Notes under the pieces: model-generated
What the model saw: the letters and a program-made list of their open reading frames with translations, nothing else
Databases searched by the model: none
What the model was told of the DNA's origin: nothing
In this document: positions 1 through 61,837 of the stretch, one piece after another
How positions within the stretch are numbered: position 1 is the first letter of the stretch
Layout of the letters: each line of letters opens with the position of its first letter
NCBI GenBank assembly: GCA_020351855.1
Contig: CP070670.1
Span: 1,592,767-1,654,603 of the forward strand
Source: Gemmatimonadota bacterium
GTDB lineage: Bacteria; Gemmatimonadota; Gemmatimonadetes; Palauibacterales; Palauibacteraceae
Length of the DNA stretch: 61,837 nucleotides
Reading direction: 5' to 3'
Translations under genes and position numbers: made by a program

Positions 1-594
1 TAGGCGCACCTTGATCTCGACCGCTCCCATGCAGGCGAACCCGTTGACCTTGATGACCGGCGCGTCCGGCCCGGCGTCCTGTGTGAAGTGCGCGAAGCCG
101 CCCATGATCGCGAACCCGTTGGATTCGACGCGCACCCCTGGCGGGACGAGGATCTCCACCCCACCCATGAAGGCAGCCACGGTGACCTCGACGACGGGCT
201 CCCCGAAGCGGGCCTCGCGAAAGTCGACCGTCGCCCCGCCCATCAGCGCCAGACAGTTCAAGTGTCGAGGTGGGGTCCACTGCCCCTTCCGATCAGCGCC
301 ACTCATGATCGCCACCATGGTCTGAGTGAGCTGAACGGCGCGCCATCGCTCGATCGGAAGTGGCGCCGGCGCCGGCGCGCCCGCCTCGGCCGGCAGTGCG
401 GGCAGGTCTGCCACGAGCCGCGCCAGATCGGCCCGGGTCCCGGCTCCGTACACCATGTCCAGCCGTCGCTCGAGTTCCGCGACGTCCAGGTGGTCCGAAG
501 CGAAGTGGGCGGAGAGTCTCTGGACGACCTTCTCGCGCTCCTCGGCCAACCCCTCCGCGCCGGAGGGCAGCGGGCCGGGAGTCGGATCGGTCAT
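1..594 (-). CDS. DUF1707 (SHOCT-like) + LiaF/DUF2154-like domain protein, 3'-truncated by window edge
   Basis: Hand translation from ATG at 594: MTDPTPG...EEREKVVQRLSAHFASDHLDVAELERRLD...TRADLARLVADLP (DUF1707-like), then AIMSGADRKGQW...LMGGATVDFREA...FMGGVEILVPPGVRV...AIMGGF (LiaF-like repeats). Open to position 1, so absent from the ORF track. Confidence 0.8.
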   Translation of the reverse strand, partial: MTDPTPGPLPSGAEGLAEEREKVVQRLSAHFASDHLDVAELERRLDMVYGAGTRADLARLVADLPALPAEAGAPAPAPLPIERWRAVQLTQTMVAIMSGADRKGQWTPPRHLNCLALMGGATVDFREARFGEPVVEVTVAAFMGGVEILVPPGVRVESNGFAIMGGFAHFTQDAGPDAPVIKVNGFACMGAVEIKVRL

Positions 595-706
595 GAAAGC
601 ACCCCAGCAGACACGAGCCGCTCGACCGGCAGACATGTGATGGTTCTCACGGACGCCTCCCCACGGTAGCTTCCTGCAAACCGACAACCGCTCCCGGGTA
701 CCTGCT

Positions 707-1543
707 GTGCCGCGAACTGTCTTCTCGATCCCGTTCAGCAAGTATAGCGGCGCCGGAAACGATTTCGCGATCGTCGCCGAGCCCGACGCTCGTATGATGC
801 CGGCGGATGCCCTGGCCCGCCTCATCTGTCCCCGCACAACGGGCGTCGGGGTGGATGGCTTCATCCTGGTGCAGCGGCTCGCGTCGGATCGCGTCGCGGC
901 CCGCTTCTTCAACCCCGACGGGTCCGAGTTTTCCACCTGCGGAAACGGGACGCGCTGCGTCGCCCGATTTGCCCGACATCGCGGCCTGACCCCGGCCTCG
1001 TCGATGGATGTGGAGACGGCGGGAGGGGTCGTCCGTGCCGTACTTCGGGAGGAGGGCGTCGCCCTGGACTTCGAGCTCGACGCCCGCATCGAGGGCACGC
1101 TGTCGGTACCCGTAGGCGGCGATACGGCTGATGGATGGCGCGTGCGGATCGGGACCCCCCATCTGGTGGTCCCGATCGCCCGCATGCCGGACGGCGACAT
1201 CCGGCCGCTCGCCGAGCCAATCCGCTTCCACCCCGAGCTGGGGCCGGAGGGGACGAATGTGGACTTCGTCGCGCGGCATGGGCGATCGGACGCGACGATC
1301 CGGACCTACGAGCGTGGCGTCGAGGGCGAGACGCTGGCCTGCGGCAGCGGGGCGATGGCCGCGGCGCTCGTGCTCCATCGTGCCGGTCTCACGGGAGAGA
1401 CGGTGAGGCTCCACACGAGAAGCGGCGAGGATCTGAGGGTCACCCTGCTCGACGCGGGCGCCGCGGAGGGGTCGCTGCAGCGCATCCGTCTGGAGGGACC
1501 GGCGCGCCGCATCTTCGACGGGGAGTATCCGGTTGTTGGATAG
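707..1543 (+). CDS. dapF: Diaminopimelate epimerase
   Basis: KYSGAGNDF, CGNGTRC, GTPHLV, NVDF, TYERGVEGETLACGSG; both catalytic Cys present. Confidence 0.95.
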   Translation: MPRTVFSIPFSKYSGAGNDFAIVAEPDARMMPADALARLICPRTTGVGVDGFILVQRLASDRVAARFFNPDGSEFSTCGNGTRCVARFARHRGLTPASSMDVETAGGVVRAVLREEGVALDFELDARIEGTLSVPVGGDTADGWRVRIGTPHLVVPIARMPDGDIRPLAEPIRFHPELGPEGTNVDFVARHGRSDATIRTYERGVEGETLACGSGAMAAALVLHRAGLTGETVRLHTRSGEDLRVTLLDAGAAEGSLQRIRLEGPARRIFDGEYPVVG

Positions 1544-2648
1544 ATCCGCCCGGACCGGACCGGAGGAAGGCACGGAGGTGCTGGCGGATCTGCTCCTCGC
1601 CTGGTACCGGCCCGAGAAACGGGACGTCCCGTGGCGACACGCCCGTGACGCTTACGCCATCTGGGTCGGCGAGGTCATGGCCCAGCAGACGCGAATGGAC
1701 ACCGTCCGGTCCTACCACGCGCGGTTCCTGGAGCGCTTCCCCACCGCGAGTGCCCTGGCGGACGCCGATCTCGACGAGGTGCTCAAAGTCTGGGAAGGAA
1801 TGGGCTACTACGGCCGGGCCAGAAACCTGCACGCGGCTGCCCGCGAGGTCTGTCGCTCCTACGGGGGCCGACTTCCCCCTGACCGGGCTCGGCTCGAAGG
1901 ACTTCCGGGCATCGGCCGATACACGGCGGGCGCAGTCGCGAGTCTCGCGTTCGGTCTTGAAGAACCCGCCGTGGATGGCAACGCACGGCGTGTCCTGAGC
2001 CGGCTTTTCGACATGGCGAACCCGTCTCCGGCCCTGTTGCACGAGGCGGTTCTCGGCCTGATGGGGAGCCGGCCCGGCTGCGCAGCCCATCTCAACCAGG
2101 CCTTGATGGATCTGGGAGCCGGCATCTGCACCCCACGTTCACCACGCTGCGGGTCCTGTCCGGCCGCCGGACGGTGCCTGGCCCTCGCTCGCGGAACGGT
2201 GGCTCGCCGCCCGGCCCCGCGGCGGCGCGGCCCCCTCCCCCATCAGACCGTGGGCGTGGGTGTCGTGTGGCGAGAGGGCCGGGTCCTCATCGCACGGAGA
2301 CCGCCCTCCGGGCTCCTCGGCGGCCTGTGGGAGTTCCCGGGAGGAAAGCTGGAGAACGGAGAGTCACCGGCGGATGCGGTGCGGCGTGAGCTGCGGGAGG
2401 AGGTCGGCATCGAAGTACGGGTGGGCGATCTCATCGACCGCGTCAACCACGCCTACAGCCACTTCCGCGTCACCTTGCACTTCTACGAGGCTACCTACGT
2501 GTCCGGCCGGGCCAGAGCGCGGGCCGCGACCGCAGTCCGCTGGGTGGAGCCGCGGCGGCTCGTCGACTTCGCCTTCCCGACCGCATCGCTCCCGATCGTT
2601 CGTCGCCTGCAGGCCCGGCCGTCGAGCGAGCCAGGCTCGCCGACCTGA
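1533..2648 (+). CDS. mutY: A/G-specific adenine glycosylase with C-terminal Nudix domain
   Basis: EVMAQQT, WEGMGYYGRARNLH, HhH LPGIGRYTA, VDGN, Fe-S motif CTPRSPRCGSCP...C, Nudix box GGKLENGE...RELREEVG. Start may be GTG at 1577. Confidence 0.95.
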   Translation: MLDRSARTGPEEGTEVLADLLLAWYRPEKRDVPWRHARDAYAIWVGEVMAQQTRMDTVRSYHARFLERFPTASALADADLDEVLKVWEGMGYYGRARNLHAAAREVCRSYGGRLPPDRARLEGLPGIGRYTAGAVASLAFGLEEPAVDGNARRVLSRLFDMANPSPALLHEAVLGLMGSRPGCAAHLNQALMDLGAGICTPRSPRCGSCPAAGRCLALARGTVARRPAPRRRGPLPHQTVGVGVVWREGRVLIARRPPSGLLGGLWEFPGGKLENGESPADAVRRELREEVGIEVRVGDLIDRVNHAYSHFRVTLHFYEATYVSGRARARAATAVRWVEPRRLVDFAFPTASLPIVRRLQARPSSEPGSPT

Positions 2649-2684
2649 CAACACGGCGACCGACGCGCCCAGACCGCGCCGGTT

Positions 2685-3929
2685 CTAACGATCCGTCGCT
2701 TCGGACGGAGCGCCTGGCGTGGGGAGCCCGGCCAGCGTCGATAGCCAGAGCGCCGCAGCGGCCAGCAGCAGAGCGCTGAGCTGAAACGAGAGCGCGTAGC
2801 CGAGCGCGCCGAACGCCCAGCCTCCGGCCAGCGGTCCCAGAACGCGCGCCAGGGCGCTGGCGGACTGGTTGACCCCGAGCACGCTTCCTTGATCGGTCTC
2901 GTCCGCTCGCCCCGACAGGATCCCGAGCAGTGCCGGGTTGAACAGCCCCCAGCCCAGGCCGAGGAAGGAGAGGGAGAGAAGGATGCCGCGAGTCTGGGGC
3001 CACGACGGGAGAATGAGAAAGGCGCCAAACACCGCGACCAACCCCATTAGCGCGGTGTGCTTTTCGCCGATCCGATCCACCACGCGGCCCACGATTCCCC
3101 CCTGTGTGGTGACGGATACGAGGCCGGAAAGCGCAAAGAAGGCACCGGCCTCGGTGGCCGTCATCCCGATCGGCTCGTCGAGGAAAAGCGGGAAGATCGT
3201 CGTGTACGCAGCGAAGCCCGTATTCGCGAGAAGCGTGGCCCCGATCGGACCCCTGAACCTGGCATCGCCCAGAGTGCGAGCCAGCGCTCGGACCTGCGCG
3301 CCAGCCGCTTTCGCTCCCGCAGCCGGCGCCGCGAGCCTCCTTCGCTGCTGCGCAGGCAGAGACTCGGGGAGGAACGCCACTGCGACGAGCGCTGCGAGGA
3401 GGCTCAGTCCCGATGCGAACACGCCGGGCAGGGCGTATCCCCAGCGGCTCATGAAGCCCCCCAGGGCGGGGCCGATGATGAAGCCGATGCCGAACGCTGC
3501 CCCGATGAGCCCCATGGCCCGGGCACGGCTTTCCCGCGGGCTGCTGTCCGCGACGTAGGCCTGGGCCACGGGAATGGTCGCCCCGGTCAGACCGCCGACG
3601 ATCCTCGACAGAAGGAGTACCTCGACCGTGCCGGCGAAGGCGAAGACCAGGTAGGAACCGGCCGAGCCCACAAGCCCGACGATCAGCAGCGGACGTCGGC
3701 CATAGCGGTCGGAGAGGCGACCCCATAGCGGAGCGAAGAGAAACTGCATGGCCGAGTACGAACCGATGATCGCACCGACCTCCAGCGCGCCGGCGCCCAG
3801 CTCGGTTGCGAAAAACGGAAGGAGCGGCAGGACGATCCCGAAGCCGATCAGGTTGATGACGACGGTGAGGAATACGATTCCCAGCGACAGGCCCCGGCGA
3901 GCCCCTCCGCTGCGAGACCTCCCGCTCAG
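2685..3929 (-). CDS. MFS transporter (DHA1/TetA-like family)
   Basis: About 12 hydrophobic segments; motif A GRLSDRYGRRP; motif C-like GFIIGPALGG. Start uncertain, placed where it overlaps the upstream TGA; the ORF-track N-terminal extension is unlikely. Confidence 0.85.
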   Translation of the reverse strand: MSGRSRSGGARRGLSLGIVFLTVVINLIGFGIVLPLLPFFATELGAGALEVGAIIGSYSAMQFLFAPLWGRLSDRYGRRPLLIVGLVGSAGSYLVFAFAGTVEVLLLSRIVGGLTGATIPVAQAYVADSSPRESRARAMGLIGAAFGIGFIIGPALGGFMSRWGYALPGVFASGLSLLAALVAVAFLPESLPAQQRRRLAAPAAGAKAAGAQVRALARTLGDARFRGPIGATLLANTGFAAYTTIFPLFLDEPIGMTATEAGAFFALSGLVSVTTQGGIVGRVVDRIGEKHTALMGLVAVFGAFLILPSWPQTRGILLSLSFLGLGWGLFNPALLGILSGRADETDQGSVLGVNQSASALARVLGPLAGGWAFGALGYALSFQLSALLLAAAALWLSTLAGLPTPGAPSEATDR

Positions 3930-4732
3930 GGTTCCTCCCGCTCCATGGGCGCCCCGTACGGCAGACCCTGCTCCTCGAGATGAGCAAGATGGGCACGAAT
4001 GGAGCTCTCGGCGGCAGACTCGAGGCCGGCAGGCAAGTCGGGATAGACGCGTTCCCTGATGTCCTGGAGGGACGCTGCCCCGTCGGCGAGCGCGACCCGG
4101 ATCTGGCGCTCGCGGTCGAGCCGGTGTCGGCGATACGCCTCGAGCCGAGGCACGGCCTCTTCGACGGGCTCTCCATGTCCGGGAAGCAGACGAGAGGGTC
4201 GAAGGGAGATGAGCCGCGCCAGGCTGGCCAGGTAGGAGCTCATCCGACCATCCGGATGCGCGACGAGCGTCGAGCCCTCGCCGAGAACGGTGTCTCCGGT
4301 AAACATCCACCCTACGGGCCGGAGGAAGAAGCTGAGCGAGTCCGGGGAGTGCCCCGGCGTCTCCACCACGTCCAGCCACGCCGCCCCCCCGTCGATCTCC
4401 AGACGATCTCCGTCGGAGAGAGTACGGCCGTCCAGGCCCAGTCGGGCGAGCGCCTCGGCCGCCGCGGCCAGTGGAGCGCCGAACGCCTCACAGGCGGCCC
4501 TGGCGAGGGCCGCGTGATCGGGATGGCCATGGGTGAGGCAGACCCACTCGATCGCGGCCCTCCCGACGAGCTCCCGCAGCCGCTCGATCTGTCCCGGCAG
4601 ATCGGGACCGGGGTCGAGCAGGACCGCCTGCCCGACTCCGATCCGATAGGTGCGGGTGCCGTCGAGCGTCAACGGACCCGGGTTGTCGCCAACCGCCGAT
4701 CCCACTCCAGCTCCGAGTTCGTCGCCCGCCAC
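3926..4732 (-). CDS. MBL-fold metallo-hydrolase (LACTB2-like)
   Basis: DNPGPLTLDGTRTY, THGHPDH, TPGHSPD, FTGDTVLG, LLPGHG, and a C-terminal winged-helix-like tail (AHLAHL). Confidence 0.9.
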   Translation of the reverse strand: MAGDELGAGVGSAVGDNPGPLTLDGTRTYRIGVGQAVLLDPGPDLPGQIERLRELVGRAAIEWVCLTHGHPDHAALARAACEAFGAPLAAAAEALARLGLDGRTLSDGDRLEIDGGAAWLDVVETPGHSPDSLSFFLRPVGWMFTGDTVLGEGSTLVAHPDGRMSSYLASLARLISLRPSRLLPGHGEPVEEAVPRLEAYRRHRLDRERQIRVALADGAASLQDIRERVYPDLPAGLESAAESSIRAHLAHLEEQGLPYGAPMEREEP

Positions 4733-4744
4733 GTTGACCCCGAT

Positions 4745-5557
4745 CTACTTCAGTTCGACCGGAGCGGGCCGGATGCGACCCTCCTCGATGATCAGTCGCG
4801 CGAGGATCGGCTTCACCTCTCGCTCCCTGAAGGCAACGAAGACCTCATCCAGGCGGTCGAACCGCCTCAGGAGCTCCAACGTCATGCGGGTGGGAAACAG
4901 CATCGGCAGCAGCCCCGCACGGAATCGATCGAGGGCCTCGGCCGGCTCCATCCAGACGAAGGCCGTATGCTCATGAGTGATCTCGGGCGTCCCGCCGGGA
5001 TGGCGAGCCATGAAGAACATGGTGTCGTACCGCCGGTCAAGCTCGACGGGGGTGATCCAGCGGGCGAAGTAGACGGCGGAGGCCGCGTCAAGCATCACGC
5101 CACTTCGCTCGAGCAGCCGGGCGAAGGTCACCGACCCCTCAAGCAGCGCCGTCCGGCTGTTCCGCACCTGCCCCAGCGCATCGGGATCGACCCCCTCGCT
5201 CGCCAGCAGCAGACCGGTCTCCTCGAACGCCTCCCGAAAGCCGGCGAACAGAGCGGCACGGACGGTCATGGATTCGAAAGCGCAGGAGGAGAGTCGATCG
5301 AGCGCCTCGGAGGACCGGTCCTCCGGATCGATCGTGCCACCGGGAAACACGTGCGCGCCCGCCGCGAATCGGCTCGCGAGGGGACGCTGTAGCAGGAGAA
5401 CCTCGAACCCGCCCCCCGCCGGGCGGGCCAGACACACGGTCGCAGCCGGCCGCGGATCGACGGCCGGGGTGCCAGGAGGAACGTGACCTCGAGCGAACTC
5501 CTGTTCCTCGATCGCACGCTGCACCCGGTCCAGATCCCTGGACCCGTCCTCTACCAC
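4745..5557 (-). CDS. Nudix hydrolase, NUDT19-like (split Nudix box)
   Basis: RPAATVCL, VFPGGTID...(insertion)...FREAFEETG, ARWITP, RYDTMFF, FPT. GTG start at 5557 overlaps the upstream stop. Confidence 0.85.
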   Translation of the reverse strand: MVEDGSRDLDRVQRAIEEQEFARGHVPPGTPAVDPRPAATVCLARPAGGGFEVLLLQRPLASRFAAGAHVFPGGTIDPEDRSSEALDRLSSCAFESMTVRAALFAGFREAFEETGLLLASEGVDPDALGQVRNSRTALLEGSVTFARLLERSGVMLDAASAVYFARWITPVELDRRYDTMFFMARHPGGTPEITHEHTAFVWMEPAEALDRFRAGLLPMLFPTRMTLELLRRFDRLDEVFVAFREREVKPILARLIIEEGRIRPAPVELK

Positions 5558-6327
5558 CCGATCAGCTCCAGGGGCGAGGTGTCCGGGGCGAGGAGCAGCA
5601 GCGCCAGGAAGAGAAGCAGCATGAGCAATCCGACCAGAGGAACAAGCACGACGGCCGCTGCCCGCCCCGCGGTCGTCTGGTGGCCCACCCGGATGCCGAT
5701 CGAGAGAAGGGTGACGGACCAGACGAGCGCCAGGAGAGGACCCAGGAGCGGGATGGCCGTCAGTATGGCGGGCCCCCACGCATAGCAGCAAACCCGGCTC
5801 GTCGCCCGAAATCCCCGCTGGTTCGGTACGAGGGCGAGCACCATCAGCTGCAGCACGAACACGCCGAACGCCAAGGCGAAAAGGGCGGCAAACGGCTCCA
5901 GGAAAAATTGAACCAGCGGATCTAGGCCGGTTTCCAGCGGGGCCAGCCCGGGATATAGCGAGGGTCCGGCCGATCGCCAGACAAGTACGAAGAAAGCCGA
6001 AACGATGGACACGATGAGGTAGTAGAGCAGGGGTCGGGCCAGCGATTCCTCGTAGTGAAGCCATCGGAAAAACTCGCTCGGGGCGAGCAGGCTCTGCCTT
6101 AAGGTCAGGATGAGGCTTCCCGGAAAACGGACGGTCTGGTCCTCCCAAGGGACCCCTGGCAGCTCTCCCTCCGCAGCCGAGTCACCGACCCCCGCACTCA
6201 TGCGGGCTCCGCACAGAGGACACTCGCTGGTGGTCGACTCGAAACCGCAGTGTGGACAGACCGACAAGCGTGACCTCGGGTTGGGACGCCGCGCCGGCTC
6301 CGGGCGCTGGAGCGTCGCGTCAGGCAA
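5551..6327 (-). CDS. Zinc-ribbon + Yip1-domain membrane protein
   Basis: CPHCG...CPLCG, PWED, LLAPSEFF, several TM helices, TSRVCCYAWGP, GIRVGHQTTAGRA. Confidence 0.8.
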   Translation of the reverse strand: MPDATLQRPEPARRPNPRSRLSVCPHCGFESTTSECPLCGARMSAGVGDSAAEGELPGVPWEDQTVRFPGSLILTLRQSLLAPSEFFRWLHYEESLARPLLYYLIVSIVSAFFVLVWRSAGPSLYPGLAPLETGLDPLVQFFLEPFAALFALAFGVFVLQLMVLALVPNQRGFRATSRVCCYAWGPAILTAIPLLGPLLALVWSVTLLSIGIRVGHQTTAGRAAAVVLVPLVGLLMLLLFLALLLLAPDTSPLELIGW

Positions 6328-6330
6328 AAC

Positions 6331-7215
6331 TCAGCGCCCGCGACTCAGCCACCGATGCATGCCGCGAACGTTCAGGGTGAACCACTCCTCGTATCCGGTC
6401 CAATCAGCGTATTCGGCCAGGCGGATTCGCTCGGCAGCCTCGTCCTGGGTCCAGCCCTCGGCCACCGCCTGCTCGACGGCCGCGCGGAGATCCTCGTAAT
6501 AGCGAATCTGCCGTCTGATGGAGTCGTGATCACCCGGCGGACCATGGCCGAACGCGATCGTGTCGAAGTCGAGGGCATCCAGCGCCTCGAGTGCGGAAAA
6601 GAAGTCGGGGAAGATGTGGCTGCCGAGGTCTCGGTAGCCCACGCGATCGTTGCCCACGAAGTCGACGGCGAAGGCCAGCTTGGCATCAGGCACGAGCGCT
6701 ACGATCATGCTCGTCGTATGACTCGGCCCGAGGTAGAGGAGCTCGATCGAACGTCCGCCCGCTCGGAGAGTGAGCCGCCGGCTAAAGGTCAGGTCGGGGG
6801 CGGGCAGCACGGGGCTGGCGGCCTCGATCAGCGGACCGAGGGCATTCTCGTGTGCTATGATCGGCACGCGGCCCCCGAATATGGCCCGGAGCACGGAGGC
6901 GCCGGAGGCGTGGTCCGCGTGATGGTGGCTGTACACGATCGCCAGGAGAGGAAGGGCTGGGGCCGACCGCCGGATCTCCTGGGCAAGCAGGCGTGCCGCA
7001 TCGGGAGTAATGGGGTCGAAGGCTACGACCCCGTCCTCGGTGACCACGAACGCGGTGTTGTAGCCGCCGTACCGGAAGATGAATACGCCGTTCGCCAGCT
7101 CGGTCGTGTCCCAGTCGGGCGCCTGCGCCTGCGCGTTCCCCGGGGCAAGAAGGAAGGCCAGCACGCAGATGGCCAGGGTCCCGAATCTTGCCAGCGGCGG
7201 CGGTCGGCCCTGCAT
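6331..7215 (-). CDS. Secreted MBL-fold metallo-hydrolase
   Basis: Signal peptide (AQAQA), YSHHHADH, HT, VDF, FGHG. Confidence 0.88.
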   Translation of the reverse strand: MQGRPPPLARFGTLAICVLAFLLAPGNAQAQAPDWDTTELANGVFIFRYGGYNTAFVVTEDGVVAFDPITPDAARLLAQEIRRSAPALPLLAIVYSHHHADHASGASVLRAIFGGRVPIIAHENALGPLIEAASPVLPAPDLTFSRRLTLRAGGRSIELLYLGPSHTTSMIVALVPDAKLAFAVDFVGNDRVGYRDLGSHIFPDFFSALEALDALDFDTIAFGHGPPGDHDSIRRQIRYYEDLRAAVEQAVAEGWTQDEAAERIRLAEYADWTGYEEWFTLNVRGMHRWLSRGR

Positions 7216-7234
7216 CGTGGTCTCTACCTCCCCC

Positions 7235-8338
7235 TCAGTCGAGTAGCCTCAGCGGCATGACCAGACACAGGTAGTTCGAGTCCCCCTCGGCTGGCTGGAA
7301 GGTGGCCGCCCGCTCCGGAGCCTTGAACGTCATCTTGACATCATCGCCGGACATGTAGCGGAGGACCTCCAGCATGTAGTTCGCGTTGAAGCCGATCTCC
7401 AGTTCCTCTCCATCGTAGTCCACTGCCAGGGAATCCTCGGCCTCGCCCAGATCCGGAGTCTGCACGCGAAACTTCAGTGCCCCCGGCTCGAAGTGCAAAC
7501 GGACACGGTGCGTCTGATCGCTGGCCACGACGGCCATGCGGCGGATGGCCGCCTCCAACCCGCCGCGGCTGGCCACAGCCTCCTTGTCATTGTCCTTCGG
7601 GATCACTTGCTCGTAGTTGGGATAGGGTCCCTCGATCAGGCGCGTGTACACGGCCCGGTGATCGGACCGGAAGGCCAGGTGATTAGCGGAGTGCGCGACC
7701 TCCAGCTCCTCATCGGCATCGAATAGGCGCTCGACCTGGCCGAGGGCCTTGGGCGGCACAATGAGGTCTGCCTCGGGAGCCCCCATCTCGCGAAGCTCCT
7801 TGGTCATCATGGCCAGGCGATGCCCGTTCGTCGCTACCATGGTCGTGGAATCGGGACGCAGCTGCCACAGCACGCCATTCAGGATCGGTCGGCTTTCCTC
7901 GGTCGATGCGGCGAACGACGTGTGAGAGATCAGCTCCTGAAGGGCTGCGGCCGACATCTTCCAGGATTCCGAGAAGTCCACCTCGGGGAAGCTCGGAAAC
8001 TCCCCCTCCGGCAGGCCGTACAGCCGGAACCGGCTCCTGCCGCACGTGATCTCGATCTGGTCCTGATCGGCCTTTAGATGGACCGGCGCGTCTTCCAGCT
8101 CCCGTGTGATCTCGGAGAACTTCTTTGCCGGAACGGTAACCGCACCCTCCGCTTCCACCTCGGCATCAACCGTAACCCGGACAGAGATATCGAGATCGGT
8201 ACCACACAGCTGTACCGAGTCCCCGTCCACCCGAACGAGGATGTTGGACAGGACGGGAAGGGTGGTGCGTGCCGGGATCGTTGCGGACACGGCGCCAAGA
8301 CCCTTTTGCAGCTTGTCCCGGGATATCGAAAGCTTCAT
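7235..8338 (-). CDS. dnaN: DNA polymerase III beta clamp
   Basis: TTLPVLSNIL, GTDLD, RPILNGV, ATNGHRL, EGPYPNY, IGFNANY, LVMPLRL. Confidence 0.98.
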   Translation of the reverse strand: MKLSISRDKLQKGLGAVSATIPARTTLPVLSNILVRVDGDSVQLCGTDLDISVRVTVDAEVEAEGAVTVPAKKFSEITRELEDAPVHLKADQDQIEITCGRSRFRLYGLPEGEFPSFPEVDFSESWKMSAAALQELISHTSFAASTEESRPILNGVLWQLRPDSTTMVATNGHRLAMMTKELREMGAPEADLIVPPKALGQVERLFDADEELEVAHSANHLAFRSDHRAVYTRLIEGPYPNYEQVIPKDNDKEAVASRGGLEAAIRRMAVVASDQTHRVRLHFEPGALKFRVQTPDLGEAEDSLAVDYDGEELEIGFNANYMLEVLRYMSGDDVKMTFKAPERAATFQPAEGDSNYLCLVMPLRLLD

Positions 8339-8664
8339 CGAGAACCTCGCGGATCGGACATGGAATGCGGAAACGTAGTTCTAATACCTAGTTGAAATAT
8401 CATCTTAGTAGTCGTAGTAGGACCTGTTGGAAAGTGGAAAACGATGATTCGGGACGGTGGCAGCCGCGCAAAGACGCGACTTGCCCGGTTTCGGCGCGTT
8501 GTCGATTGGTCCGGAGAGCAGTTGAGGATCAAGGAGAAGAATCCACCGCCGGGAGGCGGTCAGAATCGCCGTCCACGCCCGTCCCGACGCAATCCACGGT
8601 TCTCGTCCCTCCTTTTCGACAGCTTGGGGAACGGAGGCAACGGTCGGAAGAGTGGGCAACCATG
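8339..8664. other. oriC: Chromosomal replication origin (oriC) in the dnaA-dnaN intergenic region
   Basis: AT-rich patch at about 8377-8420, DnaA-trio run, degenerate DnaA boxes (AGTGGAAAA 8433-8441, TTTTCGACA 8613-8621, AGTGGATAA 8751-8759 inside the dnaA 3' end), and parS/parAB about 10 kb away. Confidence 0.85.
8406..8441 (+). promoter_or_regulatory. DnaA-trio array + GC spacer + tandem DnaA boxes (basal unwinding system)
   Basis: TAG TAG TCG TAG TAG - GACC - TGTTGGAAA/AGTGGAAAA (boxes overlap by 1 nt), the same layout as the B. subtilis incC module. Confidence 0.85.
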
Positions 8665-10053
8665 TCAACCGGCAATCGCATCTTGCAGCTTGCGGACCCG
8701 GGAGCGGAAGGTCGGATCGCCGGCCATCTCGGCCTCCACCTTGTTCACCGAGTGGATAACGGTCGAGTGGTCGCGACCGCCGAATAGAGAGCCGATGTCT
8801 GTGTAAGGCAGATCGAGCGTCGTCTTGATGAGGTACATGGCGACCTGTCGGGGCACGACTAGCGACCGCGTGCGCCGCTTAGACTTGATGTCGGCGACCG
8901 TGACATTCCACTGCTCGGCGGTTTGCTGGACGATCTGTTCCGGGGTGGCACGCGACCGGTCCCGCGCCGCGGGGTCGGGCTCCGAACCGAGAGCCTCGCG
9001 CGCCAGATCCAGGTTGATCTCGCGCCGCGTAAGCGAGCTGAAGGCGAGCAGCTTGATCAGCGCCCCTTCCAGCTGGCGCACCGAGGTCTTTCGGATGCGC
9101 GCGATGTACTCGATCACCTCATCGTCCATCAGCAGGCCATCTTCCTCCGCCTTCTTCTGGAGTATGGCGATGCGCGTTTCGAAGTCGGGAGGCTTGATGT
9201 CGGTGACGAGCCCCCACTCGAAGCGCGATACCAGCCGCTCCTGAAGCCCGGGAATCTCGGGAGGCGGCCGGTCCGAAGTGATGACGATCTGCTTCTGAGC
9301 GTCGTACAGCGCGTTGAAGGTGTGGAAAAACTCCTCCTGCGTGCCCTCCTTGTTGCCGAGAAAATGCACGTCGTCCACGAGAAGCACATCGACCATGCGG
9401 TATCGCTGCCGGAAGTTCGCGGTGCGGCCGCTCTGGATGGCCGCGATCATCTCGTTCGTGAACTGCTCGGACGTCGTGTAGACCACCCTGCGGTCGGGGA
9501 GGCGGTCGAGGATCGCGTGCCCTATGGCATGCATGAGGTGTGTCTTGCCGAGGCCGGTGTCCCCGTAGATGAAGAGCGGGTTGTAGGCGATGGCCGGGGC
9601 ATCCGCCACCCGCCGGCAGGCCGCCGTGGCCAGCTGGTTGTGGCCGCCGATCACGAAGCGGTCGAAGCGGTAGCGGTCGTTGAGGCCCGCGGCGGCCCAG
9701 TCCGCGGGGGGAAGCGAACCCTCTGTCTGGGCCCGGGGGCCTGACCTCTCCTCGGGCGCGCCGCCCTTGCCGCCCAACTCGGGGAATTCCAGTCGCTCGT
9801 CCTGCCCGTGGTGTTCGAACCGCACCTGCAGGGGGCGCCCCAGCTCACGCTCCGCCAGCTCTCTGAGCAGGGCGCCGTATTTGTCCTCGATCCACTCGAC
9901 CGCGAATTTCGTGGGGGCGGCGACGACCAGCGTGTCGTCGGTCAGAGCAATCGCTTCGGTCGAGGCGAGCCAGGTAGCGAACGTCTGTTCCGGAAGAACT
10001 TCGCGCGAGGCTTGCGCGATGCGGGACCAGACCTGAGTGGCGGTTAATTCCAT
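8665..10053 (-). CDS. dnaA: Chromosomal replication initiator DnaA
   Basis: YNPLFIYGDTGLGKTHL, LLVDDVH, QEEFFHTFN, RLVSRFEWGL, PRQVAMYL, GGRDHSTVIH. Confidence 0.99.
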   Translation of the reverse strand: MELTATQVWSRIAQASREVLPEQTFATWLASTEAIALTDDTLVVAAPTKFAVEWIEDKYGALLRELAERELGRPLQVRFEHHGQDERLEFPELGGKGGAPEERSGPRAQTEGSLPPADWAAAGLNDRYRFDRFVIGGHNQLATAACRRVADAPAIAYNPLFIYGDTGLGKTHLMHAIGHAILDRLPDRRVVYTTSEQFTNEMIAAIQSGRTANFRQRYRMVDVLLVDDVHFLGNKEGTQEEFFHTFNALYDAQKQIVITSDRPPPEIPGLQERLVSRFEWGLVTDIKPPDFETRIAILQKKAEEDGLLMDDEVIEYIARIRKTSVRQLEGALIKLLAFSSLTRREINLDLAREALGSEPDPAARDRSRATPEQIVQQTAEQWNVTVADIKSKRRTRSLVVPRQVAMYLIKTTLDLPYTDIGSLFGGRDHSTVIHSVNKVEAEMAGDPTFRSRVRKLQDAIAG

Positions 10054-10129
10054 CTATGATGTCGTATGCTACCTGCCCGGAAGGCTCGGGGCCGGGCGAT
10101 GGAACGCCTGCCGACACCCGGGGGGCGTC

Positions 10130-10158
10130 ATTGTAGAGGGCCTCCCCGGGGCTGTCAA
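10130..10158 (-). promoter_or_regulatory. Sigma70-type promoter of dnaA
   Basis: Minus strand TTGACA (10158-10153), 17 nt, TACAAT (10135-10130). Confidence 0.85.
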
Positions 10159-10196
10159 CGGCCCTTGCTCGCGCTGCATGCGGCCGGTCGCCGTGA

Positions 10197-10225
10197 TTGA
10201 CAGCCACGTCGGCCGAATCTACACT
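10197..10225 (+). promoter_or_regulatory. Sigma70-type promoter of the rpmH operon
   Basis: TTGACA (10197-10202), 17 nt, TACACT (10220-10225); back to back with the dnaA promoter. Confidence 0.8.
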
Positions 10226-10358
10226 TGAGGGCTTTCTTCCGGCGGGGAACACCGATGCGGACTCCGTTTATACGAGTCGCGCACTCGCCGATTCGACCGC
10301 CCGAGGCTCCTGTGGCTGCGAGCCGGGGGCAATTTCCGGGTGAGAAACTTCGAGCGCC

Positions 10359-10529
10359 ATGCAACCGACGTATAGAAAGCCCAGCAACAGGAAGCGGCGG
10401 AAGGACCACGGCTTTCGCGCCCGAATGAAGACCAAGGCCGGACGCCAGGTGCTCTCGCGCCGCCGCAAGAAGGGTCGCAAGCGCCTTACCGTCAGCGACG
10501 AGTTCCGCCGCAAGCGGCGAAGTCGCTGA
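10359..10529 (+). CDS. rpmH: 50S ribosomal protein L34 (56 aa, missed by ORF track)
   Basis: Hand translation [56 protein letters not shown]; canonical position. Confidence 0.97.
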
Positions 10530-10567
10530 CCCTCGCCGATCCCGGCGCGACCTCCGGCGCCGTTAAC

Positions 10568-10927
10568 ATGAAGGACGAGAGGTTTCCACGCTCGGCGCGA
10601 ATTCGAAGCGGCCGGGAGATCCGCTGGCTCCTGCGGAAAGGCCGGCGCTGTCGCTTGGGGCCGATCGATGCCTTCATCGCACAGGCCGCGGAGACGGGGC
10701 CGCGGTTTGGCCTGATCGTCCCACGGCACGGCCACAGCGCTGCCGCTCGAAACCGGTTGCAGAGGCGCCTGCGCGAGATCGCGCGGCGCGACTGGCTCCC
10801 GGCAGCACGGACACGAGAGCGCGGATTGGACGTCCTCGTGCGCGCACGCCGGGAGGCATACGGGCGCTCCTACGAGGAACTGAGAGCTCTCATTACGGAA
10901 GCAGTGGAACGTCCGTGCGAAGCGTGA
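10568..10927 (+). CDS. rnpA: Ribonuclease P protein component
   Basis: [29 protein letters not shown]; synteny. Confidence 0.93.
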
Positions 10928-11181
10928 TCCTCGTCTCGATCCGTGCCTACCAGGTGGCGATCTCGCCCCTCCTCCCCGGGGCATGTCGCTACAGCCCGAC
11001 CTGCTCGCAGTATGCCTTGGAGGCGGTCTCGAGGCACGGCGCGGCGCGAGGGAGTTGGCTTGCCTTGAGACGGCTGCTCCGCTGCCATCCGTTTGGCGGC
11101 GTGGGCTACGATCCGGTCCCGCCGTCCAACCCCCGCGTCCCCGGCGAGGAACCGGGCGTCGAGCCGGGAAGAGGGCGCTGA
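10915..11181 (+). CDS. yidD: Membrane protein insertion efficiency factor
   Basis: [25 protein letters not shown]...GYDPVP. Confidence 0.95.
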
Positions 11182-13070
11182 TGGAGCGGAGGCTCCTGCT
11201 CGCGATCGGGCTCATGCTGGGGGTGATCCTCCTCGCCAACCTCCTTTTTCCACCCCGGAATATCCCCCCTCCGGCGGGCGACGGGGATTCTGCCATCCTC
11301 CGGCGGGAGCCGCCGGCGCCCGAGACACCGGACGGCGTTCCGGCGGTCCGCCCGCAGTCACGGGGTTTGCCGGCTGCAGACGACGTCGTCGGGATGGCGG
11401 AGGAAGAACCGCCGGCGGATGCCCTGGCAGAGCTCCTCGACGATCAGCCGGCCGACACGATCGAGGTCAGCTCGCCACTCTATCGACTCAAGTTCGTGAC
11501 GCGGGGCGCGGCGCTGGTCTCGGCCGGATTGCCTCGCTACCGCTCGTACGCACCGGAGGATCCGGATTCGGCATCGGCGGAGCTCGTGAGACCGGGTGAT
11601 CGACTGCTCGGCTTTCGGGTGGCCGCCGGAGCGGACACTGTCGACTTGTCGGAGCGCCTCTTCGAGCCGAGCGCCCGCGAAATCAGGCTCACCGAGGGCT
11701 CCCCGCTGGACTCGCTGGTCTTTCGTCACCGCATCGCGTCCACTGAGCGCGGCGATGTCGTCTTCCGTGTGACCTACCACTTCGATGCCGCGAGGTACCT
11801 CGTCCGGGTGGAGGGAGCGCTGGAAGGCGTGGGGGACCGCGGCTACACGCTCGCCACCTCCCTCGGCGAGGGACTGCGGACGAACGAGGCGGACGCCAAA
11901 GCCGACTATGGCCAACTGGCCTACGTGACGAGGGGACGGCAGGGCATTCGCAGCCGGCGACTCTCGGCCGTCTCAGAAGGGGAGCGAGAGGCGGCCGAGG
12001 GCGGCCCCTTCGACTGGGTAGCGGTCAAGAACAAGTACTTCCTGGTCGCGTTCCTGGCTGCGGAGGAGGGCCCAGGTTTCGGCGGTCTGCTCGTGGAAGG
12101 ACTGAACGAGGAGAACGCCGCGCGGATCACGGCCACCCTGCCGGTTCCCGCCGGCTCGCCCGGCTTCGCGTTCGGTGCGTACCTGGGCCCCCAGGGCTAC
12201 GGGCGCCTAAAGGCGATCGGACGCGACCTGCAGAACGTCAATCCCGTGGGGTGGCGATGGCTGCAGCCGGTGATTCGGCCTCTGGTGGCGATCGTCATGG
12301 CGATCCTCACGTGGATGCACGAGACGCTGAGCCTCGCCTACGGCTGGGTGCTGATCCTCTTCGGGGTCCTTATGCGGATCGTGCTGTTCCCGCTCTATCA
12401 GAAGTCGATGCGGGCACAGATGGCGCAGATGCGCGTTCAACCTTTGATGAAGGACATTCGGGAAAGGCACAAGGACGATCCTCAGAAGATGCAGCAGGAG
12501 ATGATGAGGCTCTACAAGGAGCACAACATCAACCCGCTGGCCGGCTGCCTTCCGATGATGCTCCCGTTCCCGATCCTGATCACGCTGTTCTTCGTGTTTC
12601 AGAACACGATCGAACTGCGCGGCGTACCCTTCCTCTGGCTGCCCGACCTGTCGTTGAAGGACCCGCTCTACATCGTGCCGCTGCTCATGGGCGGATCCAT
12701 GTTCCTCCTTCAGTGGATCGGCCAGCGGGGCATGGAGCAGACTGCCCAGACCAAGATGCTGGGCTACGGGATGCCGGTCTTGTTCACCTTCCTCTTCGCC
12801 AACTTCCCTTCCGGGCTGAACCTCTACTACGCCACGAGCAACATCGCCTCTCTGCCGCAGCAGTTCTACATCGCTAGAGAGCGACAGAAGGCACGGGGCG
12901 GGACGCCCTCCGATCCCCAGGAAGTCGTCGAGGAACCCGGGGACGGGGCAGCGGAAGACGAGGCGCAAGGCCCGCCGAGGGCGGCAAAGGGAGGGAAGAG
13001 GGGCGGCTCGGGGAGGAAGGATGGCGGAAAGCGGCGCGGTTCCTCGAAGAAGAGGTCGGGGAGGAGGTAG
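11181..13070 (+). CDS. yidC: Membrane protein insertase YidC
   Basis: ATG overlapping the yidD stop (TGATG); N-terminal TM, periplasmic domain, MRIVLFPL, KEHNINPLAGCLP, WLPDLSLKDP, GLNLYY. Confidence 0.96.
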   Translation: MERRLLLAIGLMLGVILLANLLFPPRNIPPPAGDGDSAILRREPPAPETPDGVPAVRPQSRGLPAADDVVGMAEEEPPADALAELLDDQPADTIEVSSPLYRLKFVTRGAALVSAGLPRYRSYAPEDPDSASAELVRPGDRLLGFRVAAGADTVDLSERLFEPSAREIRLTEGSPLDSLVFRHRIASTERGDVVFRVTYHFDAARYLVRVEGALEGVGDRGYTLATSLGEGLRTNEADAKADYGQLAYVTRGRQGIRSRRLSAVSEGEREAAEGGPFDWVAVKNKYFLVAFLAAEEGPGFGGLLVEGLNEENAARITATLPVPAGSPGFAFGAYLGPQGYGRLKAIGRDLQNVNPVGWRWLQPVIRPLVAIVMAILTWMHETLSLAYGWVLILFGVLMRIVLFPLYQKSMRAQMAQMRVQPLMKDIRERHKDDPQKMQQEMMRLYKEHNINPLAGCLPMMLPFPILITLFFVFQNTIELRGVPFLWLPDLSLKDPLYIVPLLMGGSMFLLQWIGQRGMEQTAQTKMLGYGMPVLFTFLFANFPSGLNLYYATSNIASLPQQFYIARERQKARGGTPSDPQEVVEEPGDGAAEDEAQGPPRAAKGGKRGGSGRKDGGKRRGSSKKRSGRR

Positions 13071-13094
13071 GCCCGCGCGGTACGGCGCGGATGG

Positions 13095-14513
13095 ATGACC
13101 GGACGCATGCATATCCCGCCGGGGGAAACGATCGCCGCGATCTCGACCGCTCCGGGGCGGGCCGGAATCGCCGTGGTGCGCATGAGCGGTCCCGGAACGG
13201 TGCCGATCGCCGCGAAGCTGGGGCTTCCCGAGTTGACGCCGCGTCGCGCCACGCTTGCGGCGATCCGCCACCCGGAGGACGGCCGCCTGATCGATCGCGC
13301 CGTCGTGACGCTCCACCTCGCGCCCGCATCCTACACGGGCGAGGACCTGCTGGAGATCAGCGGGCACGGAGGGGCGATGGTGCCCCAACTGCTTCTCGAT
13401 GCCGCATGCGCAGCCGGCGCCCGCCTCGCTGAGGCGGGCGAGTTCACCCGAAGGGCCTTCCTGAACGGCAGGATCGACCTTCTGCAGGCGGAGGCGACGC
13501 TCGACCTGATCGACGCCCGGTGCGAGGCGGCGCACCGCGCGGCCCTCTTCCAGCTTGAGCGGGGACTTTCCAGCCGGATCGACGGACTGCGCGAGGAGAT
13601 CCTTCAGCTGCTGGCCCTGCTCACCTACGAGATCGACTTTCCCGAGGAAGACGACGGTCCCGTGCCCGAAGCCCGAGTGCAGGCGGCCGCACGGAACCTC
13701 AAGTCGTCCCTACAGGATCTGCTCCGGCACGCTCCCGAAGGCGAGATGGTCCGGGACGGCGCCATTACGGTGATCGCCGGTCGCCCAAACGCTGGCAAGT
13801 CCAGTCTTTTCAATGCATTGTTGGGAGAGGAGCGCGCCATCGTGACGGAGGTTCCCGGCACGACCCGGGACGCTATCGAGGCGGTTCTGAGTGTCGAGGG
13901 CTACCCGTTTCGGCTCGTGGACACGGCCGGTTTCAGGCCCAAGCCCGGCCGCGTGGAGGGCCTCGGGATAGAGGTGGCGGAGCGGTTCCTTGGACGGGCG
14001 CACATCATCCTGTTCTGTGCCGAAGCGGGGCGGCCGCTCGACGCGAACGAGGTAGAATTCCTGCGACGATGGGCGAGCGGGGTGCGGAACCCTGCGCAGG
14101 CAGGGGCTGCGGACGGGCGACCGGGGCTGATCGTCGTCCGGACGAAGGCAGACCGCGCGCGCGGCGCCGAGAACGCGCAGGAGGCGATCGGCGCGGGGTC
14201 GAGCGTCCTCGTGTCCGCTTCGGCCGGAACCGGGCTCCCGGCCCTTCGCTCCCTGCTGCTGGAGGCGGCCTATGCAGGCATCCGGGACCGCGAGGAGCTG
14301 CCTCTGGTGACACGACGTCGGCACTCCAGGGCGCTTCGCGCCGCGCTGGCAGACGTCGAAGCGTTTGGAAATGCGCGGCATAGAGGACTGCCGCCTGAGA
14401 TTGCGGCCACCCATCTGCAGGATGCCCAGGAGCGGCTGGGGGAACTTCTGGGACTCGTGGACACGGAGGATGTGCTCGACGTTCTCTTCTCCGACTTTTG
14501 CATCGGGAAGTAA
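13095..14513 (+). CDS. mnmE: tRNA modification GTPase MnmE
   Basis: [49 protein letters not shown]-terminal FCIGK. Confidence 0.98.
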
Positions 14514-14536
14514 ACCACCGGACACGGCCTCTATGA

Positions 14537-14566
14537 CGATCGCTTTACTGTGACGTAAAGCGATCG
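14537..14566. terminator. Perfect 12-bp inverted repeat between convergent mnmE and fpg-like gene
   Basis: CGATCGCTTTAC-tgtgac-GTAAAGCGATCG. There is no U-tract, so it is an atypical terminator or a protein-binding palindrome. Confidence 0.5.
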
Positions 14567-14581
14567 GGCGCCGAACGCGAC

Positions 14582-15376
14582 TTACGCGGCCCGCTGACAG
14601 CGGACGCAGACGTACGTCCTGAGACCCTTGAGCTTGATGGATGTGAGCGCCGTGCTGCAGCGAGGACAGGGCCGGCCCTTCGCCCGGTGGTTGATCAGCC
14701 AGCCGGGATCGGCGTGAGCCGCCTGCCAGTGGAGTGTCGCCCGCCGAAGAACGCGGCGCAGGTAGAGGTGCACGCGTTCCAGCTGGCGGGGTGTCATCTG
14801 GCCGACCCGGAGATCGGGACGGTAGCCCGCCTGGAAGCAGATCTCGTCGGCGTACTCGTTTCCGATCCCGGCGATGGCGGCCGGGTTCATGAGGAAACCC
14901 TTGAGGGAGCTCCGCGGATGGCCAACCGCCAGCTCGACGAACTTCTCCACTGTCAGGTCGTCGCTCAGCGGGTCGATGCCCATGCTCTCCAGCCCTCCAA
15001 GGGAGGAGAGGTCATCTCCCTCGAGGAGATGCACGGTCTCTCGCGAACCGGGCGCGTCAAACCGGAGCTCTCTACCGGCCGCGAACTGAAGCCGCACGCC
15101 GCTGTTGTCAGCCGGCGGAACGGTCTGTGACTCGAGGTAGATGCGCCCCTCGTCCCCCATCTCGAACACGAGGCTGTAGCCGGACCGAAAGCGCAGAACC
15201 ACGTTCTTGCCGTGCCGCTCGACCGTGTCGATCGCGTGAGACTCGATGTGCTCGCGTGCCATGTCCACATCGACGTTGACGCTCGGATCATCGATGAGGA
15301 CAGCCGAGATCGTCTTGCCGGTGGCGTAGCCGGCAAAAGCCTCGATCATGCGCTCGACATCAGGAAGCTCGATCAC
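14582..15376 (-). CDS. Fpg/Nei family DNA glycosylase-like protein with non-canonical N-terminus
   Basis: Strong SD GGAGGTG before GTG at 15376; MIELPDVE, RHGK, MGIDPL, H2TH IAGIGNEYADE, zinc finger CPRC...CVRC. Confidence 0.88.
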   Translation of the reverse strand: MIELPDVERMIEAFAGYATGKTISAVLIDDPSVNVDVDMAREHIESHAIDTVERHGKNVVLRFRSGYSLVFEMGDEGRIYLESQTVPPADNSGVRLQFAAGRELRFDAPGSRETVHLLEGDDLSSLGGLESMGIDPLSDDLTVEKFVELAVGHPRSSLKGFLMNPAAIAGIGNEYADEICFQAGYRPDLRVGQMTPRQLERVHLYLRRVLRRATLHWQAAHADPGWLINHRAKGRPCPRCSTALTSIKLKGLRTYVCVRCQRAA

Positions 15377-15480
15377 CGCATCACCTCCAAGAACCCGGGA
15401 AAGCTCGCCTCTGGGCGGATACGAGCCGGAAACGATACACCGGATCACCGCGAAAGTGCCGAGAAGGTCGAATGTGATTG

Positions 15481-15789
15481 TCAGAAGAGAACTTGGAAAT
15501 CCGGCGGCAGCGCGGGGTCGCAGGGGATCTCCTCGACACGGTCGACCCGGGCAGGCGGTGGTCCGGAGCGCAGCATCGCGGCGAACTGTCGGACTCGACG
15601 CGCGCTGCCCGCCACATGCACCTCCACCGAGCCGTCGGCGCGGTTCCGCACCGTGCCACGCAACCCGAGAAGCCCCGCCGCCTCCCGGGTCCACCAGCGG
15701 AAGCCGACACCCTGTACGCGGCCGCGCAGGATGAAACCTGTTCGTGCATCTGCCGTGTCGGCCGGATCGCGCGCGTCTTCACACATCAT
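15481..15789 (-). CDS. acyP: Acylphosphatase
   Basis: GRVQGVGFR, GTVRNRADGSVEV; start taken at ATG 15789. Confidence 0.93.
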   Translation of the reverse strand: MMCEDARDPADTADARTGFILRGRVQGVGFRWWTREAAGLLGLRGTVRNRADGSVEVHVAGSARRVRQFAAMLRSGPPPARVDRVEEIPCDPALPPDFQVLF

Positions 15790-15954
15790 GGGGATCCAAT
15801 GAGACGCCGAAAGGTAGTGCGGACGGTGCCGATACGCTCGGGGTCCGGCGGATGCCGCTGCGTTCGCGAGCCCCCGGCGGGGAACGCCATGGTGAGGCAG
15901 CAGCCGGGGTTGTTCTGAGATCTGCCTCCCGGCAATCAGCGAGAGGTCATCGAA

Positions 15955-17850
15955 GTGACGCCAGCCTACGATGTGATCGTGATCGGGGGGGGACACGCGG
16001 GCTGCGAAGCGGCAAACGCGGCCGCCCGTCTCGGAGCGCGGACGCTGCTCATCACCAGCTACCTCGGCCGGGTGGCGCAGATGTCGTGCAATCCGGCGAT
16101 CGGGGGCGTGGCTAAGGGCACAGTTGCGCGGGAAGTGGACGCCCTGGGTGGCCTGATGGGCCGCGCGGCTGACCGGACCACGCTTCACTTCCGGATGCTG
16201 AACCGGTCCAAGGGCCCAGCCGTCTGGGCACCACGGGCGCAGTGCGACCGCGGACTCTATGCACGGGCCATGCGGGGGCTGCTGGAGGAGAGAGAGGGTC
16301 TCCAGTTCTATCAGGGGATGGTCCGAGCACTTGACGTCGAGGCTGGCTCCGTCTCGGGCGTGCGCTGCGTCGATGGCAGCCGCTTCCGGGCCCGGCGGGT
16401 CGTGCTGACCGCCGGAACTTTCTTGCGCGGCAGCATCAAGATCGGGGTCGAGACCTCGATCCCTGCCGGTCGCGCGGGGGATCCCCCCTCCATCGAGCTC
16501 GCGAGTCAGTTGCTGGACCTCGGGCTGCGGAGCGAGCGCTTCAAGACGGGCACGCCGCCCAGGATCGACGGGCGCACGGTCGATCTCAGGCGTCTACAGC
16601 GGCAGGACAGCGAGACCGAGGGGCATCGCTTCTCCCACTGGGAGCGGAGCGGCGGGCTGGAACGCAGACCGTGCTGGATCGGAGAGGCCGGGCCCGCGGT
16701 TCGTCGAATCGTCGAGGCGAGCCTCTCGAGGTCTGCTATGTACGGCGGGGCGATCGAGGCGGTCGGACCGCGCTACTGCCCATCGATCGAGGACAAGATC
16801 CAGCGGTTCCCGGACGCAGAAAGCCACCAGGTGTTCCTGGAGCCCGAAGGGCTGGAGACGTCCGAGCTCTACGTGAACGGACTCTCCACTTCGTTGCCCC
16901 CGGAGATCCAGCGGGAGTTTCTCGCCTGCGTGCCGGGACTCGAGGAAGCCCGAATGACGCAGCCCGGCTATGCGATCGAGTACGACTACTTCCCGCCGCA
17001 GCAGCTGCGGTCCACGCTTGAGCTCAAGCCTCTGGAGGGCCTTTACCTCGCGGGACAGATCAATGGGACGACGGGGTACGAGGAGGCGGCCGGGCAGGGG
17101 GTCGTGGCGGGGATCAACGCCGGCCTGGCCTCCTTGGAGCGCGATCCTTGGGTACCCGGGCGGCACGAGGCCTACCTCGGAGTGCTGATCGACGACCTGG
17201 TTACGCGGGGGGTGGATGAGCCCTATCGCCTCTTTACTTCTCGTGCCGAGTTCAGGTTGACTCTGCGCCAGGACAACTGCCTGCAGCGCCTCGCCCCGAA
17301 GGCCGAGGGCCTAGGACTGCTTACCGGGGAGGAGCGCCGCCATCTGGCGTGGTTCATGAACGAGTTGGAGCGCGCTCGATCCTGGGCGGCCTCCCACAGC
17401 TTGCGGCCGGAGGAGGTCAATGGACACCTGAAGGATCGGGGGAGCGCACTGCTCACGCAGCCGCGTCCCGTCCGGGAACTGCTGAAGCGCCCCAGGGTGC
17501 GGTTCGAGGACCTTGTGAGGGCGGGAGAGACGAGCGGTGCACAGCGATTCGACCCGGATGTGCTCTCGACGGTGGAGATGGAGTTCAAGTACGAGGGTTA
17601 TCTGGGTCGCGAACGGGATCGCGCCGAGGCGCTGCGCCGGCGCGAGGCGATGTCGCTCCCGGCCGGGGCGCGTTACGGAGAGATGCGGAGCCTCTCCTAC
17701 GAGGCGCGGCAAAAGCTGGAGCGCGTCCGCCCCCGAACCCTCGGCCAAGCGGCCAGGATTCCAGGGATCTCGCCAGCCGATCTCCAGAACCTCCTCGTCG
17801 AACTGCGGAAGAGCGGCACTCCGGCCCGATCGGATGTCGAGAGGGGGTGA
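15955..17850 (+). CDS. mnmG: tRNA uridine 5-carboxymethylaminomethyl modification enzyme MnmG (GidA)
   Basis: [58 protein letters not shown]. Confidence 0.99.
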
Positions 17851-17891
17851 ACGGTCTGCGGGTGGCCCGCCCACCGTCCCGACGCCGCGGA

Positions 17892-17907
17892 TGTTTCACG
17901 TGAAACG
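17892..17907. promoter_or_regulatory. parS: parS centromere site 1
   Basis: TGTTTCACGTGAAACG, one mismatch to the palindromic consensus TGTTTCACGTGAAACA. Confidence 0.9.
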
Positions 17908-18032
17908 GTCAGGACGAACGCCCCCGGTTCGGGCCGGGCGCGGAGGATACGCCTTGGCGCTACGATGGTGTGCACGCCGCAATCCGTTGCACCAAAAAAC
18001 GATCCAGGGTTTTCCACCATCGTGGATCAGTG

Positions 18033-18048
18033 TGTTTCACGTGGAACA
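18033..18048. promoter_or_regulatory. parS: parS centromere site 2
   Basis: TGTTTCACGTGGAACA, matches the consensus parS; upstream of parA. Confidence 0.92.
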
Positions 18049-18056
18049 TCCACTGC

Positions 18057-18086
18057 TTGGCGCACGTGGCTCTTCCCCTCTATATT
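18057..18086 (+). promoter_or_regulatory. Putative sigma70 promoter of parAB
   Basis: TTGGCG, 18 nt, TATATT; immediately downstream of parS site 2. Confidence 0.45.
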
Positions 18087-18242
18087 GCCCTCGTCCCGAA
18101 CATCCGCCCCCAACGACCGGCGGTCTCGGCTGTCTTTGTCAGCGAAGAGTAGTCAGGCGTTTCGGCTCAGGTATCCTCGGTCGCCGATCGAGGCCCGCCG
18201 AAATGGCCTCCGGGGCCGCCGGTTGATCCTCCAGAGGAGCTC

Positions 18243-19028
18243 ATGAGCCGAGTCATCTCGATCGCCAACCAGAAGGGGGGCGTGGGAAAGACCACGACGG
18301 CCATCAACCTCGGAGCGTCGCTCGCCATTGCGGAACGCAGGACCCTCGTCCTGGACTGCGATCCCCAGGGGAACGCCACGAGCGGGTTCGGAATCCGGAA
18401 GAACGGCAACCGACTGTCCGTATACGAGTGTGTCGTCGAGGGAAAGCCGCTGACGGAGGCGATTCACCACGAGGTTCACTTCCCCTATCTCGATGTAGCC
18501 CCCGCGAGCCGTGACCTGGCCGGTGCCGAGGTGGAGCTCATCGATCGGCCCAACCACCACCGGCGCCTGCGCAGGGCGCTCGAACCGGTGCGCGCCTCCT
18601 ACGACTACGTGCTGGTGGATTCACCCCCCTCGCTAGGCCTCCTGACCCTGAACGCGCTGACCGCCGCGGACTCCGTGATCATCCCGATTCAATGCGAGTT
18701 CTATGCCCTCGAGGGCCTGAGCCAGCTGCTCAACACGGTGCGCCTCGTACAGCGCAACATCAATCACGACCTGCAGATCGAGGGCGTACTCCTCACGATG
18801 TACGATTCGCGGCTGAACCTCTCGAAGCAGGTGGCGGCGGAAGCGCGCGAGTACTTTGGCCGCAAGGTGTTCGACACCATGATTCCGAGGAACATCCGGC
18901 TAGCCGAAGCCCCGAGCTTCGGTAAGCCGATTGCCCTGTATGATGTTCTATCCACGGGCGCTCGGGGCTACTTGAGCCTCGCCAACGAGCTGATCGAGCG
19001 CGACGAACCGAAGAGGAAAGTTGGCTAG
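18243..19028 (+). CDS. parA: Chromosome partitioning ATPase ParA/Soj
   Basis: NQKGGVGKTT, DCDPQGNAT, DSPPSLG, PIQCEFYALEG, IPRNIRLAEAPS. Confidence 0.98.
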   Translation: MSRVISIANQKGGVGKTTTAINLGASLAIAERRTLVLDCDPQGNATSGFGIRKNGNRLSVYECVVEGKPLTEAIHHEVHFPYLDVAPASRDLAGAEVELIDRPNHHRRLRRALEPVRASYDYVLVDSPPSLGLLTLNALTAADSVIIPIQCEFYALEGLSQLLNTVRLVQRNINHDLQIEGVLLTMYDSRLNLSKQVAAEAREYFGRKVFDTMIPRNIRLAEAPSFGKPIALYDVLSTGARGYLSLANELIERDEPKRKVG

Positions 19029-19893
19029 GAACGACGTACGACTCGGCAGGGGACTCGGAGCGCTGCTCGGCGAGCATCTCGACATCGTCGACGGCGAGGA
19101 GGTCGAGCTCCCACTGGAGGATCTGACCCCCAATCCTTACCAGCCGCGCACTTCGGTGTCCGAGGAAGCGCTGGCGGAGCTCGTAGCCTCGATACGCGAA
19201 CACGGGCTCTTGCAGCCCCTCGTCGTGCGCAGCCAGGGGGCCCGGTGGGAGATCGTGGCGGGCGAGCGGCGATGGCGCGCCCTGCAGATCCTGGAATGGA
19301 AGACGGCTCCCGTCATCGTGCGCGACCTCGACGATGAGCAGATGCTGCTCGTGGCGCTCGTGGAAAACCTCCAGCGGGAAGCGCTTTCGGCTCTCGAAGA
19401 GGCCCGCAGCTATCAGCAGCTGGCCGACCAGTTCGGGCTTACCCAGCAGAAGATCGCGGACCGGGTCGGCAAGGACCGATCGACCGTGGCCAACGCGCTC
19501 CGCCTGCTAACGCTGCCCCTGCCCGTGCAGGAGTTGGTCCACGCCGGTACGCTGAGCGCGGGGCACGCGAGAGCGATCCTCGGTCTCCGAGGCGAAGCGG
19601 CGCAGCGCCAGCTGGCACAGCATATCGCATCGCGCGGACTCTCCGTGCGGCAGGCCGAGCGCCGCGTACAGAAGCTTAAGGCCGCTCCCGAAGGCGTGCG
19701 CGCCAAACGTCCCGAGCCGCTGGATCCCGTCGTTCGGCGGGCCCAGCAGGCGATCGAGCGGGCGTTGGGTACGGAGGTCACCGTTCGAATGAAGGGACGG
19801 GACCGCGGCGAGATCCGCGTCCTATTCCACGACGCGGACGACTTCGACCGATTGCTCGGCCTGCTGGCCGGTCAATCCGCCTCCGAAATCTAG
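19021..19893 (+). CDS. parB: Chromosome partitioning CTPase ParB/Spo0J
   Basis: LGRGLGAL, NPYQPR, GERRWRA, ENLQRE, HTH GKDRSTVANALRL. Confidence 0.98.
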   Translation: MARNDVRLGRGLGALLGEHLDIVDGEEVELPLEDLTPNPYQPRTSVSEEALAELVASIREHGLLQPLVVRSQGARWEIVAGERRWRALQILEWKTAPVIVRDLDDEQMLLVALVENLQREALSALEEARSYQQLADQFGLTQQKIADRVGKDRSTVANALRLLTLPLPVQELVHAGTLSAGHARAILGLRGEAAQRQLAQHIASRGLSVRQAERRVQKLKAAPEGVRAKRPEPLDPVVRRAQQAIERALGTEVTVRMKGRDRGEIRVLFHDADDFDRLLGLLAGQSASEI

Positions 19894-19912
19894 AGACTCC
19901 GAGCCGGCCGTC

Positions 19913-20683
19913 ATGCGAGCCCTCCGCGGCCCTGCGTGGACGATCGTCTTCCTCCCGGGAGACGACACCGAGTCCCATTCGTTTCGTGTGCGGCGCGGCA
20001 CTGCCCTGCTGGCCGGCGGCTCGGCGATCGCGCTGCTCCTTCTGATCGGCTGGATGTCGGGTTGGGTCTGGGCGGCCGCGCGCGAATCGGCGACCATGCG
20101 TGAGCTGTCGGCGGAGGTCGAGCGTCTTTCGCTGGAGCGGACGCAGATGATGGAGCTGGCCGCTCGCCTCGAGCGGATGGAGGTCGACTACCGCCGTTTA
20201 CAGCGAGTGCTCGGCGGAAGCGGTTCGCAAAGGACGGAGAGCGAGATCTGGCTGCCCCCGATCGAAACGGAGTCGGGCGAGGCAGGTGAGGGTGCCGCGC
20301 GGCCGGAGGGTGCTCTGCTGTGGCCTCTTGCGCAGAGGGGGTACATCACCCGATCTCACCGGGCGGATGAAGGACCGGCGCACGCCGGGATCGACATCGC
20401 CGTTCCGGCCGGATCCTATGTGAGGGCGAGCGCCAGGGGGGTGGTGGCGGACGTCGGCGAGAACGGCATTTACGGTCGTTTCGTTCGGATCGACCATGCC
20501 GATGAGCTGTCGACCCTTTACGGCCACAACGCCTGGACTTTCGTCGCCGAAGGCGACTCCGTGGAGGTGCGCGAGGTCATCGCGCTGTCCGGAACCACCG
20601 GGCAGTCGACGGGCCCGCACCTGCATTTCGAGACCCGCAGGGCGGGGCGTATGATAGACCCCCTCGAGCTCGTGGGTCCCTAG
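19913..20683 (+). CDS. Membrane-anchored M23 peptidase (TM + coiled coil + LytM domain)
   Basis: HAGIDIA, YGHN, STGPHLHFE. Confidence 0.92.
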   Translation: MRALRGPAWTIVFLPGDDTESHSFRVRRGTALLAGGSAIALLLLIGWMSGWVWAAARESATMRELSAEVERLSLERTQMMELAARLERMEVDYRRLQRVLGGSGSQRTESEIWLPPIETESGEAGEGAARPEGALLWPLAQRGYITRSHRADEGPAHAGIDIAVPAGSYVRASARGVVADVGENGIYGRFVRIDHADELSTLYGHNAWTFVAEGDSVEVREVIALSGTTGQSTGPHLHFETRRAGRMIDPLELVGP

Positions 20684-20730
20684 CGGTCCGCACGGCGCGC
20701 GATCCATCAACGGAAAGGCCGAGAATAACC

Positions 20731-21234
20731 GTGCTGGGAAAAGGACAGGAAATGCCAAAGGATAACAGGGCCGAGAGCCGCGATCTGAGCGAGGTCGTTT
20801 CCATCATCGGCCCGGGGATGCACATCGTTGGCGACTGCACGAGCGACGGGGTTGTGCGGATCGAGGGAAGGGTCGAGGGGCTGATCCGGGCCGCCAAGTC
20901 GGTCGTCGTGGGCAAGGATGGCCTCGTCAAGGGAGACATCGAGACCCAGGACCTCATCATCGCGGGCCGCGTGGCCGGCACGATCACCGCCCAGAGCCGC
21001 GTGGAGCTCCAGGCGTCCTGTCACGTGGAGGGAGACATCCGGAGCCGCCGGGTGAAGCTCGAGGAAGGCGGCCGTGTCGAGGGACGTCTGCACATGGGTG
21101 CCGAGACGTCGAAGGAAGCAGCGCGCAGAGTCCCACCGCAGGGACAGGCAGGCATGCCACGGGCGCCGGGGTCCGGCGGCCAGGCCAAGGGAACCGCGCA
21201 GGGCCTGCAGAAGGCGGCAGGGCCCGACTCCTGA
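20731..21234 (+). CDS. Bactofilin (polymer-forming cytoskeletal protein)
   Basis: SIIGPGMHIVGD...VRIEGRVEG...VVVGKDGLVKGDI...LQASCHVEGDI...LEEGGRVEG. Confidence 0.93.
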   Translation: MLGKGQEMPKDNRAESRDLSEVVSIIGPGMHIVGDCTSDGVVRIEGRVEGLIRAAKSVVVGKDGLVKGDIETQDLIIAGRVAGTITAQSRVELQASCHVEGDIRSRRVKLEEGGRVEGRLHMGAETSKEAARRVPPQGQAGMPRAPGSGGQAKGTAQGLQKAAGPDS

Positions 21235-21310
21235 CTGAACGAAGGCGCGTCGCTTTGTTCTCCCGGTTGACTCCCGCATCCCAATCGACCCGACAGGCTG
21301 GTCCTCCGGC

Positions 21311-22333
21311 ATGGCGGGCCAGCCCGTCTATCCTGGTGCCTTGAGCGACGCGCTTCTTTTTCTGGCGGGACTCGTCGGGATCACGTTCGGCGCTGACTGG
21401 CTGGTCACGGGTTCCTCCCGGGCGGCCGCGCGGCTCGGCGTGAGTCCACTCGTCGTCGGCCTGACGATCGTGGCGTTCGGGACTTCGGCCCCGGAGCTGT
21501 TCGTGAGCGGGTTGGCGGCCCTGCGAGGTCAGGCGGGCCTCGCGGTGGGCAACGTCATGGGGTCCACGGTCGCCAACGTCGGGCTCATCGCCGGGCTGGG
21601 CGCCCTTCTCCGTCCGATCGACGTGAAGCGACGCCTCCTCGTGCGCGAGAGTCCGCTGCTGGTTTTCGTCCTGCTCATCGTGATGCTGCTGTCGTGGAAC
21701 TCGGCGTTGGGGCGCCTCGATGGTCTGGCCCTCATCGCCGGCTTCTTGGTCTACATCGGCGTCATGCTGCGGATGGAAGGGACCGGTGTCTTCGGCGGGG
21801 AGCTCGAGGAGGTCCTCCCGCCCGCGGTGACTCCGGGCGAGGGCTCGGTCCGGGAGACGCACGGAGAGTCCGGCCGCGACAAGGTCCTCGTTCAGCTGTG
21901 GGCCCGCACGTTCGTGGGCCTTGTGGCCCTTCTGATCGGTGCCCACCTGCTCGTGGAGTCCGCGGTCTCGATCGCGCGAGCCTTCCGGGTACCCGAGGAG
22001 GTCATTGGAGCCACCATGGTGGCTCTGGGGACATCGATACCCGAACTCGCGTCGACGGTCGCCGCCGCGATCCGCGGCCTCGGCGACATCGCGATCGGGA
22101 ACATCATCGGATCCAACGTATTCAACCTCGCGCTCGTCCTGGGCAGCGCCGCACTGCTGAACCCGCTGCTTCTGCCACCAGAAGTTGTTGTTCGACAGGT
22201 GCTTCCAGCACTCTTCTTCTGTATCATCCTCATACCCCTGGCCTATACGGGCCGGAGGGTCAATCGCCTGGAGGGACTCCTCCTGCTCTCGCTCTACGGC
22301 GTCTTCATTTGGACGGTGATCTGGCGCATCTGA
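21311..22333 (+). CDS. Ca2+/Na+ antiporter (YrbG/CaCA family)
   Basis: Two alpha repeats FGTSAPE / LGTSIPE and GNVMGS / GNIIGSN. Confidence 0.93.
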   Translation: MAGQPVYPGALSDALLFLAGLVGITFGADWLVTGSSRAAARLGVSPLVVGLTIVAFGTSAPELFVSGLAALRGQAGLAVGNVMGSTVANVGLIAGLGALLRPIDVKRRLLVRESPLLVFVLLIVMLLSWNSALGRLDGLALIAGFLVYIGVMLRMEGTGVFGGELEEVLPPAVTPGEGSVRETHGESGRDKVLVQLWARTFVGLVALLIGAHLLVESAVSIARAFRVPEEVIGATMVALGTSIPELASTVAAAIRGLGDIAIGNIIGSNVFNLALVLGSAALLNPLLLPPEVVVRQVLPALFFCIILIPLAYTGRRVNRLEGLLLLSLYGVFIWTVIWRI

Positions 22334-22388
22334 CTCCACGCGGTGACGGTTTACTTTGATGCCCGGGCCGCTCGGTGCGGGCGGCAGG

Positions 22389-22417
22389 TTGTAAAGCACA
22401 AGTGTAAAGGTTAGCTT
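22389..22417 (+). promoter_or_regulatory. Sigma70 promoter of the antitoxin-PIN operon with overlapping direct repeats
   Basis: TTGTAA, 17 nt, TAGCTT; TGTAAAG repeated at 22390-22396 and 22403-22409. Confidence 0.65.
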
Positions 22418-22466
22418 TTCCCGACAACATGACGCCCGTGTGGTTTCCGGTCGCTGGAGCCGTGCG

Positions 22467-22682
22467 ATGCCAGAATCTGTCAAGCTGAGCAGCAAGCACC
22501 AGATCGTAGTGCCGCGCGAAGCGAGAGAGGCACTGAATCTCAAACCGGGCGATCGCCTGATCGTCACGGCTCGCGACGACGCGGTTATCGAAATCGAGAA
22601 GGAGCCGGCGGACGTGATGGCCGACCTGAAGGGCCTCTTCGCCGCCCTCGGCCCGCAGGCGTGGTCGGAGCTGGGTGAGTAG
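22467..22682 (+). CDS. AbrB/MazE/SpoVT-family antitoxin (VapB-like)
   Basis: MPESVKLSSKHQIVVPREAREALNLKPGDRL; GGAG SD; overlaps the PIN gene. Confidence 0.9.
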   Translation: MPESVKLSSKHQIVVPREAREALNLKPGDRLIVTARDDAVIEIEKEPADVMADLKGLFAALGPQAWSELGE

Positions 22683-23136
22683 CCGGGCAGCCTTCCAGAG
22701 TCGACTGGAGGAGGCGCACCGGATTCACATCGACCCTATCGTAATAGCCTATCATTTGTTAGGCACATCTTCATATGTAGACCTCACAACGCTATTGTTT
22801 GCAGGGATTCACGCCGAGACGATCAGAGCTCAGACGTCGGCGCTCTCCGTGTATCAGCTCCTCGTAGAGCCGTATCGAAAGGGCGAGGAGGAGCTTGCGC
22901 TTCGAGCGTTCAAGTATCTTGGCAGCCAGCCCGGCCTAGAGATCGTTCCCGTGACCGCAAGGATCGCTCGACAGGCGGCCGAGGTGAAGGCGAGGCTGGG
23001 CGGCTCACCCGAACGGGCCGTGCAGCTGGCAACCGCCCTGCTGGGTGGCAGCAGGGCCTACTTGGCGATCAAGTCCAGCCTGAGAAGGATCGCTGGCATG
23101 GAGATCATCAACCTGGAGGACTTCGCGACAGGCTGA
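22675..23136 (+). CDS. PIN-domain (VapC-like) protein with degenerate active site
   Basis: PIN layout (IHID..., SALSVYQLLVEP, LEIVPVTARIARQAA, LATA) directly behind an AbrB-type antitoxin; most catalytic acids replaced. Confidence 0.8.
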   Translation: MSSRAAFQSRLEEAHRIHIDPIVIAYHLLGTSSYVDLTTLLFAGIHAETIRAQTSALSVYQLLVEPYRKGEEELALRAFKYLGSQPGLEIVPVTARIARQAAEVKARLGGSPERAVQLATALLGGSRAYLAIKSSLRRIAGMEIINLEDFATG

Positions 23137-23164
23137 AGGCGGAGCCACGCCCGCCACTCGGGGC

Positions 23165-24424
23165 TCAGAGGGGCCGGAAGAGAAGACCGGAGGGCATCTT
23201 GGGCGCGAAGTAGGTCGACTTCGGGGGCAGCCGGACCCCTGCGCCCGCGACGGCCCAAATGTCTTCCAACCGCACTGGCGGCAGCAGGAACAGGCCGGCT
23301 TCGGCAGCCGGGCCTGCGGCGAGGCTCCCAGACAGGCGGGCGGCTTCGGGATCCTGATGGTAGCTCAACGTCCCGTCGGCCGCTGCGGCGTCGGCATCAC
23401 GACCGGTGAAGCGCCGGAGGATCAGGCGGTCGAGCACAACCGAGGCAATTCCCGCTTCAGCCATCGATAGCCGGGCTCGGTCCTGGGCTGCCGGCAGTGG
23501 CCGCTTCAGAAGGATGCCTGCGGAGTCCGGTCGCCCGAGGCCGAGTGCCCCGATCGTGGCGCCCCCGCGGCGTCGGACCTCATCGGCAAGGGAGCGAGGA
23601 TCGTTCGATCCGGCCTCGATCTCGAATGAACCCGCGAGGACGTCCCGCCAGCCGGCCGGCAACCCCTCGATGCGCCGGTGCGTCGCCTGGAGGATGAGGC
23701 CTCTATCGCGGTCGCTCACGATGGCCGCGAGAACCTGGCGCGAGGCAGGCCGATCAGTCAGTTGTCTTGCCAGCTCGAGCGCAGTCTCGTAGCGGTGGTG
23801 CCCATCCGCGATGAGGAGCCCCCGACCGGCGCCCAGGGTCAGCGCGGCCCTCTCGTGGCGGGCCGGGAGCTCGTGGAGTGCGTGGGCGACATCGTCCTCC
23901 GTGCGGGCCTCCATTCCAGGCTTGACGCCGGACGCTTTCACCAGGAGATCGTGCAGCGCGCCGTCCGGGTCTCGGGCGATGAAGAAGATCGGCGACAACT
24001 GGGCGCAGCAACTCTTCATCAGGGCGAGTCGGTCTTCCTTCGGTCCCCGGTGCGTGTGTTCGTGCGGAAAGATCTCGCCACTGTCCAGCGGCGCCAGTTC
24101 GACCGCACAGAGAAGAGCTCGGCGGACAGCTCGTTGTTGCCCACCATGGGAAAACTCCTGCGCATAGACCCACAGGGACTCGCGACGGGAGCGCGCCAAG
24201 ATCCCGCTGGCCAGCCAGTCATTCAGTCGATCCGCCGCCAGCTGATACCGGTCCGGCACGGGTCCCTCCGGCAACACCAGCCGGACCGCATTGTAGGGGC
24301 TCAGCGCACGAAGGCGAGCCGCATCGTCCTCCGTTATCACATCGAACGGAGGCGAGAGGAGGCGAGAGGCGTCACCGGCCTCGGTCGTATAAGTGATCGA
24401 CGCTGTAGGGAAGATCTTGGCCAC
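23165..24424 (-). CDS. DUF1015 family protein
   Basis: SPPFDVI, SPYNAVRL, IFPHEHT...PKEDRL, LIADGHHRYETA, LPPKSTYFAPKMPSGL. Confidence 0.9.
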   Translation of the reverse strand: MAKIFPTASITYTTEAGDASRLLSPPFDVITEDDAARLRALSPYNAVRLVLPEGPVPDRYQLAADRLNDWLASGILARSRRESLWVYAQEFSHGGQQRAVRRALLCAVELAPLDSGEIFPHEHTHRGPKEDRLALMKSCCAQLSPIFFIARDPDGALHDLLVKASGVKPGMEARTEDDVAHALHELPARHERAALTLGAGRGLLIADGHHRYETALELARQLTDRPASRQVLAAIVSDRDRGLILQATHRRIEGLPAGWRDVLAGSFEIEAGSNDPRSLADEVRRRGGATIGALGLGRPDSAGILLKRPLPAAQDRARLSMAEAGIASVVLDRLILRRFTGRDADAAAADGTLSYHQDPEAARLSGSLAAGPAAEAGLFLLPPVRLEDIWAVAGAGVRLPPKSTYFAPKMPSGLLFRPL

Positions 24425-24686
24425 AAGGCGTCCCCTGTATGAGCGTGCCGTCCACGGAGATCAAGACCATCGGATAGCAAGGTATCGGGACGCGTCGTGG
24501 CCGAACCAGGCCGCCTTCCGGTACCAGGCAAGGAGAGCCCCCTGCCGGGCTTGCCGGTTTCGGGCATAAGGATAGGTTGGCGAGCCCGACGCTGATGGAC
24601 CGATGGGGGGTGCGAAAGGAGTCATTGTGCTGCGCGACGCTGAGAGGAGAACCAGGGAGGCAGGGGCGCTGACGTGCGCACGGGTA

Positions 24687-27050
24687 ATGCGGACCGCGCT
24701 TGCCCTCGGCACGCTCGTCGTGGCTGCGCTCCTGCGGGCCTCAGGCGGCGGGGCACAGCCGACACCGAGCGAGTACTTGGGCTATCTGGTCGGTGCGGAC
24801 CGCGAGCTTGCCGACTGGTCGGAGATTACGGGCTACCTCGTGAAGCTCGCGTCAGCGAGCGACCGGGTCCTGCTGGACACGCTGGGCAGCACGACGCTCG
24901 GCCGACCGCTCCTGCTCCTGACGATTTCTGAACCGGAGAACCTCGCATCGCTCGGGACGATTCGTCAGATCCAGGAGGAACTAGCAGACCCGCGTACCAT
25001 TCGCGGAACCGATCACCGCGAGGCGCTGCTCCGATCCGGCAAGACCATCGTGCTGATCACCTGCGCGATTCACTCCTCCGAGGTCGGGAGCTCGCAGGTA
25101 CCCCTGCGCATCGCCCATCGGCTGGCGACGTCCGATGAGAGGGAGGTCCAGGAGATCCTCGCGAATACCGTGGTGCTGCTCATTCCTTCCCTCAATCCTG
25201 ACGGTGTGGACCTGGTGACGGCGTGGTACCGGGAGTCGGTCGGGAACCCATGGGAGGGGGCCGCTCCACCCTTCCTGTACCACCACTATGTCGGTCACGA
25301 CAACAACCGGGACTGGTACGCCTTCACCCAGATCGAGACGCGCCTCGTGGTCGAGAAGGTGCACAACGAGTGGCATCCGCAGATCGTGCATGACATCCAC
25401 CAGCTCGGCCAGCACGGAACGCGTTTCTTCGTTCCTCCTTGGATCGATCCGATCGAGCCCAACGTGGACCCCCTGCTCGTTTCCGCTGCCAACGCCGTCG
25501 GTACGGAGGTAGCCTGGAGCCTCCTCCGTGAGGGCAAGAAGGGCGTTGTCGTGAACGCCGTTTACGACGCCTGGACGCCGGCCCGCGCATACACGCACTA
25601 CCACGGGGGCGTCCGCATCCTCTCGGAGACGGCGAGCGCCAAGCTCGCGACGCCCCTGGAGATCAGTGCGGAGGAGCTTCAACCGGAGAGGGGTTTCGAC
25701 CCTCGGAAACGCTCCTGGAACTTCCCCGTGCCGTGGGAGGGAGGAACGTGGAGGCTGGCCGACATCCTTGACTACATGGAGTCCGGAGCGTTCGCCGTGC
25801 TTTCGCACGCCGCCAGAAACCGGGAGATGTGGCTTAGCAACTTCGTCGCCGTGGGAGAGCGTGCGGTTGCGGGCTGGCCGGAGTGGCCTGCCGCGTGGGT
25901 CATCCCGCCGACCGGCGGTCCGGTGGTGGCAGGCGGAAAAGGCTCGGGATTCGGGCAAGGGCCGTGGTTCCAGTTGGGCGTGTCGGAGCTCATTCGCGTG
26001 CTCCTGGAGGGAGACGTGGAGGTCAGCCGGGCGCCGGAGGCCTTCACGCTGGATGGGCGCCGGCTGCCTGCCGGTTCCTACGTCGTCGTGATGCGACAAC
26101 CCTACGGCGCCTTCGCCCAGGCCCTCTTGGCTCCGCAGCGCTATCCGGAGCTGCGGGCGTACGAGGATGGACCCCTGCTGCCGCCCTACGACGCGGCCGC
26201 ACACACGCTTCCCCTGCTTTTCGGGGTCGAGGCCGTGGCGGTCGAGGACATGGGTGCCGTACCGACCAGGCTGGAGCAAGTCCTTGCCCCTCCGGCGCCT
26301 CCCGGTCCCTTGCGTGAACTGGCGGGCCTGGACGACACCGATGGCCTCTTGGGGCTCTACCAGCCGTGGGATCCGTCCATTGATGAGGGCTGGACCCGGT
26401 GGCTCTTCGACCGATTCGGGGTGCCGTACGTCACGCTCCGAAACGACCGCCTCAGGGGCGGCGAGCTCGACGGGCTAGCCGCCGTGCTCCTGGCTTCGAT
26501 ACCGCCTGAAGTCTTGACGGACGGACTGGAGGAAGGGGCCGCTCCGCCCGAGTTGACAGGCGGCCTTGGCGACAACGGTGGCACGGCGCTGCGCCGCTTC
26601 GTAGAGGACGGAGGCACCCTTGTCGCGCTCGACCGATCGGTCGATTGGGTGATCGAGCAGCTGCGCCTTCCGGTTCGAAACCTGCTCGCCGATCTGGAGG
26701 ACGTGGAGTATGCGGCCCCGGGCTCGCTCGTACGTCTGGAGACCGACCGCGATGTTCCGATGGCAGCCCGCATGCCGTCGGTCGCGGCAGCCCTTCTGCA
26801 GGGCGGCGCCGCGTTCGAAATGGCCCAGGATTCGCGCGTCCGAGTGGTGGCTCGCTACGCGGAAGAGGACATCCTGCTGAGCGGGTGGCTTCAGGGCGGC
26901 GAGCACCTGGCGGGACGACCGGCCGTGATCGAGATCCCGCTCGGCAAGGGCCGCGTCGTACTCTTCGGCGTTCGGCCCCAGTATCGCGGACAGTCGCTCT
27001 CGACGCTTCCCCTGCTTTTCGATTCCTTGAAGCGTCGGGGCGCCGGCTAG
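24687..27050 (+). CDS. Secreted M14 zinc carboxypeptidase-family protein with C-terminal glutamine-amidotransferase-like domain
   Basis: Signal peptide from ATG 24687; IHSSE, NPDG, GHDNNRD, DIHQ; C-terminal DEGWTRWLFD, FVEDGGTLV, GRVVLFGVRPQYRGQ. Confidence 0.88.
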   Translation: MRTALALGTLVVAALLRASGGGAQPTPSEYLGYLVGADRELADWSEITGYLVKLASASDRVLLDTLGSTTLGRPLLLLTISEPENLASLGTIRQIQEELADPRTIRGTDHREALLRSGKTIVLITCAIHSSEVGSSQVPLRIAHRLATSDEREVQEILANTVVLLIPSLNPDGVDLVTAWYRESVGNPWEGAAPPFLYHHYVGHDNNRDWYAFTQIETRLVVEKVHNEWHPQIVHDIHQLGQHGTRFFVPPWIDPIEPNVDPLLVSAANAVGTEVAWSLLREGKKGVVVNAVYDAWTPARAYTHYHGGVRILSETASAKLATPLEISAEELQPERGFDPRKRSWNFPVPWEGGTWRLADILDYMESGAFAVLSHAARNREMWLSNFVAVGERAVAGWPEWPAAWVIPPTGGPVVAGGKGSGFGQGPWFQLGVSELIRVLLEGDVEVSRAPEAFTLDGRRLPAGSYVVVMRQPYGAFAQALLAPQRYPELRAYEDGPLLPPYDAAAHTLPLLFGVEAVAVEDMGAVPTRLEQVLAPPAPPGPLRELAGLDDTDGLLGLYQPWDPSIDEGWTRWLFDRFGVPYVTLRNDRLRGGELDGLAAVLLASIPPEVLTDGLEEGAAPPELTGGLGDNGGTALRRFVEDGGTLVALDRSVDWVIEQLRLPVRNLLADLEDVEYAAPGSLVRLETDRDVPMAARMPSVAAALLQGGAAFEMAQDSRVRVVARYAEEDILLSGWLQGGEHLAGRPAVIEIPLGKGRVVLFGVRPQYRGQSLSTLPLLFDSLKRRGAG

Positions 27051-27094
27051 GCGGACGACCGAGGCCGACGCAACCGGGCTGGTGCCCGATGCGG

Positions 27095-28495
27095 TCAGAC
27101 GACGTCCTCCGGGAAGTTCTCCAGGACCTCCTGCACCTTGTTGAGGAAGAAGGCGGCCATCGCCCCATCGACAACGCGGTGGTCGTAGCTGAGTCCGAAA
27201 TAGGCCATGTGCCGAATCCCAATGGCGTCCCCGCCTAGCTCGTCGCGGACGACGATCGGCCGCTTCTCGATCACTCCCGTGCCCAGGATCGCGACTTGGG
27301 GCTGGTTGATGATCGGGGTGCCGAAGAGGTTCCCGAACACGCCTACGTTGGTGATCGTGAAGGTGCCCCCCTGGATGTCATCGAAGTCGAGCGTGCGGGT
27401 TCGGGCCTTCTCGGCCAGAGTGTTAGCCCCCTCCGCGAGGCCCATCAGGCTCAGGCGGTCCGCGTTGCGCAGAACGGGCACGATGAGCTCCTTCCCGTCA
27501 TCGAGAGCCACGGCGATCCCCAGGTTGATGTCGGCGTGGTACACGATCCGGGTCCCGTCCACCGACGCGTTGAGAATCGGGTAGGCCTTCAGGCCCTCGA
27601 CGACGGCCCGCATGATGAACGGGCCGAACGTCAGCTTGACGCCCTCCGCCTCGAAGCTCGCCTTGAACTTCTTGCGCAGCTGCACGACCCGTTCGAAGTC
27701 GATCTCGGTCACCGACGTGACGTGCGCCGAGACGTGCTGCGACATGAGCATGTGCTCCATGGTGCGCAGGCGCACCCGGCTCATGTCCTCGACGCGGTCT
27801 CCCTCCCGGATGGGGACCTTTGGCAGCTTCACTTCCAGGGTGGCACCGTGGATCGGGAGCCGGAGTACTCCCGCTTCGCCCGCAGCGGGAGCAGGGGCCG
27901 GGCCGGCGCCGGAAACCACCGGCCCTCTTGGGGGAGCGGGGGCCTCGGCGGGCTGCGCCCCGCGCGCGTCGATGAAAGAGAGGATGTCGTCCCGCGTCAC
28001 CCGGCCGGCAATGCCCGAGCCCTCGAGCTGCCCGATGTCGACACCGTGATCGGCGGCGATCTTCCGAACGAGCGGTGTGGACCGGGTGCGGAGGCGTTCT
28101 TCCCGCGTGCCCGGAGCCGGACCCTCTTCGGGAGGAGCGGCGGCGGGCACGGCTGCCGGCTCCGCGGGCTCGGCCGCCGGCTCCTCGGGCTCGGCAGCTG
28201 GCGGCTCTGCGGGTAGGGCGGGCTCGGGTGTCGGCTCCGCGGCAGCGGCCTCCTTGGAAGTCTCAATGCGGGCGACGATCGTGTTCACCTCGACCGTCTC
28301 CCCTTCCTGGACGAGGATCTCCGCTAGTGTGCCGCTGGAGGGAGACGGAATGTCCGCGTCGACCTTGTCCGTGGAGATCTCGAACAGGTCCTCGTCCCTC
28401 TCCACCGCATCTCCCACCTGCTTCAGCCACTTCGTTAGCGTTCCCTCTGCGATCGACTCCCCCATCTGGGGCATGATCACGTCGACCTTGGCCAT
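27095..28495 (-). CDS. 2-oxoacid dehydrogenase E2 (dihydrolipoamide acyltransferase)
   Basis: Lipoyl domain STDKVDADIPSP, Pro/Ala/Glu linker, E3-binding TPLVRKIA, catalytic YDHRVVDG. Confidence 0.95.
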   Translation of the reverse strand: MAKVDVIMPQMGESIAEGTLTKWLKQVGDAVERDEDLFEISTDKVDADIPSPSSGTLAEILVQEGETVEVNTIVARIETSKEAAAAEPTPEPALPAEPPAAEPEEPAAEPAEPAAVPAAAPPEEGPAPGTREERLRTRSTPLVRKIAADHGVDIGQLEGSGIAGRVTRDDILSFIDARGAQPAEAPAPPRGPVVSGAGPAPAPAAGEAGVLRLPIHGATLEVKLPKVPIREGDRVEDMSRVRLRTMEHMLMSQHVSAHVTSVTEIDFERVVQLRKKFKASFEAEGVKLTFGPFIMRAVVEGLKAYPILNASVDGTRIVYHADINLGIAVALDDGKELIVPVLRNADRLSLMGLAEGANTLAEKARTRTLDFDDIQGGTFTITNVGVFGNLFGTPIINQPQVAILGTGVIEKRPIVVRDELGGDAIGIRHMAYFGLSYDHRVVDGAMAAFFLNKVQEVLENFPEDVV

Positions 28496-28555
28496 CTACC
28501 GTTTCTCCTTCCCTGATTGGGCGACCTGCGGTCAGTCAGCTACCCGTCCGGGCGC

Positions 28556-29608
28556 CTAGTAAGCCAACAGCCAGCGGGCGGCGCTGACGATGTCATCGGT
28601 TTGCGGCAAGTAGTGCTCCTCGAGTGGCGGCGAGTAGGGAATCGGGGTATCCAGAGCGGTGACCCGCCGTATCGGCGCGTCCAGCCATTCAAACGCCTCC
28701 TCGCAGATCTGCGCGGCGATCTCCCCTGCAAACCCGCCGAACCGCGGCGCCTCGTGCACGATCAGGACCCGGCCTGTACGCCTCACGCTGTCGACGATCG
28801 ATGGAGTATCGAGCGGCCGCAGCGTTCGCAGGTCGAGGATCTCCAGCTCGCACCCGTCCTCGTCCGAGATGGTCCTTGCGGCCTCTTCGGCCTTGTACAG
28901 CATGGCACCGTACGTGACGACCGTAAGGTCGGACCCCGGGCGGTGGGTCCGGGCCACGCCGAGGGGGACGACGATCTCCTCATCCGTCGGCAGCGCCTCC
29001 TTGATCCTCCGATAGAGGTACTTGTGCTCGAAGAAGAGAACGGGATCGGGGTCCCGGATGGCTGCTCTCAGAAGTCCCTTCGCGTCTCGTGCCGTAGCCG
29101 GTGCCACCATCTTGAGGCCTGCGACGTTGGCGAAGTAGGATTCCACGTTCTGCGAGTGAAACGGGCCCGCGTGCGCTCCTCCCCCGCACGGCCCCCGGAT
29201 GACGAGCGGTGCGCCCACGCCCGTCCGATAGCGGACCTTCGCCGCGAAGTTGACGATCATGTCGAACGCCGGCGCGATAAAGTCGATGAACTGCATCTCG
29301 GCGATCGGCTTGAATCCCATGTGCGCCGCACCGATCGCGGCGCCGACGATGGCGGCCTCGGAGATCGGGGTGTCGATGACCCGGTCCGGACCGAACTCTT
29401 CCAGGAAGCCCTCCGTGATCTTGAACGCTCCCCCGTACGTTCCGATGTCCTCACCCATGATGAACACGGTCGGATCCGTCTTCATCTCCTCCCACATGGC
29501 CTCGCGGATCGCCTCGAGATAGGTCGTTTGCCTCAAGCCGGCACGCTCCGGCTGCGCGCCGTCCGGCGCTGCCTGCATCGCCTCGCCCTGCCCCGTCGAT
29601 CCGGCCAT
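28556..29608 (-). CDS. 2-oxoacid dehydrogenase E1 beta subunit
   Basis: GEDIGTYGGAF, DTPISE, EMQFIDF, HSQ, DPDPVLFFEHK, DLRTLRPLD; ATG 29608 overlaps the E1 alpha stop. Confidence 0.95.
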   Translation of the reverse strand: MAGSTGQGEAMQAAPDGAQPERAGLRQTTYLEAIREAMWEEMKTDPTVFIMGEDIGTYGGAFKITEGFLEEFGPDRVIDTPISEAAIVGAAIGAAHMGFKPIAEMQFIDFIAPAFDMIVNFAAKVRYRTGVGAPLVIRGPCGGGAHAGPFHSQNVESYFANVAGLKMVAPATARDAKGLLRAAIRDPDPVLFFEHKYLYRRIKEALPTDEEIVVPLGVARTHRPGSDLTVVTYGAMLYKAEEAARTISDEDGCELEILDLRTLRPLDTPSIVDSVRRTGRVLIVHEAPRFGGFAGEIAAQICEEAFEWLDAPIRRVTALDTPIPYSPPLEEHYLPQTDDIVSAARWLLAY

Positions 29609-30639
29609 CAGCCCGATTCGTGCGTCTGGAGGTCCGGATACACCATCGGGCGGCGGGTCCATGGCGTCGGCTCGCTCTCCCCGGGGACCGCCGGGACGGC
29701 AGGCTTTTCCAGACCCGTCCCGACGCTTCCCAGCGCCTCTTCGACCGCCAGGTCGAGCTCACGGCGGACGCCCTCTCTCAGCACGGCGAGGGAGGGGCGC
29801 GACTCGAACCCGGTCTCGACGAGATAGGACTCGAAGCCGGTAATGGGATCTCGTCGGGCCCATGCCTCGAGCGCCTCCGCGTCGTGCTGCGCGCCGGTGT
29901 CGTCGGCATGAGCCTGCATCCGGTACGTCTCGGCCACGATCAGGCTCGGCCCTTCGCCGCGCCTCGCTCTCTGTACGCCGCGCAGCGCGGAGTCATAGAC
30001 CTGGAGCACATCGTTGCCATCCACCGACTCTGCCGGCAGGCCATAGGCGCCCGCCACGTCCAGCCAGTCCGTGACCGCCGCCTGGCGATCGCTCCTCGTT
30101 CCGGATGCCCAGCCGTTGTGCACGAGAAGGACCAGCACCGGCAGCCCCTGCACCGCGGCGAAGTTGAGCCCTTCGTGCGCAGCCCCAGTGCGGCTCGCCC
30201 CGTCTCCCAGATAGGCCAGGCACACCCGCGGCTCGGCGCGCAGGCGGAAGCCGAGCGCGACCCCGTTCATGACGCAGAGCTGCGTGCCCAGAGGCCCGGT
30301 TGGTCCGAGCACGCCGAGAGCCGGGGCCGTGAACCGATCCGCCTGATCCGAGCTGCCGACCGGGGAGCCACTCATGGACAGGTGGCGAACCAGCACCTCC
30401 CGCGGTGCCAGGCCGCGAACGAGCACGGCCCCCAGCTCGCGGCTCGATGGGGCAACCCAGTCTCCCTCCCGGAGGGCGAACGCGCCCCCCACGCCCGTCG
30501 CCTCCTGACCGAGGCTTCGGATGGGCGGTGCGGAGACCCGTCCGTCGTGCCACAGCCGCTCCAGCCGCTCCTCCAGACCCCGCGTGAGGAGGAGGTGGCG
30601 GTACAGCTCTCGGAGCTGGTGCCTGTTGAGTGAGGACAA
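29608..30639 (-). CDS. 2-oxoacid dehydrogenase E1 alpha subunit (TPP-dependent)
   Basis: GQEA, GDGA...HN TPP motif, VDGND, TYRMQAH, DPI. Confidence 0.9.
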   Translation of the reverse strand: MSSLNRHQLRELYRHLLLTRGLEERLERLWHDGRVSAPPIRSLGQEATGVGGAFALREGDWVAPSSRELGAVLVRGLAPREVLVRHLSMSGSPVGSSDQADRFTAPALGVLGPTGPLGTQLCVMNGVALGFRLRAEPRVCLAYLGDGASRTGAAHEGLNFAAVQGLPVLVLLVHNGWASGTRSDRQAAVTDWLDVAGAYGLPAESVDGNDVLQVYDSALRGVQRARRGEGPSLIVAETYRMQAHADDTGAQHDAEALEAWARRDPITGFESYLVETGFESRPSLAVLREGVRRELDLAVEEALGSVGTGLEKPAVPAVPGESEPTPWTRRPMVYPDLQTHESG

Positions 30640-30703
30640 GATGCTCGATTTTCCCTAGTGGTGACGTCCGAGCGCGCGCGCGGTCCTCTGCGACGGTCGA
30701 GCG

Positions 30704-30732
30704 AACATACCGCAGCGCGGCTGCCCGTTCAA
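30704..30732 (-). promoter_or_regulatory. Sigma70 promoter of the E1a-E1b-E2 operon
   Basis: Minus strand TTGAAC (30732-30727), 17 nt, TATGTT (30709-30704). Confidence 0.65.
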
Positions 30733-30892
30733 TCCATCGTTACCATCTCGCCACAACCCTTCGGGCGACTAACGGTAACAAAACGCGGCCGCTTTACTTA
30801 CGCGCTTTACGTCGTTCGATCAGTATTTCCAGGGCGCGGGATCGAGCCCGGGGAGGCTGGGCGTCGGTCGTCTGCCTGTGAGATCTGCTTCC

Positions 30893-31894
30893 CTAGGGTG
30901 CCCTCTCGAAGGGGAGTTCGGTCAGCTCGATCTCCGGCTCACCGTCCGGATCCCTGGAGAGGAGGCTGCCCGGAGCAATATCGGCGCGCGCCAGGCCGAG
31001 ACCGATGGAGCCGAAGCGGGGCGATTCGGCGATCGAGGTGACGCGTGCTCGCTGCCGCTCACCGACGAAGAGGGCCGTGCCCGGAGGAAGCGGGGCACTT
31101 GGGAAGCGGAAGCCTCTCAGAATCCGGTTGACGTGTCCTCGAAAGTGAATCCGCGCGACGACCTCCTGTCCGGTGTAACAGCCCTTGTCGAAGCTGATCG
31201 CCCGGTCGTCCTGTCCGGTCTCCTGGGCCAGGTTCTCCTCTCCGAAGTCGACTCCGAACTGGGGGATTCCCCGCTCCACTCTCCGGATCGTCCAAGCCTC
31301 GGGACCTATCCTCTGCCCGCCCAGCTCCTCCGCGGCAGCGGTTAGGGCGGACATCGTTTCCCGGTGCCGCCCGTCCACGACATAGAGATCGTAGCCCGGG
31401 GCCTCGATCGGCTCTCGAGCCACGAGGTGGGCCGCAGCGGGATCGAGGACCCTGCACTCCAGCGGGGCGAGGCCGTCCGTTACGCGCTCCCCTGCCCAGC
31501 CGTCGATGACCGCCCCGGCAAGAGGGCCCAGGATCCCGATGCGACGGACCGGCGACTCGGCTACGGAGGCGTGGATCGGGGGAACGTACTTTCGCAGGTG
31601 CGCTAGGGCGCTCGCCCGACAGGCAGCCGGGATGTCCAGCCAAAACTCGGCTGCCAAACAGAGGAGCCTCATCTCCGCGACCGGCCGACCCTTCGGGGTG
31701 AGCATGAACGCGTAGAGGGCCCTGTTCACGGGGAGCTGGTTGACGTCGTTCGTCGTCAGACCGTGCAGTGTCTCGCGCGCCCTGTCGCCTTCAACGCGGA
31801 TCAGGGTGCGCTGCTCGGTCTCGTCCAAGAGAGCCGCGCTGTGCAGCATGGCCTCGTAGGCGGGCGTCGGGACGGTCCTCACATCCTGAGACAC
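30893..31894 (-). CDS. ygfZ: YgfZ/GcvT-family folate-binding protein
   Basis: LTTNDV, LTPKGRP, ERGIP, signature FDKGCYTGQEVVARI. Confidence 0.92.
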   Translation of the reverse strand: MSQDVRTVPTPAYEAMLHSAALLDETEQRTLIRVEGDRARETLHGLTTNDVNQLPVNRALYAFMLTPKGRPVAEMRLLCLAAEFWLDIPAACRASALAHLRKYVPPIHASVAESPVRRIGILGPLAGAVIDGWAGERVTDGLAPLECRVLDPAAAHLVAREPIEAPGYDLYVVDGRHRETMSALTAAAEELGGQRIGPEAWTIRRVERGIPQFGVDFGEENLAQETGQDDRAISFDKGCYTGQEVVARIHFRGHVNRILRGFRFPSAPLPPGTALFVGERQRARVTSIAESPRFGSIGLGLARADIAPGSLLSRDPDGEPEIELTELPFERAP

Positions 31895-31934
31895 GGCATT
31901 TCACAAGGGGTTGAAGAAGTGCGGGCTCTCCGAT

Positions 31935-31967
31935 AAGAAAGCGGTCCCCGGCTGAGCCGGGGACCGC
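31935..31967 (-). terminator. Intrinsic terminator downstream of the OmpA lipoprotein gene
   Basis: 12-bp stem GCGGTCCCCGGC/GCCGGGGACCGC followed on the minus strand by TTTCTT. Confidence 0.75.
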
Positions 31968-32062
31968 CACGAGCTTCCTGCCCTACTCTCTGGTCTTGCG
32001 CTAGCTACTGCTTCTTCAACGGAGGCCTGCGCCGCCGCGCAACGACCATCGGGAAGAGCGGC

Positions 32063-32713
32063 TTACCTTCCGAGCTCGCCAGCCCGACCATCCCACTCGA
32101 GGACGAAGGTCACCCGACGGTTCTCGATTCCGTTCTGCGCGGTTTGGGCGCCAGTGTTACCCGGGTTGACCTGCCGGTTGGCGACCTCGCCGTAGCTCAC
32201 CGCGCGCAGCCGATCGGCGTTCATCCCGGCGTCGACCAGGTAGGAGCGGACGTTCCCGGCACGGCGCTGACCGAGCGCGTAGTTGTACGCCACCGATCCG
32301 GCCTCGTCGGTAAAGCCCTCGAGCGTGACCAGCGCGTCTCCGTGCTCCCGCATCATGACGCGGGCGAACTCGTCCAGGACCGGCTTGTCGACATCGCGCA
32401 CGACGTCGGAGTTGAAGTCGAAGTAGACCGGCAGGCCGAGAGCCATCCCGCCGCAGCCGCACTCCTCGAACTGCCGACGCAGCGCGGCGAGGTCATCCTC
32501 CAGCGCGCTCACGCGACTCTCCAGGTCTGCGACGGCGGCACCGAGACCGGCCAGGCCGGCCAGCTGTGCGGCATGCTCGGCAAGGCTGCTGTCGAGTCCA
32601 GCGAAGCGGGCGTCCAGCTCCTCTACGTGGACGAGGTGGCTGCACCCGCCGGCCATCAGGACGGCGGCCAGCACCGCGACTGCAGTCTTGAACGAACTTC
32701 CCTTGTTACCCAT
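32063..32713 (-). CDS. OmpA/Pal-family peptidoglycan-binding lipoprotein with coiled-coil stalk
   Basis: Lipobox LMAGG-C, heptad region, VYFDFNS, LEGFTD...YNYALGQRRA, VSYGE, NRRV. Confidence 0.92.
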   Translation of the reverse strand: MGNKGSSFKTAVAVLAAVLMAGGCSHLVHVEELDARFAGLDSSLAEHAAQLAGLAGLGAAVADLESRVSALEDDLAALRRQFEECGCGGMALGLPVYFDFNSDVVRDVDKPVLDEFARVMMREHGDALVTLEGFTDEAGSVAYNYALGQRRAGNVRSYLVDAGMNADRLRAVSYGEVANRQVNPGNTGAQTAQNGIENRRVTFVLEWDGRAGELGR

Positions 32714-32969
32714 GCAGGCCTCCCTTCAGGGAACTTGAAGCCATGTCGAGCGCAGACGTCGCGACTCGATGTACGTTTCGCGCGAATGGGGGGGCCTCGT
32801 AACGTGTACGACCAGGCCCGATTGCGCAAGTGGTCCCACCGCCAATGCACCCGCGACGGTCTGCAAGGACGGGGCCACGCTGACCCTGTCCAAGCCCCAC
32901 GGCCCTCTTACTTTACCTCATCCGATCTCACAAGGGAACCCCCACCGGCCGCAACCCTTCGACGGGGAG

Positions 32970-34154
32970 CTAGGTCTCTTCCATCGGCTGAATACCGCGG
33001 TCCGCCGACCGGGTCGATTCATACCAGCGGATGGCGCGGCGCCAGCCCTCCTCCGTGGAGACGGCCGCTGTCCAGCCGAGCTCCCGGACGATCAGGCTGC
33101 CGTCGTATGGATCCCCCTCCGTGAACAGGCGGATCCGGTTCGGCGTGAGCCCGAGGGGTTGCGAACGGGGAAGGATACGATGAACGGCCTTGGAGATCCG
33201 GGCGGCCAGCCCGACGAGCCGAGCGGGCAGCGGAAGCACCGGCGCATCGGGACCTCGCCCGGCGGCCATCCGAAGCAGCGTCTTCTGCGTGAGCGTCCCG
33301 TCGTCCGTGACGTTGTAAGTGCGCCAGCGAGCCTTCTCCCGCGTAGCCGCCAGCCACACCGCATGCGCGACGTTGCCCGCGTATACCAGGGGCAGATCGC
33401 TGCCTCCGCTTCCGAGACAGGCCAGGACCGGTCGGGAGGCCCACCGGAGGACACGGGGCGTAAAGAGACGATCCCGCTCTCCCATTACCATGTCGGGCCG
33501 GAGGATGCACCACTCGATCCGCCGCTCCGCCTTGCGAACGACCTCCTCCGCCACCCGCTTGGTCAGGCTGTAGTGGTCGCTGTCGGGGATCGGATGATCG
33601 AGCGGAAGGTCCTCGCCGAGCGGCAGCTCATCGGTGGCGGTGGGCGCACCGTATACCGCAACGCTCGACACGTGCACGAATCGTCGAGCGCCCGCACGAA
33701 GCGCTTCCTTGAGGATCCGCCTCGTTCCCTCGACATTCACCTCCACGTGCTGCTCCATGCTTGCCGGAGCGCCGAGCTGTGCCGCGGCGTGGATGACGAC
33801 TTCGCAGCCCTCAGCCGCTCCGCTCATCGAGTCGGGGTCGGTCAGATCGCCGACCACGAACTCGCACCCGAGCTCCTCCAGGAAGGACGCATCGCTCGAC
33901 GGGCGAATCAGGGCGCGGACGTTCCATCCCATCTCCCGAAATCGAGCCGCGACGTGGCTGCCGATCAGTCCGCTGGCGCCCGTGATGAGAACGGAGGCGG
34001 CCAGGGCGTCGACGTCGGCTCCGCTGGCTGCATGGCGATCCGGATCGCCCTCGCTGCCGGGTTGGCCGAACTCCGAGCCGGCAGCCGCTTCACCCTCCGG
34101 CGATGGCGGGGTCTCGAAGAGCGAATAGGAGCCGTCGTCTCTCTGATCCTGCAT
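32970..34154 (-). CDS. NAD-dependent epimerase/dehydratase (extended SDR)
   Basis: TGASGLIG, HAAA, HVSSVAVYG, YSLTK, LRPDMVMG. Start uncertain. Confidence 0.88.
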   Translation of the reverse strand: MQDQRDDGSYSLFETPPSPEGEAAAGSEFGQPGSEGDPDRHAASGADVDALAASVLITGASGLIGSHVAARFREMGWNVRALIRPSSDASFLEELGCEFVVGDLTDPDSMSGAAEGCEVVIHAAAQLGAPASMEQHVEVNVEGTRRILKEALRAGARRFVHVSSVAVYGAPTATDELPLGEDLPLDHPIPDSDHYSLTKRVAEEVVRKAERRIEWCILRPDMVMGERDRLFTPRVLRWASRPVLACLGSGGSDLPLVYAGNVAHAVWLAATREKARWRTYNVTDDGTLTQKTLLRMAAGRGPDAPVLPLPARLVGLAARISKAVHRILPRSQPLGLTPNRIRLFTEGDPYDGSLIVRELGWTAAVSTEEGWRRAIRWYESTRSADRGIQPMEET

Positions 34155-34270
34155 TTATTGACCTGCCGATCAGGAGTTGCAGCCTCCAGCCTCGGGTTCT
34201 CGGTGGCGCATCGTCCTGCCGAGTCCGCAGAGGATCGATAACGAGGCACGTGGGGCGAAGAGCAGAGAGG

Positions 34271-34303
34271 AAAAGAAAAGGGCGCGGCCTCGTGGCCGCG
34301 CCC
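34271..34303 (-). terminator. Intrinsic terminator of the outer-membrane protein gene
   Basis: Minus strand GGGCGCGGCC-acga-GGCCGCGCCC followed by TTTTCTTTT. Confidence 0.9.
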
Positions 34304-34363
34304 CCTTCCTGGCGCCGGGAAGTCTGAAGCGAAGGAATGCCCGGCGGATCTGCGTCCTTTGCC

Positions 34364-35116
34364 CTACAGGACGTTGATCCGGATGTTCAGCCCGACCGGG
34401 ATGTCGATAAAGGTTCCGAACGGCTCGACACCCGGGTACAGCGAGGTGATGGGCTCCGTGTCATCCTCGTTGCCGAACATGACGTTGCCGCCGCCGAAGA
34501 TGGAGATCTCGCCGCAGACCCTCGCGCGCGCCGCGGTGCAATCGCCGACCTCGAAGCCGAGCCGGATGCCGCCCTGGAACTCGGGATACGCATCCTGCCA
34601 GTCGATGAGGCAGAAGCCGTTGACGCCAGCGCAGCCGAGATCACCCGTGTCCGTTGGGCTGCTGTCTCGCAGATCCACCTTCTGGGAGTTCACGAAGACC
34701 GCTCCGCCCAGCAGGTAGAGCTGGAACTTGAACTTGCTGTCCGGCTTGTTGATGAAGTCGAAGTCGAAGCCGCCGTTCAGGTGGTACAGGGAGATGTTCG
34801 GCGCCCCGTCGATGTCGCTGCTGCTCGGCCCGAGCGGAACCGCGACCGCGAGGTTGTCCTCGTTCCCCTTGAGCAGGTCGACGCTGCCGCCGAGGCGAAG
34901 CGCGAACAGGTCGCTGACGGCGTAGCCGAAGCCGGCGCCGAACATGGGACCACCCTTGGCGATGTCACCGAGGGCGCCGGTCGGGATCGCATAGCCCCCA
35001 TTGACGTCGAACGACCAGATCTTCGACGCGTACGCCTGAGCGTTCGCGGCCGATGGGATGGCCACCATGACAACAGCCGCCATCAGGAGCGAGCGGAGTA
35101 ATCTGTAGCGGAGCAT
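34364..35116 (-). CDS. Outer-membrane beta-barrel protein (about 8 strands)
   Basis: Signal peptide (ANA-Q), alternating aromatic/Gly strands, strong SD AAGGAGG, own terminator. Confidence 0.8.
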   Translation of the reverse strand: MLRYRLLRSLLMAAVVMVAIPSAANAQAYASKIWSFDVNGGYAIPTGALGDIAKGGPMFGAGFGYAVSDLFALRLGGSVDLLKGNEDNLAVAVPLGPSSSDIDGAPNISLYHLNGGFDFDFINKPDSKFKFQLYLLGGAVFVNSQKVDLRDSSPTDTGDLGCAGVNGFCLIDWQDAYPEFQGGIRLGFEVGDCTAARARVCGEISIFGGGNVMFGNEDDTEPITSLYPGVEPFGTFIDIPVGLNIRINVL

Positions 35117-35258
35117 GTCGTTTCTCCTCCTTGCTTCAGTGCGTCCCGAGTTTAGTTGCCGTTGTCACGGATGGGACGGGAGAGCAATATCGGCTCTACG
35201 CCGTTACGCGGTAGTCTGCTCTAAACACACGACCGCCGCGCAGACGCAAGTTTGTGTC

Positions 35259-35264
35259 ATTATA
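35259..35264 (-). promoter_or_regulatory. Putative -10 element for the beta-barrel gene
   Basis: Perfect TATAAT on the minus strand about 140 nt upstream of the ATG; no recognisable -35. Confidence 0.45.
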
Positions 35265-35488
35265 GGGAATCACGCAAGTGCCGCGTGTCCCTTGCAGCAA
35301 GATGAATGCCCTTTGTTCGCACGGTGATCCGCGGAGCCGGGCCAGGATTGCAGAACGCTGCAAGCCCTGCCGCACCCATCAGCCCCCCGCCTCGGACGCG
35401 TCTCGAGGCGACATCCGCGGCCTCAGCGTCCCGTTCGACCGCAAAATCTAACCACAAAGACGAAATAAAGGAACAGCGCTACAAGGCC

Positions 35489-36424
35489 TCAGCGTTCTGT
35501 CGCGTAGCGGCCCAGCGCCACGGGCATCGGCGTGAGCCGAATCGAGAACAGCTCTCGGAACCGGGCGTTGTCGGCGACGGCGCTCTGGAGAAGAAAGTCG
35601 ACGGCCCCGACGGACAGGAGCTGGCCGGGAAGGAGCTGGGCGAGGCAGGCGCCAGCCTTGACCAGGCCGACCGGAAGGTGGACAATCGGTCGCTGGCGGG
35701 CCACCACCTCCATGGTGAGCCCGATGATGTCGTCCAGCGTGTAGGTTACCGGCCCTCCCACCTCCACCGTCTCTCCCTCGGCAGCGCCCTCGCCGACGAC
35801 CAGAGCCACGAGCGAGGCGAGGTCCTCCACATACAGCGGGTTGAGGCGCTGCTTCCCGTCCCCGATCTGCGGAAAGAACAGGGGGTTGAGACGAAGAGCC
35901 CGGATGAAGAGGTTGAGGCTGCGGTCCTCGGGCCCGTACACCCAGGAAGGACGGATGATGGCAAATCCGAGCCCCGACGTACGGATCGACTCTTCGGCCA
36001 GGCCCTTGGCCCGGTACCAACTCCGGTCCGAGGATGGATCCGCCCCGACTCCGGACAGGTACACAAGACGGCGCACGCCGGAAGCCCGGGCCTCGTCGAC
36101 GACGTTCCGGGTGCCACGGGCGTCGACGGCCATGAAGGTGAGGCCGCGGGAGGGATCTTCCACGGGGAACCCGGAGAACTGCACGCATTGAACCACCGTA
36201 TCGACGTCGCGAAAGGCGTTCTGGAGGCTCTCGGGTCGGGTGACATCTCCGGTCCGGCCCTCGACGGGGAGGCCGTCAAAGCGTCTGCGGATGCGGGCTT
36301 CGTCGCGGCCGAGCGCGACCACGCGCAGCCCTCGCTCCACCAGCGTCCGCACGAAGGCGGCGCCGAGAAAGCCGGTGGCACCGGCCACGAGCACGCTTCT
36401 CCCGTTCCCTTCGCTGCCGTTCAT
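35489..36424 (-). CDS. NDUFA9-like atypical SDR (NAD(P)H-binding)
   Basis: AGATGFLG, GDVT, YLSGVGA, WYRAKGLAE, RPSWVYGPED; start taken at ATG 36424 (GGAG SD). Confidence 0.87.
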   Translation of the reverse strand: MNGSEGNGRSVLVAGATGFLGAAFVRTLVERGLRVVALGRDEARIRRRFDGLPVEGRTGDVTRPESLQNAFRDVDTVVQCVQFSGFPVEDPSRGLTFMAVDARGTRNVVDEARASGVRRLVYLSGVGADPSSDRSWYRAKGLAEESIRTSGLGFAIIRPSWVYGPEDRSLNLFIRALRLNPLFFPQIGDGKQRLNPLYVEDLASLVALVVGEGAAEGETVEVGGPVTYTLDDIIGLTMEVVARQRPIVHLPVGLVKAGACLAQLLPGQLLSVGAVDFLLQSAVADNARFRELFSIRLTPMPVALGRYATER

Positions 36425-36449
36425 CCCAACTCCAGTCTTGGACAATCGA

Positions 36450-38390
36450 ATGCCTGACTTCCGCGAGGCTCTGGACAGCGGCCGCGTGATCCTGCTCGAC
36501 GGTGCCATGGGCACGGAGATCTATCGGCGCGGCATCTTCATCAACCGGTGCTTCGACGAACTGAGCCGCACGGATGAGAATCTAATCCGCGATGTCCACG
36601 CTGAGTACCGCCGGGCCGGTGCGCAGGTCTTGGAGACCAACACCTTCGGCGCGAACCGTTTTCGGCTGCGGGGCTACGGGCTCGAGTCAGAGGTGGGCGA
36701 GGTGAACCGGGCCGGGGCACGCCTGGCCCGCGAGGTGGCGGCGGACGAGCTCTTCGTGGCGGGGAGCATCGGACCGATCGGCGTGCGGCTCGAGCCCTAC
36801 GGGGCCACCTCGCGCGCGGAGGCCCGAGAGGCGTTCCGTGAGCAGGCCGCAGCCCTGGCCGACGGAGGCGTAGACCTGTTCATTCTCGAGACCTTTTCCG
36901 ATCTGGAGGAGATCAGGCAGGCCGTCGCGGGATGTCGCAGTGCCACCGACCTTCCGCTCATCGCGCAGATGACGATTCAGCCCAACGGCGAGACGACCTA
37001 CGGGGACCGGCCGGAGCATATCGCCGAGGAGCTGGAGGGGATGGGGGTGGACGCCCTCGGACTGAACTGCAGCGTCGGTCCGGCGATCATTCTCGGAGCG
37101 ACCCAGCGCCTCGCGCGAGTGACCGATTTGCCCCTGTCGGCCGTTCCAAACGCCGGTCTGCCTCAGGAAGTGCACGGGCGGAAGATCTACCTGGCCGACC
37201 CCGAGTACATGGCAACCTACGCGCGGAAGCTGGTGCTCGCGGGAGCTCGCATCGTGGGCGGCTGCTGCGGCACCACGCCGGCGCACACGCGCGAGATGGC
37301 CAGCCAGATCCGCATCGTGGGGCAGCGCGCCCCGCGCATCAGCGTCCGATCGCCGGGCGTGCCGGCGGGGGCGAGCGCTCAGGATAGGGAAGAGGCGGGG
37401 ATCGTCGATCCGCCTCCGCTGGCCGAACGGTCGGCCTGGGGACGCCGGCTCGCAGCGGGCGAGATGGTCACGAGCGTCGAGATCCTCCCGCCGCGGGGCA
37501 CGGATGCCAGCGGCATGCTGGAAGCCTGCCGCTGGCTGAAGGAGGCGGGCGTTCACGCGGTAAACGTGCCGGACGGGGCGCGCGCGATGATGCGAATGGG
37601 CGTGCTCGCGGCCTCTTCCCTCATCGAGCGGGAGGTCGGGATCGAAACCGTCGTGCATTACTGCTGCCGCGACCGGAACCTCCTCGGCATGATGAGCGAC
37701 CTGATCGGGGCTCAAGCCCTCGGCCTCCGCAACATGCTCCTCATCACGGGCGACCCACCCAAGATGGGCCCGTATCCCGATGCCACGGCGGTCTTCGACA
37801 TCGACTCGGTCGGCCTCACGAACCTCGTGTCGCGTCTCAACCGCGGTCAGGACCTCGGGGGCAACGCCTTGGGCAGCGCCACCTCCTTCGTCGTCGGGGT
37901 GGGGGTCAACCCCGGCGCTGTGGATCTGGATGAGGAGATCGACCACTGGTACTGGAAGGTGAAGGCGGGCGCCGAGTTCGGCGTCACGCAACCGGTGTTC
38001 GACGCGGAGACGCTCGCGACGTTTCTCGAGCGCATAGAGGGCTCGGGTACGCGAATCCCGATCGTGGCCGGCATCTGGCCCCTCGTCAGCCTCCGCAATG
38101 CGGAGTTTCTCAACAGCGAGGTTCCCGGCATCCAGGTTCCCGAGCGATACCTGGAGCGGATGCGGGCCGCCCAGGAACGGGGCAACGAGCACGCTCGGGC
38201 CGAGGGGTGCGCGATCGCGCGTGAGATGCTGGCCGAGGTGCGCGACCTGGTCGAGGGGGTACAGGTGAGCGCTCCGTTCGGGAGAGTGCGGTACGCCCTC
38301 GATGTGTTCGCCGCATTGGACGGCTACCCGAGCCTCGAGGAGCTCGACGAGCGGTTGGGCGATTCGCCCGACCGAGGGGGTGCAGCCTAA
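36450..38390 (+). CDS. Bifunctional homocysteine S-methyltransferase / methylenetetrahydrofolate reductase (YitJ-like)
   Basis: LLDGAMGT, ETNTFGAN, GLNCSVGP, PNAGLP, GGCCGTTP; MTHFR half CCRDRN, ITGDPP, TQPVFD. Confidence 0.95.
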   Translation: MPDFREALDSGRVILLDGAMGTEIYRRGIFINRCFDELSRTDENLIRDVHAEYRRAGAQVLETNTFGANRFRLRGYGLESEVGEVNRAGARLAREVAADELFVAGSIGPIGVRLEPYGATSRAEAREAFREQAAALADGGVDLFILETFSDLEEIRQAVAGCRSATDLPLIAQMTIQPNGETTYGDRPEHIAEELEGMGVDALGLNCSVGPAIILGATQRLARVTDLPLSAVPNAGLPQEVHGRKIYLADPEYMATYARKLVLAGARIVGGCCGTTPAHTREMASQIRIVGQRAPRISVRSPGVPAGASAQDREEAGIVDPPPLAERSAWGRRLAAGEMVTSVEILPPRGTDASGMLEACRWLKEAGVHAVNVPDGARAMMRMGVLAASSLIEREVGIETVVHYCCRDRNLLGMMSDLIGAQALGLRNMLLITGDPPKMGPYPDATAVFDIDSVGLTNLVSRLNRGQDLGGNALGSATSFVVGVGVNPGAVDLDEEIDHWYWKVKAGAEFGVTQPVFDAETLATFLERIEGSGTRIPIVAGIWPLVSLRNAEFLNSEVPGIQVPERYLERMRAAQERGNEHARAEGCAIAREMLAEVRDLVEGVQVSAPFGRVRYALDVFAALDGYPSLEELDERLGDSPDRGGAA

Positions 38391-38482
38391 CTTGATGCCC
38401 CTCCCGTCTCGGAAGCGCCCGAGGCGCGAACCCGTTTTCGGGGGCCGCATCCGGCCGCCCCGACGCAACGCAGGATGAAGCG

Positions 38483-40498
38483 ATGTTGACCAAGCTGCTG
38501 GCACGAGAGGTAGGCAGGAGACCGGCCTCGGTACGCCTGCAGGGCCGAGTTCTTTTCCTTACCGAGGATCCGGACCTGATCCGTAGACAGCTTGCCGGGG
38601 AGGATCTCGATTGGGACCCGTCGATCCCGCTGCGCGACGACATCAGTACGGATGAGATCACGCCGGGCTGGGTGTGCTATTACTACGACGAGAAGCTGGG
38701 GGAGTATCCGTACGTCGGTCTGCGCTGCGACGGAGAGTTTCCGATCGGGCGGAATGACGTGCGCAACGGCGGCTTCGTCTGCTCGGTGTCCGGCAAGCGA
38801 CGCGGGAAGGGCTCGAGCCGTGAGGCAGCGCCGTTCGCGGAGCAGGCGGCCGGCATCCGGGTGGTCATCGCCGAGAACATCGAGCGAATCTACCGGGAGA
38901 ACTGCCAGAACCGCGGCATGCTGACATCCACGGACTTCTCGCTGATCGACAAGATCCGGGCGGGCGAGGAGATCCCGCTGGAGTCGTTCATCGGGGAGGC
39001 CGGACAGATCGAGCGGGACATCATCGAGTACGGCGGCCTGCTCGACTACGCCGTCGCGCGGCTCAAGGGCCTCGTCCACGTTCCGGAGATCCCGCCTCGA
39101 TCCCGGCCCATGACCGTGGCCGAAAAGATCCTCGCCCGACACTGGGTCACCGATCTGGCGGCCGACGAGGTCGGCGTCGACTCGGTGGCGCCCGGAGACA
39201 CCGGCTTCGTGCGGACCGACCTCCGCTTCAGCCACGAGTACGTGACCCCGATGGCCGCGACCTTCTGGGATGCATTCGCCGGCCCGGAGGCCGAGCTGAA
39301 CGACAGGGACAGCGTCGTGTTCTTCCGGGACCACCTGGCCTTTCTGGATCAGGTGATCACCGAGGAGCGGAGACGGAAGGGGCTGCTGGATGCGGCGCAC
39401 GCCCTCCACGATCGGCAGCGGGAGTTTGCGGCCCGGCAGGGGATCCGTCTGCACGGCGAGCTGCCGGATCGAGTGGGCAGCGAGGCGATCTGCCACGTCA
39501 TGGTCCAGGACCGGTATGCGCTTCCCGGCGCAGTGGTCATCGGCAGCGACTCGCACACGCCCCATTCCGGCTGTCTGGGCGCTGTGGCTTTCGGCGTGGG
39601 AACGTCGGCGATCGTCAACTCCTGGGCCACGCGGGACGTCCGTCTGCAGGTGCCCCCGTCGGTCCGCATCCGGGTGGCGGGGAGGCTGGCCCGAGGGGTA
39701 ACCGCCAAGGACCTGATTCTCGAGATCCTCCGTCATCCGTACGTCAAGGGCGGCGAGGCGATCGGCAAGATCATCGAGTTCGGCGGCGAGACGGTGGAAG
39801 CGCTCGGCGTGGACGAGCGGGCCACGCTCACCAACATGGCGGCCGAGGTGGGCGGCTTCACGGGCATCGTGGCGCCCGACTCGCGCACGGTGGACTGGCT
39901 GGTCGAGCGTCGCGGGCTGGACCGCGGTGAGGTGGAGGATCTGATCGAGGGTCTCGCCAGCGATGCGGACGCCGAGTACGAGTGGACCCTGGAGATCGAT
40001 GCCTCGAGCCTGCGTCCGATGGTCGCGCAGCCGGGCGATCCAGGGAACGGCATCTTCGTCGACGAGCTGGCCGACGAGGTCCCGGTGGACATCGTGTACG
40101 CGGGCTCCTGCACCGGCGGCAAGCGCGAGGACTTCGACATGTACGCAGAAGTCGTGCGGGCAGGCCTGCAGCAGGGGCGGCGAGTGGCAGAGGCGGTGGC
40201 CGCGTACATCCAGTACGGCTCGATCGACGTGGAGGCCTATGCCCGTGAGCGCGGCTACGACCGCCTGTTCGAGGAGGCCGGCCTGCGGGTGCTCGCTCCC
40301 GGCTGCGGGGCCTGCATCAACGCGGGTCCGGGCGTGAGCACGTCCACCGAGCAGGTGACGGTGAGCTCCATCAACCGGAACTTCCCCGGCCGCAGCGGTC
40401 CGGGCAAGGTGTACCTCGGCAGTCCGTACACGGTGATGGCGTCGGCGCTGGCCGGACGCATCGCGGCGTACGAGCCGGAGCTTGCCGTTCCCGCGTGA
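38483..40498 (+). CDS. Aconitase-family hydro-lyase, swivel (LeuD-like) domain fused N-terminal to a LeuC-like domain
   Basis: DDISTDEI, GKGSSRE, IERIYRENC; then AEKILA, RDH, GSDSHT, TLTNM, GSCTGG, GCGACIN, NRNFPGRSG. Confidence 0.88.
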   Translation: MLTKLLAREVGRRPASVRLQGRVLFLTEDPDLIRRQLAGEDLDWDPSIPLRDDISTDEITPGWVCYYYDEKLGEYPYVGLRCDGEFPIGRNDVRNGGFVCSVSGKRRGKGSSREAAPFAEQAAGIRVVIAENIERIYRENCQNRGMLTSTDFSLIDKIRAGEEIPLESFIGEAGQIERDIIEYGGLLDYAVARLKGLVHVPEIPPRSRPMTVAEKILARHWVTDLAADEVGVDSVAPGDTGFVRTDLRFSHEYVTPMAATFWDAFAGPEAELNDRDSVVFFRDHLAFLDQVITEERRRKGLLDAAHALHDRQREFAARQGIRLHGELPDRVGSEAICHVMVQDRYALPGAVVIGSDSHTPHSGCLGAVAFGVGTSAIVNSWATRDVRLQVPPSVRIRVAGRLARGVTAKDLILEILRHPYVKGGEAIGKIIEFGGETVEALGVDERATLTNMAAEVGGFTGIVAPDSRTVDWLVERRGLDRGEVEDLIEGLASDADAEYEWTLEIDASSLRPMVAQPGDPGNGIFVDELADEVPVDIVYAGSCTGGKREDFDMYAEVVRAGLQQGRRVAEAVAAYIQYGSIDVEAYARERGYDRLFEEAGLRVLAPGCGACINAGPGVSTSTEQVTVSSINRNFPGRSGPGKVYLGSPYTVMASALAGRIAAYEPELAVPA

Positions 40499-40564
40499 CG
40501 GCTCCCGACCCGTAGGCGCACCGAACGAACAACTCGTGATACCCGCCGGTCGTGGAAGGCTGCG

Positions 40565-41551
40565 ATGAGGGGGCTGTGGCTCGCCGGCGGCGAAGTGCGC
40601 TTCGTGCCCGACCTGCCGGAGCCCGGGATCGAGCCCGACGAGGCTCTCGTCCGAGTCCTGGCGGCGGGGATCTGCAATACAGACCTCGAGCTCGTGCGCG
40701 GCTACTACCCCTACGATGGAGTGCCGGGCCACGAGTTCGTCGGCGTGGCCGATTCGCTCGGAGCCGGCGTGGGTGCGGACGAGCGAGAGCGACTGCTCGG
40801 ACGCCGCGTCGTGGGCGAGATCAACGCCGCCTGCGGCTCGTGCCGGGAGTGCAGGAGCGGGCGCCCTACGCACTGCCTGCGGCGCACGGTACTCGGCATC
40901 TCCGCCCGGCATGGGGCCTTCGCCGAATACCTGGCGCTACCCGTCCGGAACCTGCACGCCGTGCCGGATGCGGTCTCGACCGATGCAGCGGTCTTTGCCG
41001 AGCCGCTTGCCGCTGCACTGGAGATTCTGGAGCAGGTCGATGTGGCTCCGTCCGATCGGGTGGCCGTCATCGGAGCTGGCAAGCTCGGGATCCTGATCTC
41101 GCAGGTTCTGGCGCTCACCGGCTGCGAGCTCTCCGTGGTGGCCAGAAGCCGTTCGGCGGGCGTGGATCTCCTGACCAGTCGGGGAATTCACGTGTGCTCC
41201 ACGGACGAGGTGAAGGGGAGGTCGATCGACCTGGCCGTCGAGTGCACGGGCAATCCGGAGGGCTATCGGATCGCCCGGGCGGCGCTTCGCCCGCGGGGCA
41301 CCCTGATCCTCAAGAGCACGTATGCCGGAAGGCTGGACGTCGACCCATCGGCGATCGTGGTCGACGAGATCACCGTGATCGGGTCACGGTGCGGGCCCTT
41401 CCGGCCGGCGCTTCGACTGCTGGAGCGCGGGCAGGTGAGCGTCGAGCCTCTCGTGGAAGCGCGCTTTCCCCTCGACCAGGGCCCGGCCGCGTTCGAGCGG
41501 GCGGCGCGTCCCGGCGCGCTCAAGGTGCTGCTGGAGGTCGGCGGACCGTAA
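40565..41551 (+). CDS. Zinc-dependent MDR alcohol dehydrogenase-like protein
   Basis: GICNTD, GHE, CGSCRECRSGRPTHC, EPLA, GAGKLG, GSRCG. Confidence 0.9.
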   Translation: MRGLWLAGGEVRFVPDLPEPGIEPDEALVRVLAAGICNTDLELVRGYYPYDGVPGHEFVGVADSLGAGVGADERERLLGRRVVGEINAACGSCRECRSGRPTHCLRRTVLGISARHGAFAEYLALPVRNLHAVPDAVSTDAAVFAEPLAAALEILEQVDVAPSDRVAVIGAGKLGILISQVLALTGCELSVVARSRSAGVDLLTSRGIHVCSTDEVKGRSIDLAVECTGNPEGYRIARAALRPRGTLILKSTYAGRLDVDPSAIVVDEITVIGSRCGPFRPALRLLERGQVSVEPLVEARFPLDQGPAAFERAARPGALKVLLEVGGP

Positions 41552-41579
41552 CGGAGCGGGACGTCCGGACCTTCCGGAA

Positions 41580-43223
41580 TCAGGAGGCGTCGCGCAGCGT
41601 GCGCATCGCCTCCGCGAAGGCCCTCTTCCTCAGGGCCGGCTTCCAGGCGAAGCCGAGCAGGTTTCCCAGGAAGCCGGCGTCCAACTGACCGATCCGCCAG
41701 CCGACCTCGGCTTCGATCACGCGGTCGAGGACGCGACGGCGATCCGGCTCCAGCGCATCCATGGAAGTGTCGAGCTCGGGTACGTCGTAGGCCGATTCCT
41801 CGTCCGGCTCATAGCTCGTGAGGTCGGCCATCGCGGTCTCGAGAAGCTGCCGGGCATCACGCCGTCCTGCCGCGAAGTCCGCCTCCCTCCATTCCCGGCA
41901 GAACAGGCCGCCGAATCCTCCGAGGAAGTCGCCAGCCAGCCTGCGCCGCGGCGCGATCGTATGGATCGCGAGCGCTTCCTTGTCATCGAGTCCGGCGCTC
42001 GCCTCGATCAGGAAGATGAGCTTGGCCAGGCGGCTACGGGCAGCGCGCGAGCCGATGCGAGCGAGCACTCGGGCGTGGCGGCGCTCGACGCGGGCCAGGC
42101 TCTCCTCGAGCAGCTCCAGAACCGGATCCGCTCCGGCCCTGCCCCGGGCAGGCGATCGTCCCCGTCCTCCCCCACTGTCCGCCAGGCGCGCTTCGCAGAC
42201 CTGCTCGGCCAACTCCCCTACCGACCGGCTGAGCTCGAACTCCTCCGGATCGGTCAGGGGCGCGGCAATCTCCGGCAGGCGCCCGATCAGGGCGTGCACC
42301 AACGCAAGGCGATCGTTCGTTGCCGCAGCCCGCAACCGGTCCCCGGAGCTCCCGTGCTCCGGCAGCGCCTTCGCGAGCAGGCCGGCCACCCGCGCGAACG
42401 AGGTGGGTGGGGCCGCCCCTCCCGGATCGCTCTGGGCGGCAGGCCCAAAGGTCGGGTCGACGACGACATACCGCCAATCATCTTCCGGAGTACCCGTCCG
42501 CACGACGAGCCGCTTGGCGAGTCGGAGCGGTTCGTTGGCGAGCAAACCGCCGTCGCCGTACCACATGTCGATCGCTCCACCGTCCTCCGCGGTCGATCCG
42601 GAGGGGTGGCCGCGAGGTCGCTCCAATCGTCGGGCCGGGAACGCCGGGGGGAAGCTGGTCGCGGCGACCGCCGCCTGAAGCACATCCTGCCAGACCGGCG
42701 CTCCGGCAGCATCCTCGGGACTCAGCCGAAAGGCCACCCAGTCGTCGTAGAGCCGCGCCGCGCCGGGCGGTGCTCCGTCATCCCGTGAACGGGAGCCTGC
42801 CCGGCGCGTCACGCCGTGCAGGCTCGTCAGGGTCATCCCGAGTTCGAAGGGCTGGGCGAGCAGCGATGAGGAGCGGTCGTCCGACGCGGGCTCGGCGGCG
42901 ATCAGCGCGCGACTCATCTTCTCGAGGGCGGACACGTCCAGCAGGGAGGAGCGGGAGCTTCGCTTCTGGTTCAGGAGAACCTCGATGTCCATCCCCCGGA
43001 TCCAGAACGTGCGGATCCAAGGAACCAGGCTCGGATTGACGACCAGCGCCCGCGCCGCCAGCGCTGCGTTCAGGCCCCCGGAGGACACACCGGCCATCAC
43101 GCCGATCTGGGCGCTTGCCCCGCTGTGCTCGTCCGAGAGAGCACGGAAGAGCTCCGTCACGGCACCGGCCGCATACGTCCCGAGCGACCCGCTGCCGCCA
43201 AGGACTAGTGCGATCTTCGTCAT
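41580..43223 (-). CDS. Patatin-like phospholipase
   Basis: LVLGGSGSLG, GVSSG (GxSxG), ATSFPPAF, DGG. Confidence 0.85.
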   Translation of the reverse strand: MTKIALVLGGSGSLGTYAAGAVTELFRALSDEHSGASAQIGVMAGVSSGGLNAALAARALVVNPSLVPWIRTFWIRGMDIEVLLNQKRSSRSSLLDVSALEKMSRALIAAEPASDDRSSSLLAQPFELGMTLTSLHGVTRRAGSRSRDDGAPPGAARLYDDWVAFRLSPEDAAGAPVWQDVLQAAVAATSFPPAFPARRLERPRGHPSGSTAEDGGAIDMWYGDGGLLANEPLRLAKRLVVRTGTPEDDWRYVVVDPTFGPAAQSDPGGAAPPTSFARVAGLLAKALPEHGSSGDRLRAAATNDRLALVHALIGRLPEIAAPLTDPEEFELSRSVGELAEQVCEARLADSGGGRGRSPARGRAGADPVLELLEESLARVERRHARVLARIGSRAARSRLAKLIFLIEASAGLDDKEALAIHTIAPRRRLAGDFLGGFGGLFCREWREADFAAGRRDARQLLETAMADLTSYEPDEESAYDVPELDTSMDALEPDRRRVLDRVIEAEVGWRIGQLDAGFLGNLLGFAWKPALRKRAFAEAMRTLRDAS

Positions 43224-43227
43224 GCTG

Positions 43228-44247
43228 TCAGCCTACGCTCCCATCCTCGGGGTCGGGGGGTTCGTCCTCCGCTGGTTCATCCTCCGCCGCTTCCCTCTCC
43301 ACCGCCGCCGGCGTCTGCGGCACCCGTATCTCTAAGACGGTGCTCGCGTCGAGCCGCTCGCCGCCCGCGAAGAAGCTCCAGTGCAGGTGGGGTCCTGTCA
43401 CGCGCCCGGTGGCACCCACCCGGCCGATCACCTGGCCGGTCTCGACAAGATCTCCCTCTCCCACGTCAATCTGCGACAAGTGATAGTATCCGCTGAACAC
43501 GCCCAGGCCATGATCGACGTACACGGCGTTGCCCGCGTAATACAGCTCGCGGGCTATGGCTACCCTTCCCCGGCCGGCTACACGGACCGGCGCTCCGACG
43601 TCTCCCGCCAGGTCCACGCCCCAGTGGCGGCTCTGGACTTCGCCGTTGAAGATGCGCTTCTGGCCGAACGGGCTCGTGATCCGGGTGCTCCGGGGCCGTA
43701 CGAAGTTGCCGTCCAGAAGCCACGCCGGCGAGACCTGCCGGAGCGTGGACCGGACCAGTTCGCGCTCGCGCTCGATCCGCTCCAGGACATCGGCCGGCGG
43801 GCTGGTGAAGCGGGGTGCTACGCTCAGTTCGGTCTCCGAGTAGGCACGAGGTCTCACCGGCACCGTCCAACGCCGGTTCATCGGCTGCCCTCCCGCGGTT
43901 GTGGCTGACACAACAAGCTCGACCGGCCCGGACCGGTCGGTCGGGAGGGCGATGAGCCCGAACCAGGATCCTGCCAGCCGCCCCATGCGCAAAGGCCGAT
44001 CATCCAGCCTCGCCTCGACCTCCAGCAACTCCTCGTCCGCCGGCACCGATACGGTCACGGCAAGCGCCGTCCCGTCGGTCGGGCTGGCGGGTTCCCAGCG
44101 CACGACCAGGGCGTCCGCCGAAGCCGCCTGCCCGAGCGCCGGCCGGGGCCCGAGCACGCACGCCCCCACGCCCAGCACGAGAAAGGCGAGCCGTCCGAAC
44201 CCCTTCGTCGAGCAGGCCCGTGAGCCCTTCCGGCGTTTGCCCTTCAA
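43228..44247 (-). CDS. Exported M23 peptidase
   Basis: ITSPFG, HWGVDLAG, VDHG, YYHL, TGRVTGPHLHW; N-terminal signal. Confidence 0.92.
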   Translation of the reverse strand: MKGKRRKGSRACSTKGFGRLAFLVLGVGACVLGPRPALGQAASADALVVRWEPASPTDGTALAVTVSVPADEELLEVEARLDDRPLRMGRLAGSWFGLIALPTDRSGPVELVVSATTAGGQPMNRRWTVPVRPRAYSETELSVAPRFTSPPADVLERIERERELVRSTLRQVSPAWLLDGNFVRPRSTRITSPFGQKRIFNGEVQSRHWGVDLAGDVGAPVRVAGRGRVAIARELYYAGNAVYVDHGLGVFSGYYHLSQIDVGEGDLVETGQVIGRVGATGRVTGPHLHWSFFAGGERLDASTVLEIRVPQTPAAVEREAAEDEPAEDEPPDPEDGSVG

Positions 44248-45746
44248 GGCCTCAGCCGGCGGTCGAGCCGGAAGTAACGGTCAAGCCAGGACCGCGATCG
44301 GTCGGTGAGCTTCGTTCGGTAGTACATGTCTGCCGCCCTTCGAATGCCCTCACTCATAGTGGGATATGGATGGATGAGCGTCGAGAGCCCGGCCACGCTC
44401 ACGCCGTGCTTCATCGCCAGGGCTACCTCGACGATCATCGTGCCCGCCGAAGGGGCCAGCACGTGACCTCCGAGGAGCCGCCCGCGCCGATCGGTCACCA
44501 GCTTGACGAGCCCTCCGCGCCCCCGATCCGCGATCATCCGATCCAGGTCGGCCAGGTCGTACCGGTAAATCCTGACCTTGCCATGCCTCTGCTTCGCCTC
44601 TTCCTCCGTCAGCCCCACCCGGGCCAGCGGCGGGTCGGTGAACACGACCCATGGGACGACAGAGTAGTCCGCGCGGACAGGAAAGGGGAACAGCGCGTTC
44701 CTAACCACTGTCCGGGCCTCGTGGTCCGCGACGTGGGTGAAGCGCAGGCCGCCGATCACGTCCCCCGCCGCGAAAATGCGCTTCTGGGTCGTCCGCAGCC
44801 GGTCATCGACCCGGATTCCCTCGGGGCTCGCATCGACCCCGGCAGCCCCCAGGCCAAGGCCCTCGATGTTGGCCCGGCGGCCCGTCGCCACGAAGATCCG
44901 CTGCGCCTCGATCGCGCGGCCCTCGTCCGAAGCGTCGTCAATGGCCCGCACATGCAGCGTGGACCTGCCCGCCCGGGTCCCGGCTCGCGTTGCGACGTGC
45001 CCGGTCAGGACCCGGACGCCATCCTCGCGCAGGCGTTCCTCGACCAGCCCGGCAAGCTCGGGATCCTCTCGCGGCAGCAGGCCCGGGGCGAGCTCCACGA
45101 TCGTGACAGCGACGCCGAGGAGGCTGTACGCCTGCGCGAACTCCACCCCGATCGGACCGGCGCCGAGGATGACGACCGATTCAGGCAGCTCGCGGTCCTC
45201 GAACGCCGTCTCGTGGGTGTAGAACCCGGCTCCCTCCAGGCCCTCGACCGGCGGAAGGTCGGTGCGGCTGCCCGTAGCGACGAGGATCGAGCGCGCCTCC
45301 AGGATCCGACCGCCGGCGCTCACCCGCGTGGGAGAGAGAAGGCACGCCGGCTCCCCCTCCAGCACCTCCACACCGAGTCGGCGGAACCGCTCCGGGTCGT
45401 CGTGAGGCTGCACGCGCTCCCGAACCGCTCGAACGCTGTCCAGGACGCCCTTCCCGAGCACCGGCTGCCGAAGGGGCGATGTGGGCTGCGGCACCGGTTC
45501 TTCCGGTCCGAGCCCAAAGTCACCGGCCCGCCTCATGATGGCGGCGATCCGTGCCGTGCCGACGAGAGCCTTGCTCGGGACGCAGCCCGTCCACAGGCAT
45601 TCGCCTCCCAGCCTCTCCCTCTCGATCAGAGCGGTGCGGGCGCCGAGGCTCGCCGCTCCAGCAGAGGCGACGAGGCCGGCCGTGCCGCCGCCGATGACGA
45701 CGAGATCGAACCGTTCGGCGCCGGGGGCTATAGCTCGAGGAAGCAC
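44244..45746 (-). CDS. Class I pyridine nucleotide-disulfide oxidoreductase (MerA/Lpd-like)
   Basis: IGGGTAG, GGECLWTGCVPSK, ATGS, GAGPIG, ATGR, AAGD, HPYPTMSE. Start uncertain (GTG 45746/45749, or overlapping the upstream stop). Confidence 0.88.
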   Translation of the reverse strand: MLPRAIAPGAERFDLVVIGGGTAGLVASAGAASLGARTALIERERLGGECLWTGCVPSKALVGTARIAAIMRRAGDFGLGPEEPVPQPTSPLRQPVLGKGVLDSVRAVRERVQPHDDPERFRRLGVEVLEGEPACLLSPTRVSAGGRILEARSILVATGSRTDLPPVEGLEGAGFYTHETAFEDRELPESVVILGAGPIGVEFAQAYSLLGVAVTIVELAPGLLPREDPELAGLVEERLREDGVRVLTGHVATRAGTRAGRSTLHVRAIDDASDEGRAIEAQRIFVATGRRANIEGLGLGAAGVDASPEGIRVDDRLRTTQKRIFAAGDVIGGLRFTHVADHEARTVVRNALFPFPVRADYSVVPWVVFTDPPLARVGLTEEEAKQRHGKVRIYRYDLADLDRMIADRGRGGLVKLVTDRRGRLLGGHVLAPSAGTMIVEVALAMKHGVSVAGLSTLIHPYPTMSEGIRRAADMYYRTKLTDRSRSWLDRYFRLDRRLRP

Positions 45747-47248
45747 CACTCCTTGGTCGCAGGAGTGGTTCCCATCTGCACCCCCGCGTCCCGGGCGACG
45801 AGGATGTTGTTCGAGTGGTTGAACCCGAAGCCGTTCTCGGGATCGTACAGCCCGGGCTCGTTGGAGAAGTGCATGCCCTCCTGCATGACGGTGTAGTCGC
45901 CAAGGGCTTGATAAGGCGGCTGATGGCCCTCCATGCCCTCGCCGTGGCCGGGCCGGTGGTAGACGAGTCGTTCCATGCCCTGCTCGACCTGATAGTCGTG
46001 CACGGCCTTCGCCACGTTGGAGCAGAGGTTGCCAGCGAACGACGCCTCCGCCTGGATCTCGTAACAACGGGTGTGCACCTCCCAAACGCGCTCCTGCCAG
46101 TCCGTCCAGGGGGCGATGAGGAAGGAGCGGTACAGCTCGCCCCCATACCCGCCGATCCGCACGACGCCGGCGATCTGCAACGCGTCGCCCGTCTCGATCC
46201 GCTTCCAGAACATCTGGTTCGGGTGGGGATATGCCGTCGTGCGGCCCGTTCGGCAGCCCACGCCCACCGAGATGCCCACGGCATCGTGCGGCTCGCCCGT
46301 GTGGGGAACGTCGTCCATGATCCGAGCGGTGCCCCACAGCCGTGCCGCGTTGGCCACCTCCCAGTCTACGGCCTCCCGCCCCCGCTCCAGCATGTAATTG
46401 CGCGCAAAGGCGTGAATCTCGGACCAGTAGTCCATGGCACGCTGAGTCAGCCGGTTCTCCATCTCGTCCTTGATGATGCGATGCCGGATCATGATGTCGT
46501 TGATGTCGACGAACCAGGCGTCCGGCATGGCCGCTGCCATTTCACCGAAGGCGCCGCTCTCCGGTCGCTTCCGGGTCGGGACCTCGACGGCTCCCGACAT
46601 GTCGAGGCGATCTGCGCTCTCCTGACCGGGAAGGACTCCGATCTCGGCGAGTCCGTTCCCATCGATGCCGATCGTTCCCCTCGCGTAGCCGAGCCCTGCC
46701 AGCGTCTCTCCCCACCAGCGGTAGAGGTTCACGGTGTCGCTCTGCACGACCTTTCCCCCACTGGGGAAGGCGCCTCGGGCATGGTGGTAGTCGAAGTAGG
46801 CGCTCGACTCCGTCACCCACCAGTCGTTCACGAGCTGCTGATCCAGATACGGATTCAGCCAGATGAGCGCATCGTCATCGTCCATGGGAAGGAAGCAGGC
46901 GAACGGACGTTCGGTGGTGGAGTGGAAGAGGCCCGTCGCGTAGATGATGTTCCATCTACGGGTGAGGAACAGCCCACCGTCGATGCCCCGCTCGCGGGCG
47001 GCCCGCTTCAGCTGGCGTACCTTCTCCTTGTACCAGGAAAGCGGCAGGCGATGGAAGTCGGCAGGCTCGGGAAGGCGCGGCTCCCGTGCCGTCCGCTCCC
47101 GGCGGAGCTGCCCGAAGCTGTCGGCGTGGCTCTCGGCCCGAGCCATGGCACGCTCGTCAGGCCAAAGCGCGGATGGGCCAATGATCGCCGCTCCGGCGAT
47201 GCCGCTACCGGAAGCGGAAACGAAGTGGCGGCGGCTCCAGCGCTGCAT
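45728..47248 (-). CDS. Tat-exported M24 (pita-bread fold) protein, creatinase-like
   Basis: AAGGAG SD, SRRHFV twin-arginine signal, creatinase/prolidase N-domain, HRPGHGEG, NEPG; two metal ligands missing. Confidence 0.85.
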   Translation of the reverse strand: MQRWSRRHFVSASGSGIAGAAIIGPSALWPDERAMARAESHADSFGQLRRERTAREPRLPEPADFHRLPLSWYKEKVRQLKRAARERGIDGGLFLTRRWNIIYATGLFHSTTERPFACFLPMDDDDALIWLNPYLDQQLVNDWWVTESSAYFDYHHARGAFPSGGKVVQSDTVNLYRWWGETLAGLGYARGTIGIDGNGLAEIGVLPGQESADRLDMSGAVEVPTRKRPESGAFGEMAAAMPDAWFVDINDIMIRHRIIKDEMENRLTQRAMDYWSEIHAFARNYMLERGREAVDWEVANAARLWGTARIMDDVPHTGEPHDAVGISVGVGCRTGRTTAYPHPNQMFWKRIETGDALQIAGVVRIGGYGGELYRSFLIAPWTDWQERVWEVHTRCYEIQAEASFAGNLCSNVAKAVHDYQVEQGMERLVYHRPGHGEGMEGHQPPYQALGDYTVMQEGMHFSNEPGLYDPENGFGFNHSNNILVARDAGVQMGTTPATKEWCFLEL

Positions 47249-47381
47249 CTTGCGCTCCTTTCCAATTCCCACGGAGGCGTGCCGCGCGCGCACACCACCT
47301 TTCGGCGCGCGGATCACCCCCCATCGGCAGGTGTTATCTTTCAACTCCGGAGCAGCAGTTGGCCAGACGTACGGAGGTAGC

Positions 47382-48161
47382 ATGCATCCAACAGGCCCCT
47401 CGCGCGCCCTTCTCCGGATGCTCCTGCCGTCGCTCTTCGCAATCCTCCTCGTGATGCGCCCGGGCGTCGCTCAGGAGAGCGAGGCTCGCCTGCTGACAGG
47501 GACCGTCCTCTCGAAGGAGACTGGCTCGCCACTGACCAACGTCCTGGTCGAGCTCGAGTCGCAGGGGATGCAGGCACTGACGGACTCCCTCGGAAGGTTC
47601 CGGTTCGTCCGCGTCGCTCCGGTCGTGGACACCGTGCACCTCAGCTACTTCAACCTCGCGTCCGCTCGCGTGGCCGTCGACCTGACCGGACCGGGTCCCC
47701 ACGCCGTCGAGCTTTCACTCAGCGGCGCGGCGTTCAACGTCGCCGATCTCGTGGTGCAGATAAAGGGCGCGCCCTGGGCAGCCTCCCAATTCGCCCGGCG
47801 CATCGAGGCCATGCGCGGCACGATCTACTTCTATCCGGAGATCCGTCGACGATCCACGCTCCGCCTGATCGATTTCTTCCGGGTGGTCAGGCGGACGCGC
47901 GTGCGGTACGAGCGGGGCGAGTGGAGGCTCTTCATGCGCGGCCTCATCTCGGGTCGCTCCTGCCGCCCCGCGATCTTCATGAACGGAAATCCAGCGCCTG
48001 ACTGGGTGATCGACGCGACCGCGGTCTTCGACGTCCTGGCCATCGAGGTCTATTGGGAGCCCAACGTGCCCGGGGAGTTCAAGGGGTTCGCGAAGTGCGG
48101 TGCCGTGAATATCTGGACCGGAACCCCGCCCGGGCTTGCCGAAGGCGGAACGGGAGGCTGA
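47382..48161 (+). CDS. Carboxypeptidase-regulatory-like domain + TonB-plug-like domain protein
   Basis: GGAGG SD, signal peptide, LTGTV...TDSLGRFRF; C-terminal CRPAIFMNG...AIEVY...VPGEF...CGAVNIWT. Confidence 0.7.
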   Translation: MHPTGPSRALLRMLLPSLFAILLVMRPGVAQESEARLLTGTVLSKETGSPLTNVLVELESQGMQALTDSLGRFRFVRVAPVVDTVHLSYFNLASARVAVDLTGPGPHAVELSLSGAAFNVADLVVQIKGAPWAASQFARRIEAMRGTIYFYPEIRRRSTLRLIDFFRVVRRTRVRYERGEWRLFMRGLISGRSCRPAIFMNGNPAPDWVIDATAVFDVLAIEVYWEPNVPGEFKGFAKCGAVNIWTGTPPGLAEGGTGG

Positions 48162-48188
48162 TCCGCCGCGCGCTTTTCGACGCCCGGC

Positions 48189-49622
48189 CTAGATTCCCGG
48201 CCGAACCTGCTCCAGGGCCGAGCGAGCGGCATGATATCCGCACATCCCGTGCACTCCGCCGCCCGGCGGGGTGGACGACGAGCAGAGGAAGACGCCGGGT
48301 AGCGGCGTGCCATAGGGATCCAGCCGCGGAAACGGTCGGGCGAGGATCTGGCGAAGCGTGTTCGCGCCACCCGAGATGTCTCCGCCGACCAGATTCGGGT
48401 TCAGCGCCGCCATGTCTGCCGGACCCAGCCTGCTTCGAGCCAGGATGCAATCCCTGAAGCCCGGTGCGAAGCGCTCCACCTGCGCTTCCAGGCGCTCGGT
48501 CATGTCTCGGCCGCAGGCATGCGGCACGTGGCAGTAAGCCCATGCAGTGTGCCGGCCGCGCGGTGCGCGCCCCGGGTCGAACAGGCTGTGCTGCGCGAGC
48601 AGCACGAACGGCCTGCGGGGAGGACGATCCTTCCAGGCGTCCAGTTCCGCGGCGGCGATCTCCTCGAAGGTCCCACCCAGATGCACCGTGCCGGCCTGCC
48701 GGCACTCCGGCGCGCGCCAGGGGATGGGCTCGCTGAGCGCCCAGTCCACCTTGAACGCTCCGGGGCCGTATCGATAGCGGGCGAGCCGCCTCTTGTAGCT
48801 CCGCGGAAGCTGATCGGCGGCGAGCTTGAGGAGCTGCCCCGGGGTCACGGAGAGCAGCTTGATCCCGGCCTCCGGCAGATCGTCCAGGTGCCGAACCGGC
48901 CGGCCGGTGGCGACTCGTCCTCCGAGCCCCAGGAGAATCGCGGCCAGGCCGTCGGCCAGCCGCTGAGCTCCACCCCGCGGGAAGGGCCAGCCGACGCCAT
49001 GTCCGAGGACCGCGAGGAGCAGGCCGATGGCGGCGCTGGGCCTGAACTCGAGCGGGATTGCGGAGTGCCCGGCAAGGCCCGCCAGGAGTGCCCGCGCGCG
49101 CTTCCCGGCGAATTCGTCCGCCCAGTCCCGGGCCGACCGGGCCGCGACCCGCGCGAAGCGCGCATGCCGCACGGGATGCCGGATCAGGCCGCGCGGGCTC
49201 AGGAGGTCGGTCAGCAGCGCCTGCCAATCCTCGGTCAGGGGTTCGAGGAGGCGGCGGTACCTCGCGCCGTCCTCCGCGCCCAGGCCATCGCAGGTCTCCG
49301 TGAGCGAGCGGCTGAGCAGGACCGCCGTGCCATCGTCCAGCGGGTGGGCCAGAGGGGCGCTCGGATGCACCCAGCGAACCCCCTGCGCTGCCAGGTCAAG
49401 GCTGCGCAGGAAGGGCGAGGCCACGCCGAGCGGGTGAATCGCCGAGCAGAGGTCGTGCCGGAATCCCGGCAGGGTGAGCTCCAGCGTGCGAAGCCCGCCT
49501 CCCGCGGTCTCGTTCCCTTCGAGCAGGACGACGCGGCGGCCCGCCTGCGCGAGCACGATCGCCGCGGAGAGACCGTTCGGCCCGGAGCCGACGACCACCG
49601 CGTCAGGTTCCTGTTCGCTCAT
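48189..49622 (-). CDS. Phytoene-dehydrogenase-like FAD-dependent oxidoreductase (COG1233 type)
   Basis: VVGSGPNGL, GFRHDLCSAIHP, PRGGAQ, WAYCHVP, NPNLVGGDI, CSSSTPPGGGVHGMCG. Confidence 0.9.
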   Translation of the reverse strand: MSEQEPDAVVVGSGPNGLSAAIVLAQAGRRVVLLEGNETAGGGLRTLELTLPGFRHDLCSAIHPLGVASPFLRSLDLAAQGVRWVHPSAPLAHPLDDGTAVLLSRSLTETCDGLGAEDGARYRRLLEPLTEDWQALLTDLLSPRGLIRHPVRHARFARVAARSARDWADEFAGKRARALLAGLAGHSAIPLEFRPSAAIGLLLAVLGHGVGWPFPRGGAQRLADGLAAILLGLGGRVATGRPVRHLDDLPEAGIKLLSVTPGQLLKLAADQLPRSYKRRLARYRYGPGAFKVDWALSEPIPWRAPECRQAGTVHLGGTFEEIAAAELDAWKDRPPRRPFVLLAQHSLFDPGRAPRGRHTAWAYCHVPHACGRDMTERLEAQVERFAPGFRDCILARSRLGPADMAALNPNLVGGDISGGANTLRQILARPFPRLDPYGTPLPGVFLCSSSTPPGGGVHGMCGYHAARSALEQVRPGI

Positions 49623-49692
49623 CCGATTGCCGCGGTCACTCGCCTCGGGTAGCTTCCCGTGCTCCGCTCTGCCACTGGAAAGGTCACACGTC

Positions 49693-50874
49693 ATGCACGT
49701 TTTCGCTAAGTGCGAGAACTTCACGACATCCCGCGAGCTCCGCGCGATCGGCCTGTATCCCTACTTCCAGCCGATCGAGGAGTCGTGCGACACGACTGTC
49801 GTCATCGGGGGCGAGCGGAAGGTCATGGTAGGATCCAACAACTACATGGGCCTCACGCACGATCCGAGGATTCTAGAGGCCGCCAGGCATGCGCTCGATC
49901 GCTACGGCAGCGGCAATACGGGAAGCCGCTTTCTCAACGGAAACCTGGATCTTCACGACCGACTCGAGGGCGAGCTCGCCGACTTCGTCGGCAAGGAGGC
50001 GGCCCTCGTGTTCAGCACCGGATACCTCACCAACCTGGGCACGCTGGCGGCCCTGATCGGACGAAACGACACAGTGTTCGTCGACAAGCTGGATCACGCG
50101 TGCATTCAGGACGGCGCCCGGCTCGGATTCGGGCAGGTCCAGCGGTTCAACCACGGGGACTACGACAAGCTGCGGCAGATGCTGGCAGCGGAGAAGGAGG
50201 AGCGCGGCAAGCTCGTCGCGGTGGACGGCGTGTACAGCATGGAGGGCGATATAGCCGACCTGCCGACCCTTGTCCGGCTGTCCTCCGATTTCGGAGCCGG
50301 GCTGGTGGTGGATGATGCCCACTCCCTCGGCGTGGTCGGGCCACGCGGGAACGGGACGGCGGCCCACTTCGGCCTGACCGAGGAAGTGGACCTGATCACC
50401 GGTACGTTCTCGAAGTCCTTCGCGTCGATCGGGGGCTTCGTGGCCGGCACGGCGACGATCTGCGAGTATCTGCGCAACAACGCCCGGGCACTGATCTTCA
50501 GCGCGAGCATGCCTCCCGCCGCCGTCGCCACGGTCCTCAAGGCCCTCGAGATCATTCGTGACGAGCCCGAGAGGCGGGAGCAGCTGTGGAAGAACACGCG
50601 GAAGATGATGGAGGGCTTCCGCGCGATCGGCTTCGAGATCGGCCCGACCGAGACCCCGATCATACCGATCCTTGTCGGACCGATGGACAAGACCTTCCGC
50701 TTCTGGCGCGAGCTCTTCGATGCCGGGGTGTTCACCAATCCCGTCGTGCCGCCCGCCGTTCCCGAGGGAAGCTGCCGGCTCCGGACGAGCTATATGGCCA
50801 CCCACACCGACGAACAACTGGACTTCGTGCTCGAGTGCATCGAGAGGATCGGCAAGAAGCTCCAGGTCGTGTGA
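49693..50874 (+). CDS. spt: Serine palmitoyltransferase (PLP-dependent alpha-oxoamine synthase)
   Basis: YPYF, GSNNYMGL, GSRFLNG (SPT-type, unlike KBL SVRFICG), DHAC, DDAHS, GTFSKS, PPAVP; genomic context. Confidence 0.88.
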   Translation: MHVFAKCENFTTSRELRAIGLYPYFQPIEESCDTTVVIGGERKVMVGSNNYMGLTHDPRILEAARHALDRYGSGNTGSRFLNGNLDLHDRLEGELADFVGKEAALVFSTGYLTNLGTLAALIGRNDTVFVDKLDHACIQDGARLGFGQVQRFNHGDYDKLRQMLAAEKEERGKLVAVDGVYSMEGDIADLPTLVRLSSDFGAGLVVDDAHSLGVVGPRGNGTAAHFGLTEEVDLITGTFSKSFASIGGFVAGTATICEYLRNNARALIFSASMPPAAVATVLKALEIIRDEPERREQLWKNTRKMMEGFRAIGFEIGPTETPIIPILVGPMDKTFRFWRELFDAGVFTNPVVPPAVPEGSCRLRTSYMATHTDEQLDFVLECIERIGKKLQVV

Positions 50875-50896
50875 CCCCCTCCAGCCCGGCTCGTCC

Positions 50897-52066
50897 GTGA
50901 ATCAGGCGGCCCCCGTAAGAGCCGTTCAGGCAGAGCATTCCGGATCCGTCAGCGTCATCGCGGCGTGCCCGCGCAGCGACGAGATGGAGGCATTCATCCG
51001 CCTTCCCTGGTCGATCTACGAGGGGTATCCGCTGTGGGTGCCGCCGCTCCTCCGCGACATGCGTCTGATGATGGATCCGGAGCGCCATCCGTTCTACCGG
51101 CACTCCGATGTGCAGGCTTTTCTGGCGCTCCGTGGGGGCCGTCCGGTAGGCCGGATCGCGGCCATCCACAACCGGCGGCACATCGAGTTCCAGGAAGAGA
51201 ACACCGGCTTCTTCGGCTTCTATGAGTGCGAGCCGGACGACACGGCGTCGAACGCCCTTCTGGATGCCGCCGCGGACTGGCTGCGCGAGCGTGGCATCGG
51301 CACCATGCGAGGGCCGACGAGCTTCTCGACGAACGAGCAGGTCGGCCTGCTGGTCGAAGGCTTCGACGATCCGCCCTCGGTGATGATGAACTACAATCCC
51401 CCGTACTACGAGGGGCAGTTCCAGGGCTATGGCCTCAAGGTGTCCCAGCGCCTCGTCGCCTACTTCCTCCATGCGCCCGCGCCCCCGGAGTATCTCGTGC
51501 GGGCGGCCCGGGTCGTGGAACGGCGCACCGGAGTCCGGCTTCGGAGCCTGAGCAAGCGCCACTTCGGTCGCGATCTGGAGATCATTCGGGACCTGTACAA
51601 CTCGGCCTGGGAGCGCAACTGGGGATTCGTCCCCATGACGGATGACGAGATCGATCACATGGCCCAGGAGCTGAAGCCCGTCGTCGATCCACGCCTGGCG
51701 CTCATCGGAGAGGATGAGAACGGCCGTCCGGTCGGGTTCGCCCTCGCCCTGCCCGATTTCAACCAGGTGCTCCGGCACCTGAACGGCCGTCTCTTGCCCT
51801 TCGGCCTGCTCAAGGCTCTGTGGCTTCGTCGGAAGATCGATCGGCTGCGAGTCCTCACGCTGGGTGTCCACGACGACTATCGGGGGAAGGGACTCGACGC
51901 GCTCTTCTATCTCGCCATCTTCCGCGGCGGAAACTCGCAGGGCATCGATCGGGGCGAGTTCTCTTGGGTGCTCGCGGAAAACGCCCGGATGAGGAAGCCG
52001 CTCGAACGGATGGGCGCCCGAGTCTACAAGCGCTACAACCTGTATGATGTGTCGCTCCAGGCCTGA
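50897..52066 (+). CDS. GNAT-family protein, bacterial ceramide synthase (bCerS)-like
   Basis: FIRLPWSIY, WVPPL, GRIAAI, GFFGFYE, GP.SFSTNE.VGLLVEGF, YNPPYY, WGFVP, EFSWVLAEN; 22 bp after spt. Confidence 0.82.
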   Translation: MNQAAPVRAVQAEHSGSVSVIAACPRSDEMEAFIRLPWSIYEGYPLWVPPLLRDMRLMMDPERHPFYRHSDVQAFLALRGGRPVGRIAAIHNRRHIEFQEENTGFFGFYECEPDDTASNALLDAAADWLRERGIGTMRGPTSFSTNEQVGLLVEGFDDPPSVMMNYNPPYYEGQFQGYGLKVSQRLVAYFLHAPAPPEYLVRAARVVERRTGVRLRSLSKRHFGRDLEIIRDLYNSAWERNWGFVPMTDDEIDHMAQELKPVVDPRLALIGEDENGRPVGFALALPDFNQVLRHLNGRLLPFGLLKALWLRRKIDRLRVLTLGVHDDYRGKGLDALFYLAIFRGGNSQGIDRGEFSWVLAENARMRKPLERMGARVYKRYNLYDVSLQA

Positions 52067-52113
52067 CGCGGGCCCGATCAGGCCGCCGCGCTGGCCCCGC
52101 CCGTGAGCTCGAC

Positions 52114-53073
52114 GTGAGCCGGCGCCGTGTCCTGATCACGGGTGCGACAGGCTTTCTCGGCAGCCATGTCGCGGCACTCTGGGTGAAGTCGGGCCATCGG
52201 GTTCGCTGCACCCTGCGCTCGACCAGCGACACCCGCTGGCTGGAGGGCCTGGATGTGGAGCGCGTGGAGTGGGACGCCCGGGAGGGAGAACGTCTGGATG
52301 CCGCCCTGCGCGGCATCGACACCGTGGTGCATGTCGCTGGCGTGACGCGGGCGCCCCGCAGGGAGGACTACTTCCGTGTGAACGCGACGGGTGCCGGTCG
52401 ACTGGCGGAAGCGGCGGCATCCGCCGGCGTGTCGCGGTTCGTTCTCGTAAGCAGCCTCGCGGCTCGCGGGCCGGACGGCGGCACCGGTCCCGTGAGCGCT
52501 TACGGTGAGAGCAAGCGGCGCGGCGAGGATCTGGTTCGCCTGTTCGAGTCGCGCATGGAGGTCGTCATACTGCGGCCGGGAGGGATCTACGGTCCGCGGG
52601 ATACGGACCTTTTCCCCCTCTTCGATACGGCGAGCAAGGGCTGGTTGGTCGCACCTGCGGGCAGTCCGCCGCTGCAGCCGGTTTACGTGACCGATGTCGC
52701 CCGCCTGACAGTCGCTGCGGGGACGGTGACCCAGCCGGGCGTCGGGCCTTACCCGGTGGCGGAGCCGGGACGCTACGGGTGGTCGGAGGTCCGCGAGGGC
52801 CTCGCCGCGGCGCTGGGGCGACGGGTGCGGGGAGTCCGGCTTCCCAAGGCGATCTTCATCCTCGCGGGCATCATCGCCGAGGCCGGCGCAAGGCTGACCG
52901 GAACCGATCCGGTCCTGGACCGCCGGAACGCCGTGGATCTGAGTCGACACGGCTGGACCTGCGACACGACCCCCACCTGCGACGCGTTCGGCTGGGAGGC
53001 CGAGGTCGCCCTGCGCGATGGACTGGCTCTGACCGCGGACTGGTACCGACGCGTCGGCTGGCTGAAGGCCTAG
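52114..53073 (+). CDS. SDR epimerase/dehydratase, ceramide reductase (CerR)-like
   Basis: TGATGFLG, HVAG, FVLVSSLAAR, YGESK, RPGGIYGPRDT, TADWYRRVGWL; context. Confidence 0.78.
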   Translation: MSRRRVLITGATGFLGSHVAALWVKSGHRVRCTLRSTSDTRWLEGLDVERVEWDAREGERLDAALRGIDTVVHVAGVTRAPRREDYFRVNATGAGRLAEAAASAGVSRFVLVSSLAARGPDGGTGPVSAYGESKRRGEDLVRLFESRMEVVILRPGGIYGPRDTDLFPLFDTASKGWLVAPAGSPPLQPVYVTDVARLTVAAGTVTQPGVGPYPVAEPGRYGWSEVREGLAAALGRRVRGVRLPKAIFILAGIIAEAGARLTGTDPVLDRRNAVDLSRHGWTCDTTPTCDAFGWEAEVALRDGLALTADWYRRVGWLKA

Positions 53074-53097
53074 CGGTCAGGGCCGAGGAGAGGCTGG

Positions 53098-53958
53098 ATG
53101 AAGGGAGGCTCGGGCCTGCTGGCGATCGATCGTGTGGCGATCGGCTATCTGGCCCTCAGCGGTTCGCTCGCTCTGACTGGCGGCCTGCCCGGTCTGGCGC
53201 TCGCCTCCCTTCACGGAGCGGCGATCCTCCTGATCCTGCGCTTGGCCCGGAGACCCCTCCCATCGGGCCGGGTGGCCACGTTTGTCCGGCTGCTCTACCC
53301 GGTGATCGCGACGCCCCTCCTCTACCACGAGATCTCCATTCTCAACCGATTCATCTTTCCCGACTACTTCGACCCCATCGTGCAGGGCTGGGAGCTTGCC
53401 CTGTTCGGGTCGCAGCTGAGTCAGGAGCTCGCCGGCCGCCTCCCCGCGCTCTGGTTGTCCGAGTTCATGACACTCGGCTACCTGACCTACTACTTCCTCA
53501 TACCTCTGCTAGGGATCGCGGCCTGGCGCGCCGGGGGACGTGCCGGCTTCCATCGCTTCGCCGTCTCCGTGGCCCTCGCCTTCGTGGTCTGCTACGTCTG
53601 GTTCATCCTTTTCCCGGTGATGGGTCCGCGGTACTGGTACGGGGCCCTGGAGGGGGCGCTTTCGGAGGGCACCTTCAATCGTTTCGCCCGCGACCTCCTC
53701 GAGAGCGGCTCGTCGAAGGGCACCGCATTTCCGAGCTCCCACGTCGCCGCCACCTGCGCGGCCTGGGTCGCGGCGGCCCGCGAAGATTTGCGGCCGTTTT
53801 TTCTGGCCTCCGTGCCCGTGGCCACCCTCGCGATCGGCACGGTCTGGGGAGGATATCACTACGCTGTGGACGCTTCCGCCGGCATCCTCGTCGCCGCGGC
53901 CGTCCTTTCGGTCGCGCCTCGAGTGGCTGCCTCTGCGCCGGTGCCGCCCGACCTCTAA
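53098..53958 (+). CDS. PAP2-superfamily membrane protein, AUR1/inositol-phosphoceramide-synthase-like
   Basis: About 6-7 TM, FPVMGPR, AFPSSHVA, GGYHYAVD (His/His/Asp triad). Confidence 0.82.
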   Translation: MKGGSGLLAIDRVAIGYLALSGSLALTGGLPGLALASLHGAAILLILRLARRPLPSGRVATFVRLLYPVIATPLLYHEISILNRFIFPDYFDPIVQGWELALFGSQLSQELAGRLPALWLSEFMTLGYLTYYFLIPLLGIAAWRAGGRAGFHRFAVSVALAFVVCYVWFILFPVMGPRYWYGALEGALSEGTFNRFARDLLESGSSKGTAFPSSHVAATCAAWVAAAREDLRPFFLASVPVATLAIGTVWGGYHYAVDASAGILVAAAVLSVAPRVAASAPVPPDL

Positions 53959-54052
53959 CTTCTTCTTGTTGCTCGCTTCGCTCGGGGAGGCACGGGCGAG
54001 CCCGTTCCGCGGCGGGTCGATTCTCGCACGCTGACGTGCGGAGGTACCGACG

Positions 54053-54361
54053 ATGGAGTCACTGGAGATCCTCGCGCCGGCCATCATCACCGTCATCCTG
54101 ATCCTGACGGTGGGCGCCGTGGTCCTTCTCAGGCCCCTGTCGAAGCAGGGAGCGGCGCTGCTCGAACAGATGCTCAAGGACCGCAGGGAGGGCCGGGAAG
54201 GCCATCAGGTCGAGCATCTGACGGGCGCACTGGCGAACCTGTCGGACCGGGTGAGCCTGCTGGAGGAGAGGCTCACGTTTACGGAGTCGCTGATCGAGGC
54301 TCAACCAGGCGGGCGTGCCAGGATAGCGTCTGGCGCGGACGCGCCGCCGCCGGATGATTGA
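54053..54361 (+). CDS. Small single-TM coiled-coil protein (PspB-like architecture)
   Basis: GGAGG SD, one TM helix, then LSDRVSLLEERLTFTESL heptads. Confidence 0.7.
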   Translation: MESLEILAPAIITVILILTVGAVVLLRPLSKQGAALLEQMLKDRREGREGHQVEHLTGALANLSDRVSLLEERLTFTESLIEAQPGGRARIASGADAPPPDD

Positions 54362-54386
54362 GGGGCCCGGCATTCGCGCCGCACGG

Positions 54387-54412
54387 GCAACCCTAGCGGA
54401 CCGTCGTGCGTC
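54387..54412 (+). promoter_or_regulatory. Putative ECF-type autoregulatory promoter
   Basis: GCAACC, 16 nt, CGTC; 28 nt upstream of the ECF sigma start; fits the generic AAC/CGT ECF pattern. Confidence 0.5.
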
Positions 54413-54440
54413 GAAATAGCGGACTCAGAAAAGGACTCGG

Positions 54441-54995
54441 GTGGAAGAGCGGGCACTCGTAGACCGCGCCAAGGCCGGCGACCGCATCGCGATGGGTGAG
54501 TTGTACCAGGCACACGCGCGGCGCGTGTACGCCGTGGTCCGGCGGCTGGCGGGCGATGACGATCTGGCGGCGGACCTGTCGCAGGACGCGTGGGTGCGGG
54601 CGTTCGAGCGCCTGCACCTCTATCGCGGCGATGCGGCATTCGGGACGTGGATCCACCGCCTGGCGACGAACGTGGCTCTCAATCGGCTGCGGAGAAGGAC
54701 GAAGCGACCGGAAGTGGAGCGTGCGGCCCTCGGCATGCCGACGTACGAGAAACCGTCCGATGATGCGGTGATCAGCCGTCGAATGTTGAGCGAGGCGCTG
54801 GACAGGCTGCCGGAAGGATATCGACGGGTGCTGTTGCTGCACGATGTCGAGGGCTGGACGCACGAGGAGATTGGGGAGTCGCTCGGCATCGCCTCCGGGA
54901 CTTCCAAATCACAACTTCACAAGGCGAGGGCGCGGATGCAGCAGTTGATCGCGCCTGCACCCCTGGCCGAAGAAGCAGGAAACGGCTTGACATGA
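54441..54995 (+). CDS. ECF RNA polymerase sigma factor
   Basis: DLSQDAW, FGTWIHRLATN, LPEGYR, EGWTHEEI...GTSKSQLHKAR. Confidence 0.95.
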   Translation: MEERALVDRAKAGDRIAMGELYQAHARRVYAVVRRLAGDDDLAADLSQDAWVRAFERLHLYRGDAAFGTWIHRLATNVALNRLRRRTKRPEVERAALGMPTYEKPSDDAVISRRMLSEALDRLPEGYRRVLLLHDVEGWTHEEIGESLGIASGTSKSQLHKARARMQQLIAPAPLAEEAGNGLT

Positions 54996-55684
54996 GCGAG
55001 ATGAAGTCCGAACACCTGACGCTCGAGATGATCTCGTTGCTGCTCGAGGAGCCCGAGGCGCAGGCAGAGGCCGCGGCGCACGTTGCGGTTTGCGAGCTCT
55101 GCAGCAGCGAGCACGCGCGAATGCGTCGCATGCTGATGGCGCTGTCGGCGCTCGGAGAGATGGAGCCGCCGGCCGGCGAATGGGAGCGCATCGAGGCGAG
55201 CCTGCCGCGTCGGCGGGACGTTCTGGCGCTGCGTCCGGCGAGCCTGTTCACGGGCTGGCCCGCGCAGGCAGCCGCCGCCATGCTCGTGTTCGCGGGCGGA
55301 ATCGCAGCCGGCCTGATGATCATGGGCGGTCCCGCGGATGCGGACCGAGTGGCTGACAGGGGGTCGATCCCCACCATCGATGAGCCGGTGGCGAGCCGGC
55401 CCGTCACGACACCGGTCTCCGAGGAGTACTACCGGGCGGTGGCCGGACTCGAGCAGCTGAGAGCCCAGCCGCCTGGCTCCGGAGAGCTCCTGCAGAATCC
55501 GGCGGCAGCCGCCGAGCGGCTCGCGCGTCTCGACGCGCTCATCCTGGCGTCGCGTGAGGCGCTGGATGCATCCCCGACCGATCCGGCGGTGAACAATCTT
55601 CTGTTCGAGCTCGTGGAGGAGCGGGATGAGTTGGCGGCCGGTGTTGCGGGTGCCGTCCGCATGGCGGGACTGGAATACCGGTAG
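54992..55684 (+). CDS. Zinc-binding (ZAS) membrane anti-sigma factor
   Basis: ATGA overlap with the sigma gene; HVAVCELC (Hx3Cx2C), one TM helix, helical periplasmic domain. Confidence 0.85.
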   Translation: MSEMKSEHLTLEMISLLLEEPEAQAEAAAHVAVCELCSSEHARMRRMLMALSALGEMEPPAGEWERIEASLPRRRDVLALRPASLFTGWPAQAAAAMLVFAGGIAAGLMIMGGPADADRVADRGSIPTIDEPVASRPVTTPVSEEYYRAVAGLEQLRAQPPGSGELLQNPAAAAERLARLDALILASREALDASPTDPAVNNLLFELVEERDELAAGVAGAVRMAGLEYR

Positions 55685-55730
55685 GATCGGGTCAATCGAC
55701 GTGCGCCGGAGGGGTTGGACTAGAAGGAAG

Positions 55731-56945
55731 ATGATGACGTTTCGCCTGACCGTTCTTTCGATCGGCTGCGTCCTCGCGCTCGCGACGGCTGCGGGTCCGT
55801 CGGGGCCGAGAAGCCTGCTCGCCCAGCAGCCGTCGCCGGACGCTCCGCCTCCTCCACGCGCTGGCAGTCCGCAGGACGCGCCTTCCCGGCCCGAGGCGCC
55901 GAAGGCGTGGCTCGGGGTCGGCCTGGAGAAGCGACAGGAGTGTCGGGCGGACGCGCCCGGTGAATGCCGGGTGATCCTCGTGATCAGTTCCGTCGTCGTC
56001 GGCAGCCCGGCCGAGGCGGCGGGCGTCGAGGTGGGAGATCTTCTGGTGTCGCTCGATGCCGCCGCGCCGGGGACCAGCGAGTTTCAGACGGGGCTGGACG
56101 GCCTCGAGGTCGGTCGGGCCGTCGTGCTCGAGGTGAGGCGCGACGGACGCACCGTAGGCCTGGAGGTCATGCCGGCGCCGCGACCGCCCAAGCCGGTGCA
56201 GGTCAAAACGCGGCCGAGCGCGGTGTGGGCCTGGAAGACGCCCGAGGGCGAAGTCAAGATCCCGATCCACATCGAGCCCCGCGACTCGACCGGAGCAACG
56301 GTCTGGTCGTATGGAGACGAGGGCGAAGGGTACGTGATCGTCGTTCCGAGCGAGGACGGATGGCGGGTGCAGGTGCTGGGGGAGAATGCGGAAGGCGAGG
56401 GCCGCGAGGCGTTGCCCGGCCTGAGCATCGAGCTCCGAGACCTCGAACGACACCTGGAGGGCGTTGAAGAGGAGATGGCGCGCGCGGCGCGAGAGCAGGT
56501 GAGGTACTGGGGGCGCGTTAAGGCGGAGCTCGGGCCGGAGATGGCGGCGCTGCGTGACTCCGTTCTGGCGGAAGCCCGCGCCAAGCTTGCCGAGGTTCGG
56601 GAAGCCCGAAAAGCCTATCGAACCGAGGAGGCAAGGATCCGATACGAGAGGTCACCGCACCTCGTCGAGATCACGCGCCGGATCGCGGGAGCGGAATTCG
56701 AGCCACTCGGCACCGATCTCGAACATGACGGTCAAGAAAAGGGTTTGCTGGTGCTGCGCGTGATTCCCGGCACGCCGGCCTTCGACCTCGGCCTCCGGCG
56801 CGGCGATGTCGTGGTCGAGGTGGCAGGAGCCGAGTGCAGTTCCGTCTCGGACCTGCGGGCCGCCCTCGTCGATCCAGGCGGGGAGAGCGTGCAGGTGAAG
56901 TGGATCCGCAAGGGGGAAGTCATGACGGGGGCCCTCAACGACTGA
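55731..56945 (+). CDS. Exported tandem-PDZ protein without protease domain
   Basis: Signal peptide; PDZ1 WLGVG...GSPAEAAGVEVGD; coiled coil; PDZ2 GLLVLRV.PGTPA..LGLRRGDVV; no trypsin GxSGG motif. Confidence 0.8.
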   Translation: MMTFRLTVLSIGCVLALATAAGPSGPRSLLAQQPSPDAPPPPRAGSPQDAPSRPEAPKAWLGVGLEKRQECRADAPGECRVILVISSVVVGSPAEAAGVEVGDLLVSLDAAAPGTSEFQTGLDGLEVGRAVVLEVRRDGRTVGLEVMPAPRPPKPVQVKTRPSAVWAWKTPEGEVKIPIHIEPRDSTGATVWSYGDEGEGYVIVVPSEDGWRVQVLGENAEGEGREALPGLSIELRDLERHLEGVEEEMARAAREQVRYWGRVKAELGPEMAALRDSVLAEARAKLAEVREARKAYRTEEARIRYERSPHLVEITRRIAGAEFEPLGTDLEHDGQEKGLLVLRVIPGTPAFDLGLRRGDVVVEVAGAECSSVSDLRAALVDPGGESVQVKWIRKGEVMTGALND

Positions 56946-57089
56946 GGCCCGGCCGCCCCACAGGTCGGTTTCCCAGCCGACGCTCGGCCTCTCGTAGCTC
57001 GCCGCCACCCGTCCCACGCTGCTGCTGGGGCACGCTGCGAGCGCGACCATGCCCTGTCGCCTCCGTTTCGGTGACCTGATCTTGCCCTC

Positions 57090-58232
57090 ATGCAGGATGA
57101 CGCTGACCCACCCGGGGGCGAGCCGGAGGGTTTCCGGGTCCTGGCCGACGAACTGAAGCGCGAGTTCCGGAGCTGGATGTCGGATCCCGTCGTGTGGCCG
57201 GCCGAGCGCGTGGACGAACTGGCGCGTCGGACGTTCGCCTTGCAGGTCTCCGGCAACCGAGCCTACGGGAGCTACTGCCGCCGCCTCGGGGTGGCCCCAC
57301 CCGCCGTCCATGGCTGGCGCGACGTGCCGCCGGTTCCGACGGCGGCGTTCCGCGAGGTACCCCTCGTTGTCGGGGAGCCGCGCGATGCCGTGCTCGAGTT
57401 TCGCACGAGCGGCACGACGCGCGGTTCGCAGCGGCGCGGATATCACCTCGTGCGCGATCCCGAGCTGTACCGAGCCTCACTCACGGCGACCTTCTATCGC
57501 TTCGTCATCACCAAGGCGGCGGGCCGAGGTCGCCTGCCTATCGCATCGCTCGTGCCGCCGTTCGACCAGGCGCCGCACTCTTCGCTCTCCTGGATGGCCG
57601 ATGCCGTGGTCGAGCGGTTCGGGACCCGGAACTCGGAGTGTTTCGCAGCGGGAGCGGGGGTGGACTGGCCGGGTGCCGGGCGCTTCCTCGCCCGTGCCGA
57701 GGAACGCGGGAAGCCCGTGTGCCTGTTCGGGACGACGCTGGCGTTCGACGAGTGGACGCGGAGGTTGATGGAAACGGGACGGCGGTTTCGGCTGCCGGAC
57801 GGCTCCGTCGCAATGGACACGGGCGGTTCAAAGGGACGCGACTACCTGATCCGTGACGAGGTGGTGGCGCGGCTGCACTCCTGCCTGGGGCTGCCCCCCG
57901 GCAATGTCGTCAACGAGTTCGGGATGACGGAGCTTCTGTCCCAGCGATACGGCACCCCCGAGGCTTTGGTCGCCCCTCCCTGGCTGCGGACGCGGTCGCT
58001 GGACCCGGTGACTCTCGAGGAGCTGCCGGAAGGGGAGACGGGGATCCTGAACCACTTCGACCTGGCGAACGCGGGCAGCGTGTGCAGCGTGCTCACCGAG
58101 GATCTCGGCTCGGTGGCGGGCGGGAGGGTGCGATGGGAGGGCCGGGTGCCCGGCGCGCCCCCGCGGGGCTGCTCTCTGGCCACGGCGGACCTCCTGCGTT
58201 CGCAGACGGGGACGGTGGGGGAGGATCGATGA
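57090..58232 (+). CDS. LuxE-family acyl-protein synthetase
   Basis: FRTSGTT, MDTGGSKG, NEFGMTELLSQRY, PPWLR, DLAN..SV..VLTEDLG, C-terminal acylation motif PRGCS. Confidence 0.9.
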   Translation: MQDDADPPGGEPEGFRVLADELKREFRSWMSDPVVWPAERVDELARRTFALQVSGNRAYGSYCRRLGVAPPAVHGWRDVPPVPTAAFREVPLVVGEPRDAVLEFRTSGTTRGSQRRGYHLVRDPELYRASLTATFYRFVITKAAGRGRLPIASLVPPFDQAPHSSLSWMADAVVERFGTRNSECFAAGAGVDWPGAGRFLARAEERGKPVCLFGTTLAFDEWTRRLMETGRRFRLPDGSVAMDTGGSKGRDYLIRDEVVARLHSCLGLPPGNVVNEFGMTELLSQRYGTPEALVAPPWLRTRSLDPVTLEELPEGETGILNHFDLANAGSVCSVLTEDLGSVAGGRVRWEGRVPGAPPRGCSLATADLLRSQTGTVGEDR

Positions 58233-59650
58233 CAGAGGAGAACGCCGAGATCCGCGGCGGTCGTCGCTCCGTCTTCCACCTACCCGGGCTCGATCCCGGG
58301 CCCCGGATGAGTTCCGGGTGGTTCGAGGGGGCGACTCCGGCCGGCCTTCGTTTCCGCGCGCCCAACCTGACGAGCGAGGGCGCGTCGCGGGCAGCCGATC
58401 GGGTCTCGGAGGCGGCAGCGTTGGCTCAGCGGCACCGGACGCTCGCGCAGGTCGTCAGCGCCGCGGCCGAGGCTGCGGGGAGGCTTGTCGATCCCACCTC
58501 CTGCGCGGGAAGCGAAGCCCTCCAGGTACTGCGCGAGGAACTCGCCTGGCCGGAGTCCGTGGCTCGAGAAACGCTGCTCGGGATGGGCCGGATTTGGACC
58601 GAACAGGCCCTGTGGGAGGTGATCCGGTCGGAGCTTCCGGATCCCGCCGTGCTGGAGGGCTTCAGCCCCTCCAGCGAGTCGCGGGCGCGACGCGCTTCCG
58701 GACCCCGGCTTCTGCTGCAGGTCGTGTCCGCCAATGTGCCGGGCGTTGCGGTGACGGGAGTCATCCGGGCCCTGCTCTGTCGCTCGGGCGTCCTCGTCAA
58801 GCTGCCGGAGGACGGGCCCGGGCTGGTCGTGCTTTTCGCGCGATTGCTGGCCGAGGCGGATCCGGTGCTCGGAGACGCCGTTGCCGCCACCTGGTGGCCT
58901 TCAGCGCTCGAATGCCCGCTCTGGCAGACGTGGGTGGCCCGCGCCTCCCGAATCGTAGTGTACGGAGGAAAGGCCGCCGTAGAGGGCGTGCGCGGGCGTG
59001 CGCGGACCGATCAGGACGTCCTGGCATACGGACCGAAACTGGGCGTTGCCGTCGTGCTGCCGGATATGGATCTGGCGCCCGCAGCGCGGGGGCTGGCACG
59101 GGACATCTGCGCCTACGAGCAGCAGGGGTGCGTGTCCCCGCGCCTGATCTTCACCCTCGGCCCCCCGGCCGAGCTCGCCCAGGAGCTGGCGCCCGCCCTG
59201 TCCGGCGAAGTGGCACGTCTGGGGCTGCCGCCTCTTCGGCCCGAAGAGGCCGTGGCCATCCGATCGCTCCGCGCCGAAGTCGAGTTCCGAGGCTACGGCG
59301 GTAGCGCGAGCCGGGTCGTGGCGAGCGGGGAGGACCTCGCTTGGACGATACTGATCGACGACCCGCCCAGCCTCGAGAGCGTTTCCCTGCCACGCGTGGT
59401 GCGGCTGTCGCACATCGGCTCGGTTGAGGCGCTGCGCGAGTCCCTGCGGCCGCTGGAGGGCCGCATTCAGGTCCTCGGGTACGCCGGCGGCGGAGGGCAG
59501 CTCGCGCTCCTGGCCGAAGCGGCCGCAGCCCTGCGCGTGAGCCGGATCACGCCCGTGGGCCGAATGGCCTGGCCGCCGGCCGATTGGCGCCATGACGGTC
59601 GCTTCCAGCTGCTCCCCCTTCTCGACTGGACGGAGTGGGAAGTGGAGTGA
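58229..59650 (+). CDS. LuxC-family acyl-CoA/acyl-protein reductase
   Basis: ATGA overlap with luxE-like gene; SANVPG, VLVKLP, VVYGG..AV, AYGPKLG, DICAYEQQGCVSP (catalytic Cys), HDG. Confidence 0.9.
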   Translation: MTEENAEIRGGRRSVFHLPGLDPGPRMSSGWFEGATPAGLRFRAPNLTSEGASRAADRVSEAAALAQRHRTLAQVVSAAAEAAGRLVDPTSCAGSEALQVLREELAWPESVARETLLGMGRIWTEQALWEVIRSELPDPAVLEGFSPSSESRARRASGPRLLLQVVSANVPGVAVTGVIRALLCRSGVLVKLPEDGPGLVVLFARLLAEADPVLGDAVAATWWPSALECPLWQTWVARASRIVVYGGKAAVEGVRGRARTDQDVLAYGPKLGVAVVLPDMDLAPAARGLARDICAYEQQGCVSPRLIFTLGPPAELAQELAPALSGEVARLGLPPLRPEEAVAIRSLRAEVEFRGYGGSASRVVASGEDLAWTILIDDPPSLESVSLPRVVRLSHIGSVEALRESLRPLEGRIQVLGYAGGGGQLALLAEAAAALRVSRITPVGRMAWPPADWRHDGRFQLLPLLDWTEWEVE

Positions 59651-59677
59651 GGAGTGCGGACCGGGCGGCCGATTCGA

Positions 59678-59708
59678 TTGACAGGGGTCGTGGGCGCGAC
59701 GGTAGTTT
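59678..59708 (+). promoter_or_regulatory. Possible sigma70 promoter for the dehydrogenase-pyrF pair
   Basis: TTGACA, 19 nt, TAGTTT (spacer longer than optimal). Confidence 0.4.
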
Positions 59709-59738
59709 GAGGCAGGCGGTAGAGGACGGTCAGGGGCG

Positions 59739-61043
59739 ATGGCGAACAGAGGCAGAGTGCTCGAATCGGAAGCAGGCAGACGCGCTCACGTGCGTCAGCG
59801 TCGGCTGCGCGACGTGTGGAGACGGTACGCCCAGTATCTGGCCGCGCCTCCGGAGACGCTCGTGGAGTGGAACGACGCGAAGAGCGGTGCCCGCGGATGG
59901 CTCGCCCTCAACAGCCTGCGGGGCGGCGCCGCGGGCGGCGGTACCCGGATGCGGCCCGGCCTGGAACGTGACGAGGTCGTCTACCTCGCGAAGATCATGG
60001 AGTTGAAGTTCGCCTTTTCCGGTCCGCCCATCGGAGGGGCGAAGTCGGGCATCTGCTTCGACCCGAGCGACCCCCGGAAGGAGGAAGTCCTGGGACGGTG
60101 GTTCACGGCCATCAACCCGTTTCTCAGATCCGTCTACGGGACCGCCGGCGACCTCAACGTCGATGAAGGCAAGGAGGTGCTGCCGATCTGCGGGCGACTC
60201 GGGCTTGCCCACCCGCAGGAGGGAGCGTTGCGCGGACACTATCGGCTCCAAGGGGAGCCGCTCGCGCGGCGGCTCCGGGCCATGACCACCGGAATCGAGC
60301 AGAAGACCGGTCGGTCCTTCTCTCCGTCCGGCTGGGACGGCAGCGTGTCCGATCTCGTCACCGGCTACGGAGTCGCCGCCGCGGCGAAGCGGCTGCTCGC
60401 CCTGCAGGGGCGGAGCGTCGAGGGCGTCCGCGTTCTGCTGGAAGGTTTCGGGTGTGTCGGTGGCGGGGCGGCCCACTTCCTCGCGGAGGCGGGGGCCCGC
60501 ATCGTCGGCATCGTGGACGTCCAGAACGGTCTGGTGAGCCCGGAAGGGTTGGACGCAGAGGGGGTCGCGGAGTTGCTGGCCCGGCGCAGCCGCAACGAGC
60601 TTCCGGTCACATCGCGGGAACAAGGACAGAGGGACAGGGCGGCGTTCCGCGAGGTGCCGGCCGACCTGTTCGTCACGGCCGCGGCATCCGGCACGCTGAC
60701 GGCCGATGCTCTCGATCAGATGGAGGCGCAAGGAGTACGTGCCATCGTCTGCGGCTCCAACCTGCCGTTCGCTTCGGTGTCTCCAGAAGACACCGCTCTG
60801 CAGGCGGATGCCGACACCCGCTTCGCCATCGTCGCGGACTTCATCGCGAACCTCGGCGCGGCTCATGCCTTCGCGTTCCAGATGGCACGGGATGACGCGG
60901 CCTCGGTCAGCGAGTTCTTCGGTTCGGTCGCGGCCACCGTGGAGGGTGCGCTGGACGAGGCGGCCGAGCGAGCCGGTTCCCCGGAGCACCGCCTTCTCGC
61001 CGCTGCCCTGGACATGGCGCTGGAGAGGATCGCCGAGGAGTGA
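59739..61043 (+). CDS. Glu/Leu/Phe/Val dehydrogenase family protein
   Basis: GGAAGGGTRM, MELKF, GGAKSGI, GDLNV, TGYGV, EGFGCVGG, IVADFIANLG. Confidence 0.88.
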   Translation: MANRGRVLESEAGRRAHVRQRRLRDVWRRYAQYLAAPPETLVEWNDAKSGARGWLALNSLRGGAAGGGTRMRPGLERDEVVYLAKIMELKFAFSGPPIGGAKSGICFDPSDPRKEEVLGRWFTAINPFLRSVYGTAGDLNVDEGKEVLPICGRLGLAHPQEGALRGHYRLQGEPLARRLRAMTTGIEQKTGRSFSPSGWDGSVSDLVTGYGVAAAAKRLLALQGRSVEGVRVLLEGFGCVGGGAAHFLAEAGARIVGIVDVQNGLVSPEGLDAEGVAELLARRSRNELPVTSREQGQRDRAAFREVPADLFVTAAASGTLTADALDQMEAQGVRAIVCGSNLPFASVSPEDTALQADADTRFAIVADFIANLGAAHAFAFQMARDDAASVSEFFGSVAATVEGALDEAAERAGSPEHRLLAAALDMALERIAEE

Positions 61044-61750
61044 GCGGCAAATCGATCCCGGCGCGAGAGCGGCTCATCCTCGCTCTCGACGTCCCGACCA
61101 TTGACGCGGCCAAGACGCTGGTCGAGTCCCTGGGAGACGCGTGCTGCTTCTACAAGGTCGGGCTGGAGCTTCTGATGACGGGCCAGTACTTCGAGCTCGT
61201 GGACTGGCTCGTCCGGCGCGGCAACTCGGTCTTCACGGATCTCAAGCTGTTCGACGTGCCGAACACGGTCGGATCGGCCGTCCGCCAGCTCGTCGGCCGC
61301 GGCATCACGTTCGTGATGGTCCACGGCAACGACGGGATGATCGAGGCGGCCTGCCGAGCCAAGGGGGACCTGAAGATCCTCGCGGTTACCGTGTTGACCA
61401 GTCTGGATGAGGGCGACATCAGGGATCTGGGCTTCCAGACGGACGTCTCAAGCCTGGTCCTGTCCCGGGCACGAAGGGCCCTGGAGATCGGCTGCGACGG
61501 TGTGATCTCCTCCGGCCGCGAGGCAGCGGCGATTCGGGCCGAGCTCGGCGACCGCCTCCTCGTCGTGACCCCAGGCATCCGGCCCGTCGCCAACCTGGCC
61601 GACGACCAGAAGCGGACCGTGAGCGTGGAAGAGGCTTTCCGACTGGGCGCGGACTACATCGTTGTCGGTCGCCCGATCCACGGGGCGCCCGATCCGCGGG
61701 AGGCGGCTGAGCGAATCCAGGCTACGATCCGATCCCTCTTCCCCGACTGA
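61040..61750 (+). CDS. pyrF: Orotidine 5'-phosphate decarboxylase
   Basis: LILALD, YKVGLEL, DLKLFDVPNTV, VTVLTS, TPGIRP, DDQKR, IVVGRPI. Confidence 0.97.
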   Translation: MSGKSIPARERLILALDVPTIDAAKTLVESLGDACCFYKVGLELLMTGQYFELVDWLVRRGNSVFTDLKLFDVPNTVGSAVRQLVGRGITFVMVHGNDGMIEAACRAKGDLKILAVTVLTSLDEGDIRDLGFQTDVSSLVLSRARRALEIGCDGVISSGREAAAIRAELGDRLLVVTPGIRPVANLADDQKRTVSVEEAFRLGADYIVVGRPIHGAPDPREAAERIQATIRSLFPD

Positions 61751-61774
61751 GGATCCGGTTGCGGCCTCACGCTC

Positions 61775-61837
61775 TCACGGATCCGTGCCGGTCGCCTCAT
61801 CTACATCGTCGTCGAAGGTGCCCCAGCGCTCGAACCA
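61775..61837 (-). CDS. Possible C-terminal end of a convergent gene cut by the window edge
   Basis: Open frame WFERWGTFDDDVDEATGTDP-stop; only 20 codons visible. Confidence 0.3.
   Translation of the reverse strand, partial: WFERWGTFDDDVDEATGTDP

Follow-up and report, generated by a model that had tools for sequence, protein, structure and literature searches.

A contiguous spt-bcerS-cerR locus with an Aur1-like gene in a Gemmatimonadota genome, predicted to direct phosphosphingolipid synthesis

Within the window, by which we mean the whole 61,837-nucleotide stretch analysed, four adjacent genes of a Gemmatimonadota bacterium probably make ceramide and then, through an Aur1-like enzyme, add a phospho-head group to give a phosphosphingolipid. 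Ceramide synthesis by the first three genes is well supported by homology, and the fourth gene points to a phosphosphingolipid as the predicted end product. A sequence-only reading of the same DNA had proposed both from one operon; its ceramide part is supported, and its phosphosphingolipid part is best treated as a prediction. The features concerned are:

49623..49692, no strand: 70-bp divergent intergenic region, read from the sequence, presumed operon promoter
49693..50874, + strand: gene 1, spt, serine palmitoyltransferase of the alpha-oxoamine synthase (AOS) family, nearest the Bacteroidota (CFB) type, 393 aa
50897..52066, + strand: gene 2, bcerS, GNAT-type bacterial ceramide synthase by homology to Caulobacter bCerS, 389 aa
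52114..53073, + strand: gene 3, cerR, NDUFA9-like extended SDR, predicted to reduce the ceramide precursor at its 3-keto group, 319 aa
53098..53958, + strand: gene 4, Aur1-like PAP2_3 polytopic membrane protein, predicted ceramide phospho-head-group transferase, 286 aa

The four open reading frames run in the same direction over 49693-53958 with gaps of 22, 47 and 24 bp. These gaps agree to the base pair with the sequence-only reading, and the motifs it quoted are all present in the translations of genes 1-3. Third-codon-position G+C is 0.81-0.86 in all four, the range of real genes of the same genome. Upstream, an FAD oxidoreductase gene starts on the minus strand (ATG at 49622), and spt diverges from it across the same 70-bp spacer. 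A promoter scan, whose models do not include promoter types of this phylum, found no sigma-70-type match in the spacer and gave no promoter or terminator signals above chance. On the grounds of spacing and synteny, we infer that the four genes are co-transcribed as a chromosomal operon.

Gene 1 contains an Aminotran_1_2 domain (PF00155, 186.7 bits) and the motifs GSRFLNG and GTFSKS. Among NCBIfam models it matches SerpalmtaseCFB best (527 bits, versus 388 for bioF and 360 for Kbl), and on the same CFB model Escherichia coli Kbl and BioF score 348 and 247; the gene 1 score lies under the NCBI clade-specific trusted cut-off of 640. Among solved structures the top match is the serine palmitoyltransferase (SPT) of Sphingobacterium multivorum (3a2b, 440 bits; 52% identity, gapless over 386 aa), with KBL at 252 and both BioF and cysteate-C-fatty acyltransferase at 236 bits. 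The PLP lysine (in GTFSKS), DHA, DDAHS and RxS of gene 1 align with the corresponding SPT structure positions. The S. multivorum enzyme (PDB 3a2b, 8guh), equal in length to gene 1, is its nearest characterised relative, consistent with Gemmatimonadota being placed among the FCB phyla. Caulobacter crescentus Spt (CCNA_01220) is a full-length homologue at 41% identity; the window Spt is of Bacteroidota type, unlike that of Caulobacter. In a neighbour-joining tree gene 1 falls within the Spt clade with 99% bootstrap, and Kbl and BioF fall outside. Assignment of gene 1 to Kbl or BioF is thus rejected by profile scores, structure scores and tree alike, and the spt identity proposed earlier holds, with gene 1 clustering among characterised SPTs.

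The next two genes are full-length homologues of genetically defined Caulobacter enzymes, which bears out their earlier naming as bCerS and CerR. Both reference genes were taken from public contigs by way of published cloning primers, that for bCerS being bounded by EK1199 and EK1200. Gene 2 gives a weak Pfam GNAT match (27.7 bits, cut-off 20.7), carries the motifs FIRLPW, GFFGFYE, YNPPYY and WGFVP, and is 37% identical over 368 aa to Caulobacter vibrioides bCerS (CCNA_01212; E 1e-69). In its family 45 columns are invariant among 11 homologues from three phyla, and three AOS-GNAT fusion proteins exist. Members of the GNAT family in Sphingomonas parapaucimobilis and Roseomonas lie beside genes for an ACP, an spt-type synthase, an NAD(P)-dependent reductase (a CerR-like SDR) and LptF/G-family permeases. 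Translation of gene 2 could start at GTG 50897 (389 aa) or at ATG 50984 (360 aa), with no in-frame start between them. Gene callers picked the ATG on identical public contigs, leaving a 109-bp gap; about 15 residues before that Met (an 'SV[IL]' stretch) are conserved in homologues including Caulobacter bCerS, and this conservation favours the longer form from GTG 50897.

Gene 3 is an extended SDR of the Epimerase/3beta-HSD type in Pfam, with the motifs VSSLAAR, IYGPRDT, DWYRRVGWL, GATGFLG and YGESK (YxxxK). Identity to Caulobacter CerR (CCNA_01222) is 35% over 319 aa (E 9e-40), and gene 3 is the best CerR match among three SDR paralogues of the window (129 bits versus 56 and 44). Its best PDB matches are NDUFA9-type subunits of complex I.

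Gene 4 belongs to PAP2_3 (PF14378; 56.2 bits, cut-off 27), and a good Shine-Dalgarno sequence (GGAGAGG) precedes its ATG at 53098. H215, H254 and D258 are invariant, inside FPSSH and HYxxD motifs. A structure model (pLDDT 93.4, pTM 0.91) compared with the PDB by Foldseek matched only yeast Aur1 at E<1e-3 (9ivc_A and 9vj4_A; full length, TM-score 0.61-0.63), whereas phosphatase folds reached 0.3-0.44. The gene 4 motifs align to FPAAPPWY, AFPSLH and HHYFVDLMAG of Aur1; FPxxxPxY, AFPSxH and HYxVDxxAG are common to Aur1 and the gene 4 family. In a direct sequence comparison with Aur1 the similarity falls short of significance (E 0.45). The connection is therefore made by Pfam, motifs and predicted fold, which together back the earlier 'AUR1-like' label. 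Yeast Aur1, the catalytic subunit of IPC synthase, shares the His-His-Asp motifs and overall fold with gene 4 at a structural-alignment identity of only 18-19%, and gene 4 has no known Kei1-like partner, unlike yeast Aur1. A PAP2_3 homologue also directly follows a CerR-like SDR gene in Prevotella.

In the predicted pathway, Spt would form 3-ketodihydrosphingosine by condensing L-serine and a long-chain acyl thioester, GNAT-type bCerS would N-acylate this product, and NDUFA9-like CerR would reduce the 3-keto group to give dihydroceramide. The Aur1-like enzyme, with its His-His-Asp active site, would most likely transfer the head group of a glycerophospholipid to the C1 hydroxyl of ceramide and release DAG. 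Substrates and reaction order are those suggested by homology. Acylation before reduction, which the sequence-only reading gave as established for Caulobacter, follows the Caulobacter proposal; two orders have been published (PMC11087976), of which this is one, and the last two steps may be reversed. Candidate head groups are phosphoethanolamine, phosphoglycerol and phosphoinositol. Lipids of the cultured Gemmatimonadota strain Gaopeijia comprise PE, PG, DPG and an aminolipid, with PI not reported (PMC11651109), so the head group may differ from that of the Aur1 and Bacteroides thetaiotaomicron systems. In the latter, BT_1522 (PI-dihydroceramide synthase), described as an Aur1 homologue (PMC9246714) and inferred to share the Pfam family of gene 4, lies in an inositol-lipid cluster, whereas gene 4 lies in a ceramide operon. 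The window holds no gene for an ACP, acyl-ACP synthetase, inositol-phosphate synthase or PI synthase.

An unlikely reading keeps ceramide synthesis by genes 1-3 but makes gene 4 a lipid phosphatase instead of a head-group transferase; for such a phosphatase, ceramide-1-phosphate, a sphingoid-base phosphate, PGP, undecaprenyl-PP or lipid A phosphate would be possible substrates. Membership of the PAP2 superfamily would fit such an enzyme, as would weak profile matches by sequence to the phosphatases PgpB, YodM and LpxE in the PDB (E ~0.02), the name 'membrane-associated phospholipid phosphatase' given to gene 4 homologues in the sources, and the Caulobacter precedent, in which phosphosphingolipid is made via a ceramide kinase route with no Aur1-like enzyme (PMC10331486, PMC11324152). 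Set against this, Aur1 provides the only significant full-length fold matches and shares the three motifs above. Gene 4 and Aur1 both lack the KxxxxxxRP motif and the SR dipeptide of SRxxxxxHxxxD, two features present in the aligned PgpB phosphatase. Across the gene 4 family, the C1 motif KxxxxxxRP and the Arg of C3, which hydrolytic PAP2 enzymes have, are missing, and the cluster contains no ceramide kinase gene.

We give very little credence to use of alanine, glycine or cysteate by the AOS, which would yield a 1-deoxy- or sulfono-type lipid instead of a canonical serine-derived ceramide; a candidate cysteate variant would resemble sulfonolipid (capnine) synthesis in Bacteroidota. AOS enzymes of differing specificity are closely related, the cysteate enzyme structure does match gene 1, the NCBIfam equivalog cut-off is missed, and Spt can accept alanine as well (PMC11334938). 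Characterised SPT is nevertheless a far nearer relative of gene 1 than Kbl, BioF or the cysteate enzyme, and gene 1, like true spt genes, is linked to bcerS and cerR. An Aur1-like transferase would also need a C1 hydroxyl, and a serine-derived base should be the only one to supply it.

The preferred reading, ceramide synthesis followed by head-group transfer, makes the locus a new example of a known bacterial sphingolipid pathway, here joined to a yeast-Aur1-like enzyme, and is not surprising. Our literature search found no paper tying Gemmatimonadota to sphingolipids; genomic potential for sphingolipid synthesis is already reported for ~40 bacterial phyla (PMC11334938), so the novelty is smaller than the sequence-only reading implied. 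As in Caulobacter, the synthase is GNAT-type and the reductase NDUFA9-like, both unrelated to the eukaryotic enzymes. Caulobacter genes are scattered over ~9 kb, whereas those of the window are contiguous. The Caulobacter genes are also accompanied by an ACP dedicated to the pathway, by an acyl-ACP synthetase and by LptF/G paralogues, none of them in the window, and the Caulobacter head group is phosphoglycerate, built via the kinase route, in contrast to the Aur1-like gene following cerR here. Bacteroidota reportedly lack spt-bcerS-cerR clustering (PMC11334938); in the window all three are adjacent. An uncharacterised AOS-GNAT-SDR-LTA-synthase-family cluster of the actinobacterium Rubrobacter radiotolerans has the same spt-bcerS-cerR order, and its identities of 49%, 40% and 54% are the highest for any locus from outside the lineage of the window. 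That cluster is plasmid-borne and its fourth gene encodes a sulfatase-type LTA-synthase-family protein, whereas the window locus is chromosomal and ends in PAP2_3.

A synteny survey across Gemmatimonadota, which the sequence-only reading had proposed, showed the AOS-GNAT-SDR-PAP2_3 block kept in L001, L004, L025, L026 and L027 and in contigs L021-L024, whose bCerS is identical to that of the window; genomes of the phylum carry the block down to a bCerS identity of ~54%. The closest homologues bear the names Gemmatimonadales, Longimicrobiales and Candidatus Palauibacterales, in agreement with the phylum guessed earlier. Genes overlap by 4-13 bp in L001, L025 and L027, and in some cases a stop codon overlaps the next start codon. 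In L020 the order is permuted to SDR-AOS-GNAT-PAP2_3 and the flanks differ. Because the block recurs in many independent contigs, the arrangement is not due to chance. It sits within a larger syntenic region of the phylum that takes in patatin, M23 peptidase, sigma factor and PDZ protein genes; some of the four-gene linkage could thus reflect a gene order passed down by descent and not a function in common. Conserved neighbours downstream are:

54053-54361, + strand: small membrane ORF, 102 aa
54441-54995, + strand: ECF sigma factor (Pfam)
54992-55684, + strand: putative anti-sigma factor (Pfam)
~55626-56945, + strand: two-PDZ protein (Pfam)
57090-58232, + strand: LuxE-like acyl-protein synthetase (PF04443)
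58082-59650, + strand: LuxC-like acyl-CoA reductase (PF05893)

In L001, L004, L025, L026 and L027 the four genes are followed by the trio of sigma factor, anti-sigma factor and PDZ protein genes. The trio is absent at the permuted locus L020, so its link to the four genes may be phylum-level synteny only. The LuxE-like gene, missing from L004 and L020, lies downstream in L001, L025, L026 and L027.

A compact cluster of four co-directional genes, whose predicted products would build a phosphosphingolipid, occupies the following positions in the ORF listing of the window.

49693-50874, forward strand: gene 1 (spt), predicted alpha-oxoamine synthase (AOS) of the Spt type
50897-52066, forward strand: gene 2 (bcerS), predicted GNAT-type ceramide synthase
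52114-53073, forward strand: gene 3 (cerR), predicted SDR of the CerR type
53098-53958, forward strand: gene 4, PAP2_3 protein, predicted Aur1-like

Re-reading these ORFs gave the same intergenic gaps (22, 47 and 24 bp) as the sequence-only reading, and every peptide motif quoted in that reading is present in the four translations. Third-position G+C of the four ORFs is 0.81-0.86, as in the other real genes of the window, which averages ~68% G+C. Pfam assigned Aminotran_1_2 to gene 1 (PF00155, 186.7 bits), a weak GNAT match to gene 2, Epimerase/3beta-HSD/NAD_binding_10 to gene 3 and PAP2_3 to gene 4 (PF14378, 56.2 bits versus a gathering cut-off of 27). The earlier guess at the phylum agrees with the nearest relatives of the gene 2 and gene 4 products, which occur in MAGs carrying the names Gemmatimonadales, Longimicrobiales, Candidatus Palauibacterales or Gemmatimonadota; Palauibacterales is an order within Gemmatimonadota, in the FCB group. 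At 7235-21234 lies a replication-origin neighbourhood with dnaN, dnaA, yidC, mnmE, mnmG, parA and parB, accompanied by M23 peptidase and bactofilin genes. Because the window holds the first seven of these genes, the four-gene cluster sits in the chromosome core, ~40 kb from dnaA, and the same seven genes together with the even G+C rule out a mobile-element origin.

Gene 1 was compared with characterized AOS enzymes by looking for the catalytic set of the family: the Schiff-base Lys in GTFSKS, the PLP-stacking His, the Asp and His of DxAHS and the carboxylate-binding Arg. GTFSKS, DHA(C/S)I, VDDAHS and RLRTS of gene 1 align with their equivalents in SPT structures. Against the Sphingobacterium multivorum SPT (3a2b), gene 1 shows 52% identity over 386 residues without a gap, with the PLP lysine of GTFSKS, DHA, DDAHS and the C-terminal Arg all kept. 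Among PDB sequences the S. multivorum SPT scored 440 bits, followed by Sphingomonas SPTs (290-298), KBL (252), BioF and cysteate-C-fatty acyltransferase (236 each), ALAS (200) and CqsA (144). A role in sulfonolipid synthesis as a cysteate acyltransferase was rejected, the score of that enzyme being far lower than that of SPT. A small neighbour-joining tree of AOS sequences (378 ungapped columns, 200 bootstraps; built without HemA, CqsA or the cysteate enzyme) joined gene 1 to the S. multivorum SPT and a Rubrobacter homologue with 97.5% bootstrap support, and set all Spt sequences apart from E. coli Kbl and BioF with 99%. Both the PDB scores and the tree thus place gene 1 with Spt and not with KBL/BioF, as had been proposed.

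NCBIfam also ranked the CFB (Bacteroidota) SPT model best for gene 1 (527 bits), ahead of BetaP SPT (403), bioF (388) and Kbl (360). The SPT cut-offs, which are clade-specific, lie above the gene 1 scores (CFB, 527 versus 640; BetaP, 403 versus 500; AlphaP, 326 versus 670), and the genuine Caulobacter Spt itself reaches 514 bits on the AlphaP model, below the 670 cut-off. In a calibration of the CFB model, Caulobacter Spt scored 358 bits, Sphingomonas SPT 342, E. coli Kbl 348 and E. coli BioF 247. The score of gene 1 falls between those of true CFB members and non-SPTs, as would be expected for an unsampled phylum. Gene 1 is predicted from its sequence to encode Spt.

For genes 2 and 3, Caulobacter reference genes were recovered by exact DNA matching of published cloning primers (ccna_01212, ccna_01222 and ccna_01220; PMC11087976 supplement). 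The bcerS forward primer matched Caulobacter vibrioides DSM 9893, where the reverse primer delimits a 1155-nt ORF, and the spt forward primer matched metagenome contigs bearing spt, cerR and bcerS. The published cerR reverse primer had no match in the metagenome scan, because it is one A short of the contig sequence: reverse primers EK1174 and EK1309 (CCCAAAATATC) carry one A fewer than the Caulobacter-like metagenome contig (CCCAAAAATATC; L012, ~2320-2353). The product of gene 2 aligns end to end with Caulobacter bCerS CCNA_01212 (37% identity, 368 of 389 aa, E 1e-69) and that of gene 3 over its full length with CerR CCNA_01222 (35% identity, 319 aa, E 9e-40). With the Caulobacter proteins as queries, a search of the entire window returned exactly these genes. 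Gene 3 matched CerR at 129 bits; weak matches of 56 and 44 bits came from two other extended SDRs ~16-19 kb upstream.

32970-34154, reverse strand: extended-SDR (epimerase-family) gene
35489-36514, reverse strand: extended-SDR (epimerase-family) gene

The sequence of gene 3 contains GATGFLG of an NAD(P)-binding Rossmann fold and S...YGESK, the YxxxK element of the Ser-Tyr-Lys set. Its top PDB matches are complex I subunits of the NDUFA9/NUEM type, in agreement with the description of CerR as NDUFA9-like (PMC11087976). Searching PDB with the gene 2 GNAT sequence gave nothing useful, and no solved bCerS was found there. NCBIfam has no model for the bCerS or CerR family; Caulobacter bCerS itself obtained 0 matches, and the outcome for the Caulobacter pair was the same empty or sub-threshold result as for the window proteins, which accounts for the uninformative public annotations of both families. 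Full-length homology to the Caulobacter proteins bears out the assignment of the GNAT as bCerS-type and the SDR as CerR-type, and genes 2 and 3 are taken to encode predicted bCerS and CerR. Two starts are available to gene 2, GTG at 50897 (389 aa) or ATG at 50984 (360 aa, leaving a 109-bp gap); no other start codon lies in frame between the two. Gene callers picked the ATG in public contigs with an identical bCerS; the start at 50897 is more likely, because residues encoded ahead of the ATG are conserved among homologues, Caulobacter bCerS included.

The bCerS-type GNAT family is large, comprising 8644 representative clusters at E<=1e-3, and no cultured species is found among the best 120 matches (at least 52% identity). 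Association of bCerS with spt and cerR is seen in Sphingomonas, Roseomonas, Rubrobacter and Gemmatimonadota loci and is accompanied by AOS-GNAT fusion proteins. In Sphingomonas parapaucimobilis the GNAT gene is accompanied by LptF/G and by genes for an ACP, an SPT and an NAD(P)H-binding protein; a test fragment of this SPT is identical to the S. paucimobilis SPT at 80/82 residues. The Roseomonas locus combines the GNAT with an ACP gene, an spt-type gene, LptF/G-family permease genes, a fatty acyl-AMP ligase and an epimerase-type SDR. Rubrobacter radiotolerans has the same AOS-GNAT-SDR order as the window. AOS-GNAT fusions number three among the representatives; in the set P0127, P0230, P0238 and P0121, the fusions of an AOS to a bCerS-type GNAT run to ~650-780 aa and a protein of 784 aa carries two bCerS-type domains in tandem. 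RefSeq names the Roseomonas bCerS-family proteins (L006, 12031-13182; plasmid matches H1-H25) 'dATP pyrophosphohydrolase', a name that looks wrong. E. coli YghO is also a member of the family, at 34% identity. Since E. coli is not a known ceramide producer, membership of the bCerS family does not by itself establish the substrate.

Homologues of gene 4 occur almost only in Gemmatimonadota MAGs. H215, H254, Y255 and D258 are invariant in 23 of them, within FPSSH and HYxxD, and FPVxGPRY is also present; we take the His-His-Asp positions (PSxH ... HYxxD) to correspond to the catalytic residues of Aur1. A profile of the gene 4 family aligned with yeast Aur1 over 222 positions, matching FPAAPPWY, AFPSLH and HHYFVDLMAG, at an E value of 0.45 that is not significant, and phmmer detected nothing. 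The family is without the phosphatase-type KxxxxxxRP and SR residues, and the aligned PgpB has the SR...H...D form ('SRLLLGMHWPRD'). The gene 4 sequence had no significant match in PDB. The AlphaFold model of its product (pLDDT 93.4, pTM 0.91) retrieved two Aur1 entries as the sole PDB matches at E<1e-3, with TM-scores of 0.61-0.63 over the full length (~286 columns); PAP2 phosphatases scored 0.3-0.44 and a sphingomyelin-synthase-related protein 0.39. The earlier label 'AUR1-like' is accordingly upheld by the Pfam assignment, the His-His-Asp motifs and the Aur1 fold of the predicted model. Aur1, the IPC synthase, moves the phosphoinositol group of PI onto ceramide and in yeast depends on Kei1. 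In Bacteroides thetaiotaomicron the Aur1 homologue BT_1522 is a proven phosphoinositol-dihydroceramide synthase (PMC9246714).

In a synteny survey across Gemmatimonadota, the AOS-GNAT-SDR-PAP2_3 order read earlier as one operon recurs in several lineages. A Gemmatimonadales MAG keeps the block with 93%, 79% and 80% identity in the first three proteins, one lineage has it at 78%, 54% and 48%, and it is also found in a Palauibacterales MAG and in two further lineages. In several of these blocks the stop codon of one gene overlaps the start codon of the next. At the permuted locus L020 the order is SDR-AOS-GNAT-PAP2_3 (42%, 60%, 51% and 36% identity to the window proteins, respectively). Because L020 keeps all four genes in another order and with unrelated flanks, it argues that the linkage of gene 4 is functional and not merely inherited gene order. 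A scan of 49000-57200 returned 0 promoters and 3 terminator-like sites versus 2.8 expected, and further scans found no inverted repeats, Rfam family or tRNA. Since no promoter or terminator signal rose above chance, co-transcription of the four genes is something we only infer.

The following further genes lie around the block.

41580-43223, reverse strand: patatin-like phospholipase, upstream of the lipid block
43228-44247, reverse strand: M23 peptidase, upstream of the lipid block
48189-49622, reverse strand: FAD oxidoreductase, upstream of gene 1
54053-54361: 102-aa ORF between the PAP2_3 and sigma factor genes; a hydrophobic helix at the N-terminus, nothing in Pfam
54441-56945: ECF sigma factor, putative anti-sigma factor (no Pfam match) and two-PDZ protein, directly after the four lipid genes
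57090-59650: LuxE-like acyl-protein synthetase and LuxC-like acyl-CoA reductase, which make up a fatty-acid reductase pair; the bacterium is non-luminous

The FAD oxidoreductase was considered as a possible fifth gene of the cluster, encoding a desaturase for instance, and rejected: only the closest relative, L001, keeps it (70% identity), L004, L026 and L027 lack it upstream, L025 has a different flavoprotein of the Pyr_redox type, and it has no homology to the FAD protein that precedes the Rubrobacter cluster. The sigma/anti-sigma/PDZ trio follows the lipid genes in L001, L004, L025, L026 and L027, that is, in all Gemmatimonadota loci examined except the permuted L020. It could be an envelope-stress module that regulates or senses the lipid, or its position could be plain synteny. 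The LuxE-like gene is kept downstream of the block in four other loci, and the patatin-like phospholipase and M23 peptidase genes are syntenic with it in L001, L025, L026 and L027. Conservation of the 102-aa ORF is confined to the closest relatives (L001-L003 and L021-L024).

Drawing on established knowledge of the enzyme families, we propose that Spt would condense L-serine with a long-chain acyl thioester, either acyl-CoA or acyl-ACP, to give 3-ketodihydrosphingosine, that bCerS would N-acylate the sphingoid base and that CerR would reduce the 3-keto group; the order of N-acylation and 3-keto reduction is debated (PMC11087976). The Aur1-like enzyme would then shift a phospho-head group from a glycerophospholipid to the ceramide. 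Caulobacter has ACP and acyl-ACP synthetase genes, whereas neither was found in the window. The window contains no inositol (MIPS) or PI synthesis gene, and the polar lipids of cultured marine Gaopeijia are PE, PG, DPG and an aminolipid, PI not being among them (PMC11651109). For these reasons the gene 4 protein, although predicted to work like Aur1, is not filed as an IPC synthase, and a phosphoethanolamine or phosphoglycerol head group is at least as likely as phosphoinositol. The searched literature yielded no bacterial gene for an enzyme that uses PE or PG to make ceramide phosphoethanolamine or phosphoglycerol. A broader proposal, which we regard as unlikely, is that the PAP2_3 protein founds a clade of bacterial ceramide phospho-head-group transferases (so far almost only in Gemmatimonadota) that make one or the other of these lipids from PE or PG, and that the four genes form part of a larger, conserved module for envelope lipids, under the control of the neighbouring ECF sigma/anti-sigma/PDZ trio and tied to the LuxE/LuxC-like fatty-acyl reductase pair.

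Soils, sediments and the sea are rich in Gemmatimonadota, a phylum with few cultured members and with envelope lipids that are barely described. Given so compact and conserved an operon, many of its members are predicted to carry sphingolipids, probably located in the outer membrane, with relevance to lipid biomarker interpretation and envelope biology. The pathway itself is known and its wide spread has already been predicted, according to PMC11334938 in 9 phyla at first and later in ~40. In the searched literature, the phylum lists of the Black Sea paper aside, we found no paper that meaningfully links Gemmatimonadota to sphingolipid synthesis, SPT or ceramide. Somewhat new are the tight and conserved linkage of an Aur1-like gene with the three ceramide genes and the clustering of a Bacteroidota-type Spt with bCerS and CerR, which extend but do not change the current picture of a widespread bacterial Spt/bCerS/CerR pathway. 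The four-gene unit is convenient for heterologous reconstitution, with gene 4 as a candidate Aur1-type bacterial phosphosphingolipid synthase. Prevotella sp. oral taxon 299 has a gene for a CerR-like SDR (27% identity, E 1e-38) and, 3 nt further on, a PAP2_3 gene whose product shows 28% identity with that of gene 4 over the full length; this locus (L028) may serve head-group synthesis in Bacteroidota and be related to that of the window. NTP-transferase and HAD hydrolase genes lie near the SDR-PAP2_3 pair (L028, 5684-7696; NC_022111.1), in a stretch where the record is unannotated.

Follow-up and report, generated by a model that had tools for sequence, protein, structure and literature searches.

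A luciferase-less luxE-luxC gene pair near a ceramide cluster in Gemmatimonadota, and its probable role as a separate Lux-type fatty acid reductase

Results

The luxE-luxC locus

The window analysed here, the whole of a 61.8-kb stretch of DNA from a Gemmatimonadota bacterium, carries adjacent genes for LuxE-like and LuxC-like proteins downstream of a ceramide gene cluster and an ECF sigma factor module. The features of the locus are:

49627-49655, plus strand: spt promoter-like element, TTGCCG-N17-TAGCTT, separate from the luxE and sigma motifs
49693-53958, plus strand: ceramide cluster, comprising spt (49693-50874), a bcerS-like GNAT gene (50984-52066), a cerR-like SDR gene (52114-53073) and a PAP2_3 gene (53098-53958), from Pfam and NCBIfam
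54386-54412, plus strand: ECF-type promoter motif GGCAACC-N16-CGTC, ~55 nt before the sigma gene, from motif enrichment
54441-56945, plus strand: genes for an ECF sigma factor (54441-54995), an anti-sigma factor (54992-55684) and a two-PDZ protein (open reading frame 55626-56945), from Pfam, NCBIfam and translations
57054-57092, plus strand: luxE promoter-like element of leaderless type, CTGTCG (57054-57059), 18 nt, GATCTT (57078-57083), 6 nt, ATG
57090-58232, plus strand: luxE-like gene, 380 aa; predicted acyl-protein synthetase, adenylate-forming, with a PaaK-type N-domain and no C-terminal subdomain
58170-58172, plus strand: codon of Cys361 in LuxE, within the RGCSL motif near the C-terminus; predicted site of self-acylation, without variation in either Gemmatimonadota clade
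58229-58232, plus strand: ATGA, in which the luxE stop and the luxC start overlap, read from the sequence and suggesting translational coupling
58229-59650, plus strand: luxC-like gene, 473 aa; predicted acyl-thioester (acyl-protein/acyl-CoA) reductase of the ALDH superfamily
59129-59131, plus strand: LuxC Cys301 codon, predicted acyl-accepting catalytic Cys (YEQQGCVSPR), invariant among 22 homologues

A first-pass annotation of this DNA had described the two open reading frames as joined by an ATGA, and this proved correct: the ATG of luxC (58229-58231) and the TGA of luxE (58230-58232) share bases. The motifs it had picked out, PRGCS in the LuxE-like and QQGC in the LuxC-like protein, are both present, the former without variation in 69 homologues and the latter in 22. 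Its placement of the pair in the same plus-strand run as spt also holds, all genes from spt (49693) to pyrF (61750) lying on that strand, as does the spacing of about 3 kb from the sphingolipid genes, with luxE starting 3.1 kb past the end of the PAP2_3 gene (53958).

GC3 is 0.81-0.85 for the two open reading frames, and homologues are plentiful: the LuxC-like query retrieved 188 proteins at E≤1e-5 and 2201 representative clusters at E≤1e-3, and the LuxE-like query 2100 proteins at E≤1e-3. Because the locus is, in addition, represented in assemblies of four metatranscriptomes, we regard luxE and luxC as genuine genes rather than chance open reading frames. In nearly all of ~70 related loci, and also in the distant pairs L087 and L088, start and stop overlap (as ATGA, GTGA or ATGCTTGA) or lie within a few bases of each other. 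The pair is one member of a family found across the Gemmatimonadota, nearly always with its two genes in translational coupling; at the sequence level it is confirmed as real and intact, its products being genuine distant homologues of the Photobacterium enzymes. Neither Rfam families nor tRNA genes were detected in the window.

Protein families, motifs and folds

The LuxE-like protein passes the family threshold of Pfam LuxE (PF04443; E=6.3e-11, 42.2 bits against a cut-off of 24.9), and its sole PDB sequence match is LuxE itself, a chain of the P. phosphoreum LuxC-LuxE complex (7xc6_E, E=1.6e-11). With 50.9 bits against a cut-off of 550 for the NCBIfam equivalog NF052244, it is a family member and not an equivalog. 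Six motifs are invariant in 69 LuxE-like homologues: TSGT..G, TGG.KG, NE.GMTE..SQ, PPW.R, H.DLAN and GR..G..PRGCS. K248 (in TGGSKG) and R352 are invariant in 69 and 24 homologues and, together with R-G-C361-S-L, correspond to K238, R355 and K-G-C364-x-L of PpLuxE, whose C-terminal motif is 358-TRxxKGCxLS-367, with R355 and the acylated Cys364 (PMC9157457). In both proteins, the invariant Arg (R352 here, R355 in PpLuxE) stands 9 residues before the acylatable Cys.

In its AF2 model (pLDDT 86), the LuxE-like protein best matches the N-domains of PaaK1/2 (TM ~0.6 over ~360 columns), the closest structures to its N-terminal domain being PaaK-type aryl/acyl-CoA ligases (PDB 2Y27, 2Y4O, 4R1M). Unlike these ligases, it is modelled as a PaaK-type domain without the mobile C-terminal subdomain, in place of which stands a short tail of ~30 residues with the acceptor Cys; the flexible part of this tail (357-380), which carries Cys361, is of low confidence. 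LuxE has been described likewise, as an adenylate-forming N-domain with a short tail and no C-terminal subdomain (PMC9157457). Because the Cys-bearing tail replaces the C-terminal subdomain, the acyl acceptor would be the protein itself and not CoA. Sequence and model together support the product of 57090-58232 as a putative LuxE-type acyl-protein synthetase with an acylatable C-terminal Cys.

The LuxC-like protein matches Pfam LuxC (PF05893) over profile positions 6-399 of 401 (E=7.5e-50, 170.4 bits against a cut-off of 21). Its sole PDB sequence match is 7xc6_A, the LuxC chain of that complex (E=3.7e-18), and it is likewise not an equivalog, scoring 75.9 bits against a cut-off of 750 for NCBIfam NF052251. 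Its AF2 model (pLDDT 88) has 7xc6_A as the top Foldseek match (E=6.5e-23, TM 0.82, rmsd 3.2), whereas ordinary ALDHs reach TM 0.63-0.73 with rmsd 4.3-6.5, so that the modelled fold is of the LuxC type, distinct from that of ordinary aldehyde dehydrogenases. C301, NVPG, VYGG and YGPK are invariant in the LuxC-like alignment. The sequence alignment places Y267-G-P-K on the FGPK of PpLuxC, a position that we take to be that of Glu268, the general base (hydrolytic) in the ALDH 'ELGGK' motif, whose absence would be expected of a reductase as opposed to a dehydrogenase. Cys301 (YEQQGC) is aligned with the Cys of YDQQAC in PpLuxC, the acylation site of which has been named Cys296 (PMC9157457). We consider the product of 58229-59650 to be supported, by sequence and model, as a predicted LuxC-type acyl-thioester reductase with a catalytic Cys.

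Residues at the entry of the cleft differ between the LuxC-like protein and PpLuxC (F297 versus V302, S166 versus V173), and identity to true LuxC and LuxE is only ~15-20%; both would accord with a non-fatty substrate, the pair reducing a carboxylic acid of another kind. A reaction of that sort has been suggested for proteins with a LuxE domain in the making of O-antigen tetronate. That proposal, which concerns the LuxE domain of V. cholerae RfbN, is the sole non-lux role that we met in the literature (PMC4772473). It is also true that distant pairs adjoin lytic transglycosylase genes and not lipid genes. The distant LuxC-like contexts (L085, L087, L088), with SLT, thioredoxin-domain, Pyr_redox and gas-vesicle genes, are of a housekeeping type and not informative about substrate. 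The cleft substitutions are hydrophobic and compatible with an acyl chain, a thioesterase gene is a neighbour in 9 loci, and sugar-nucleotide or polysaccharide genes flank luxEC in none of the configurations seen, which makes a non-fatty substrate improbable.

Luciferase and carrier-protein genes

The first-pass annotation had seen no luxA, luxB, luxD or luxG in the window and no dedicated genes for ACP or acyl-ACP synthetase. Both observations stand: the luciferase, LuxD and ACP families had no match among all called open reading frames of at least 70 aa in the 61.8-kb window, tblastn of E. coli AcpP against it was also negative, and related loci, like the window, contain no ACP or acyl-ACP synthetase gene. 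An operon uniting luxA (and luxB) with luxC, luxD and luxE is thus not found within the window. The Pfam-annotated flanks of eight related loci hold no luciferase-like gene either; the ~90 other luxC-bearing loci were compared solely with the window's own proteins. Rearranged lux operons without luxB occur in non-classical taxa (bioRxiv 10.1101/2023.02.27.530324), and luxA (and luxB or luxD) could on that precedent lie elsewhere in the genome as parts of a split bioluminescence system. The described cases, however, keep luxA-like genes in one operon with luxC and luxE (bioRxiv 10.1101/2023.02.27.530324), and the scores of both proteins lie far under those of the Lux equivalogs. With no luciferase-like gene in the 62-kb window or the annotated flanks, we hold a split system to be highly improbable.

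Neighbouring genes and transcription units

The best NCBIfam match of Spt is serine palmitoyltransferase (NF047600, 527 bits). The two-PDZ protein, with a likely start at 55728, is secreted or membrane-anchored. The sigma/anti-sigma/PDZ genes immediately precede luxE in 45-49 related loci and are a neighbouring unit, not part of the LuxEC enzyme.

Motif comparison places a different promoter-like motif before each of spt, the sigma gene and luxE. The pattern [CT]TGT[CG]N-N15-19-NANNT[TC]-N4-9-ATG, in the luxE frame, is found in 26 of 50 clade-1 loci as against 0.3% of random 240-nt windows, and GGCAACC-N16-CGTC is present at about -55 of the sigma gene in ~25 of 44 loci. A single long operon from spt to luxC was considered less likely, the motifs pointing to three units, and an ECF regulon covering luxE and spt was rejected, since upstream of these two genes GGCAACC-N16-CGTC occurs as scattered chance matches. 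A simple terminator and sigma-70 scan of the spt-luxC region gave nothing above shuffled sequence. In 9 loci a divergently oriented hotdog thioesterase gene separates the PDZ gene from luxE, so that luxE must have its own promoter there. Two RNA contigs, starting at 57075 (X25) and 57089 (X26), begin on the luxE ATG or shortly upstream of it, and an X27 contig bridges the gap between the PDZ gene and luxE, as do DNA runs; the metatranscriptome contigs are unstranded and of low depth, and cover genes of both strands evenly. From the motif and the two RNA contig ends, which are suggestive, we infer that luxEC is probably transcribed separately, from a promoter immediately next to the luxE ATG.

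Conservation and separability of the three blocks

About 35 related genomes share the order spt-bcerS-cerR-PAP2_3, ECF sigma-anti-sigma-PDZ, luxE-luxC, and luxEC remains adjacent to the ceramide and sigma blocks down to ~45% LuxC identity, which could reflect a real functional tie that is underrated here. All Gemmatimonadota relatives found are metagenome-assembled genomes, those of the one large clade being mostly from marine sediment. Conservation extends to unrelated genes nearby (M23, patatin, Glu/Leu dehydrogenase, M1 and M20 peptidases, a BTAD regulator), and the region is broadly syntenic, ~40-50 kb from dnaA/dnaN/parAB. Because such unrelated genes are kept as well and dnaA is so near, the synteny may be merely inherited, and we rejected it as proof of function.

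The blocks can also be found apart. Sister lineages within the Gemmatimonadota (L079-L083) have the ceramide and sigma blocks with luxEC absent at the locus, two loci (L047, L049) have the sigma block and luxEC without ceramide genes, and in a second clade luxEC lies amid housekeeping genes, its neighbours in 19 loci of this clade 2 being genes for Lon, Pyr_redox_3, MscS and a molybdopterin oxidoreductase. Among 80 distant metagenome loci anchored on bcerS (40-54% bCerS identity), 30 have the four-gene order spt-bcerS-cerR-PAP2_3 and none has luxE or luxC. The pair is therefore not a regular co-inherited part of bcerS loci, and is next to ceramide genes in one clade only.

These distributions bear on the suggestion, made in the first-pass annotation, that acyl donors for Spt and bCerS are provided or recycled by LuxCE. 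LuxE and LuxC would then pass an acyl thioester to CoA or to Spt/bCerS, replacing the ACP and acyl-ACP synthetase of Caulobacter-type clusters, for which the window and related loci have no gene. Spt takes acyl-CoA or acyl-ACP (PMC11087976), and acyl-CoA can acylate LuxC (PMC9157457), by which a reverse transfer from LuxC to CoA becomes chemically conceivable. The adjacency to spt-bcerS-cerR-PAP2_3, conserved in ~35 loci of one Gemmatimonadota clade, is the part of the suggestion that stood; nothing beyond adjacency was found for it. Against it stand the promoter-like element that luxE has of its own, different from that of spt, the occurrence of the cluster without luxEC in the sister lineages and in all 80 distant bcerS loci, and the wide spread of luxEC without ceramide genes close by. 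LuxC, moreover, retains all conserved features of the reductase scaffold, which would be superfluous for mere acyl transfer. We find acyl-donor supply very doubtful.

Discussion

In our reading, luxE-luxC probably encodes a Lux-type fatty acid reductase that stands alone, has two components, depends on ATP and NAD(P)H and makes fatty aldehyde. It would be an accessory lipid-metabolic module outside the ceramide pathway; next to the ceramide genes it looks like a separate, dispensable module. By homology, the LuxE-like protein would adenylate a free fatty acid with ATP by means of Lys248 and Arg352, and the acyl group would move to Cys361 on its flexible C-terminal tail. Carried by this tail, the group would then reach Cys301 in the LuxC-like protein, where NAD(P)H would reduce the thioester to fatty aldehyde. 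The overlap of luxE stop and luxC start may balance the two subunits for complex formation. The aldehyde would probably be converted to alcohol or used otherwise in envelope lipids, or the pair may salvage free fatty acids; it is plausible that LuxEC makes aldehyde or alcohol for another lipid. We infer the substrate class and chain length from homology at 15-20% identity. In this clade, the pair sits beside the ceramide and ECF operons, yet it could evidently be lost or occur elsewhere.

The closest known counterpart is the LuxC-LuxE of luminous bacteria (Photobacterium phosphoreum, PDB 7xc6; Vibrio harveyi), which has the same two families and the same fold. The LuxE-like protein shares with luminous LuxE the Lys loop, the Arg and the C-terminal [KR]GCxL acylation motif, and the LuxC-like protein shares with luminous LuxC a catalytic Cys in QQxC and [FY]GPK at the same aligned position. 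In both systems the genes are adjacent and co-translated, and the predicted chemistry, from fatty acid, ATP and NADPH to aldehyde, is the same. Identity to the luminous proteins, however, is ~15-20%, and the scores lie well under the NCBIfam equivalog cut-offs; the order here is luxE-luxC with overlapping stop and start, in contrast to luxCDABE, and luxA, luxB, luxD and luxG are missing from the window; and the host phylum is of a non-luminous type. Caulobacter-type sphingolipid clusters are alike in encoding an ATP-dependent acyl-activating enzyme beside spt, bcerS and cerR. They differ in that their ACP and acyl-ACP synthetase are matched here by another enzyme family, with a reductase partner instead of a carrier protein, and in that luxE and luxC are missing from most bcerS loci (present in 0 of 80 distant ones). 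Other luciferase-less LuxC/LuxE-like pairs (PF05893/PF04443; for example Riemerella anatipestifer AS87_03730) are paired or fused, often in housekeeping-type neighbourhoods, with no biochemical function assigned, whereas here, in one large clade, the pair lies within a conserved block beside a ceramide operon and an ECF sigma module. The searched literature reports no ceramide or ECF context for other such pairs, and contains no paper tying LuxC/LuxE to sphingolipids or Gemmatimonadota to Spt/bCerS.

That block raises another explanation, in which aldehyde or alcohol from LuxEC modifies ceramide or another outer-membrane lipid, and the ceramide operon, ECF sensor and luxEC form one functional island. 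The three blocks are contiguous, with almost no insertions, while their flanks vary: amine oxidase, Pyr_redox and M8 peptidase genes upstream and an M1 peptidase gene downstream are variably present. The sigma-antisigma-PDZ genes are linked to ceramide genes in some loci (L079-L083) and to luxEC in others (L047, L049), and the hotdog thioesterase encoded beside luxE in 9 loci could free fatty acid as LuxD does. Against this, the ECF promoter motif was not found before luxE or spt, the block has no candidate enzyme that would use the aldehyde or alcohol, and M23, Glu/Leu dehydrogenase, M20 and BTAD regulator genes are conserved equally in a region ~40-50 kb from dnaA. We judge such remodelling of envelope lipids to be possible but rather unlikely. 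The fuller version, in which ceramide operon, ECF sigma/anti-sigma/PDZ sensor and LuxEC make up a single envelope-lipid island in the one large clade, with LuxEC giving aldehyde, alcohol or salvaged acyl groups for an undescribed sphingolipid or outer-membrane lipid, is in our view unlikely; if true, a non-luminescent LuxCE pair would for the first time have a physiological role assigned to it.

In conclusion, LuxC/LuxE-like pairs are common in non-luminous bacteria, and the searched literature gives no established role for them, in agreement with the first-pass annotation. The Gemmatimonadota pair is a clean, motif-complete example, and with its reproducible gene neighbourhood it would be a sensible choice for initial biochemical work, in which its aldehyde output could be read with a LuxAB reporter. 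In general, the Gemmatimonadota ceramide cluster can do without luxEC. What constantly accompanies it is the ECF sigma/anti-sigma/PDZ module, which may be a better lead to the regulation of ceramide synthesis.

The luxE-luxC pair and its neighbourhood

The window has a G+C content of 65-70%, and its nearest relatives are without exception metagenome-assembled Gemmatimonadota. Two of its ORFs, which share an ATGA overlap, match the Pfam families LuxE and LuxC, and in a sequence search of the whole PDB each matched only its own counterpart chain in the cryo-EM structure 7xc6, the LuxC-LuxE complex of Photobacterium phosphoreum (Pp). Among all called ORFs of at least 70 aa in the window, none matched the luciferase, LuxD or ACP families. 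With these matches, the overlap and the lack of a luciferase or LuxD ORF in the window, the luciferase-less luxE-luxC pair (luxEC) described in the first-pass annotation is borne out.

Features of the locus and its surroundings (window coordinates)
7235-8338, minus strand: dnaN
8665-10053, minus strand: dnaA
49627-49655: promoter-like TTGCCG-N17-TAGCTT, ~60-80 nt upstream of spt
49693-50874, plus strand: spt, top NCBIfam match serine palmitoyltransferase
50984-52066, plus strand: bCerS-like GNAT, upstream of luxE
52114-53073, plus strand: CerR-like SDR, upstream of luxE
53098-53958, plus strand: PAP2_3 protein, upstream of luxE
54053-54361, plus strand: small ORF (102 aa) between PAP2_3 and the sigma genes
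54386-54412: ECF-type GGCAACC-N16-CGTC, ~55 nt upstream of the sigma gene
54441-54995, plus strand: ECF sigma factor, upstream of luxE
54992-55684, plus strand: anti-sigma factor, upstream of luxE
ending at 56945, plus strand: signal-anchored protein with two PDZ domains, directly before luxE
57054-57092: [CT]TGTCG-N17-18-(C)A[CG]AT[TC]-N6-7-ATG, abutting the luxE ATG
57090-58232, plus strand: luxE-like ORF (Pfam LuxE, E=6.3e-11)
58229-59650, plus strand: luxC-like ORF (Pfam LuxC over full length, E=7.5e-50)
59739-61043, 3' of luxC: Glu/Leu/Phe/Val dehydrogenase-family gene

Both proteins score far below the NCBIfam luminescence equivalog cut-offs (51 bits against 550 for the LuxE-like protein, 76 against 750 for the LuxC-like protein) and are therefore family members rather than orthologues. 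The LuxC-like family is of modest size, yet widespread: 2201 representative clusters are matched at E<=1e-3, of which the stricter limit of 1e-30 leaves 183.

Several other genes of the window deserve mention. The small ORF is predicted to encode a single membrane helix and, after it, a charged segment that may be helical; it has no family match and is conserved in the six closest relatives only. The dehydrogenase-family gene, beyond which lies pyrF, has diverged strongly, scoring 88 bits where the NCBIfam GDH cut-offs lie at ~540-820. Region 7235-20683 holds a typical chromosomal-origin flank set (dnaN, dnaA, yidC, mnmE, mnmG, parA, parB and an M23 peptidase gene), with dnaA ~40-50 kb from luxEC. 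At 22440-23136, an ORF resembling MazE/AbrB-type antitoxins (22440-22682) extends into the beginning of a 153-aa ORF without a Pfam match, and the two may form a toxin-antitoxin pair.

Catalytic features and fold

LuxE has been described as a PaaK-like adenylating domain without the C-terminal subdomain; in PpLuxE, Lys238 lies within the loop GGGWKTKQK, Arg355 is a defining feature, and the acylated Cys364 sits in a flexible C-terminal motif, TRxxKGCxLS (PMC9157457). The LuxE-like protein of the window has TGGSK248G, R352 and PRGC361SL, all invariant in 69 Gemmatimonadota homologues spanning two deep clades, and its Arg-to-Cys spacing is nine residues, as in PpLuxE. Its AlphaFold model (pLDDT 86) comprises a PaaK-type domain and then a low-confidence tail bearing the Cys. 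In the LuxC-like protein, C301 (YEQQGC) aligns with the acylated Cys of PpLuxC (YDQQAC), and the NVPG, VYGG and YGPK motifs are retained and invariant; the top match of its AlphaFold model (pLDDT 88) is 7xc6_A, with a TM-score of 0.82, above every ordinary aldehyde dehydrogenase. A stop/start overlap of the two genes (ATGA, GTGA or ATGCTTGA) is present in nearly all of ~70 related loci and also in distant pairs of other lineages, which is consistent with two subunits acting as a complex.

The most economical reading, and in our view probably the correct one, is that luxEC encodes a fatty acid reductase of the Lux type that functions on its own. The LuxE-like protein would activate free fatty acid and hold the acyl group on Cys361, from which it would be handed to Cys301 of the LuxC-like protein and reduced to aldehyde; the pair would be transcribed on its own. 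The putative fatty-acid substrate class rests on remote homology, and a non-fatty carboxylic acid is an unlikely but conceivable substrate.

Conservation of the locus

Mapping the window proteins onto 78 genome loci fetched with LuxC as anchor, together with a bCerS-anchored search, revealed four configurations. The ceramide block (spt-bcerS-cerR-PAP2_3), the sigma block and luxEC occur together in ~35 loci (configuration A), essentially every clade locus of at least 40% LuxC identity with sufficient upstream sequence. Configuration B, found through bCerS (L079-L083), has the ceramide and sigma blocks without luxEC; in L083 it is luxEC specifically that is missing, because the patatin-M23 genes upstream and the dehydrogenase gene downstream are both retained. 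Two loci (L047, L049) have the sigma block and luxEC with no ceramide genes upstream (configuration C), and in a second clade (19 loci, 29-34% LuxC identity) luxEC stands alone among Lon, GcvT-like, Pyr_redox_3, MscS and molybdopterin oxidoreductase genes (configuration D).

A bCerS profile scan of metagenome contigs added 80 more distant loci (40-54% identity), where bcerS is accompanied by spt (56/80), cerR (46/80) or PAP2_3 (30/80), and by luxE or luxC in none. The first-pass annotation had proposed, as one of two options, that luxEC supplies or recycles acyl donors for Spt/bCerS. Its adjacency to the ceramide genes is the sole point in favour of this idea, which configurations B and D and the 0/80 result contradict, and we consider it quite unlikely. 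luxEC is probably an accessory module, neither needed by nor confined to ceramide-producing lineages.

In the same 30 diverse bcerS loci the PAP2_3 (PF14378) gene comes after cerR; this suggests that the four genes spt-bcerS-cerR-PAP2_3 form a widespread unit, which probably serves a ceramide with a phospho-head-group. In most relatives (L007, L010-L018, L021, L023, L026-L028, L031, L035-L037 and others; e.g. L017:11473-13491), luxC is separated from the Glu/Leu dehydrogenase gene by a gene for a secreted M1-family aminopeptidase of ~670-790 aa. This gene is missing after luxC in the window, as it is in the relatives closest to it. An SLT lytic transglycosylase gene adjoins the luxC-like gene in three distant loci, paired with luxE in L087 and L088 and with no luxE called in L085, and a Pyr_redox_3 flavoprotein gene adjoins luxEC in the second clade (e.g. 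L072:6987-8702) and in L087.

The synteny of luxEC with the ceramide and sigma blocks weighs less than it seems, because unrelated neighbours (M23 peptidase, patatin, dehydrogenase, M1 aminopeptidase, M20 peptidase and a BTAD/AAA regulator) are conserved across the same loci. The locus is also ~40-50 kb from dnaA, dnaN, yidC, mnmE/G and parAB, possibly in a chromosomal segment with well-preserved gene order. Insertions and losses fall between and outside the blocks, not inside them. The neighbourhood of luxEC is a lead rather than a finding.

Transcription units

Three different conserved promoter-like motifs precede spt, the sigma gene and luxE. After that of spt comes a leader that contains a Shine-Dalgarno-like run; that of the sigma gene, autoregulatory in appearance, recurs in ~25/44 loci; and that of luxE is found in 26/50 loci of the clade of closer relatives, against 0.3% of random windows. 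The spacing between motif and ATG predicts a leaderless luxE mRNA.

In nine loci (L013, L019, L025, L029, L030, L034, L053, L065 and L084; e.g. L084:15743-16267, minus strand) the PDZ gene and luxE are separated by a divergently transcribed 4HBT/4HBT_2 hotdog thioesterase gene, which the window lacks, so that a separate luxE promoter is required there. A looser functional tie is possible, if less likely: fatty-acid salvage, or an envelope lipid derived from the aldehyde or alcohol, could be coordinated with the ECF envelope sensor and the synthesis of ceramide. In such a scheme this recurrent neighbour would take the role of LuxD by freeing fatty acid.

The locus was found in four metatranscriptomes. 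RNA contigs start at 57075 in one run and at 57089 in another, a contig of a third spans the gap before luxE, as do DNA contigs, and RNA coverage is low and even over genes of both strands; these data are compatible with a separate luxE unit, short of proof. One RNA contig (run X25, 58031-60034) runs from luxE through luxC into the dehydrogenase-family gene. Contigs of runs X25 and X27 contain joints (50217/59239 and 53950/59268) that jump over 5-9 kb and enclose unrelated sequence, most likely low-depth assembly chimeras rather than real molecules.

Discussion

In the literature searched, LuxCE has been characterised biochemically from the luminescence system only, few papers treat luciferase-less LuxC/LuxE homologues and none gives a function, and nothing connects LuxCE with sphingolipids or Gemmatimonadota with Spt/bCerS. 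The pair in the window adds a member to an enzyme family already known, and in itself is ordinary.

The ECF sigma/anti-sigma/two-PDZ (periplasmic) module (54386-56945) directly follows spt-bcerS-cerR-PAP2_3 in all Gemmatimonadota loci examined (L079-L084 included), also those without luxEC, and was not found in the 80 more distant bcerS loci (PDZ gene 0/80). This ceramide-linked module may represent envelope-stress control over ceramide synthesis, and is a more promising by-product of the analysis than the luxEC pair.
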